The notes: a model not told the origin generated them from the letters alone. DNA of 36,643 nt from an uncultured Bacteroidales bacterium (GCA_947074165.1 CAMTOT010000001.1:1-36643), one strand, 5' to 3'; positions 1 to 36,643 are shown, counted from the stretch's first letter. Numbers and translations are program-made.

Positions 1-48
1 ACCCCCTGATTAACAGTCAGGTGCTCTAACCAACTGAGCTACTGAAGA
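1..48 (-). tRNA. tRNA-Asn (anticodon GTT), 5' part only; the 3' part lies beyond the left window edge
   Basis: The reverse complement of 1-48 reads TCTTCAG-TA-GCTC-AGTTGGTTA-GAGC-A-CCTGA-CTGTTAA-TCAGG-GGGT. This gives the acceptor 5' arm, U8/A9, D stem-loop, and anticodon stem-loop with GTT at positions 34-36. Confidence 0.85.
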
Positions 49-135
49 GTGTTTTTTGCTTTTAAGAATAACATTTTTTGTAGTTGTTTTCCTTAATTGC
101 ATTGCAAAAGTAATGCAGGTTTTCGAAATATGCAA

Positions 136-143
136 TATCTTTG
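136..143 (+). promoter_or_regulatory. Candidate Bacteroidota -7 promoter box (TATCTTTG, matches TAnnTTTG)
   Basis: Exact match to the TAnnTTTG -7 consensus described for Bacteroides promoters, 20 nt upstream of the ATG at 163. This is a motif match only. Confidence 0.4.
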
Positions 144-162
144 CAAAAAAAAATTTTCAAAA

Positions 163-1134
163 ATGAAGGTATTAGGAATCGGAAATGCGCTATGTGATAT
201 ATTAACAAATTTAGAGTCAGATAGTTGCTTTCATGAATTGGGGTTGATAAAAAGTGGGATGAAATTGATAGAAAAAGACGAATTATCTAAAATAGTATCA
301 TTTATTGAGGATAAAAACTCCAAATTAGCCAGTGGCGGGTCTGCTTCCAATACTATTTCTGGTCTTGCGAGGCTTGGTCTCGACTGTGGATTTATCGGAA
401 AAGTGGGTTTAGACAATTATGGAGCTTTCTATAAAGATGATCTTATCAAGAATGGAGTTCATCCGCATTTGCTCGAAGCGGATATGTCGTCAGGATGCGC
501 GATGTGTATGATTACCCCTGACGGGGAGCGCACAATGGGTACTTATCTTGGCGCGGCGTCGACGCTTCACGCGACTGATCTTAAACAGGAGATGTTTGAC
601 GGTTACGACTTGCTTCACATAGAAGGTTATCTTGTGCAGGATCACGAATTGATGCTTGAAGTTTGTAAGATGGCTAAAAAGGCAGGATTGAAGATGTCTA
701 TTGATATGGCAAGCTTTAATGTTGTCGCGTCAGACCATGACTTTTTCTCTATGCTTGTGACTGAATATATGGATATTGTTTTTGCCAACGAAGAGGAGTC
801 TTACGCTTATACTCACGCTGCGCCGGAAGCATCGGCCGCGATTATAGCAAAACAATGTGAAATAGCAGTGGTTAAGAAGGGTTCAAAAGGTTCTATAGTA
901 AGACGCGGAGATGAGATGGTTGAGGTACCGGCCTACAAAGCTAATTGTATAGATACTACAGGAGCCGGTGATCTTTACGCCGCTGGCTTTATATACGGAC
1001 TGTCAAAAAACTATCCTCTTGATAAATGCGCGGCTATAGGTTCTGTTGTTTCGGGTAATGTAGTAGAGGTGACAGGTCCAAAAATGGAAACTGAAAGATG
1101 GCATAAAATAGAGAAAGAGATAAAATCACTATAA
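163..1134 (+). CDS. PfkB-family carbohydrate/nucleoside kinase (adenosine-kinase-like)
   Basis: The N-terminus is MKVLGIGNALCDIL and the C-terminal motif is DTTGAGDLYAAGFIYGL (PfkB signature 2, anion hole). I prefer the ATG at 163 over the ORF-track start at 97, because 163 follows the -7 box and gives the canonical N-terminus. Confidence 0.85.
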   Translation: MKVLGIGNALCDILTNLESDSCFHELGLIKSGMKLIEKDELSKIVSFIEDKNSKLASGGSASNTISGLARLGLDCGFIGKVGLDNYGAFYKDDLIKNGVHPHLLEADMSSGCAMCMITPDGERTMGTYLGAASTLHATDLKQEMFDGYDLLHIEGYLVQDHELMLEVCKMAKKAGLKMSIDMASFNVVASDHDFFSMLVTEYMDIVFANEEESYAYTHAAPEASAAIIAKQCEIAVVKKGSKGSIVRRGDEMVEVPAYKANCIDTTGAGDLYAAGFIYGLSKNYPLDKCAAIGSVVSGNVVEVTGPKMETERWHKIEKEIKSL

Positions 1135-1140
1135 AAAAAT

Positions 1141-1206
1141 ATCATTCCGGAGTTAATAGCATACGTTTAGCGTAGTTTGGATTAGCTTCGGAATGATGCT
1201 TTTTTA
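1141..1206 (+). terminator. Probable rho-independent terminator (large-loop hairpin plus T-run)
   Basis: atcattccg (1141-1149) pairs with cggaatgat (1189-1197). It is followed by gcttttttat. The loop is unusually long (about 39 nt), so confidence is moderate. Confidence 0.45.
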
Positions 1207-1214
1207 TATATTTG
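1207..1214 (+). promoter_or_regulatory. Candidate -7 promoter box (TATATTTG)
   Basis: Matches TAnnTTTG, 44 nt upstream of the ATG at 1258. This would drive the first + strand transferase operon. Confidence 0.35.
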
Positions 1215-1257
1215 CCAATATTCTCACTTATGCAGTGAAAAAATAAAAACTATTGAG

Positions 1258-1974
1258 ATGAATTGTGTTCACATTATAACACCTGTAAAAGATTCTATTG
1301 AACTGACTCTACAAACGGCTAAGGCAATTATGGAGTCAGATATTAAGACTCCTTTTAAGTACACTATATACAATGATTTTAGCAGTGATAAAAATACGCT
1401 GATTCTTCAACAGGCTTCACAGGATATGGGTTTTGAGCTTGTTAATCTTGCTGATATTACCACTACTCCATCACCAAACTATTTGCTTGTGCTTCATGTA
1501 GCGCAAAAAAGAGCTATTGCCGAGAATGCGGGACTGCTTATTATCGAGTCGGACGTAATAGTGAAAAAGGATACTATACAATCTTTGATTGACGGTGCTG
1601 ATGAACGACCTGACTGCGGGTTTGCCGCTTCGGCGACGGTAGATGAGAATGGTGATCTTAACTATCCTTATCTGTTTGCTAAAGGTAAAGAAAACAGTGT
1701 GTTTGCTGAGACTAAACATTGTAGCTTTTGTTGTACCCTTTTGTCTCTTGATTTTCTTAAGTCTTTTGACTTTGAGCAGCTTGATCCTGCCAAAAACTGG
1801 CATGACGTGACAATATCACGTCAGTCACTGAAAAACGGATTTAAAAATTATGTATTTACCAACCTTCCGGTATGGCACAGACCACACGGAAGCAGACCAT
1901 GGAAGCAATTGAAATATAAGAATCCAATCAAATATTATTGGTATAAGCTTACCAAAGGATTGGATAAAATTTGA
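1258..1974 (+). CDS. Putative GT-A-fold glycosyltransferase (GT2-like, small)
   Basis: The N-terminal HIITPVKDS segment resembles the GT2 IIPxYN strand. LLIIESDVIV could serve as a DxD-like acidic motif. The gene lies at the head of a transferase operon. The match is weaker than for the other GTs. Confidence 0.55.
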   Translation: MNCVHIITPVKDSIELTLQTAKAIMESDIKTPFKYTIYNDFSSDKNTLILQQASQDMGFELVNLADITTTPSPNYLLVLHVAQKRAIAENAGLLIIESDVIVKKDTIQSLIDGADERPDCGFAASATVDENGDLNYPYLFAKGKENSVFAETKHCSFCCTLLSLDFLKSFDFEQLDPAKNWHDVTISRQSLKNGFKNYVFTNLPVWHRPHGSRPWKQLKYKNPIKYYWYKLTKGLDKI

Positions 1975-1984
1975 TTATTAATAT

Positions 1985-3454
1985 ATGAGAGAAGTTTTAG
2001 TTTCAGTTATTATACCAATTTTCAATATGGAAGACTACCTCGAAGATACTGTTAACTCAGTTCTTTCATCGGAGTATAAAAATATTGAAATTATATTGAT
2101 TGATGATGGTTCGACTGATAATTCATTAAAAATAGCCCAGTCTCTAAAAGCTAAATATTCAAATATTGAGTTATACACCCAAGCAAATAGCGGAGTTGTA
2201 AAAGCCCGCAATAGTGCTATTGCTAAGGCAAGAGGTAAATATATCTATCCTCTTGATTCTGATGATATTCTTCATCCGGCTTTTCTGACCAGCGCGGTAG
2301 AGGTATTAGAGGCAAGGCCGGAAGTTAAGGTTGTTTGTTCAGAAGATGAATTTATAGGAGAACGTACAGGGAGATGGAATCTACCTGATTTTTCACGTTC
2401 TCTTCTGGCTAGAAAAAATATGATAGCTGTCAGTGCTTTATACAGAAAAGCAGACTGGATAGAAGTGGGCGGATATAATGAGCAGATTACCGCTACCGAA
2501 GACTGGGCGTTTTGGATATCTCTACTTAAAGATGACGGTGAGGTAGTAAGACTCCCCCAGGTTGGCATATATTATAGAATAAGAAAAGGGTCAAAACGTA
2601 TTACCGACAGAAAAAATAAAAAACAGGTTATTGATACATTAAATACTCTTTATCCTGATTTTTTTGAAAGAGAGCTTAACGGCCCTCTTCGTTATAGCCG
2701 TACATGGTCTAAGGCTATAAATACTTTTTCTAAAGTCTTATCTCCAAAAAAAGTCTTTGTTAATAAGCAATACAGTAATTTATGTCATTTTGCTAAATCT
2801 CTTCCTGAGGATTTTGATAAAAGTGGTAGCATAATATATAAAGGGCGAAACGAACTTCGTGAGTATGAGATTGATAATAAAAAATATATTGTAAAATCGT
2901 ATTGTCTGCCTCATCTTCTGAATCGTTTTATTTATCGTTTTTTCAGAGCTACTAAAGCTGAGAGGTCGTATAAATATGCCGGACTGTTGAGGTCAATAGG
3001 AATAAACTCACCTATGCCTGTCGGGTATAGTATTACGGGCTCTTCCATGCTGCTTGGGAAAAGTTACTTCATAAGTCTTAAATCAGAGACCGATTATAAT
3101 TTCAGATCGTTGCTTGATGATAGTTTTCCGGGGCGTGACATGATATTAAAAGAGATAGCTAAGATAACGGCGAGAATGCACAATAATAATATTATACATA
3201 AAGATTATTCTCCCGGCAATATATTGTTTGGCATTACAGATACCGGTGTAAATATAGAGATAATAGACCTGAACAGAATGAGATTCGGGCATGTAGATAT
3301 GAAAGCGGGATGTGTTAATTTTGACAGACTTCCCGGTACAGAAAAGATGTTTAAGATTATGGCTTACGAATACGCGAGTTTGAGAGGGTTTGATCCTGAA
3401 CAGTGCTATGAGCTGATAATTAAATATAATAAGGAGCTAAATGAAACTAATTAA
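1985..3454 (+). CDS. Bifunctional fusion: N-terminal family-2 glycosyltransferase plus C-terminal lipopolysaccharide kinase (Kdo/WaaP family) domain
   Basis: The GT2 part (about aa 1-230) has VSVIIPIFNMEDYLEDTVNSVL, LIDDGSTDNS and PLDSDD. The C-terminal part (about aa 270-480) has YKGRNELREY...YIVKSY, then HKDYSPGNILF and IIDLNRMRF. These resemble the HxD..N catalytic loop and the IDxxR metal-binding motif of Kdo/WaaP-type kinases. Confidence 0.8.
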   Translation: MREVLVSVIIPIFNMEDYLEDTVNSVLSSEYKNIEIILIDDGSTDNSLKIAQSLKAKYSNIELYTQANSGVVKARNSAIAKARGKYIYPLDSDDILHPAFLTSAVEVLEARPEVKVVCSEDEFIGERTGRWNLPDFSRSLLARKNMIAVSALYRKADWIEVGGYNEQITATEDWAFWISLLKDDGEVVRLPQVGIYYRIRKGSKRITDRKNKKQVIDTLNTLYPDFFERELNGPLRYSRTWSKAINTFSKVLSPKKVFVNKQYSNLCHFAKSLPEDFDKSGSIIYKGRNELREYEIDNKKYIVKSYCLPHLLNRFIYRFFRATKAERSYKYAGLLRSIGINSPMPVGYSITGSSMLLGKSYFISLKSETDYNFRSLLDDSFPGRDMILKEIAKITARMHNNNIIHKDYSPGNILFGITDTGVNIEIIDLNRMRFGHVDMKAGCVNFDRLPGTEKMFKIMAYEYASLRGFDPEQCYELIIKYNKELNETN

Positions 3455-4283
3455 AATGACAGGTGGCCTGGGTAACCAGATGTTTATATATGCGCTTTAT
3501 TTACGTTTAAAAGATGTATATGATGATATAAATATAGATCTATCTGACATGCGTCATTATAATGCGCACAATGGATATGAGATGCACCGAGTGTTTTCCT
3601 TGCCGAAAACTGAATTTTGTATAAACAGATCACTTAAGAAAGTACTGGAGTTTTTATTCTTTAAGAAAGTATATGAGAAAAAGCAAAAAGGCTCAATGTA
3701 TGCTTATGGTAGAAGATATTTATGGCCGCTTGTATATTTTAAAGGATTTTATCAGTCAGAATCTTATTTTGAGTGTGTGTCAGATAAGATATTTGACGCA
3801 TTTACTTTTAATACCGATATTGCTAATGAGAAAACACTGGATATGATGAAGGAGATTGAATCAGATACTGATTCTGTATCAATACACATTAGGCGAGGAG
3901 ATTATCTTAAACCGGAATTTTGGGAGAATGCCGGATCTGTTTGTCAGTTGCCTTATTATGAAAATGCTATTGCCGAGATTAAGAAACATATAGAGAATCC
4001 GTCTTTTTATGTTTTCTCCGATGATATAGAATGGGTAAAGAATAACCTTAAACTAGAAAAAGCAGTCTATATGGATTGGAATAAAAAGGATGATAGTTGG
4101 CAAGATATGATGCTTATGAGCAAATCAAAGCACAATATAATATGTAATAGTACTTTTAGTTGGTGGGGTGCTTATCTGAACAGAAATAAGGATAAAATAG
4201 TTGTAATGCCTGAAAGATGGTTTAGAAATAGTGCCACCCCCTACATATATCCTAGGGGATGGCTAAAAGTCTGTATAGATTAA
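3441..4283 (+). CDS. Alpha-1,2-fucosyltransferase (GT11 family)
   Basis: MKLIKMTGGLGNQMFIYALY and HIRRGDY are hallmark GT11 motifs. There is also FSDD...W and a C-terminal STFSWWGAYL. The start overlaps the upstream gene by 14 nt, which suggests translational coupling. Confidence 0.85.
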   Translation: MKLIKMTGGLGNQMFIYALYLRLKDVYDDINIDLSDMRHYNAHNGYEMHRVFSLPKTEFCINRSLKKVLEFLFFKKVYEKKQKGSMYAYGRRYLWPLVYFKGFYQSESYFECVSDKIFDAFTFNTDIANEKTLDMMKEIESDTDSVSIHIRRGDYLKPEFWENAGSVCQLPYYENAIAEIKKHIENPSFYVFSDDIEWVKNNLKLEKAVYMDWNKKDDSWQDMMLMSKSKHNIICNSTFSWWGAYLNRNKDKIVVMPERWFRNSATPYIYPRGWLKVCID

Positions 4284-5164
4284 ATCTTGTTCTCGGGAAA
4301 CTTATTATGTATGAGATTGACTATTTCTATATCCTCTGAGCTGAATTTTCTTGCGAAAAGTTTAGGGGAGTTTAATAGTTCACTCGCATCACTGTTTTTC
4401 CAGTTATACGGTGTGCCACGTTCCCAGTCGATGGCTCTTATTGATTTATTGTCTCCCGGCAACGAGTAAATATTTTCTTTGAGTGATGAGTTCCATAAAA
4501 TAGTCTGTATGAATATCTCATCGGGCGCAAGAGTAAACCTCAGGGTTTTTAATATCCTTGTTTTATTTTCGAGAATAATACGGCAAAGATCATTTGTAAT
4601 GCTTACCCAGTTTGAGCCTTTACAAAGCTCAAGTTTGTGACTTCTTTTGTAGAATATAGCCTTTTGAAACATTAAAAAGACGTTTCTGAACAAAGATGCG
4701 TATGCATGTGTGAAGCGACCTCCACTTTTAGTCTTTTCTGTAAAAATGAAATATCTTGAAGTACGTTTTTTTAAGCTTCTTATATGTTCTCTGCTTGTCC
4801 AGAAATCAACATACTCTTTTCCCTGGTTTTTGTTGAAAAATTCATGAATAAAGTCTTGTGATTTAATAGGGAGGTCAACTCCCGACATTAAGTGATAGTA
4901 AGCGTATTTGCCATTGTTATAAGCGGCTTCAAATAGAAGTATTTCAACCTTTACTAGGCTTATATCTCCCCAATAAGTTTTAATCGGATCAATAAAAAAC
5001 AGATTAGCCTTTGATAGTTTAAGTGTTTTAATATCGTTCGGCACATTTTTGGCTTTCTTGTCAATGTGCAGATATATATCATTCCGCTCATCATCGAGCA
5101 TTGATAATAATGTTTTTAAAATAGTAAACTCGTTATGAGCAATTATTAAGAATGCATGTTTCAT
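4280..5164 (-). CDS. GT14-like (core-2/I-branching enzyme family) beta-1,6-N-acetylglucosaminyltransferase-like glycosyltransferase
   Basis: The N-terminus MKHAFLIIAHNEFTILKTLLSMLDDERNDIYLHIDKKA is typical of bacterial Branch-family proteins. So are the downstream SGVDLP and GSNWVSIT segments. Confidence 0.8.
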   Translation of the reverse strand: MKHAFLIIAHNEFTILKTLLSMLDDERNDIYLHIDKKAKNVPNDIKTLKLSKANLFFIDPIKTYWGDISLVKVEILLFEAAYNNGKYAYYHLMSGVDLPIKSQDFIHEFFNKNQGKEYVDFWTSREHIRSLKKRTSRYFIFTEKTKSGGRFTHAYASLFRNVFLMFQKAIFYKRSHKLELCKGSNWVSITNDLCRIILENKTRILKTLRFTLAPDEIFIQTILWNSSLKENIYSLPGDNKSIRAIDWERGTPYNWKNSDASELLNSPKLFARKFSSEDIEIVNLIHNKFPENKI

Positions 5165-6078
5165 AAACCTTTTTTTAATATATTAAACAGGCTTGTTATA
5201 GTTTTATCGGTTGTTATAAATCCGTTTTCTTGAAGAGTCTGGAAATGTTTTTTACCAATCACCCTGTTGTATTCTTTCTCAAGAACTCCTTTTTTATAAA
5301 GGTCATAAAAATATCTCCAATGGCGACCTCCATGTTTTTTAGGATTTTTTTCGAGCTGTTCACCTCCGTTTATCATCTTTGACATAAACTGGCTTTTCCC
5401 TTTTACAGAGTAATGATATATGAGAATTTTACTTTTTTCAATATTTTGCGGGATCATCTTTACTTTGTGATTACCCATTGAAATTTGCAAATAACCATCA
5501 GTGCGATGTATAACTTTTCCTCGCTGTTTATTAAATACAGAATATGGAGAAAGGTCATATATTGACGGGTTATCAACAGGATGAATTATTTTATCCCATT
5601 CAGTAAATGGCTTATCTTCTTCAGGATAAACATTGGCTATGTCGCATATAAGAACATTCGCATTAGTGTCTGTCAATTCATCTTTTAAAGAGCCCGATGG
5701 TGCATACCACAGCTCATCGGCATCCGCGTTTATAATCCAATCAGCACCGAACTTTATTTTTGCCAGCCATATCATCCTATCTACCCATACTTTTTGTTTA
5801 TAGTCATCACCCCTCTCTGTAATCACTTCTTTTATCCATCCTAATGTGCGATATTTTTCTATTATATCAGGTGTCGAATCGCTAGAGTTGTTGTCTGTAA
5901 TAATAAAACCGTCTACCCCCATATGTTTATGAAAAATAATGTTTTGCTCAAGGATGTCTGCTTCATTCTTGACTAAAAGAGTCATAAATAGTTTGGGATT
6001 TGGTGTGGGCTTGAATGATTTGGGTAGATTGCACAATGCGAATAATAATTTATTAGATATCGATGATTGTCTGTACAT
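5161..6078 (-). CDS. Glycosyltransferase, GT2-like (Glyco_tranf_2_4 / GT-A type)
   Basis: LLVKNEADILEQNIIFHKHMGVDGFIITDNNSSDSTPDII and INADADE (DxD) fit this family. A 4-nt overlap with the downstream GT14 gene indicates an operon. An alternative start at the internal Met (MTLLVKNE, about 5985) is possible. Confidence 0.7.
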   Translation of the reverse strand: MYRQSSISNKLLFALCNLPKSFKPTPNPKLFMTLLVKNEADILEQNIIFHKHMGVDGFIITDNNSSDSTPDIIEKYRTLGWIKEVITERGDDYKQKVWVDRMIWLAKIKFGADWIINADADELWYAPSGSLKDELTDTNANVLICDIANVYPEEDKPFTEWDKIIHPVDNPSIYDLSPYSVFNKQRGKVIHRTDGYLQISMGNHKVKMIPQNIEKSKILIYHYSVKGKSQFMSKMINGGEQLEKNPKKHGGRHWRYFYDLYKKGVLEKEYNRVIGKKHFQTLQENGFITTDKTITSLFNILKKGL

Positions 6079-6160
6079 GTCAGTCTTTTAAGCTGTTGTA
6101 ATAAACTAAGATCTTTATGCTTGTAGTAGCAACAGGTCTTGTTGATATATTTAGATTTTG

Positions 6161-6168
6161 CAAATATA
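6161..6168 (-). promoter_or_regulatory. Candidate -7 box on the minus strand (TATATTTG)
   Basis: The + strand caaatata is the reverse complement of TATATTTG. It lies 83 nt upstream of the minus-strand start at 6078. Confidence 0.3.
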
Positions 6169-6297
6169 GATATAAAATGAGAAATAAGTCAATATTATTT
6201 CAGCCCCATTGTAAGCAAAACTATATAGAGTTATATACAATTAACTTATTCTATACATTAATTAAAGCTATATATGGGTATAAAGCATGTAAATTGT

Positions 6298-6305
6298 TAA
6301 TTTTG
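6298..6305 (+). promoter_or_regulatory. Candidate -7 box (TAATTTTG)
   Basis: Matches TAnnTTTG, 35 nt upstream of the ATG at 6340. Confidence 0.4.
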
Positions 6306-6339
6306 TTGTATCTATATATTAACAGATTAATAATGAGAT

Positions 6340-7323
6340 ATGGTAAATAACCAATCTATAGCACATAATCCGCTCATATCGGTAATTATGCCGATATACA
6401 ATTCAGAAAAGTTTCTTGACCGTACAATAGAGGGATTGATAAATCAAAAATTTAATGATTTTGAGCTGATACTTGTCGATGACGGTTCCAAAGACTTGTC
6501 TCTTTCTATATGTAAGAAGTATGAGAAGCAGGATGTCCGTATAAAAGTGATTACTAAAGATAATGGAGGGGCTTCGTCTGCAAGAAATATCGGGATAACT
6601 GCCGCTTCCGGGAAATATATCTGTTTTATGGATAGCGATGATATCGTAAAAGATAGTTATCTCTACAATTTAATCTCTATTATAGATGATTGCGATATCG
6701 CGATGTCGCATACGATAGTTGTGAAAAAAGGAAAGGAATATGTGGCGCCCCATAAGTATGAAAAGGGGAATATTGATATATTGTTTAATCCTTATAATAT
6801 AGAATCAACTTATTCGCCGTATAATAAGCTTTTTAGAGCGGATATTGTAAAACGTGAAAATATCTGTTTTGATGAGAGAATGCACGTTGGTGAGGATAGA
6901 GTTTTTGTATATACATATCTTTTATATTCGTCGGGTGCTGTAGTATCGTCTGAGTCTGATTATTATTATGTGTTAAGAGACGGATCACTGATGTCTAAAT
7001 ATTATGATGCTGAAACAGAGCTTTACGCGTATCATGTATATTGCGGAGTTGTAAAAACATTAGTTGATAAGTTGCAGAGTGATGAAGCAAAGGTAAATCT
7101 GGAAAATACAATTAAGTACTTTTGCTACAGGTTTCTGAAAGCGCTGTATAGATCGGGCAAATCAAAGCGGGCGCAAAGATTGTCTGTTTTGTCAAACCTT
7201 GATATGGATATATATCTGAGACAGACAAATGACGTGTCGGGTATACACAGATTATATAAAATGTTGCTGAAGCGCAGGATGTATAAGACCTACGACTTTA
7301 TGAAGTCTGTAGATATTCTTTAA
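6340..7323 (+). CDS. Family-2 glycosyltransferase
   Basis: ISVIMPIYNSEKFLDRTIEGLINQ, ILVDDGSKD and FMDSDD form the classic GT2 motif set. Confidence 0.9.
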   Translation: MVNNQSIAHNPLISVIMPIYNSEKFLDRTIEGLINQKFNDFELILVDDGSKDLSLSICKKYEKQDVRIKVITKDNGGASSARNIGITAASGKYICFMDSDDIVKDSYLYNLISIIDDCDIAMSHTIVVKKGKEYVAPHKYEKGNIDILFNPYNIESTYSPYNKLFRADIVKRENICFDERMHVGEDRVFVYTYLLYSSGAVVSSESDYYYVLRDGSLMSKYYDAETELYAYHVYCGVVKTLVDKLQSDEAKVNLENTIKYFCYRFLKALYRSGKSKRAQRLSVLSNLDMDIYLRQTNDVSGIHRLYKMLLKRRMYKTYDFMKSVDIL

Positions 7324-7357
7324 AAAAAATAAAAGCTTTTATTTTGAATATAGTTAT

Positions 7358-8617
7358 ATGAATAAGCACCTTCTAAAGATAAAGAAAAGAATAAGTAAAC
7401 TTGAGTTCGCGTATTTTAGTTTACAGCATAAACTGACCCTTAACGCGAAAGTAAACAGACTAAGAAAGAAAGATAAGATTGTAGTACTTTTCAGCGCAGT
7501 TGAACCATCAAAATGGAAGTCGGACTCATTGTATAAGGAGATGTTGGATCACGAACGTTTCTCTCCCGTAATACTTATAATGCCGGATAAGAATAATGGT
7601 GAAATTATAGATCAAAAGATTGAAGCGTGCAGATTGTTTTTCTTACAAAAAGGCTATGATTTTATTTTGCCTTACGATGAAGACGGTAATCTGATCGATA
7701 TTAGAAAGAGTATAAATCCGGATATAATTTTTTATACTGAACCGTATAAAAATATGTATCCGAGAAGTTTCTTTTATAAGAAATTCAGAGACAAGCTTTT
7801 TTGTTACATAAGCTATGGTTTTCATGGTATAGACATAAAAGAGATTGTTGATAGTGAACTATGCCGGATGTGTTGGCATCTTTATTACGAGAATGATATA
7901 AGTGCCGCTTCCGCTCGTGGCGTAATGGATAATAATGGCAAAAATATATGTGTAACGGGACTTCCGCTGTCTGATGATTTTCTTGATGAAAACAGAGAGT
8001 ATAAATATGAATGGAAGGAGGCTCAGGCAGAGATTAAGCGTATTATATGGGCGCCTCATCATACAATAGAGGAGAATGAGATCTTAGGTAGTTATTCACG
8101 TTTTCTCCATCTTGCTGATGATATGCTCAGACTTGCTGATGAGTATAAGGGGAGATTGCAGTTTGCGTTTAAACCTCATCCGGTATTGAAAAGAAAACTG
8201 TATAATATATGGGGAAAAGAGAAAACCGACAAATATTACGCGTGCTGGGCAGAGATGTCAAATACAATTATAAATGAGGCTGATTACTTAGATTTATTTA
8301 TGACTTCGGATGGTCTGATTCATGATTGTTGCTCTTTTACTATTGATTATATGTATGCGCACAAACCTGTATTGTATATTAAATCAACTCCCGGATATCC
8401 TGATAATACAAATGAATTTTTTCATAAAGCTTATGATGTGCATTATAAAGCATCGGATATTGAAGAAATAAAATCATTTATTGAAGAGCGCGTATTAAAA
8501 GGTAATGATACTCTCCTATCAGAGCGTGATGGCTTTGTCAGGCAATACCTTGTGCCTCCGGGTGGTAAAAGTGCCGCCGGAAATATAATAAATATGATTT
8601 TATTTAATAATATTTGA
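7358..8617 (+). CDS. CDP-glycerol glycerophosphotransferase family protein (TagB/TagF-like)
   Basis: IIWAPHHT (compare YAPTWR), FAFKPHPVLK (compare the K.HP motif with catalytic His) and the late SDGLIHDCCSFTIDYMYAHKPVLY (compare LITDYSS..FDF) all fit the family. Length and layout also fit TagF-family proteins found in Bacteroides glycan loci. Confidence 0.7.
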   Translation: MNKHLLKIKKRISKLEFAYFSLQHKLTLNAKVNRLRKKDKIVVLFSAVEPSKWKSDSLYKEMLDHERFSPVILIMPDKNNGEIIDQKIEACRLFFLQKGYDFILPYDEDGNLIDIRKSINPDIIFYTEPYKNMYPRSFFYKKFRDKLFCYISYGFHGIDIKEIVDSELCRMCWHLYYENDISAASARGVMDNNGKNICVTGLPLSDDFLDENREYKYEWKEAQAEIKRIIWAPHHTIEENEILGSYSRFLHLADDMLRLADEYKGRLQFAFKPHPVLKRKLYNIWGKEKTDKYYACWAEMSNTIINEADYLDLFMTSDGLIHDCCSFTIDYMYAHKPVLYIKSTPGYPDNTNEFFHKAYDVHYKASDIEEIKSFIEERVLKGNDTLLSERDGFVRQYLVPPGGKSAAGNIINMILFNNI

Positions 8618-8628
8618 TGTTAGATAAG

Positions 8629-8636
8629 TATCTTTG
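8629..8636 (+). promoter_or_regulatory. Candidate -7 box (TATCTTTG)
   Basis: Matches TAnnTTTG, 46 nt upstream of the ATG at 8682. Confidence 0.4.
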
Positions 8637-8681
8637 GTACAGTTCATATTTTGAAATAAATAACAAAAAAGTTAGTTTTTG

Positions 8682-10358
8682 ATGAGAAAGAGTTTATTAA
8701 CAGGTATTGTGACGCTTTTATGTGTTAGTACCGGCTTCCAGCCTGCTTTGAGAGCTAATAACAACAATGGTTTTGATCAACTAAAGAACCTTGATATTTT
8801 CAATACCATATTTCGGGAATTGCAGTTATACTATGTTGATTCAATTAAAACAGAAGAGGTGGTGAGAAACGGTATAGATGCTATGCTATATCAGCTTGAT
8901 CCATATACTACTTATATACCGGAGTCGGAACAAGAAGACTTCACTGCGATGACTACCGGGGAATACGGAGGTGTTGGTGCTATCATATCTCAACGCGGAG
9001 ATACGGTTTATATAAATGAGCCATATGAAGGCAATCCGGCACAGGAGTTTGATCTTCGTCCGGGCGACGCTATAATAGCAATAAATGGCAACTCTATGAT
9101 TAAAAAATCTGTGAGCGACGTAAGCGGAAGTCTTAAAGGTGAAGCCGGTACTACTATTGAGCTCCAACTTTACAGACCGGCTACAGAAGAGATGATGACT
9201 AAAACGATAGTGAGACGAAAGATTCTTATGAATGCTGTGCCTTACTACGGTATGCTTAACGATTCTATCGGGTATATATATCTTTCCTCTTTTACGGATA
9301 AAGCTGCTAAGGAGATGCGTGCCGCTATAACTGAGCTGAAAGAAAATAACCCTAAAGGTCTTATAATAGATCTTCGTAATAACTCAGGGGGTATAATGGA
9401 AGATGCCATACAGATTGTTAATATGTTTGTGCCTAAAGGTCAGACTGTGTTATCAACAAAAGGAAAGATACGCACCTGGGATAAAGAATATAAAACTACT
9501 CAGGAACCGATAGATACAGAGATACCTCTTGTCGTACTTGTAAACAGAGCGTCTGCGTCAGCATCTGAGATTGTGAGCGGAGCTTTGCAGGATCTTGACC
9601 GTGCGGTGATAATCGGAGAGCGAACTTTTGGTAAAGGGCTTGTCCAATCTACGCGACAACTTCCATTTAACGGTTTGTTGAAGATGACAAGCGCAAAGTA
9701 TTATATACCGAGCGGACGATTAATACAGGCTATTGATTATAGCAACAGAAATGAAGACGGAAGCGTAGGGCGTATTCCTGATTCGCTTACTACTGTGTTT
9801 AAAACGGCTAACGGCAGAGATGTCAGAGACGGCGGAGGAATTCAGCCTGATTTTAATGTTGAGCAGAAAAAGCTGTCTAATATGTCACTTTATCTGTTGA
9901 GAGATTATTATATATTCGATTTTGCGAACCAATATCATGCCACTCACCCATCTATAGCTTCAGCCAAAGAGTTTAAGCTGACTGATGAGGATTATAATAT
10001 GTTTTGTGATTTCGTGAAATCAAAGAACTTTACTTACGATAAGAAAAGTCTTAAGATGCTTGAGGATCTGAAGAAAGTAGCTCAGTTTGAAGGTTATTCG
10101 GAAGACGCTGCCGCTGAGTTTGAATCTCTTGAGGCGAAACTTAATCATAATATTGATAAAGATCTTCAGACATTTAAGCCAGAGATAAAAGAGGAACTTG
10201 AACAGGAAATTGTGAAGAGATATTACTATCAGAAGGGAGAGATACAGAAGTCTCTTCAGACGGATATAATTGTTGATAAAGGCGTTGAAGTTATTGTAAA
10301 CACGGAACTGTATAATAAGACACTGAATAAACCTGTCGCCAAGGCTAAGAAAAAGTAA
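8682..10358 (+). CDS. S41-family C-terminal processing (tail-specific) peptidase with PDZ domain; exported
   Basis: The N-terminal signal peptide may be a lipoprotein signal (LLC). The PDZ-like region is GDAIIAINGNSM. S41 motifs are IIDLRNNSGG, NRASASASEIV (catalytic Ser) and ERTFGKGLVQ (catalytic Lys). The ORF-track start at 8679 is TTG, so I prefer the adjacent ATG at 8682. Confidence 0.9.
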   Translation: MRKSLLTGIVTLLCVSTGFQPALRANNNNGFDQLKNLDIFNTIFRELQLYYVDSIKTEEVVRNGIDAMLYQLDPYTTYIPESEQEDFTAMTTGEYGGVGAIISQRGDTVYINEPYEGNPAQEFDLRPGDAIIAINGNSMIKKSVSDVSGSLKGEAGTTIELQLYRPATEEMMTKTIVRRKILMNAVPYYGMLNDSIGYIYLSSFTDKAAKEMRAAITELKENNPKGLIIDLRNNSGGIMEDAIQIVNMFVPKGQTVLSTKGKIRTWDKEYKTTQEPIDTEIPLVVLVNRASASASEIVSGALQDLDRAVIIGERTFGKGLVQSTRQLPFNGLLKMTSAKYYIPSGRLIQAIDYSNRNEDGSVGRIPDSLTTVFKTANGRDVRDGGGIQPDFNVEQKKLSNMSLYLLRDYYIFDFANQYHATHPSIASAKEFKLTDEDYNMFCDFVKSKNFTYDKKSLKMLEDLKKVAQFEGYSEDAAAEFESLEAKLNHNIDKDLQTFKPEIKEELEQEIVKRYYYQKGEIQKSLQTDIIVDKGVEVIVNTELYNKTLNKPVAKAKKK

Positions 10359-10375
10359 TATTTATATATGTAATT

Positions 10376-11578
10376 ATGAGAAAATCATTGTTTTATGCTT
10401 CTCTTTCTATGCTTGCCGTTATGCCGGTATTTGCACAGGAGGGAGAAAGTGCTGCTAAAGAAAAAGATGGATATGTATTTACTATAGTAAAAGAAAATCC
10501 TATTACATCAATTAAAAATCAAAATCGCTCAGGTACTTGCTGGAGCTTTTCCGGACTTGGTTTTCTTGAGTCTGAGCTGATTCGAAAAGGTAAGTCTGAA
10601 ACAGACCTTGCGGAGATGTTTGTTGTTTATCATAGCTATGCGGATAAAGCTGATAAATATGTGCGAATGGACGGTAAAATAAATTTTGCTGCCGGAGGCT
10701 CTTTCTATGATGTGCTTTATGTTATGAAAAACTATGGAGCATTGCCGGAGTCTGTTTATTCCGGTATTATGTATGATGAGTCAAAGCATGTGCATAATGA
10801 ACTAGACGCGGTAACTAAAGGTTACGTTGATGGTGTGCTTACAAATAAGAAATTCACTAATGTATGGAAAAAAGGATTTAATTCAATTCTTGACGCTTAT
10901 CTTGGAGAGATACCGGAGAGATTTACATATGAAGGTAAAGAATATACTCCTAAATCGTATGCAGAGTCGCTTGGGCTTGATATGGATGATTATGTGAGCA
11001 TAACATCTTATACTCATCACCCATTCTATACGTCTTTCCCTCTTGAAATAGCGGATAACTGGCGTTGGTCTCAGTCGTATAATGTACCTCTTGATGAGAT
11101 GATGGAGATTATGGACAATGCTATTAATAACGGTTATACTATCGCATGGGGATCTGACGTTAGTGAAAAAGGATTCAACCGTAAAGGGCTTGGGGTACTT
11201 CTTGATACGGAAGGTGTAGAACTTGCCGGCTCTGACCAGGCAAGATGGTTAGGTCTTTCAAGATCTGATCGTGAAGCTGAAATAGAAAAAATGATGGAGG
11301 GTCCGGGTAATGAGCTTTCGGTAACACAGGAGTCTCGTCAGAAAGGTTATGATAATCATGAGACAACGGATGACCATGGTATGGTTATTTATGGTATCGC
11401 TAAAGATCAAACCGGTAAGAAGTTCTATATGATTAAAAACTCATGGGGAGAGACCGGTGATTATAAAGGAATATGGTATATATCTGAAAACTTTGTAAGA
11501 GCTAAAACTATGAACTATATTGTTCATAAAGATGCGCTGCCTAAGAAGATAGCAAAGAAACTTTCTATTAAACAATAA
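10376..11578 (+). CDS. C1-family cysteine peptidase (aminopeptidase C / bleomycin-hydrolase-like) with signal peptide
   Basis: The signal peptide is MRKSLFYASLSMLAVMPVFAQ. The active-site Cys context is NQNRSGTCWSFSG. The C-terminal HGMVIYG and KNSWG motifs supply the His/Asn region of papain-like enzymes. Confidence 0.85.
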   Translation: MRKSLFYASLSMLAVMPVFAQEGESAAKEKDGYVFTIVKENPITSIKNQNRSGTCWSFSGLGFLESELIRKGKSETDLAEMFVVYHSYADKADKYVRMDGKINFAAGGSFYDVLYVMKNYGALPESVYSGIMYDESKHVHNELDAVTKGYVDGVLTNKKFTNVWKKGFNSILDAYLGEIPERFTYEGKEYTPKSYAESLGLDMDDYVSITSYTHHPFYTSFPLEIADNWRWSQSYNVPLDEMMEIMDNAINNGYTIAWGSDVSEKGFNRKGLGVLLDTEGVELAGSDQARWLGLSRSDREAEIEKMMEGPGNELSVTQESRQKGYDNHETTDDHGMVIYGIAKDQTGKKFYMIKNSWGETGDYKGIWYISENFVRAKTMNYIVHKDALPKKIAKKLSIKQ

Positions 11579-11592
11579 GATTGTATTCACAT

Positions 11593-11633
11593 AAAAAAAT
11601 GAGTCAGGATTTAATATCCTGACTCATTTTTTT
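11593..11633. terminator. Bidirectional rho-independent terminator between convergent genes
   Basis: A perfect 12-bp stem atgagtcaggat (11599-11610) / atcctgactcat (11616-11627) has a 5-nt loop. It is flanked by an A-run upstream and a T-run downstream. Confidence 0.8.
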
Positions 11634-11655
11634 ATCTCTTTAATTTAATATGATC

Positions 11656-12624
11656 TTACAGAAGAAGCTTAGAAACTAATTTTCCTAATCTCTCGGAAAG
11701 AGAGAAAGCATGGAATAGCCTTTTCATGTTTTTTCCTGTCACATTAGTAAGTTCCGGGTAGCGGTTCATAATGTGCAGAGCCTCTTTGCTTCTTTCTTTA
11801 GCGGAATCAAAACACCTGTATTTAAAGCATCTTGAAATTGACTGAAGTCTGAGACAGTCGATACTCTCTTCTAATTTAGAGTATTCGGGTTTGTCTTTAA
11901 GGAAGTTGCGTATAATCTCAGGATAAGTGTGAAGATCAAAATACTGCTTCTCGGTAAGTGAGTATAGTTTCTCTTCAGGATTTTTCCTGATATAGTGATG
12001 CAATATAGGCGCGCTGTCGAGCTTAACTACTTTTTTAGAATAGTACGCAAGCTGAGTGGTGAGAAGAGTATCTTCACCAAGAAATAGTTTAGCTTCGAAA
12101 TGGATTTTAAATTTTTTGTATAAAGAGCGTTTATGGAATACGCTCCATACCATCCAATAGTTCTCTCTCTGATAAAGAGTACGGATGAAATCAATGCCTG
12201 AAAGACGAACAAATTTTATTGATCTTGACTGTTTCGTTGTATTATTATATTCATTTTCGACAACGAAGTTGAGTACGACCATATCAGCGTCAGCTTCTTC
12301 TGCTCTGTTGTAAAGAAGTTCAAGCGCATTGCTTTCAAGACGGTCATCTCCGTCAAGATGATATATATACTTTCCGCTGGCCATGTTTAGGCCGGCCTGG
12401 CGGGCAAGAGATAATCCCAGCTCCTCTTTATTGAGGATTATGATACGTGGGTCTTTATCCATCTCCGTACAAATAATCTCTTTTGTATTATCTGTACTTC
12501 CTCCTTCAACAACAATTATTTCTATCTCCTGTAGAGTTTGCATCATTACCGAATTGAGGCAGGCTTTTATATGTTTTGCCTGATTAATTACGGGAATAAT
12601 CACTGAAACTTTAACAGCTTCCAT
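11656..12624 (-). CDS. Family-2 glycosyltransferase
   Basis: VSVIIPVINQAKHIKACLNSVMMQT, IIVVEGGSTDNT and HLDGDD are GT2 motifs. Confidence 0.9.
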   Translation of the reverse strand: MEAVKVSVIIPVINQAKHIKACLNSVMMQTLQEIEIIVVEGGSTDNTKEIICTEMDKDPRIIILNKEELGLSLARQAGLNMASGKYIYHLDGDDRLESNALELLYNRAEEADADMVVLNFVVENEYNNTTKQSRSIKFVRLSGIDFIRTLYQRENYWMVWSVFHKRSLYKKFKIHFEAKLFLGEDTLLTTQLAYYSKKVVKLDSAPILHHYIRKNPEEKLYSLTEKQYFDLHTYPEIIRNFLKDKPEYSKLEESIDCLRLQSISRCFKYRCFDSAKERSKEALHIMNRYPELTNVTGKNMKRLFHAFSLSERLGKLVSKLLL

Positions 12625-12905
12625 ATTGCATTTGAATAAATTTATACTAACAAGTTGTTATTTATTCAGGTATAAGATTAAGAGTAATGGCGACAAATAT
12701 ATATCATTTTTGATTAATAACATCATTTGCCTTGTATATTCTTGCAATATAATATCTTAAACAACGCGTATCTGTGTTAAAATGCCATATCCTTTTTGCT
12801 GCCCCGGCTGAGTCGTTTTGCAAAAATGAACTTAATAATAATCAGTTGCGTTTATGATTGTAGAAAGATTGTTGTTTTTTAATTCAATATAAAGGTAAAC
12901 TAAGG

Positions 12906-13943
12906 ATGGGACAGAATAAGCGGGTGTTGATTGATTGCGACAAAGTGAAGTATAACAATACAGGGTTATACACTTTTTGTATGGAGTTGTCTAAAGCTTT
13001 GGCTGTGATAGGTGATGATTATAATGTCACTCCCCGTTTTCTTGTAAAGAAAAAAAATGCCGAGCTATTTGATTATGCTGATGTGAGGGTACTTAATATT
13101 CTTGATTCGGGTTTCTTCAGGTGCAGGGAAGATATATTTCATGCCACTTTCCAGTTTTGTAAATATATCCCCACGAATAAGAAATATATTCTCACTATAC
13201 ATGATTTAAACTTTCTGTATGAGAAAGACGAATCTAAATTCGCTAAATACTTTAATCGAATAAGCAAAGTTGTGAGCAGGGCGTCTCATGTTGTATTTAT
13301 CTCTGATTTTGTAAGACAGGATTTTATGAGAATATTTGGTTCTCTCCATTGCAAATCGTCAGTGATATATAATGGATGTACTTTGTTCAACAGAGAGCCG
13401 GTAAAGAGTCCGTCAGGATATGTTCCGTCAAAAGAATTCTTGTTTACAGTGGCAACTGTTCTGCCAAAGAAGAATTTTCATGTTCTGCCGTGCCTGATTA
13501 AGAATAGTGATTTTGAGCTTGTCATTGCAGGTAAGTTGAGTGATTACAGTAAGACTATAATCGATGAGGCAGAAAAATATGGTGTCAGAGACCGGGTGAA
13601 GCTTATTGGCGAGATCAATGAAGCTGATAAAGACTGGTATTACAGAAACTGTAAGGCCTTTGTATTTCCTTCTATTGCTGAAGGATTTGGATTGCCGGTG
13701 ATAGAGGCCCTGGCTTATGGCAAACCAACGTTTATATCATTACATACAGCGCTGCCAGAGATAGGCGGTAAGTATTGTTATTATTTCAACTATAAATTTG
13801 AACCGGAGAAAATGATTAAAGAGTTTGAATCCGGTATGAATGATTTCCAGAAAAGAGATGTAAGTGATCAAATCAAATATGCGCAATCTTTTACATGGGA
13901 AAAAGCGGCGAAGGAGTACTGTCGGATCTACAATAGCATCTAA
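12906..13943 (+). CDS. Family-4 (GT-B, group 1) glycosyltransferase
   Basis: The C-terminal FVFPSIAEGFGLPVIEALAYGKP is the EX7E motif of GT4 enzymes. Length and layout are typical. Confidence 0.85.
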   Translation: MGQNKRVLIDCDKVKYNNTGLYTFCMELSKALAVIGDDYNVTPRFLVKKKNAELFDYADVRVLNILDSGFFRCREDIFHATFQFCKYIPTNKKYILTIHDLNFLYEKDESKFAKYFNRISKVVSRASHVVFISDFVRQDFMRIFGSLHCKSSVIYNGCTLFNREPVKSPSGYVPSKEFLFTVATVLPKKNFHVLPCLIKNSDFELVIAGKLSDYSKTIIDEAEKYGVRDRVKLIGEINEADKDWYYRNCKAFVFPSIAEGFGLPVIEALAYGKPTFISLHTALPEIGGKYCYYFNYKFEPEKMIKEFESGMNDFQKRDVSDQIKYAQSFTWEKAAKEYCRIYNSI

Positions 13944-14971
13944 ACCGGTATTTCCATAACTTTATAAATCCTGTTTATGATATGTGATACAGCAAGCTCT
14001 TTCATGCATGGATAATCTCCGCGCATACACGCTTTATTGCCATATACAGAGCATGGACGGCACTCCATATCTACCCCAAGCGCATTTTCGTGTTTTTGAT
14101 TCCATCCAAGGAATCCGGCATATGGATGTGTAGCTCCCCAGATAGAAATAACAGGTGTATTTACCAACGACGCGAAATGCATATTAGCAGAGTCCATAGA
14201 GACCATAAGATCAAGATGCGACATAAGTTCTATCTCCTGAGATATCTTTAATTTTCCAGCAAGAGAAATTGTGTTGTCGTACTTCTCAACCCAACTGTCA
14301 AGTATATTCTTTTGTTCTTTATCGGCACCAAACAGAAGTATTTTGATGCTATTATCCGCAGATAATGTTTTAATTATCTCTTCGCATTTATCAATAGGAT
14401 AAGTTTTGCCCGTATGTTTTGCAAACGGCGCAATGCCTACCCATTTCCCGTCTTTATTGTCTATTACCGGGTTGTTCAACTGTGGTTTTTCGTTATTATA
14501 TACTGATTGGAAATCAAGTTCAAACTGTAGACCTATACGTCTGAACGCATCAGCATACCTCTCAAAAGAAGTTTTGAGAGGTTTTATATTATTAAAATCA
14601 GAAGATACGAGATCTTTTTTCTCTTTCCGCCCTTTATCAATAGCTACTGTTTTTACTCCTTTCAGACTAAAAAACGCGCGAATGGCTTTAGATCTGATAA
14701 CATTGTGCAAATCAACAATAGCATCATATCTGTTTTTATTCAGATCATTGCATAGATAAAGAATACCCTTTGAGCCTTTGTATTGCGCTTTAGTATCAGC
14801 CTTAAAAATTCTGACATTTGAAGGCGGGTTAATAAAAAAGTTTGCTGAAAAAGGCTGGGTTAATACTGTAAATGTTATCTGTGGATTATATTTAGCCACA
14901 GAATATATAACCGGTATAGTCATGGCCACATCTCCCAATGCGGACATACGAATTACAAGTATGTTCTTCAT
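13940..14971 (-). CDS. Family-9 glycosyltransferase (LPS heptosyltransferase family)
   Basis: The N-terminus MKNILVIRMSALGDVAMTIPVIYS is the GT9 hallmark. GK.YP, the DS..MH segment (MVSMDSANMHFA) and PCSVYG-type motifs are also present. Confidence 0.85.
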   Translation of the reverse strand: MKNILVIRMSALGDVAMTIPVIYSVAKYNPQITFTVLTQPFSANFFINPPSNVRIFKADTKAQYKGSKGILYLCNDLNKNRYDAIVDLHNVIRSKAIRAFFSLKGVKTVAIDKGRKEKKDLVSSDFNNIKPLKTSFERYADAFRRIGLQFELDFQSVYNNEKPQLNNPVIDNKDGKWVGIAPFAKHTGKTYPIDKCEEIIKTLSADNSIKILLFGADKEQKNILDSWVEKYDNTISLAGKLKISQEIELMSHLDLMVSMDSANMHFASLVNTPVISIWGATHPYAGFLGWNQKHENALGVDMECRPCSVYGNKACMRGDYPCMKELAVSHIINRIYKVMEIPV

Positions 14972-15045
14972 CTCTGTCGTAATTAGCGTTTAAGTAAAAT
15001 TACGCAGAAATAATGATAAAAGAAAGGGGCAGATAACAAAATAGA

Positions 15046-15672
15046 TTATCTATCCGCACACTCTTTATTGTAAAGAATCGGATTAAGAGCCGGATCATTG
15101 TACATCTTCATTTGTTTATACACCTTGATGTATTTATTGCCATTCTCTATTTCATAAAGAAGAAAGTCGATAGCAGAAGAGAGATCTTCTTTTTGAGTGT
15201 ACAGGATATCAAGTTTCTCTCTGCATTTATATATATGATTTATGTCGGCATCGGTGCGTTGGACCTCTGCGTTCATGTGCCATATTTTAAGGGTAAGAAT
15301 AGATAATCGGTCTATAGCCCATGCCGGACTTTCTGTATTTATCTTAGCTATATTGCTTACTTTTACATCTTTATATATATTATAAAAGTAAGAATCTATT
15401 GTCTCTACCAGATCAGTGCGTTTCTGATTGTAGTCATCAATACGCCTTTTTATGCTAAGGGCGTAAGAAGGATCAATTTCGGGATCTCTTATTATATCCT
15501 CAAGATGCCACTGCACGTCGTCAATCCAGTTTTTAAGATAAAGGTAATGTTCCAGTGAACGCTGTTGATAAGGGTTTTCTACTCTTGCATCCACATTGTC
15601 GATAGTATGATAAAAAGCTGTCGCCTCATTAAAAATACTATTACACTTACTACTGATTGTAATCATATCCAT
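15046..15672 (-). CDS. Conserved hypothetical protein, probably DUF4254 family
   Basis: This is a 208-aa, apparently all-helical, cytoplasmic protein with WHLEDIIRDP and DRLSILTLKIWHM segments. From memory, DUF4254 proteins of about 200 aa sit next to GT9 genes in Bacteroidota. I cannot verify the assignment here. Confidence 0.55.
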   Translation of the reverse strand: MDMITISSKCNSIFNEATAFYHTIDNVDARVENPYQQRSLEHYLYLKNWIDDVQWHLEDIIRDPEIDPSYALSIKRRIDDYNQKRTDLVETIDSYFYNIYKDVKVSNIAKINTESPAWAIDRLSILTLKIWHMNAEVQRTDADINHIYKCREKLDILYTQKEDLSSAIDFLLYEIENGNKYIKVYKQMKMYNDPALNPILYNKECADR

Positions 15673-15835
15673 AATCCACTTGTTAATTAGTATCTTTTTC
15701 GTCTCAATAGTATAACAAACGAGTATCAGCGTTATATCTGGATATTTTTTTAATTATCCCTAAAAGATGGTAATTTCGTTGTATGATACCGATATATGAG
15801 ATCGGTTGCTTGTTGTGAAATAAAATATAATGCAT

Positions 15836-16894
15836 ATGAAGATTGTAGCTGACAGTAAGATACCTTTTTTGAAAGGTGTATTTGATGATGTAGCTCAGGT
15901 GATTTATCTTGATCCGAAAGACATCAATGCGGATAGTGTAAAAGACGCAGATGCCCTTATAATAAGAACGCGCACAAGGTGTGACGCGAGTTTGCTTGAT
16001 GGGAGTAAAGTTAAAATGATCGCTACCGCTACTATTGGTTTTGATCATATTGATGCCCGGTATTGTGAGGATAATAATATTTATTGGATAAATGCTCCCG
16101 GATGTAATGCTTCTTCTGTGGCGCAATATGTGATATCGTCATTACTTGTACTGAAAGGTGAGAGTTTTGATAATATAAAAGGGCTTAATATCGGTATTGT
16201 CGGTGTCGGCAATGTCGGTAAGGCAGTAGAGAAAGCTGTAAGGGAGTATGGTCTTAATGTGTACAGATGCGACCCGTTAAGGGCGGAATCTGAACCTCAG
16301 GAGAAGTTTTATTCTCTTGAGCAGATAGGTGAGTTATGCGACGTAATTACATTCCATACACCGATAACTACTCAGGGCAGATATAAAACATATCATCTTG
16401 CCGGTAAAGCTTTTTTTGATAATCTGACTAAAAAGCCTGTAATCATTAATGCTGCACGTGGAGGAGTCGTTGATGAGGCTGCTCTTCTTGAGGCATATGA
16501 AAGGGGAGATGTAAGTAGTATGGTAATTGACTGTTGGGAAAATGAACCGGATATCAATCTTTGTCTGCTTGAGAAAAGTATTATCACTACACCTCATATA
16601 GCCGGCTATTCGGCCGACGGTAAAGCAAATGCGACAAAGATGGCCTGTAGCGCTGTAAATAGTTTCTTTAATCTTGGAAAGGAGGCTGTGATAGAATCAA
16701 TATCCGCGCCGGAACCTGAAAATAAGATTATCGACACAACATTATTAACCGGAGATAAGCAGGCTAAGGCTTATCTGTATGCTTATGATGTAAGAAGAGA
16801 CTCGGAAAGACTTGTGAATGCGCCCGATAGCTTCGAAAAGCAACGTGGAGACTACCCTTTTCGCAGAGAGATGGTCGGATATAAGATTGTTTAA
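15836..16894 (+). CDS. pdxB: 4-phosphoerythronate dehydrogenase
   Basis: The N-terminus is MKIVADSKIPFLKG and the Rossmann motif is GIVGVGNVGKAV. INAARGGVVD, DCWENEP and TPHIAGYS are D-2-hydroxyacid dehydrogenase catalytic motifs. A PdxB-type C-terminal extension is present. An ATG at 15830 is an alternative start. Confidence 0.8.
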   Translation: MKIVADSKIPFLKGVFDDVAQVIYLDPKDINADSVKDADALIIRTRTRCDASLLDGSKVKMIATATIGFDHIDARYCEDNNIYWINAPGCNASSVAQYVISSLLVLKGESFDNIKGLNIGIVGVGNVGKAVEKAVREYGLNVYRCDPLRAESEPQEKFYSLEQIGELCDVITFHTPITTQGRYKTYHLAGKAFFDNLTKKPVIINAARGGVVDEAALLEAYERGDVSSMVIDCWENEPDINLCLLEKSIITTPHIAGYSADGKANATKMACSAVNSFFNLGKEAVIESISAPEPENKIIDTTLLTGDKQAKAYLYAYDVRRDSERLVNAPDSFEKQRGDYPFRREMVGYKIV

Positions 16895-16949
16895 TAAGTT
16901 GATTATAGTTATTTAAGCGCATTATTAAATAATCAGAAATCTGTTTAAT

Positions 16950-16989
16950 AAAAAACCTCATTTACCAAATCCGGTAAGTGAGGTTTTTT
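16950..16989. terminator. Bidirectional rho-independent terminator (pdxB / purN convergent)
   Basis: Stem aacctcatttacc (16954-16966) / ggtaagtgaggtt (16973-16985) has one mismatch. It is flanked by an A-run and a T-run. Confidence 0.75.
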
Positions 16990-17013
16990 ATTAATATAAT
17001 ATGTAAAATTTGT

Positions 17014-17583
17014 TTATAAAGCAGAAATCACTTCGTCAATTACATGAGGGAAATGTGCATATTCAAGAGCGTGAACTTTAGACGCTACATCCTCATAGGT
17101 GTCACCCGGAAGTACCTCACATTTAGCCTGGAAGATGGTTTTACCTTCATCGTAGTTTTCGTTCACATAATGAATAGTAATTCCTGAATGAGACTCCCCC
17201 GCTGCTACGACCGCTTTGTGTACGTTATCTCCATACATTCCTTTTCCTCCGTAATTGGGCAATAGAGCCGGATGTATGTTAATAATCTTATCAGGATAAG
17301 AGTCAATCATATATTGAGGGATACGAAGCAGGTAACCGGCCAGCACAACAAAATCAATATCGTATTGTTTTAATATAAGAAGCACGTGCTGAGAGTCTTG
17401 CATCTGAGATGAAGTGATTACGACGGAGGGAATATTCAGATTTTGTGCTCTTTGCAGTACATAGGCATCAGGCTTATTGGAGACAATCAGCGAGATCTCA
17501 ATATTATCATTATGAGCGAAATATTGCGCTATATTCTCTGCGTTCGATCCTGAACCGGAAGCAAAAATTGCTATTTTCTTCAT
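17014..17583 (-). CDS. purN: Phosphoribosylglycinamide formyltransferase
   Basis: MKKIAIFASGSGSNAE, LAGYLLRIP, INIHPALLP and HYVNENYDEG are PurN motifs. I prefer the start at the internal Met (17583) over the ORF-track start at 17604. Confidence 0.9.
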   Translation of the reverse strand: MKKIAIFASGSGSNAENIAQYFAHNDNIEISLIVSNKPDAYVLQRAQNLNIPSVVITSSQMQDSQHVLLILKQYDIDFVVLAGYLLRIPQYMIDSYPDKIINIHPALLPNYGGKGMYGDNVHKAVVAAGESHSGITIHYVNENYDEGKTIFQAKCEVLPGDTYEDVASKVHALEYAHFPHVIDEVISAL

Positions 17584-17603
17584 TGTAGTGTGTGTTTGAT
17601 GCA

Positions 17604-17611
17604 CAAAATTA
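17604..17611 (-). promoter_or_regulatory. Candidate -7 box on the minus strand (TAATTTTG) for purN
   Basis: The + strand caaaatta is the reverse complement of TAATTTTG. It lies 21 nt upstream of the purN start and is embedded in a 9-bp inverted repeat (17600-17624). Confidence 0.35.
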
Positions 17612-17734
17612 ATTTTTTTGTGCAGTTTTGTGTATTTTGTCGTTCAAATATTTGTATATTATGGAGAAAAATGTATTTCTTTGCACTGCAAAAATACAAA
17701 AGTAAAATTATTAATTAACTAAAATCTTTAAGTT

Positions 17735-17968
17735 ATGTCTGAAATAGCATCAAGAGTAAAAGAAATTATTGTAGATAAATTAGGCGTTGAAGAATCAGAA
17801 GTAACTCCTGAGGCAAGCTTCACAAACGATCTTGGAGCAGACTCATTGGATACTGTAGAATTGATTATGGAATTCGAAAAAGAATTCGGTATTACTATTC
17901 CAGATGATCAGGCTGAAAAAATCGGTACAGTAGGAGACGCTATCTCTTATATCGAGGCTAACAAATAA
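17735..17968 (+). CDS. acpP: Acyl carrier protein
   Basis: A 77-aa protein with [17 protein letters not shown], the phosphopantetheine attachment Ser. Confidence 0.95.
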
Positions 17969-17991
17969 TTTTTACACTCTAAGATTCGAAG

Positions 17992-19248
17992 ATGGAATTA
18001 AAAAGAGTAGTAGTAACAGGTCTGGGAGCAATTACGCCGATTGGAAGCAATGTTGAGGAAACTTGGACAGCGCTTTGTAACGGAGTAAGTGGTGCCGGAC
18101 CTATTACTCATTTTGACGCTTCTAAATTCAAAACACAATTTGCCTGTGAGGTTAAGGACTTTGACCCATTGACAATTTTTGAAAAGAAAGAGGTAAGAAA
18201 ATTCGACCGTTATGCTCAGCTTGCTATTAAAGCTGCTAAAGATGCAGTAGAAGATTCTGCTATTGATCTTGAAACAATTGACAAGAACCGCGTAGGTGTA
18301 GTATTTTCAGCCGGAATCGGTGGTATAACTACATTCGAACAGGAAGTTGGTGGATACAATCCGGAAGTTGGTCCTAAATTCAATCCATTCTTTATCCCTA
18401 AGATGATTGGCGATATCGCAGCAGGTCATATATCAATGATGTATGGTTTCCACGGTCCGAACTTCGGCTGTGTATCTGCTTGCGCTTCTTCAACACACGG
18501 GCTTATCGATGCGTTCAACCTTATCCGTTTGGGTAAAGCGAATGTAATCGTAGCTGGTGGCGCTGAGGCGGCAATCTCTGTAGCAGGTGTTGGAGGATTT
18601 AACTCTATGCACGCATTATCAACACGTAACGATTCTCCGTCTACGGCATCTCGTCCGTTTAGCGCGTCTCGTGACGGTTTTGTAATGGGTGAAGGAGCCG
18701 GTGCATTGATCCTTGAGGATCTTGACCACGCTCTTGCACGTGGAGCTAAAATCTATGCTGAAGTAGTAGGTGGAGGTATGTCTGCCGACGCTTATCACCT
18801 TACAGCTACTCACCCTGAGGGACTAGGAGCAATCCTTGTAATGAAGAACGCGTTGGAAGACGCTGGTCTTTCTCCTGAAGACGTGGATTATATCAATGTT
18901 CACGGGACATCTACCCCTGTTGGTGATATTTCTGAGCAAAAAGCAATCAAAGCCGTTTTTGGCGAGCATGCTTATGACTTGAATATCAGCTCAACAAAAT
19001 CAATGACAGGTCACCTTCTTGGTGCCGCTGGCGCAGTAGAAGCGCTTGTTTGCGTGAAGGCAGTGGAAACGGATACAGTGCCTCCTACAATCAATCATGA
19101 AGAGGGTGATAATGATCCTGAAATAGATTACAACCTGAACTTTACTTTTGGTGAAGTACAGAAACGTACTGTGAACGTTGCGTTGTCGAATACATTCGGT
19201 TTTGGTGGCCATAATGGCAGCATTATCGTAAAAAAATTCGTGAAATAA
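17992..19248 (+). CDS. fabF: Beta-ketoacyl-ACP synthase II
   Basis: RVVVTGLGAITPIG, the active-site segment SACASS, and the HGTSTP and NSFGFGGHN-type (NTFGFGGHN) motifs are present. The gene follows acpP. Confidence 0.95.
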   Translation: MELKRVVVTGLGAITPIGSNVEETWTALCNGVSGAGPITHFDASKFKTQFACEVKDFDPLTIFEKKEVRKFDRYAQLAIKAAKDAVEDSAIDLETIDKNRVGVVFSAGIGGITTFEQEVGGYNPEVGPKFNPFFIPKMIGDIAAGHISMMYGFHGPNFGCVSACASSTHGLIDAFNLIRLGKANVIVAGGAEAAISVAGVGGFNSMHALSTRNDSPSTASRPFSASRDGFVMGEGAGALILEDLDHALARGAKIYAEVVGGGMSADAYHLTATHPEGLGAILVMKNALEDAGLSPEDVDYINVHGTSTPVGDISEQKAIKAVFGEHAYDLNISSTKSMTGHLLGAAGAVEALVCVKAVETDTVPPTINHEEGDNDPEIDYNLNFTFGEVQKRTVNVALSNTFGFGGHNGSIIVKKFVK

Positions 19249-19249
19249 A

Positions 19250-20167
19250 GTGTTTAAAGCTATCTATAATAGAATAAGGCTCTTACGGCTAAGGTCGAAA
19301 GAGCCTTATTCGGTTTATTACAAAATACTTGGCTTTGTGCCAAACGATGTGAGCATATACGAGCAGGCATTCCTTCACCGTTCATCATCTATCCGCACTG
19401 AAAAAGGCAAATGGATAAATAATGAAAGGCTGGAGTTTCTTGGCGATGCCGTATTAGATACAATAGTCGCAGATATACTTTTTCATAAGTTTGAAACTAA
19501 GAAAGAGGGATTTCTGACTAATACGAGGTCGAAAATAGTACAACGTGAAACTCTTAATCGTCTTGCCAAAGAGCTTGGTTTGGATAAACTTGTAAAATCT
19601 TCAACAAAAACCAGTTCCCACAATAACTATATGTACGGCAATGCATTTGAGGCATTTATCGGAGCCATATATATAGACCAGGGATATGATAACTGTAAGA
19701 AGTTTATAGAAGACAGAGTTATAGCGCCGTATATCAATCTGAATCAGATTGCCCGCAAAGAGGTAAACTTTAAGTCAAAACTGATTGAGTGGAGTCAAAA
19801 AAACAAGGTTAATATTCAGTTCGAGCTGATAGAGTCATTTACAGACAATGAGAATAACCCTGTTTTTCAGACACAGGTGATGATATGGGAGATACCGGGA
19901 GGCATAGGCACAGGCTACTCGAAGAAAGAGTCGCAGCAAAATGCAGCCAAGGTTACCATGAAGAAAATTCAGACTGACAAGGAGTTCCAGGATGCGATAG
20001 AGCAGGCAAAACAAAGATTTATTAGTAATGCCGAGCTTGAAGGCGGCGAACCGTCAATAGGTCTTATAGACGATGATGATATGGATCTGCTTTTTGACAG
20101 TATGGTAGAAGATATGGAGTTTACTCCTAATAATATGAATAAGAGCGATAATACAAAAGACGCATAA
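19250..20167 (+). CDS. rnc: Ribonuclease III
   Basis: It has the ERLEFLGDAVLD signature and a dsRBD-like segment (GTGYSKKESQQNAAK). A GTG start follows the fabF stop codon after a single intervening base. There is an acidic C-terminal extension of about 60 aa. Confidence 0.9.
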   Translation: MFKAIYNRIRLLRLRSKEPYSVYYKILGFVPNDVSIYEQAFLHRSSSIRTEKGKWINNERLEFLGDAVLDTIVADILFHKFETKKEGFLTNTRSKIVQRETLNRLAKELGLDKLVKSSTKTSSHNNYMYGNAFEAFIGAIYIDQGYDNCKKFIEDRVIAPYINLNQIARKEVNFKSKLIEWSQKNKVNIQFELIESFTDNENNPVFQTQVMIWEIPGGIGTGYSKKESQQNAAKVTMKKIQTDKEFQDAIEQAKQRFISNAELEGGEPSIGLIDDDDMDLLFDSMVEDMEFTPNNMNKSDNTKDA

Positions 20168-20189
20168 GGCAGTACAGGTATTATAAATG

Positions 20190-20236
20190 AAAAAGAGCAA
20201 CGGAATAATATACAATATTCCATTGCTCTTTTTTTT
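20190..20236. terminator. Bidirectional rho-independent terminator (rnc / pfkA convergent)
   Basis: Stem agagcaacggaata (20194-20207) / tattccattgctct (20216-20229) has one mismatch, which is a G-U pair on the minus-strand RNA. A-run and T-run flank it. The T-run overlaps the pfkA stop codon. Confidence 0.7.
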
Positions 20237-21260
20237 ATATATTCTCAAGATGACCAAAGCATATCCCCATCTGTTTTCCATATTCAATGAGGTCATTTCC
20301 CGGCTCAATCAACTTCAGCTTATTTGCTACGTCCTTAAGTGGTATTGATGAAATCTGACTACCCTTTACACACACCATTTTTCCGAAATCACCTTTTGAA
20401 ATCAGTTCGGTAGCATGACTGCCGAGTCTTGTCGAAAGTATTCTGTCGAAAGGAGAAGGGTTGCCCCCCCGTTGTATATGTCCCAAAACAGTTTCACGCG
20501 TATCTATACCTGTCGATTTCTTTATCATCTTTGCTATATATTCAGCAGGCTTTTTACCTTCCGGAGTCTCAATACCCTCAGCGACTACAACAATAGAATA
20601 AGGTTTTTTTCTTGCCGCCCTGAGCAGAATAAAATCATTAACATCATCAATATTATAACCCAGTTCAGGAACAAGTATTACATCGCCTCCGCCAGCCATT
20701 CCGGCATGGAGTGCAATCCACCCGGCGTGATGTCCCATAACCTCAATAACCATTACCCTTTTATGCGAGCTTGCCGTAGAGTGAAGTCTGTCTATTGCTT
20801 CTGTAGCTATATTAACAGCAGTATCAAAACCGAAAGTTATATCAGTGCCCCATATATCGTTATCTATAGTCTTCGGTACCGCTATCACATTCATTCCCAT
20901 CTCAGATATTACATTGGCAGTTTTCATGGTCCCGTTGCCACCTATGCACACTACGCAGTCAAGCCCCAGCTCATTATATGCTTTCAGAAGCTCTTCTCTT
21001 ACATTATCTTCATTGGCGGTGAGTTTTTTTCTGAACGGTTTGTCGCGTGAAGTGCCCAGTATTGTTCCTCCCAGATTAAGTATTCCTGAAAGTGATCTTT
21101 CTGTAAATGGTTCTACATCTTTATATAATATTCCCTTAAATCCGGAGTGGATGCCGATAACTTCCATCCCGTAGTGCATAATAGCGGTTTTTCCTACACC
21201 GCGTATTGTAGCGTTTATCCCGGGACAATCTCCACCTGAGGTTAAAATACCTATTCTCAT
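20235..21260 (-). CDS. pfkA: 6-phosphofructokinase (PfkA family)
   Basis: MRIGILTSGGDCPGINATIRGV, PKTIDNDI, MGHHAGW and LGHIQRGG align along the whole length with E. coli PfkA by eye. Confidence 0.9.
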   Translation of the reverse strand: MRIGILTSGGDCPGINATIRGVGKTAIMHYGMEVIGIHSGFKGILYKDVEPFTERSLSGILNLGGTILGTSRDKPFRKKLTANEDNVREELLKAYNELGLDCVVCIGGNGTMKTANVISEMGMNVIAVPKTIDNDIWGTDITFGFDTAVNIATEAIDRLHSTASSHKRVMVIEVMGHHAGWIALHAGMAGGGDVILVPELGYNIDDVNDFILLRAARKKPYSIVVVAEGIETPEGKKPAEYIAKMIKKSTGIDTRETVLGHIQRGGNPSPFDRILSTRLGSHATELISKGDFGKMVCVKGSQISSIPLKDVANKLKLIEPGNDLIEYGKQMGICFGHLENI

Positions 21261-21285
21261 AAGATGTGTTTTAAAGGTTGATAAA

Positions 21286-21293
21286 CAAAGATA
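21286..21293 (-). promoter_or_regulatory. Candidate -7 box on the minus strand (TATCTTTG) for pfkA
   Basis: The + strand caaagata is the reverse complement of TATCTTTG. It lies 26 nt upstream of the pfkA start at 21260. Confidence 0.4.
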
Positions 21294-21568
21294 TGAAAAT
21301 AATAGAGCCGTAAACGTCCGATTGGGTTTTTATATCATACGCGCAATGTGAAAATTAACGTCATAAACACTTTAAAAAACGAATATTTTTTAAATTTGTG
21401 CGTCGTTGAGCTGAGAGGTTGAGACGCATCTTGTTATATATAGCTTTTTTTAGTTAAATAATTAATAAACAGACGCGTCATAGAGAGAATGAGAAATGAA
21501 AAATCGCTGAATGATTGTTATATATAAGCGAGATTATTTCATTTTGTGAAAAAGATATTTACCGATTT

Positions 21569-23083
21569 ATGAATGCTACAACAAAGCTGATGTCGCTTAT
21601 TTTTTCAATGCGACTTCCTGACATAGAAAGATACAATACTGAAGCAAAGGAGATACAGAGTCAACAACTCTCGTATCTGATAGAACACGCCATTGATACA
21701 GAATGGGGTGTTGAACACAGATTCAGGGATATTGATTCTTATGAAAAGTTTAAAAAGAACGTACCTCTTCAGACGTATGATTCTCTTAAGCCGTATATAC
21801 GAAGAATGCTAGGCGGAGAGCAGAACATTCTTTGGGATACAGAGATTAAGTGGTTTGCCAAATCCTCGGGTACTACAAACGATAAAAGTAAGTTCATTCC
21901 CGTAAGTGATGACGCGCTTGATAAGTGTCATTATCAGGGAGGTAAAGACGCGGTGACTCTTTATCTCAAAATGAACCCCGAAAGCGGATTCTTTTCCGGG
22001 AAAGGTCTGGTGCTCGGAGGAAGCCATAAGCCGTCTGAGATAACGGAAGGTATCAGCTGCGGTGACCTGTCTGCGGTTTTAATCGAGAACATCAATTTTC
22101 TTGTCAACCTCATAAGAGTGCCTGATAAAATGATAGCGCTCATGGATGAATGGGAGGCAAAGCTTGAAAAGATGTGCGAGACTACCGTCAATGAGAATGT
22201 CACCAATATATCCGGAGTCCCGTCATGGTTTCTGGTGTTTATAAAAAAGATGATGGCTCAGAAAGGAAAGACCAATCTTCTTGATATATGGCCAAATCTG
22301 GAAGTGTTTTTTCACGGAGGTATAAGTTTCGAACCTTATCGTGAGGAATACAAAAAACTTATACCATCAGACAAGATGCATTACGTCGAAACTTACAATG
22401 CCTCAGAAGGATTCTTTGGTATACAAAATAGTTTTGATGAAAGATCAATGCTGCTTATGATTGACCTGGGGGTATTCTTTGAGTTTATACCTCTTGATGA
22501 GATTGATAATGAAAATCCTACCACACTACCATTGTGGGAAGTAGAAACAGATCAAAACTACGCGCTTGTCATATCTACCAACTCGGGTATGTGGCGCTAT
22601 ATAATAGGTGATACAGTTAAGTTTACATCAGCCCATCCGTATAAGTTTGTTATTACCGGACGTACCAAACATTTTATAAATGCATTTGGAGAGGAGCTTA
22701 TGGTAGCCAATGCCGAAAAAGGGATTACAGAAGCTTGTCGCCGCACCGGTGCGATAGTAAAAGAATATACTGCCGCCCCTACATATATGAATGACAACAG
22801 CAAAGGGCATCATACATGGATGATAGAGTTTTATAAAAAACCCGACGATATAGAGCAGTTTGCGGATATACTCGACGAAGAACTGCAAAACGTAAACTCA
22901 GATTATGAAGCTAAGCGATATAAAAGTTTATTTCTTTCGAGACTTGAACTTATAGAGGCCCGCGAGAATCTTTTTTATGACTGGATGGATAAAAGAGGCA
23001 AGCTCGGAGGACAGCACAAAGTACCGCGTCTGAGCAATAGCAGGGAATACCTTGAGGATCTGCTCACTATGAATAATATATAA
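21569..23083 (+). CDS. GH3-family (auxin-responsive-promoter family) acyl-adenylate-forming enzyme homologue
   Basis: FAKSSGTTNDKSKFIP (compare plant GH3 SSGTS...P), YNASEGFFG and ITGRTKHFINAFGEE are present. Size and layout match Bacteroidota GH3 homologues. I prefer the ATG at 21569 over the TTG at 21515. Confidence 0.8.
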   Translation: MNATTKLMSLIFSMRLPDIERYNTEAKEIQSQQLSYLIEHAIDTEWGVEHRFRDIDSYEKFKKNVPLQTYDSLKPYIRRMLGGEQNILWDTEIKWFAKSSGTTNDKSKFIPVSDDALDKCHYQGGKDAVTLYLKMNPESGFFSGKGLVLGGSHKPSEITEGISCGDLSAVLIENINFLVNLIRVPDKMIALMDEWEAKLEKMCETTVNENVTNISGVPSWFLVFIKKMMAQKGKTNLLDIWPNLEVFFHGGISFEPYREEYKKLIPSDKMHYVETYNASEGFFGIQNSFDERSMLLMIDLGVFFEFIPLDEIDNENPTTLPLWEVETDQNYALVISTNSGMWRYIIGDTVKFTSAHPYKFVITGRTKHFINAFGEELMVANAEKGITEACRRTGAIVKEYTAAPTYMNDNSKGHHTWMIEFYKKPDDIEQFADILDEELQNVNSDYEAKRYKSLFLSRLELIEARENLFYDWMDKRGKLGGQHKVPRLSNSREYLEDLLTMNNI

Positions 23084-23099
23084 ACATTTTTATATACAT

Positions 23100-23156
23100 A
23101 AACAGACAAAGCGGCCCGGCGATACTATAATCGTCAGGCCGCTTTGTCTGTTTACC
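23100..23156 (+). terminator. Long perfect hairpin, probable terminator of the GH3-family gene
   Basis: aaacagacaaagcggcc (23100-23116) is perfectly complementary to ggccgctttgtctgttt (23137-23153), a 17-bp stem with a 20-nt loop. Only a short T tail follows (the stem itself ends in ttt). Confidence 0.6.
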
Positions 23157-23245
23157 TCGGTGTAAAGGTGGCTAAACAGCCAAATTAGTGTATAATAACA
23201 ACACTTAATTAGCCGAATAGGCAAAAGTCATAAATATTATTCTTA

Positions 23246-23355
23246 CTTTCAAAAATCTGTGCCACGTACATGTCACGCTTCTGCCATGTACGTGGCATAA
23301 CTGTGACATGTACGTGTCTGTGTCGTGCCATGTACGTGGCAAAAGTTTTTGAAAG
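23246..23355. repeat. Array of four 16-bp TGCCA-N6-TGGCA quasi-palindromes with an exact 22-bp period, nested in a 32-nt inverted repeat
   Basis: The units start at 23260 (tgccacgtacatgtca), 23282 (tgccatgtacgtggca), 23304 (tgacatgtacgtgtct) and 23326 (tgccatgtacgtggca). The outer arms 23246-23277 and 23324-23355 are complementary at 28 of 32 positions, including ctttcaaaaa / tttttgaaag. Confidence 0.85.
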
Positions 23356-23390
23356 CATTAAATTGAAAAATGATAATAACCATTGAATAA

Positions 23391-23909
23391 ATGAAACATC
23401 CTTTAGATAAATTCAGATTTTGCCCTTCGTGCGGATCTAAGCATTTTGACGTTAATAACTCAACGTCAAAAAAGTGTGGAAAATGCGGATTTATATATTA
23501 TTTTAATCCCAAAGCAGCTACGGTAGCTGTTATTGTGAATGAAGACGACGAAATACTCGTTACTGTAAGAGCAAATGAGCCGGCAAAAGGGACGCTTGAT
23601 TTGCCGGGTGGTTTTTGCGAAAGCTATGAGACGGCAGAAGAGTCTGTCATGCGTGAGGTAAATGAGGAAACCGGAGTAGAGGTAGATTCTACAGAATATA
23701 TGTTTTCACTACCTAATATTTATCCATATTCCGGTCTTGACGTGCATACTATGGATCTGTTTTTTAAGTGCAGTGTCACAGGTTATGATATGACGGCTAT
23801 GGACGATGTAGCAGAGCTGAAATGGATACCGCTCAAAGAACTTGATGCGGAGCAGTTTGGTCTTGATTCGATTAAGAGAGGAGTTGTTAAGATTATGGAT
23901 GTTTTGTAA
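23391..23909 (+). CDS. NUDIX hydrolase with N-terminal zinc-ribbon (CxxC...CxxC)
   Basis: CPSCGSKHF...CGKCG forms a four-Cys ribbon. The NUDIX box is GGFCESYETAEESVMREVNEETG (Gx5Ex7REUxEExGU). Confidence 0.85.
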   Translation: MKHPLDKFRFCPSCGSKHFDVNNSTSKKCGKCGFIYYFNPKAATVAVIVNEDDEILVTVRANEPAKGTLDLPGGFCESYETAEESVMREVNEETGVEVDSTEYMFSLPNIYPYSGLDVHTMDLFFKCSVTGYDMTAMDDVAELKWIPLKELDAEQFGLDSIKRGVVKIMDVL

Positions 23910-23967
23910 TTTGCTATTTTTTAGATATAGCTATCGGAACAGGTTGATAATAAAACAGATATTTGTA

Positions 23968-23975
23968 TATCTTTG
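23968..23975 (+). promoter_or_regulatory. Candidate -7 box (TATCTTTG)
   Basis: Matches TAnnTTTG, 39 nt upstream of the ATG at 24014. Confidence 0.4.
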
Positions 23976-24013
23976 CTAAACTTTAAACTAAAGGAATTAA
24001 TAAAAACAATATA

Positions 24014-27000
24014 ATGAAAAAACTTATTCCGATCTGTGTTTTAGTAGCAGGAATAGGAGGAACGGCAACAGCACAAAACGGCCATACCATTAATCCGGGA
24101 GAAAAGATTCTCGGAGAAGCAAAGGTTATGTTTAATGCCCGCAACTGGACAGGCTGTACCGATAAGATCTCTTTGCTTAAACAATCCGGCACGGCTGCCG
24201 GTATGGTTGACCTGCTTGAAGAGGCCGATTATATGCTTACGGTATCACGTTTCGAATTGGGAAACGAAGACGCGCTTGATTATCTATTGGAATTTAAATA
24301 TAAATATCCAAATTCGTCATATAGTACAATAATAGAGTTTCTAACAGGTAGTTTTTACTTCTTCAACGGCTCTTATGCCGATGCGGCGGCTACACTTGAT
24401 GAGGTGGATATGGTACAGTTACCACTTATTAATCAGCCTGCATATCTTAACCGACTTGGTATTTCTAATATAAAGAGAGGGAACACTACAGAGGCGCGCC
24501 CATGTTTCATCGCTCTTAAATCGTTCAACTCTGAATATTCCGAATCATCAGATTATTATCTTGCATATATAGATTACCTTAATGGTGATTACGACAAAGC
24601 ACTTAAAGAGTTTGAGGCTTTGCCTGCAAATGAAGAATTTTCATTTAGCGTGCCTTATTATATCGCGCAGATTAAGTTTATAAAGAAAGAATATGGCACA
24701 GCGCTTAGCAGTGCCGAATCGTTGCTGAAGAATAATCCCGACAGGGAGCAGAAAACCGAGTTGCTTCGCATTGCCGGTGAATCTTCATATCATCTGAATA
24801 AAAAAAGAGACGCGGTAAAATATCTTACAGACTACAGTAATAGTACGTCGCGCCCATACAGAGCTACATCTTATATACTTGGTATGGCAGCCTACGAGGC
24901 CGGCGAATACAAAACGGCTGTAGATAATTTTGCTGTAGTTACTACGGGCAATGATGCGACGACACAGAATTCATATCTGCATCTGGGGCATTGCTACGTG
25001 CAGACGGGTGATTTGAAAAATGCTCGTATGGCATTTGAAGCAGCGGCAAACAGCGATTTTGACAAGAAAGTGAAAGAGGTGGCTATGTATAACTACGGTT
25101 TGACTATCGTACAGACGTCATACTCTCCTTTTAATGAGTCGGTACAGGTGTTTGAAGTGTTTCTGAATGAGTTTCCGTCTTCTGAATATTCTGATTTTGT
25201 AAACGATCAGCTGGTTGAGGCGTATATGACTACCCGCAACTATGAGAGCGCGCTTAACTCAATCAATAAAATTAAACGTCCGGGTTCTAAAATACTTACC
25301 GCTAAACAACGAGTTTTGTTTCAGCTGGGAACGCAGTGTGTTGTCAACTCAGAAGGAAGCAAGGCTAAAGAATGTTTTACAAACGCTATAAGCCTTGGCC
25401 CTTTGAATAACGAGACTCTTGCCCAGGCTTACTTCTGGAGAGCGGAGTGTTATTATAAAGAAGATGCTTTCACTCAGGCTACATCAGACTATAATCGCTT
25501 CCTGACTATTTCCGGAAGAAAAAATACAGAGATGTACGCTTTAGGTAAATATAATCTGGCGTACTCTTATTTCAAACAGCACGATTTCAATAATGCCATA
25601 ACATGGTTTGATAGTTATCTTCAGACTCCAACGGAGAGAGGAAAGGCTACATATATTGACGCGCTCAATCGTATCGGAGATTCACACTTCTATAAAAGGT
25701 CGTTTGCTAAAGCCGAAGGGTATTATTCGCAGGCGGCATCTTTAAGTCCTAACGGAGGCGATTACGCTCTGTTTCAGAAAGGATTTATGGCAGGTCTTCA
25801 GAAAAAATATACACAGAAGATTGACGCGATGGATAAGCTGCTTAAAGAGTATCCGGATTCTGATTACGCTGATGATGCCCTTATGGAGCGAGGTAAAACT
25901 TACGTGACGCTTGGCAAAAAACAGGAAGCAATCGCGTCGTTTACAAAAGTAGCGTCGGATTATCCAACCACGACTCTGGCTCGTCAGGCTTGTATTCAGC
26001 TCGGCATGATATATTTTAATATGAATGAACTTGACAAGTCTGTCAAGGCTTATAAAGATGTCATATCAAAATACCCGGGAAGTGAAGAAGCCCGTATAGC
26101 TGTAGAAGACCTTAAGGCTGTGTATATAGAGAAAAATGATATACCGTCGTATGCGGAGTATGTTAAGTCGCTTAATGGCGTGGTGCAGTTTGCTGCCGGA
26201 GAACAAGACTCACTTACATTCCTTGCCACAGAGAAAGTCGTAATACGCGGAGACAAGGATAATAGTAAAAAGGCTCTGATCAATTATCTCCAAAGCTTTA
26301 ATGACGGAGCTTTCCGTATGAACGCCAACATTGAGCTTGCGAGGATTTATGAATCAGAACAAGATTATACATCGGCTGTGACTCACTATCAGTATATACT
26401 TCAGTCTGCTGATAATAAATATACGGAAGAGGCATTGTCAAAATGCGCTGATATATATTACGCGACGCAACAGATGCAGGAGGCGCTTGACACTTATTCG
26501 ACTCTTGCTGTAAAGGCGGAGAAAACAGAAAACAGAGTGAAGGGTAAAGCTGGTATACTGAGAGCTAACGTAGCACTTAACCGTCATGACGACATAACAG
26601 TAGCAGCTACAAACCTGCTTAAAGATGATAAAATCACTACGGAACTATATTCTGAAGCGCTTTATTGCAGAGCAAAAGCATTCCTTGCGAAAGGAAACGT
26701 AGAGGCGGCTAAACCCGATTTAAAAGATCTTTCTAAAGACACACGTCTTAACTATGGCGCTGAAGCTAAATATCTGATAGCCGAAGAACTGTTTAAAGAG
26801 GGTAAAGATAACGACGCTGAAGCAGTAGTATTTGAACTAATAGAGTCGGCTACGCCACATCAGTATTGGCTTGCTAAAGGATTTATTCTGCTTGCCGATA
26901 TTTATATTGGTAAAGATGATTTGTTCCAGGCACGTCAATATCTGTCAAGTCTTCAGACAAATTATAAAGCTAATGATGAGATTGGCACTCTGATAGATGA

Positions 27001-27052
27001 ACGTTTTAAAGTGATTTCTGAGAAAGAGGAATCTAAACAGTTAGGAGAGTAA
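24014..27052 (+). CDS. Large exported tetratricopeptide-repeat protein (YbgF/BamD-like TPR units), function unknown
   Basis: The signal peptide is MKKLIPICVLVAGIGGTATAQ. TPR-like units recur along 1012 aa, for example AQAYFWRAECYYKEDAFTQA, YALGKYNLAYSYFKQHDFNNAITWF and DDALMERGKTYVTLGKKQEAIASF. Confidence 0.8.
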   Translation: MKKLIPICVLVAGIGGTATAQNGHTINPGEKILGEAKVMFNARNWTGCTDKISLLKQSGTAAGMVDLLEEADYMLTVSRFELGNEDALDYLLEFKYKYPNSSYSTIIEFLTGSFYFFNGSYADAAATLDEVDMVQLPLINQPAYLNRLGISNIKRGNTTEARPCFIALKSFNSEYSESSDYYLAYIDYLNGDYDKALKEFEALPANEEFSFSVPYYIAQIKFIKKEYGTALSSAESLLKNNPDREQKTELLRIAGESSYHLNKKRDAVKYLTDYSNSTSRPYRATSYILGMAAYEAGEYKTAVDNFAVVTTGNDATTQNSYLHLGHCYVQTGDLKNARMAFEAAANSDFDKKVKEVAMYNYGLTIVQTSYSPFNESVQVFEVFLNEFPSSEYSDFVNDQLVEAYMTTRNYESALNSINKIKRPGSKILTAKQRVLFQLGTQCVVNSEGSKAKECFTNAISLGPLNNETLAQAYFWRAECYYKEDAFTQATSDYNRFLTISGRKNTEMYALGKYNLAYSYFKQHDFNNAITWFDSYLQTPTERGKATYIDALNRIGDSHFYKRSFAKAEGYYSQAASLSPNGGDYALFQKGFMAGLQKKYTQKIDAMDKLLKEYPDSDYADDALMERGKTYVTLGKKQEAIASFTKVASDYPTTTLARQACIQLGMIYFNMNELDKSVKAYKDVISKYPGSEEARIAVEDLKAVYIEKNDIPSYAEYVKSLNGVVQFAAGEQDSLTFLATEKVVIRGDKDNSKKALINYLQSFNDGAFRMNANIELARIYESEQDYTSAVTHYQYILQSADNKYTEEALSKCADIYYATQQMQEALDTYSTLAVKAEKTENRVKGKAGILRANVALNRHDDITVAATNLLKDDKITTELYSEALYCRAKAFLAKGNVEAAKPDLKDLSKDTRLNYGAEAKYLIAEELFKEGKDNDAEAVVFELIESATPHQYWLAKGFILLADIYIGKDDLFQARQYLSSLQTNYKANDEIGTLIDERFKVISEKEESKQLGE

Positions 27053-27056
27053 AAGG

Positions 27057-28832
27057 ATGAATAAAAAGAATATATATCTGGCAACAGCCGCATTGTGCGT
27101 GACCTCTTATGTTTCAGCCCAGCAGGCTGCTAAGGACTCGACTCTGAGCCGTGAGATGCTTATTGAAAAAGAGTTTATACCGATAGTAAGAGATGCCAAT
27201 AAGATAAATAAACTGCCGGAAGTGGAGACTCCGGCAGTAAGCAAAGCAAAAACCGTATATTCGACTACCTCGGTATCCGCATCACCGGCACCGGAGATAG
27301 CACAGCTTAGTTCGGGTGACATTAAAACTCTTTATCCATATAGCAATAAGCGTGGTTATCTCGGGCTTGGTTCGGGTAATACATCTGTCTTCAACGCTGA
27401 TCTTGGTTATAGAATACTTGATACAAAGTCAGATTATCTTGGATTGTTTTATAATATGAATATTATATCCGCGAAACTTGATTATGTAGATTTTGACGGT
27501 AAAACCACAAAGAAGGTCACTGATAATATTGGTAAGGCTTATTATAAACATAACTTCTCAAACTGGTCTTTATTTACTGATCTTGGACTTGACTTCTATC
27601 ATTTCAATTATTATGGTTATGATAAGACAGCTATAGACCGTCTTGATGAGAATGTGATAAGCGAAAATGGCAAGCTGATGCAGGATCAGACCCGTGTCAC
27701 ATACAACTTAGGCTTTAAAACCGATATGGACGGCGATTTCAATCATCACGGAAATGTGGGTATTGTATCGTTTTCTCAGAAAAAATACAAACTGTCAGAG
27801 ACAGCGCTTAAGTTCGGATACGGTTTTGACTATAAGATTAATGAGGACACTAAGTTCCTGTTTGACGCAGGCGTAAATACACAGATGTACGGAGGGGCTT
27901 ACTCTGACTATTATAAAACGTCGGGAGTGATAAGAGTAACTCCGGGATTCCTTTATAATAATGACGCTGAATCATTTGTGATAAAAGGAGGTATTAATTT
28001 TGATGTGGCATACGGAAGAGGTTCTAAATTCGGAATATCTCCTACGCTGGATCTAAACTATGCTTTTGTCGAAAAGACATCTCTATATGCGACGGCTACG
28101 GGTCGTGTATCGGCGTTTTCATTAAGTGATGCCGCGTATACGAGCAGATATGTTTTAATGCCCGATGAGCAGGCTAAAAACAGCTATACGGTAACAGACT
28201 TTACATTCGGTCTTCGTTCTGATAAGGTGGCAGGACTGTTTTATGATATTTACGCGGGTCTTTCTTATACAGCCAATGAAAGATTTATATATTCGGATAT
28301 ACTGGGAATGTATATCTCGGATAGTGAAGATAATATATACGCGCTTAACAATAGAAACGCTCTGAGTGTAGGTAGTGAAAGTTCATTCGGATGGAAGATT
28401 GGGGCTGCTTTAAAATATGAAACAGGTATTTTCAGAAGTGGTCTGCGATTAGAGTACTCCGATAGAGCCAAAGATTATGTTAATTCAGGCAGAAGTAAGT
28501 TTGAAATGGGGCTTAATCTTGGTGTTCAACCGACAGAAGACTGGCTTATAGAGGCTGACTGGAATCTTTACGCCGGACGTAAAATAGTAGTGAGAGAGAG
28601 TATTAATCTTGTAGACGAATCAGATTCATCTGCATCCTCAATTATCGGAAATGTAAGTGATGTATCGCTAAAACCGATTAATGAACTTAATCTGAAAGCA
28701 AGCTACACTATAAATAGTACAATCTCAGCTTATGCCGGTTTATATAATATAGTAAATCAGAAATATGACCTTTATTACGGTATGCCGGCAGAAGGTTTTA
28801 ATTTTAAAGTGGGGGCTGTCGTAAACTTCTGA
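27057..28832 (+). CDS. Predicted outer-membrane beta-barrel protein, function unknown
   Basis: The signal peptide ends in VSAQQ. The sequence is rich in alternating aromatic/Gly/Asn/Asp segments. The C-terminus is FNFKVGAVVNF, with a terminal Phe as in an OMP beta-signal. The start lies 4 nt after the TPR gene stop. Confidence 0.6.
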   Translation: MNKKNIYLATAALCVTSYVSAQQAAKDSTLSREMLIEKEFIPIVRDANKINKLPEVETPAVSKAKTVYSTTSVSASPAPEIAQLSSGDIKTLYPYSNKRGYLGLGSGNTSVFNADLGYRILDTKSDYLGLFYNMNIISAKLDYVDFDGKTTKKVTDNIGKAYYKHNFSNWSLFTDLGLDFYHFNYYGYDKTAIDRLDENVISENGKLMQDQTRVTYNLGFKTDMDGDFNHHGNVGIVSFSQKKYKLSETALKFGYGFDYKINEDTKFLFDAGVNTQMYGGAYSDYYKTSGVIRVTPGFLYNNDAESFVIKGGINFDVAYGRGSKFGISPTLDLNYAFVEKTSLYATATGRVSAFSLSDAAYTSRYVLMPDEQAKNSYTVTDFTFGLRSDKVAGLFYDIYAGLSYTANERFIYSDILGMYISDSEDNIYALNNRNALSVGSESSFGWKIGAALKYETGIFRSGLRLEYSDRAKDYVNSGRSKFEMGLNLGVQPTEDWLIEADWNLYAGRKIVVRESINLVDESDSSASSIIGNVSDVSLKPINELNLKASYTINSTISAYAGLYNIVNQKYDLYYGMPAEGFNFKVGAVVNF

Positions 28833-28867
28833 TTTCTTAAAAAATATTGAAAAATTAAGAAATTAAT

Positions 28868-28940
28868 AATGATAATTTCTATTTTTGTCTGAATTAACAA
28901 TACGTTAAAGAACAAAATAGAGATTATCATTGTTTTTTTC
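28868..28940 (+). terminator. AT-rich long hairpin plus T-run, probable terminator of the TPR/barrel operon
   Basis: aatgataatttctatttt (28868-28885) pairs with aaaatagagattatcatt (28914-28931) at 17 of 18 positions. It is followed by gtttttttc. Confidence 0.5.
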
Positions 28941-28962
28941 TAAAAAAAATAAATAACAATAT

Positions 28963-31440
28963 ATGCCCAAAAATTTAGTAATTGTCGAATCCCCGGCTAA
29001 AGCGAAAACCATAGAAAAGTTTCTCGGAAAGGATTATCATGTGCTATCGAGCTACGGTCATATCAGGGACCTGAAGAAGAAAGACTTTAGTATAGATATC
29101 GAACATGGATTTGCGCCGATATATGAGATTCCGGCAGACAAAAAGGAGCTTGTGGCTAAACTTAAGTCGGAAGCGGATAAAGCCGATATGGTATGGCTGG
29201 CATCCGATGAGGACCGCGAAGGGGAGGCGATAGCATGGCATCTTTATGAAGTTTTGGGACTTAATCCTGAGAATACAAAACGTATTGTATTTCATGAGAT
29301 TACAAAGAACGCTATTCTTAAGGCTATTGAGAATCCGCGTGATATAAATATAAATCTTGTAGACGCTCAGCAGGCAAGACGTGTTCTTGACCGTATTGTG
29401 GGTTTTGAACTTTCTCCTGTATTGTGGAAGAAAGTTAAACCTGCATTGTCGGCCGGTCGTGTACAGTCGGTAGCTGTAAGACTTATTGTAGAGAGAGAAC
29501 GTGAGATTGAGGCTTTTGTGCCTGAAGCTGCATACAGAGTAATAGCGGTGTTCTTAATCAAACAGCCAAACGGAAAAACTACCGAGCTTAAAGCGGAACT
29601 TAATACAAGATATAAAACAAAAGAGGAGGCTTACGCTTTCCTTGAAAAATGTAACGGGGCGCAGTTTAAAATTGAATCGGTAACTAAAAAACCGGGCAAA
29701 AAATCGCCTGCCGCACCTTTTACAACATCTACCTTACAGCAGGAAGCTTCACGAAAACTTGGTTATTCGGTATCGCAGACAATGATGGTATCTCAGAAAC
29801 TTTATGAATCGGGATTTATCACATATATGCGTACTGACTCGGTAAACCTGTCGTCGCTTGCAATCAATGCCTCTAAAGAGGAGATCGTAAATACGATGGG
29901 CGAAGAGTATCTGCATATTCGTCAGTTTCAGACTAAAGCTAAAGGCGCGCAGGAAGCTCACGAGGCTATCCGACCTACATATATGAGTAATCATCAGATA
30001 GAGGGAACGTCGCAGGAGAAAAAGCTTTACGAACTGATCTGGAAACGCACTATCGCCTCTCAAATGAGCGACGCTATCCTAGAGAAGACTACAGTAGATA
30101 TATCTGTGTCGGGAGCATCTGAGAAATTTACGGCTGTAGGAGAAGTTATTAAGTTTGACGGTTTCCTTAAAGTTTACATTGAATCTACAGACGACGACGA
30201 CAGCAAAGACTCTGACGGTAAGATGCTGCCACCACTTAATGAGGGTGAGGTTCTTAACATGAAAGATGTTACCGCGACGGAAAGATTTACTCAACGTCCG
30301 GCAAGATACTCGGAAGCAAGTCTTGTGCGTAAGATGGAGGAGCTTGGTATTGGTCGTCCGTCAACGTATGCTCCTACTATTTCTACTATTCAAAACAGAG
30401 AATATGTTGAGAAAACAGAGATAGAAGGAAAAGAGAGATCTTATAATCAAATGAGTCTTTCGCAGGGGCACATTGAAGATAAAACGCTTACGGAGATAAC
30501 CGGCGCGGATAAAGGAAAAATGAAACCGACTGATATAGGTATCATAGTAAATGATTTCCTGACGGAGCATTTCCCTGATATTCTTAACTATAACTTTACG
30601 GCTCTTGTAGAACAGGAATTTGACCATGTAGCCGAAGGTACTCTTGACTGGACTAAGTCGCTTGATAGTTTCTATAAGCTGTTTCATCCGAATGTAGTGG
30701 AAACACTGGCTTTGAGAACAGAGCAGAAGGTTGGTGAAAGGATACTTGGTCTGGATCCTAAAACGGGTCGCCAGGTCTCTGTTAAGATTAGCCGTTTCGG
30801 TCCTGTGGTTCAGATTGGCAAACAGGATGAAGAGGAAAAACCGCTTTTCGCTTCGTTGCTGAAAGGTCAGTCTATCACTAATATTACCCTTGAGGAAGCG
30901 CTTAAACTTTTTGATCTGCCGCGTCAGCTTGGCGAGTATGAAGGTAAAGTAGTTACAGTTGGTATAGGTCGTTTCGGTCCGTACATTCGTCATGACTCAA
31001 AGTATGTGTCTTTGCCTAAAGAGTATGCTCCGATGGCAGTCACTCTTGATGAGGCTATAATTCTTATAGAAGAGAAGAGAAAAGCAGAGAAAGAGAAGTT
31101 TATTAAGAGTTTTGCAGAGAATGAGAATTTGCAGATTCTAAACGGTCGTTTCGGTCCGTATATTACTCTTGACAAGAATAACTATAAGATACCAAAAGGT
31201 ACTGAGCCAATATCTTTGACATACGAAGAGTGTATGAAGATTATTTCTGAGGCCGGAGAGCCGAAAAAGGCAAAAGGAAGAGGAGCTAAGACAAAAGCGG
31301 CTGAGGCGAAAGCTGCCAAAGAACCTAAAGCGGCGAAAGAGCCAAAAGCGGCTAAGACTGCCAAAGCGAAGACTGCTAAGGCTAAGAGCGATAAGCCTGC
31401 GGCTAAAACGACAAAGACTGCGAAGGCTAAAAAAGCGTAA
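28963..31440 (+). CDS. topA: DNA topoisomerase I (type IA) with Zn-free C-terminal repeats and a Lys/Ala-rich tail
   Basis: The Toprim N-terminus is LVIVESPAKAKTIEKFLG and DEDREGEAIAWH. The active-site region is GFITYMRTDS. There are three C-terminal RFGPxV/Y repeats, ISRFGPVVQ, GRFGPYIRH and GRFGPYITL. The tail at 31261-31437 is AKEPKA-like. Confidence 0.95.
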   Translation: MPKNLVIVESPAKAKTIEKFLGKDYHVLSSYGHIRDLKKKDFSIDIEHGFAPIYEIPADKKELVAKLKSEADKADMVWLASDEDREGEAIAWHLYEVLGLNPENTKRIVFHEITKNAILKAIENPRDININLVDAQQARRVLDRIVGFELSPVLWKKVKPALSAGRVQSVAVRLIVEREREIEAFVPEAAYRVIAVFLIKQPNGKTTELKAELNTRYKTKEEAYAFLEKCNGAQFKIESVTKKPGKKSPAAPFTTSTLQQEASRKLGYSVSQTMMVSQKLYESGFITYMRTDSVNLSSLAINASKEEIVNTMGEEYLHIRQFQTKAKGAQEAHEAIRPTYMSNHQIEGTSQEKKLYELIWKRTIASQMSDAILEKTTVDISVSGASEKFTAVGEVIKFDGFLKVYIESTDDDDSKDSDGKMLPPLNEGEVLNMKDVTATERFTQRPARYSEASLVRKMEELGIGRPSTYAPTISTIQNREYVEKTEIEGKERSYNQMSLSQGHIEDKTLTEITGADKGKMKPTDIGIIVNDFLTEHFPDILNYNFTALVEQEFDHVAEGTLDWTKSLDSFYKLFHPNVVETLALRTEQKVGERILGLDPKTGRQVSVKISRFGPVVQIGKQDEEEKPLFASLLKGQSITNITLEEALKLFDLPRQLGEYEGKVVTVGIGRFGPYIRHDSKYVSLPKEYAPMAVTLDEAIILIEEKRKAEKEKFIKSFAENENLQILNGRFGPYITLDKNNYKIPKGTEPISLTYEECMKIISEAGEPKKAKGRGAKTKAAEAKAAKEPKAAKEPKAAKTAKAKTAKAKSDKPAAKTTKTAKAKKA

Positions 31441-31463
31441 CTCGCATATATTATAAAATTTAC

Positions 31464-31509
31464 GGGCGGAAGTATATGGATTAAATCCGTATCTTTCCGC
31501 CCTTATTTT
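31464..31509 (+). terminator. Rho-independent terminator after topA
   Basis: gggcggaagtatatgga (31464-31480) pairs imperfectly with tccgtatctttccgccc (31486-31502). It is followed by ttatttta. Confidence 0.65.
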
Positions 31510-31537
31510 ATCTGAAGTATCAGTCTGTTAAAGTATT

Positions 31538-32587
31538 ATGATTAATCCTGAAGTAAAAAAACATATAGACTATATTGATTTGGCAAAGGGGCTGTGTATA
31601 CTCTCTGTGCTGTGGTATCATACTAATTATTCATTGCTGGATAATCAGTTTGAGCTGGCTTTGCGAAGTTACAGAATGCCTTTTTATTATTTTCTTTCCG
31701 GCCTTTTCTTTAAAATGTACGGTGGGTTCGGAGACTTCGTGGTTAAAAAGATTAATAAGCTTATCGTGCCGTTTACGTTCTTTTATCTCATATCATATTG
31801 CTTTGGCGCGATATGCGGTTATCTGGGTTTCTACGAAAAAGGCATTATGGGAGATCCGTTTCACTGGACGCTCATATTTGATGTGCTGGTCAATGAGAAA
31901 CTTGTGTTTAACGGCCCTATATGGTTCTTTATATGTCTGTTTAATGTAAACATAATTTTCTATTCGTTGAGATTACTCTCCGGGGGTAATGATAAGCTGC
32001 TTGGCATACTGGTGGTTATTACCGGTACAGCCGGCTTTTTTATTAATAATTCCAACTTTGATCTGCCTGTTCAGATCGACCTGCCTTATTATTGGGATAT
32101 TGCATTGAGAGAGACTCCGTTTTTTGCAATGGGATATTTTTTAAGAACCTATACTCCGTTTTTAAGTATAAGCAGATATGACAGATATAGTTTATTGTTG
32201 CTGCCTGTAGGTGCAGTAGTAATATATATGCTGGCTCCTGCCGATTTATATGAGAATTTTTTCATGTTTTACGGCTTAGGTGCTGTCGGTATAGTGATGA
32301 TGATGGTTATAAGTAAGAACATTAAATCGTTGCCTGTCATAACCTATATAGGTAAATATTCACTTATCATACTTGGTACACATGTGTTTCTGATACTTCC
32401 TATCCGTTTTATTGCATCTAAATTAATAGCGGGGCCGGGATATGTGTTATTGACTTGGGTATTGGTGATAATATGTTCGATACCTGTTATCTGGTTTATG
32501 AAACGTTATTTTCCGTGGTTTACGGCACAGAAAGACCTTATTCACGCGCGAGAATCAAAGAATAAAAATATAAAGGCGGCTGTATAA
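31538..32587 (+). CDS. Acyltransferase family 3 integral membrane protein (O-acyltransferase)
   Basis: The N-terminal IDLAKGLCILSVLWYHT matches the family motif with conserved His. About 10 hydrophobic segments are present. Confidence 0.8.
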   Translation: MINPEVKKHIDYIDLAKGLCILSVLWYHTNYSLLDNQFELALRSYRMPFYYFLSGLFFKMYGGFGDFVVKKINKLIVPFTFFYLISYCFGAICGYLGFYEKGIMGDPFHWTLIFDVLVNEKLVFNGPIWFFICLFNVNIIFYSLRLLSGGNDKLLGILVVITGTAGFFINNSNFDLPVQIDLPYYWDIALRETPFFAMGYFLRTYTPFLSISRYDRYSLLLLPVGAVVIYMLAPADLYENFFMFYGLGAVGIVMMMVISKNIKSLPVITYIGKYSLIILGTHVFLILPIRFIASKLIAGPGYVLLTWVLVIICSIPVIWFMKRYFPWFTAQKDLIHARESKNKNIKAAV

Positions 32588-32615
32588 ATCCGTTTGCTTA
32601 TAAAAGAATATTATT

Positions 32616-33791
32616 ATGTTAGAATCACTGGCTTATATCCTGCTGTTCGGTATAATATCCGGATATATTTTTTACAGAATGAAGCTTCCGTCACTGCTTG
32701 GCATGCTTATCACCGGCATACTGTTAGGGCCGTATATGTTTAATCTTATAGATAAACCTATCCTGGATATTTCAGGAGATATAAGAAAAATAGCGCTTGT
32801 AGTGATACTGACCAGAGCCGGTCTGGCAATGAATATCCAACAGCTGAAGGCTGTCGGTCGTCCGGCGCTGTTGATGAGCTTCCTGCCCGCCTGTTTTGAG
32901 ATAACAGGTATAGCTATATTTGCTCCTTTACTTTTTGGAATCAGCCTCACCGAGGCAATATTGCTCGGCACAGTGGTCGCAGCCGTATCACCGGCGGTAG
33001 TTGTGCCAAAGATGCTAAACATGATAAACAGCGGTCTGGGAGTAAAGAAAGGGATACCTCAGATGATAATGGCAGCCGGAAGTATTGATGATATATTTGT
33101 GATAGTACTATTTTCAATCTTCGCGTCTATTGTAGCGGGTGCTGAGGTTTCTTATTCATCATTGTTTCTATTGCCTGTAGCTATAATAACCGGACTGTTG
33201 GCGGGTATTGTTATAGGATATCTGCTTTCTATATACTTTAAAAAGTTTCATTTAAGAGACTCCGTAAAAGTTATAATTATACTTAGTATATCATTCTTAC
33301 TGGTAGCGCTTGAAGGAAAACTTGAAGGCATATTCCCGTTTTCGGGATTATTGGCAGTAATGTCATTGAGCGCGGCTATACTATTTAAATACCCGACACT
33401 TGCCGCAAGACTTTCGGTCAAGTTCTCTAAGTTGTGGATAGCGGCTGAAATACTTTTATTTGTGCTTGTTGGAGCTTGTGTAAACATACATTTCCTGAAA
33501 AGCGCGGGACTTCTGACTATAGCCCTTCTTGGCATATCATTACTTTTCAGGTTTACCGGAGTATCCGCGAGCCTTGTTAAAACTCATCTGAACATGAAGG
33601 AGAGAGTGTTCTGTATGATTGCTTACTCACCCAAGGCAACGGTACAGGCTGCTATAGGTTCCATACCGCTTGCTATGGGCTTACCATGCGGCGAACTAAT
33701 ACTTACAGTCGCTGTTTTGTCAATAATAATAACGGCTCCGTTGGGAGCTTTCGGAATAGAGCGTACTCAACGACGGCTTGTCGAAGCATAA
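32616..33791 (+). CDS. Cation:proton antiporter (Na+/H+ exchanger family)
   Basis: A polytopic 391-aa membrane protein. GMLITGILLGP near the N-terminus and the overall glycine-rich helix pattern are typical of CPA-type exchangers. Confidence 0.75.
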   Translation: MLESLAYILLFGIISGYIFYRMKLPSLLGMLITGILLGPYMFNLIDKPILDISGDIRKIALVVILTRAGLAMNIQQLKAVGRPALLMSFLPACFEITGIAIFAPLLFGISLTEAILLGTVVAAVSPAVVVPKMLNMINSGLGVKKGIPQMIMAAGSIDDIFVIVLFSIFASIVAGAEVSYSSLFLLPVAIITGLLAGIVIGYLLSIYFKKFHLRDSVKVIIILSISFLLVALEGKLEGIFPFSGLLAVMSLSAAILFKYPTLAARLSVKFSKLWIAAEILLFVLVGACVNIHFLKSAGLLTIALLGISLLFRFTGVSASLVKTHLNMKERVFCMIAYSPKATVQAAIGSIPLAMGLPCGELILTVAVLSIIITAPLGAFGIERTQRRLVEA

Positions 33792-33835
33792 AAAAAGGAG
33801 ATTGCGGAATTATAAACCGCGATCTCCTTTTTTTG
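33792..33835. terminator. Bidirectional rho-independent terminator (antiporter / upp convergent)
   Basis: Stem aaggagattgcgg (33795-33807) / ccgcgatctcctt (33817-33829) has one G-U pair. A-run and T-run flank it. Confidence 0.8.
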
Positions 33836-33857
33836 ATATCTTATGAAGTAAGAAAAA

Positions 33858-34511
33858 TTACTCTTTTTCGCCGTAGCATAAATCACCTGCGTCACCAAGT
33901 CCCGGCACGATGTAAGCGTGGTCGTTAAGTTCAGGATCAATCGCTGCCGCCCATATTGTAGTTTTCTCTTCAGGGAAATTTGCTTTAATAAAATCTATAG
34001 CCTGCTGACTTGCTATAACAGTAGCCACATGTATGTGAGACGGTGTACCTTTAGTAAGAAGAGCCTGATAAGACAGCTCCATAGATCCACCCGTAGCAAG
34101 CATAGGATCTGCGATAATCAATACTTTACCATCAATAGACGGTGAAGCGATATATTCGATATGTATATTGAAATTATGCTCATCTTCATATTTTCTGTAA
34201 GCGGAAACGAAAGCATTTTCAGAACGGTCGAACACGTTAAGAAAACCCTGGTGGAAAGGAAGACCGGCTCTAAGGATAGTGCTTATTACAAGTTGTTCGT
34301 CGGGCACATTCACATTAGCGATACCAAGCGGAGTAGTAACTTTTCTAACTGAATACTCCAGTTCTTTGCTCAATTCATAAGCCATAATCTCTCCGACGCG
34401 TTCAATATTTCTTCTGAAACGAAGCGGGTCTTTTTGAATTTCAGTGTCTCTTAGCTCAGCGATAAAGCGATTCAAAACAGAATTGCTTTTCGAAAAATCT
34501 ATAATTTTCAT
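33858..34511 (-). CDS. upp: Uracil phosphoribosyltransferase
   Basis: TILRAGLPF, the PRPP loop IIADPMLATGGS, and the C-terminal YIVPGLGDAGD are present. Confidence 0.9.
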   Translation of the reverse strand: MKIIDFSKSNSVLNRFIAELRDTEIQKDPLRFRRNIERVGEIMAYELSKELEYSVRKVTTPLGIANVNVPDEQLVISTILRAGLPFHQGFLNVFDRSENAFVSAYRKYEDEHNFNIHIEYIASPSIDGKVLIIADPMLATGGSMELSYQALLTKGTPSHIHVATVIASQQAIDFIKANFPEEKTTIWAAAIDPELNDHAYIVPGLGDAGDLCYGEKE

Positions 34512-34528
34512 TTATTTGAATTTTTCGT

Positions 34529-34536
34529 CAAAGTTA
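34529..34536 (-). promoter_or_regulatory. Candidate -7 box on the minus strand (TAACTTTG) for upp
   Basis: The + strand caaagtta is the reverse complement of TAACTTTG. It lies 18 nt upstream of the upp start at 34511. Confidence 0.35.
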
Positions 34537-34653
34537 CACATAAGTAACAAATTCAAAAGGGTGATTAACATCTTTATAATCAAAGAAAATTTAAAAAAGT
34601 AATTAATTGTGGAAATTTTTCCGTAATTACATTTGAACTTTCATTATTTGTAT

Positions 34654-34661
34654 TATTTTTG
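34654..34661 (+). promoter_or_regulatory. Candidate -7 box (TATTTTTG) for pckA
   Basis: Matches TAnnTTTG, but lies 143 nt upstream of the pckA ATG. This would imply a long leader, so confidence is low. Confidence 0.25.
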
Positions 34662-34803
34662 TATCCGGAAAATGCGAGGTGTTATTTAAGTTAATTTATT
34701 TCAATGTTCTTATTGAATGCTAATATTTAAACATAAACATTCGAATTCTCCTTAAAGTTTAGAGAACAATTTACATTTTTATAAAAAATCAATTTTTACA
34801 ACT

Positions 34804-36423
34804 ATGGCATTAGATTTAACTAAGTACGGAATTGAAGGTGCAGTTGAGATTATTCACAACCCTTCTTATGATGTTCTTTTTGCTGAAGAAACAGCTCCAA
34901 ATCTTGAAGGTTTCGAAAGAGGACAGGTAACTGAAATGGGCGCTGTTAATGTTATGACAGGTGTTTATACAGGTCGTTCTCCTAAAGATAAATTCTTCGT
35001 TATGGATGACACTACAAAAGATACTATCTGGTGGACATCTGAAGAGTATAAAAATGACAACAAACCTCTATCTGAGCAGACTTGGGGTATCCTAAAAAAT
35101 ATCGCAACAAAAGAACTTTCTAACAAGAAACTTTATGTTGTTGACGCATTCTGCGGTGCAAACGAAAACACTCGTTTGAAAATCCGTTTCATCATGGAAG
35201 TAGCTTGGCAGGCACACTTCGTAACAAACATGTTCATCCGTCCTACAGCTGAAGAGCTTGCTAACTTCGGAGAGCCTGATTTCGTTGTTATGAATGCTTC
35301 TAAAGCTAAAGCTCCTGAAAACTACAAAGAGCTTGGTCTTAACTCTGAAACAGCGGTTGTATTCAACCTAACTGAAAAAGTACAGATCATCCTTAACACT
35401 TGGTACGGTGGTGAAATGAAAAAAGGTATGTTCTCTTATATGAACTATCTTCTTCCATTGAAAGGCATGGCTTCTATGCACTGTTCAGCTAACACTAACC
35501 ACGACCACACAGATACAGCTATCTTCTTTGGTCTTTCTGGTACAGGTAAAACTACTCTTTCTACAGACCCTAAACGCGAACTTATCGGTGACGATGAGCA
35601 CGGTTGGGATGACGAAGGTGTATTCAACTACGAAGGCGGTTGCTACGCAAAAGCTATCAACCTATGCAAAGAAAACGAGCCGGATATCTGGAATGCAATC
35701 AAACGTGACGCTCTTCTTGAGAACGTAACTGTTGCTGCTGACGGTAAAATCGACTTCACTGATGGTTCAAAAACTGAGAACACTCGTGTTTCTTACCCAA
35801 TCTACCACATTGAAAACATCGTTAAACCAGTTTCTAAAGCAGGTCCTGCGAAAAAAGTTATCTTCCTTTCTGCAGACGCATTCGGTGTTCTTCCTCCGGT
35901 ATCTATCCTTTCTCCTGAGCAGGCTCAGTACTACTTCCTTTCTGGTTTCACAGCTAAACTTGCTGGAACAGAGCGTGGTATCACTGAACCAACTCCAACT
36001 TTCTCTGCATGTTTCGGTGCTGCTTTCCTTTCTCTACACCCAACTAAATACGGTGAAGAGCTAGTTAAGAAAATGAAAGCTTCTGGTGCTACTGCATATC
36101 TTGTAAACACAGGATGGAATGGTACAGGAAAACGTATCTCTATCAAAGATACTCGTGGTATCATTGACGCGGTACTTTCTGGTGCTATCGATACTGCTCC
36201 AACAAAAACTATCCCAATGTTCAACTTCGTTGTTCCAACAGAACTTCCTGGTGTTGATCCTGCTATCCTTGACCCTCGCGACACTTACGCTGACGCTTCT
36301 GAGTGGGAAACTAAAGCAAAAGATCTTGCAGGTCGTTTCATCAAAAACTTCGAGAAATTTACAGGTAACGAAACTGGTAAATCTCTTGTTGCTGCTGGTC
36401 CGAAATTGTGCTGCGGTTGCTAA
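34804..36423 (+). CDS. pckA: Phosphoenolpyruvate carboxykinase (ATP)
   Basis: The kinase-1a P-loop is [25 protein letters not shown] and NTGWNG are also present. Codon usage is strongly biased, as expected for a highly expressed gene. Confidence 0.95.
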
Positions 36424-36455
36424 TTATTTGAATAAAATAAGATTAGTATATATAA

Positions 36456-36486
36456 GGGGAACCCATTTGGGTTCCCTTTTTTATTT
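36456..36486 (+). terminator. Rho-independent terminator after pckA
   Basis: gggaacc (36457-36463) / ggttccc (36470-36476) form a stem, followed by tttttta. Confidence 0.8.
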
Positions 36487-36643
36487 TTAACCGTTTGCGT
36501 GTGGTATATTCCTGTTTACCCGTCATTGTTTCCATTCCGGCAGGCTCTCTTATAATGAGATTATAATAATGATATTTTTGTGTATCAGTGAAATAAAATT
36601 ATGGATAAAATAAAAGCGTAACTTTGTGATTATCTCTATTTGG

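Follow-up and report, generated by a model that had tools for sequence, protein, structure and literature searches.

A phased palindromic array of an uncultured Bacteroidales bacterium, placed by sequence comparison in a dispersed and apparently undescribed extragenic family

Introduction

The closest described counterparts of the element reported here are the REP and BIME repeats of Escherichia coli and other Proteobacteria. These are short, imperfect extragenic palindromes with units of 20–40 bp that lie in regular arrays beside genes of any orientation, exist as lineage-specific variants, vary in unit number, and are associated with rearrangement junctions. BIMEs are docking sites for IHF, gyrase, and Pol I, and REPs number hundreds of units per genome. 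A cognate RAYT (Y1/HUH transposase) gene usually has REPs on both sides. REPs carry a tetranucleotide tag, GTAG or CGTC, conserved at one palindrome end, and a survey of these repeats mentions Bacteroidetes for CGTC repeats only (PMC3733652); a census of MITEs treats Bacteroidota in general terms (PMC11602168).

Other systems share part of this architecture. The phage lambda operators OR1–3 and the paired ARG boxes of ArgR (~21 bp) are bound cooperatively and space 16–18-bp dyads by about two helical turns, which puts the dimers on the same face, and they belong to defined promoters with a regulator nearby or a conserved regulon. Iterons and centromere repeats (R6K, RK2, pSC101; ParR sites) comprise three to seven repeats with a 20–22-bp period that load a protein in multiple copies, and iterons are direct, non-palindromic plasmid repeats beside rep or par. 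ERIC/IRU and Correia-type repeats are imperfect intergenic palindromes of ~100–130 bp, often transcribed, with terminal inverted repeats, a moderate copy number in some hosts, and near-identical copies per genome; Correia elements additionally carry TA target duplications.

Here, we analyze an array of four phased palindromes upstream of a NUDIX gene in DNA from an uncultured Bacteroidales bacterium, within a stretch of 36,643 bp with 38% G+C (hereafter, the window). The window array and its relatives share with REP/BIME repeats the short extragenic palindromes, the regular arrays beside genes of any orientation, the lineage-specific variants, the variable unit number, and an apparent association with rearrangement junctions, but their units are 16–20 bp long, the window element has neither the GTAG nor the CGTC tag, the rigid 22-bp register is the arrays' own, and the conserved part is the center of the dyad and not its foot. 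They also belong to a different phylum (Bacteroidota), apparently number ~10 arrays per genome (judged from the strict-pattern sites listed for Parabacteroides distasonis) instead of hundreds of units, and have no cognate RAYT gene in the window or among the commonest families of neighboring genes. The same-face dyads, in sets of three or four, recall the lambda and ArgR operators, but the contexts of the arrays are unrelated and some are convergent. Unlike iterons, the arrays are chromosomal, dyad-symmetric, and spread over multiple loci; unlike ERIC/IRU and Correia-type repeats, which have no internal 22-bp dyad period, they are built of periodic dyads, and no target duplications were seen at their edges.

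Results

The genes around the array are housekeeping genes, and the named homologues of proteins in the window are Bacteroidales MAG proteins (Table 1). The upstream "GH3" neighbor belongs to the GH3 acyl-acid-amido-synthetase family and is not a glycoside hydrolase; its OlsH-like match lies below the curated cut-off. Nowhere in the 36.6-kb window is a transcription factor, transposase, recombinase, or Y1/HUH (RAYT) gene encoded. From the GH3 stop to the NUDIX start (23084–23395), the coding strand has no Bacteroidetes-type −7 box (TAnnTTTG), and a sigma-70-type promoter scan of the spacer gave hits at chance level only. With the GH3-NUDIX spacer lacking a consensus promoter, read-through transcripts may extend across the array.

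Table 1. Positions of the array, its parts, and the surrounding features in the window
Feature	Position	Strand	Remarks
Phosphofructokinase	20235–21260	−	
GH3-family, OlsH-like acyl-amido synthetase	21515–23083	+	
Very stable hairpin	23100–23153		−40.5 kcal/mol
Whole element	23246–23355		Four phased dyad units plus bracket; imperfect 110-bp palindrome
Left bracket CTTTCAAAAA	23246–23255		Complementary at 10/10 positions to 23346–23355
Unit 1 TGCCACGTACATGTCA	23260–23275		Core CACGTACATG at 23263–23272; Y/R orientation opposite to units 2–4
Unit 2 TGCCATGTACGTGGCA	23282–23297		Core at 23285–23294
Unit 3 TGACATGTACGTGTCT	23304–23319		Flanks degenerate; core at 23307–23316 intact
Unit 4 TGCCATGTACGTGGCA	23326–23341		Core at 23329–23338; same sequence as unit 2
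Right bracket TTTTTGAAAG	23346–23355		Pairs with left bracket
NUDIX protein	23391–23909	+	172 aa; zinc ribbon at N-terminus
TPR protein	24014–27052	+	1012 aa
Protein without Pfam match	27057–28832	+	591 aa
Topoisomerase	28963–31440	+	

The layout described in the original prediction was confirmed. Recomputation placed the four units at steps of exactly 22 bp; unit 4 repeats the sequence of unit 2, unit 1 is a reversed copy with one mismatch, and unit 3 is degenerate as described, in its flanks only. The outer arms of 32 nt are complementary at 28/32 positions, also as described, and the repeat finder delimited an inverted repeat (I1) with 52-nt arms, 77% complementary, that spans the array, and found the 22/22 spacing independently. 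The two brackets form a perfect 10-bp terminal inverted repeat, a MITE-type feature, and the spacers between the units all differ (CGCTTC, TAACTG, GTGTCG). What had been called a non-palindromic TGTACG core is present as written but is better described as a 10-bp dyad, CAYGTACRTG, whose sole asymmetry is the Y/R pair; a unit is usefully defined as this core with complementary TGC/GCA on either side. The distance to the NUDIX ATG is 49 nt, as predicted, when counted from the end of unit 4, and 35 nt from the end of the bracket.

CAYGTACRTG occurs four times in the window, each time in the array, against 0.11 occurrences expected from base composition. Allowing up to three mismatches, the 16-mer has seven matches over both strands, all at the four unit positions, while shuffled sequence gave a mean of 0.10 and a maximum of 2; together these counts argue that the four-unit array did not arise by chance.

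Unit 1 can pair with unit 2, unit 3, or unit 4. The predicted perfect stem with unit 3 (23263–23276 with 23303–23316) is complementary at 14/14 positions, and pairing with unit 2 extends to 15/16, compared with the 12 bp originally counted. Folded as RNA, the array forms a single long hairpin from either strand (plus strand, −56.9 kcal/mol, z −6.6; minus strand, −51.2 kcal/mol, z −6.95) and so shows no strand preference; folded as DNA, it reaches −33.5 kcal/mol (z −8.2). As a local hairpin, unit 4 reaches only −7.3 kcal/mol, and together with the T-run after it, it has a terminator-like score.

A scan for the exact 16-mer in 185k genomes, one per prokaryotic species, returned among the matches listed (which exclude the source genome) single matches only, spread over unrelated phyla, with no second copy at up to three mismatches near any of them; lone scattered matches of this kind, with no related copy nearby, are what chance predicts. 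BLAST of the element against plasmid and phage collections gave no match, and none of the four loci found in a scan of viral contigs was array-like. Rfam 15 returned only hairpin-like miRNA models for the window element, at 15–24 bits against cut-offs of 76–100, and arrays from 12 related loci had no match.

A pattern of two perfect cores in register, CAYGTACRTG-N12-CAYGTACRTG, recovered at least 120 loci in metagenome contigs. Clustering by flanks resolved the matches listed into 53 sites, about 30 of which are intergenic arrays of two to six in-phase units (usually three or four) from gut or rumen Bacteroidales; the rest include plain 22-bp satellites from other environments, in non-Bacteroidales contigs (L167, L173, L148, L161). 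Exact matches of flanking proteins identified the hosts as P. distasonis, Phocaeicola plebeius, Phocaeicola coprocola, Segatella copri, B. thetaiotaomicron, B. faecis, and other Bacteroides and Parabacteroides. Among the matches listed, the TGCCA/TGGCA flanks of the window did not recur in any other array. The original prediction had foreseen that recurrence of the 16-mer at hundreds of unrelated intergenic sites would mark it as a generic REP-like repeat; among the matches listed, the exact 16-mer does not behave as a repeat, whereas dozens of unrelated sites between genes carry the core with its 22-bp layout, so this description applies in spirit only, through the architecture. Judged from these comparisons of DNA sequence, the window element is one copy of a dispersed extragenic Bacteroidales family and is not gene-specific. 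Literature searches on the core sequences, Bacteroidales repeats, and RAYT, with partly noisy queries, found no description of such arrays, and the family has no Rfam 15 entry; it is apparently undescribed, and phased-palindrome arrays are apparently widespread in Bacteroidales.

Across lineages, the arrays keep a near-invariant 10-bp core, CAYGTACRTG, and a distance of 22 bp (two helical turns) between unit centers, although core conservation is inflated, and other spacings are invisible, because the search pattern demands two perfect cores 22 bp apart. The pattern itself fixed only ~1 interval per array; over 32 arrays, 55 of 59 core-to-core intervals were 22 bp, three were 44 bp, where a middle unit has decayed, and one was 21 bp (L137). 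One 17-bp step, at L247, is an exception. In 274 kb outside the arrays at the same loci there were 16 one-mismatch cores, no pairs of cores, and no second array, and a back-of-envelope estimate puts isolated cores at or below chance.

Spacer sequences are unrelated from lineage to lineage, and the 4–5 bp on either side of the core are lineage-specific, yet mutually complementary. Parabacteroides arrays have the unit AAAACAYGTACRTGTTTT and a palindromic spacer, TTTTCNNGAAAA, with flanks AAAA/TTTT; Phocaeicola arrays have the unit GACACGTACGTGTC and the spacer ACGAGnnCTCGT, with flanks GA/TC plus CGAGG; and Segatella arrays have the unit GGTACCCATGTACGTGGGTAC, with flanks GGTAC. The B. thetaiotaomicron group has GGTTCAC...GTGAACC with outer ends cGTTTCAC and GTGAAACg (Bacteroides flanks GTT/AAC), where this window has TGCCA...TGGCA. 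Bracket ends like those of the window (YTTTSAAAAA / TTTTTSAAAR) occur at several Parabacteroides arrays, e.g., L125, L143, and L165.

Dyad symmetry is maintained through this variation. Among 102 distinct units, cells of the nine-pair dyad were paired in 74% of cases, compared with 57% in shuffled units and 33–46% when the partner was slid; double-sided changes numbered 219 against 109 expected, and all four pair types were present at flank positions 1–4. At the Y/R pair, C-G was counted 48 times, U-A 20, U-G 19, and non-pairs (C-A) ~15. The similar counts of U-G and C-A, together with the equal folding of both window strands, indicate that strand polarity is absent. Complementary flanks of this kind fit hairpins, of single-stranded DNA or RNA, as well as they fit symmetric protein contacts. 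Within species, cores had the fewest variable columns (2.8%), followed by spacers (5.4%) and flanks (10.1%), in a sampling that favors cores. Two Bacteroides species whose intergenic DNA is ~70% identical have both retained four units in the 22-bp register, with core identity of 35/40 and spacer identity of 25/36.

All of the ~32 arrays examined lie between ORFs, in gene pairs that are tandem (~14), convergent (5), or divergent (7), and several related arrays start 11–42 nt after a stop codon. The 60 neighbor proteins of 32 sites carry 95 Pfam families, each seen at most twice, and include ClpB, RelA/SpoT, PurH, IspG (beside the B. thetaiotaomicron array L134/L215), FtsK, MutS, a GyrA/ParC-type protein, SurE, glycosidases, and TonB receptors. 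No orthologous neighbors are common to different lineages; Y1 and other transposases are not enriched among the 60 neighbor proteins, and RAYT is not among their 25 commonest Pfam families. One array neighbor is a PDDEXK_2 transposase-like protein, and an AAA-ATPase_like/PDDEXK_9 gene adjoins two P. distasonis arrays and no others.

The arrays turn over between close relatives. The polyferredoxin–FtsK spacer holds three units in P. distasonis and four in an 88%-identical relative, whereas an 82% relative with conserved synteny has no array there but an ordinary hairpin instead; unit numbers also differ between strains (3 vs 5, 4 vs 6). One identical array sequence lies between two unrelated flank pairs in P. 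distasonis (L146, L220), and in four cases (at L136/L137/L128, L146/L194, and L166/L202) contigs have one flank in common and the other different, the break falling either at the array or within it. Arrays apparently mark rearrangement junctions, on flank-swap evidence that is weak because the contigs are short-read assemblies, often of low coverage, in which chimeric joins at repeats are possible. Judged from the re-finding rate among the listed matches, P. distasonis has ~10 strict-pattern sites. Copies within one genome differ by 20–30% in their spacers and therefore give no signal of a recent burst, and a reading of array edges revealed no consistent target-site duplication.

The link between the array and the NUDIX gene proved local. 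An identical NUDIX protein is encoded on five further contigs (L001–L005) with arrays that are 100% identical, but these represent the same strain and thus carry no comparative signal. A comparison of orthologous upstream regions, proposed along with the original prediction, spoke against conservation. In the closest distinct relative (L006), whose NUDIX protein is 83% identical, the NUDIX-TPR pair is kept and the upstream spacer is unrelated and holds no array; at 68% identity (L007), the pair is likewise kept and the array is absent upstream, as it is at 65% (L009). No NUDIX, GH3, or TPR homologue adjoins any related array. Because it is absent upstream of these three orthologues, the array is not a conserved part of NUDIX regulation; the idea that it is a regulatory element dedicated to NUDIX is not supported by this comparison, and its location 49 nt upstream of the gene is, in our preferred reading, incidental.

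Discussion

We consider it about an even chance (probability ~0.5) that this element is a dispersed palindromic array of REP/BIME-like type acting at the DNA level, offering a putative dimeric protein a platform on one face of the helix, and that any effect on NUDIX is secondary. We infer the docking mechanism for the array family as a whole. The array would act as double-stranded DNA, and several dimers of one conserved, sequence-specific putative protein would bind side by side along one helical face: a rigid 22-bp register over unrelated spacers, a perfect dyad core, and the absence of strand polarity all favor recognition of double-stranded DNA by a dimeric protein. Arrays would be gained, lost, expanded, and contracted in the manner of REP/BIME extragenic palindromes, a resemblance suggested by their dispersal, turnover, variation in unit number, and lineage-specific variants. 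Since the element is tagless and conserved at the dyad center, with no RAYT found in the window or among the commonest neighbor families and apparently ~10 arrays per genome in the listed P. distasonis sites, it is filed as a putative BIME-type docking array by function and not as a member of REP/BIME. Locally, an occupied array could act as a roadblock, insulator, or promoter occluder between GH3 and NUDIX; it is speculation, but a protein-laden or cruciform-prone 110-bp palindrome 35–49 nt ahead of NUDIX could halt transcription coming through from GH3 or mask a promoter. The cooperative multi-dimer operator array of the original prediction thus survives in kind, as dyads two turns apart across lineages with unrelated spacers, but not as NUDIX-specific regulation.

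The main rival to this docking platform is a mechanism based on hairpins, of single-stranded DNA or RNA. As DNA, the array could be a selfish REP/REPIN- or MITE-like element whose single-stranded hairpins are recognized, cut, and copied by an HUH (RAYT-like) or other transposase; CAYGTACRTG would then supply the loop together with the upper stem, and the variable flanks would make up the lower stem, with no host benefit and no binding of double-stranded DNA. Flank covariation that preserves pairing is consistent with such an element, as are the dispersed, extragenic, lineage-specific copies, the same array at two unrelated sites, the strain-variable unit number, the gain or loss between the 88% and 82% relatives, the perfect terminal inverted repeat of the window, and the one PDDEXK_2 transposase-like neighbor. 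Nevertheless, hairpin recognition needs no exact 22-bp step across unrelated spacers, and the hairpin of a single unit is weak (unit 4). The GTAG and CGTC tags and a consistent target-site duplication are missing, transposases are not enriched beside the arrays, the divergence of spacers within a genome speaks against a recent burst, the copy number is apparently ~10 and not hundreds, and the element is absent from the phage and plasmid collections and the viral contigs searched. We therefore regard selfish copying as possible, though on the whole unlikely. A structured RNA, whether a NUDIX leader, a GH3 3′UTR, or a small RNA controlling termination, stability, or translation, was the other half of the original prediction and now appears quite improbable. 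The fold predicted for the plus strand is strong, its mutually exclusive pairings are available, unit 4 and its T-run resemble a terminator, several arrays begin shortly past a stop codon, and the GH3-NUDIX spacer has no consensus promoter. However, folding is equally favorable on the minus strand, G-U is not in excess over C-A, arrays also lie between divergent genes, and neither the window element nor the 12 related loci have an Rfam match; an exact 22-nt register has no obvious rationale in RNA, and, as weak evidence, GTACGTG is in no listed 50-nt TSS-upstream sequence of B. thetaiotaomicron.

Alternatively, transcription factor dimers on a local operator array might repress or activate a NUDIX(-TPR) operon. 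Phased palindromes are a classic form of operator, and 35–49 nt before a start codon is where a promoter is expected, but we think this very unlikely: the array is missing upstream of the 83, 68, and 65% NUDIX orthologues, no regulator gene lies within 36.6 kb, no related array adjoins a NUDIX, GH3, or TPR homologue, related arrays are found in convergent spacers, and the spacer has no TAnnTTTG promoter. Finally, the array might be a minisatellite, a 22-bp segment duplicated locally in tandem and without function. The plain 22-bp satellites that the same scan found in non-Bacteroidales contigs (L167, L173, L148, L161) indicate that such arrays can arise by slippage. Here, however, the window spacers differ and unit 1 is inverted, and arrays of at least five Bacteroidales lineages contain this core, which varies less than spacers and flanks do; this cross-lineage conservation largely refutes a minisatellite, which we consider scarcely credible.

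Several known elements were compared with the array and rejected. CRISPR arrays have 23–47-bp repeats and unique spacers of similar length, where the window has 16-bp units and 6-bp gaps (10-bp cores and 12-bp spacers). The best array match to parS, the ParB site TGTTNCACGTGAAACA, has six mismatches, and the core has GTAC between CAC and GTG; sequence comparison with the sigma-54 promoter, the SlmA SBS, and matS gave no match. A MITE would account for the terminal inverted repeat, but there is no target-site duplication and there are no near-identical copies at many sites. A gene-specific operator or regulon site was set aside on its lack of conservation upstream of NUDIX orthologues and the lack of neighbors common to lineages. 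The repeats of Bacteroides invertases have the consensus ARACGTWCGT and stand as two inverted copies around an invertible segment of ~150–250 bp; their best matches in the array have two mismatches, and the units lie 22 bp apart and not around a segment. As a lead only, the sequence ACGTACGT may resemble the inverted repeats used by the Mpi invertase of Bacteroides. PM2, a promoter motif of B. thetaiotaomicron, is near-palindromic (elements at −10 and −30) and is reported at hundreds of TSSs (PMC7366714); given that abundance of start sites, and since GTACGTG is in none of the TSS-upstream sequences listed, PM2 is a different thing.

A further and rather doubtful proposal is that the arrays are cis-sites of an undescribed Bacteroidales DNA-binding system, in which dimers of a nucleoid-organizing or occlusion factor, or of a site-specific recombination system, would occupy two to six in-phase dyads. 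If so, that system would act at ~10 or more intergenic loci per genome, and the lineage-specific flanks would record the co-evolution of protein and site.

For the NUDIX gene, the consequence is that it has no demonstrated dedicated regulator site in this window, and, for annotation, that such arrays should not be called gene-specific operators or riboswitch-like leaders. Some of the breaks seen in the synteny and assembly of Bacteroidales genomes may also be due to the arrays. The 10-bp core offers a concrete bait for a putative DNA-binding protein. If the family is real, it would constitute a conserved and easily recognized non-coding element in the dominant order of the human gut, including the model species B. 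thetaiotaomicron.

Gene neighborhood of the array

In a relative whose NUDIX protein is 65% identical (L009/L010), NUDIX directly adjoins homologues (68%) of a PfkB kinase and an S41 peptidase that the window encodes 13-23 kb away from its own NUDIX gene; the upstream boundary of NUDIX is thus a synteny breakpoint. The window also carries a long run of glycosyltransferase genes, suggestive of an LPS or surface-glycan locus.

The array's upstream neighbor, the "GH3" ORF at 21515-23083, is a member of the GH3 acyl-acid-amido-synthetase family rather than a glycoside hydrolase. Against the OlsH lyso-ornithine-lipid synthetase model, which it resembles, it scores 412 bits, short of the 620-bit cut-off. 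Its stop codon is followed 17 nt later by a very stable hairpin, distinct from the array and followed on its 3' side by only a short T-run, which may act as a terminator or as a transcript-stabilizing hairpin.

A contig of the same strain (L003:1-45) begins with GTGACTGGAGTTCAGACGTGTGCTCTTCCGATCT, which we take to be Illumina adapter sequence and which runs straight into the array region's left edge. This fusion suggests that the palindrome is a point at which reads or assemblies break.

Features in the window and on other contigs
Feature	Location	Details
PfkB kinase gene	window 97-1134	
Glycosyltransferase gene run	window 1985-14971	GT2, GT11, GT4, GT9, core-2/I-branching, Kdo/WaaP-like kinase fusion
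S41 peptidase gene	window 8679-10358	
Hairpin	window 23100-23153	24-nt arms, 92% complementary; -40.5 kcal/mol, z -11
Conserved intergenic block	L134:~4090-4160 and L237 (reverse strand)	Bacteroides; ~300 nt from array
GGTTGCTCCGAG-like tandem repeat	L251:3520-3620	unit ~12 bp, ~6 copies
AAA-ATPase_like + PDDEXK_9 nuclease-superfamily protein	L136:2548-4116	P. distasonis array site; 522 aa
AAA-ATPase_like + PDDEXK_9 nuclease-superfamily protein	L194:1777-3345	second P. distasonis array site; 522 aa
tmRNA gene	L127:11551-11947	131 bits; ~190 nt from Phocaeicola array

Repeats and genes on other contigs

Two Bacteroides species share an intergenic block with near 100% conservation, in which TTATTATCACC occurs as three direct copies (period about 11-13 bp) and once in inverted form (GGTGATAATAG); the block resembles a further protein-binding array. 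The tandem repeat 3' of a polyferredoxin gene on a Parabacteroides-related contig (L251) is unrelated to the array family.

On L127, relA/spoT and ssrA both point their 3' ends at the Phocaeicola array that separates them. No AAA-ATPase_like + PDDEXK_9 gene adjoins the arrays of lineages other than P. distasonis or occurs in the window. At two different P. distasonis array sites, such genes lie immediately downstream of the arrays (about 70-165 nt) and encode proteins with 51% identity to each other, a pairing that may be coincidental or may offer a lead to a partner protein.
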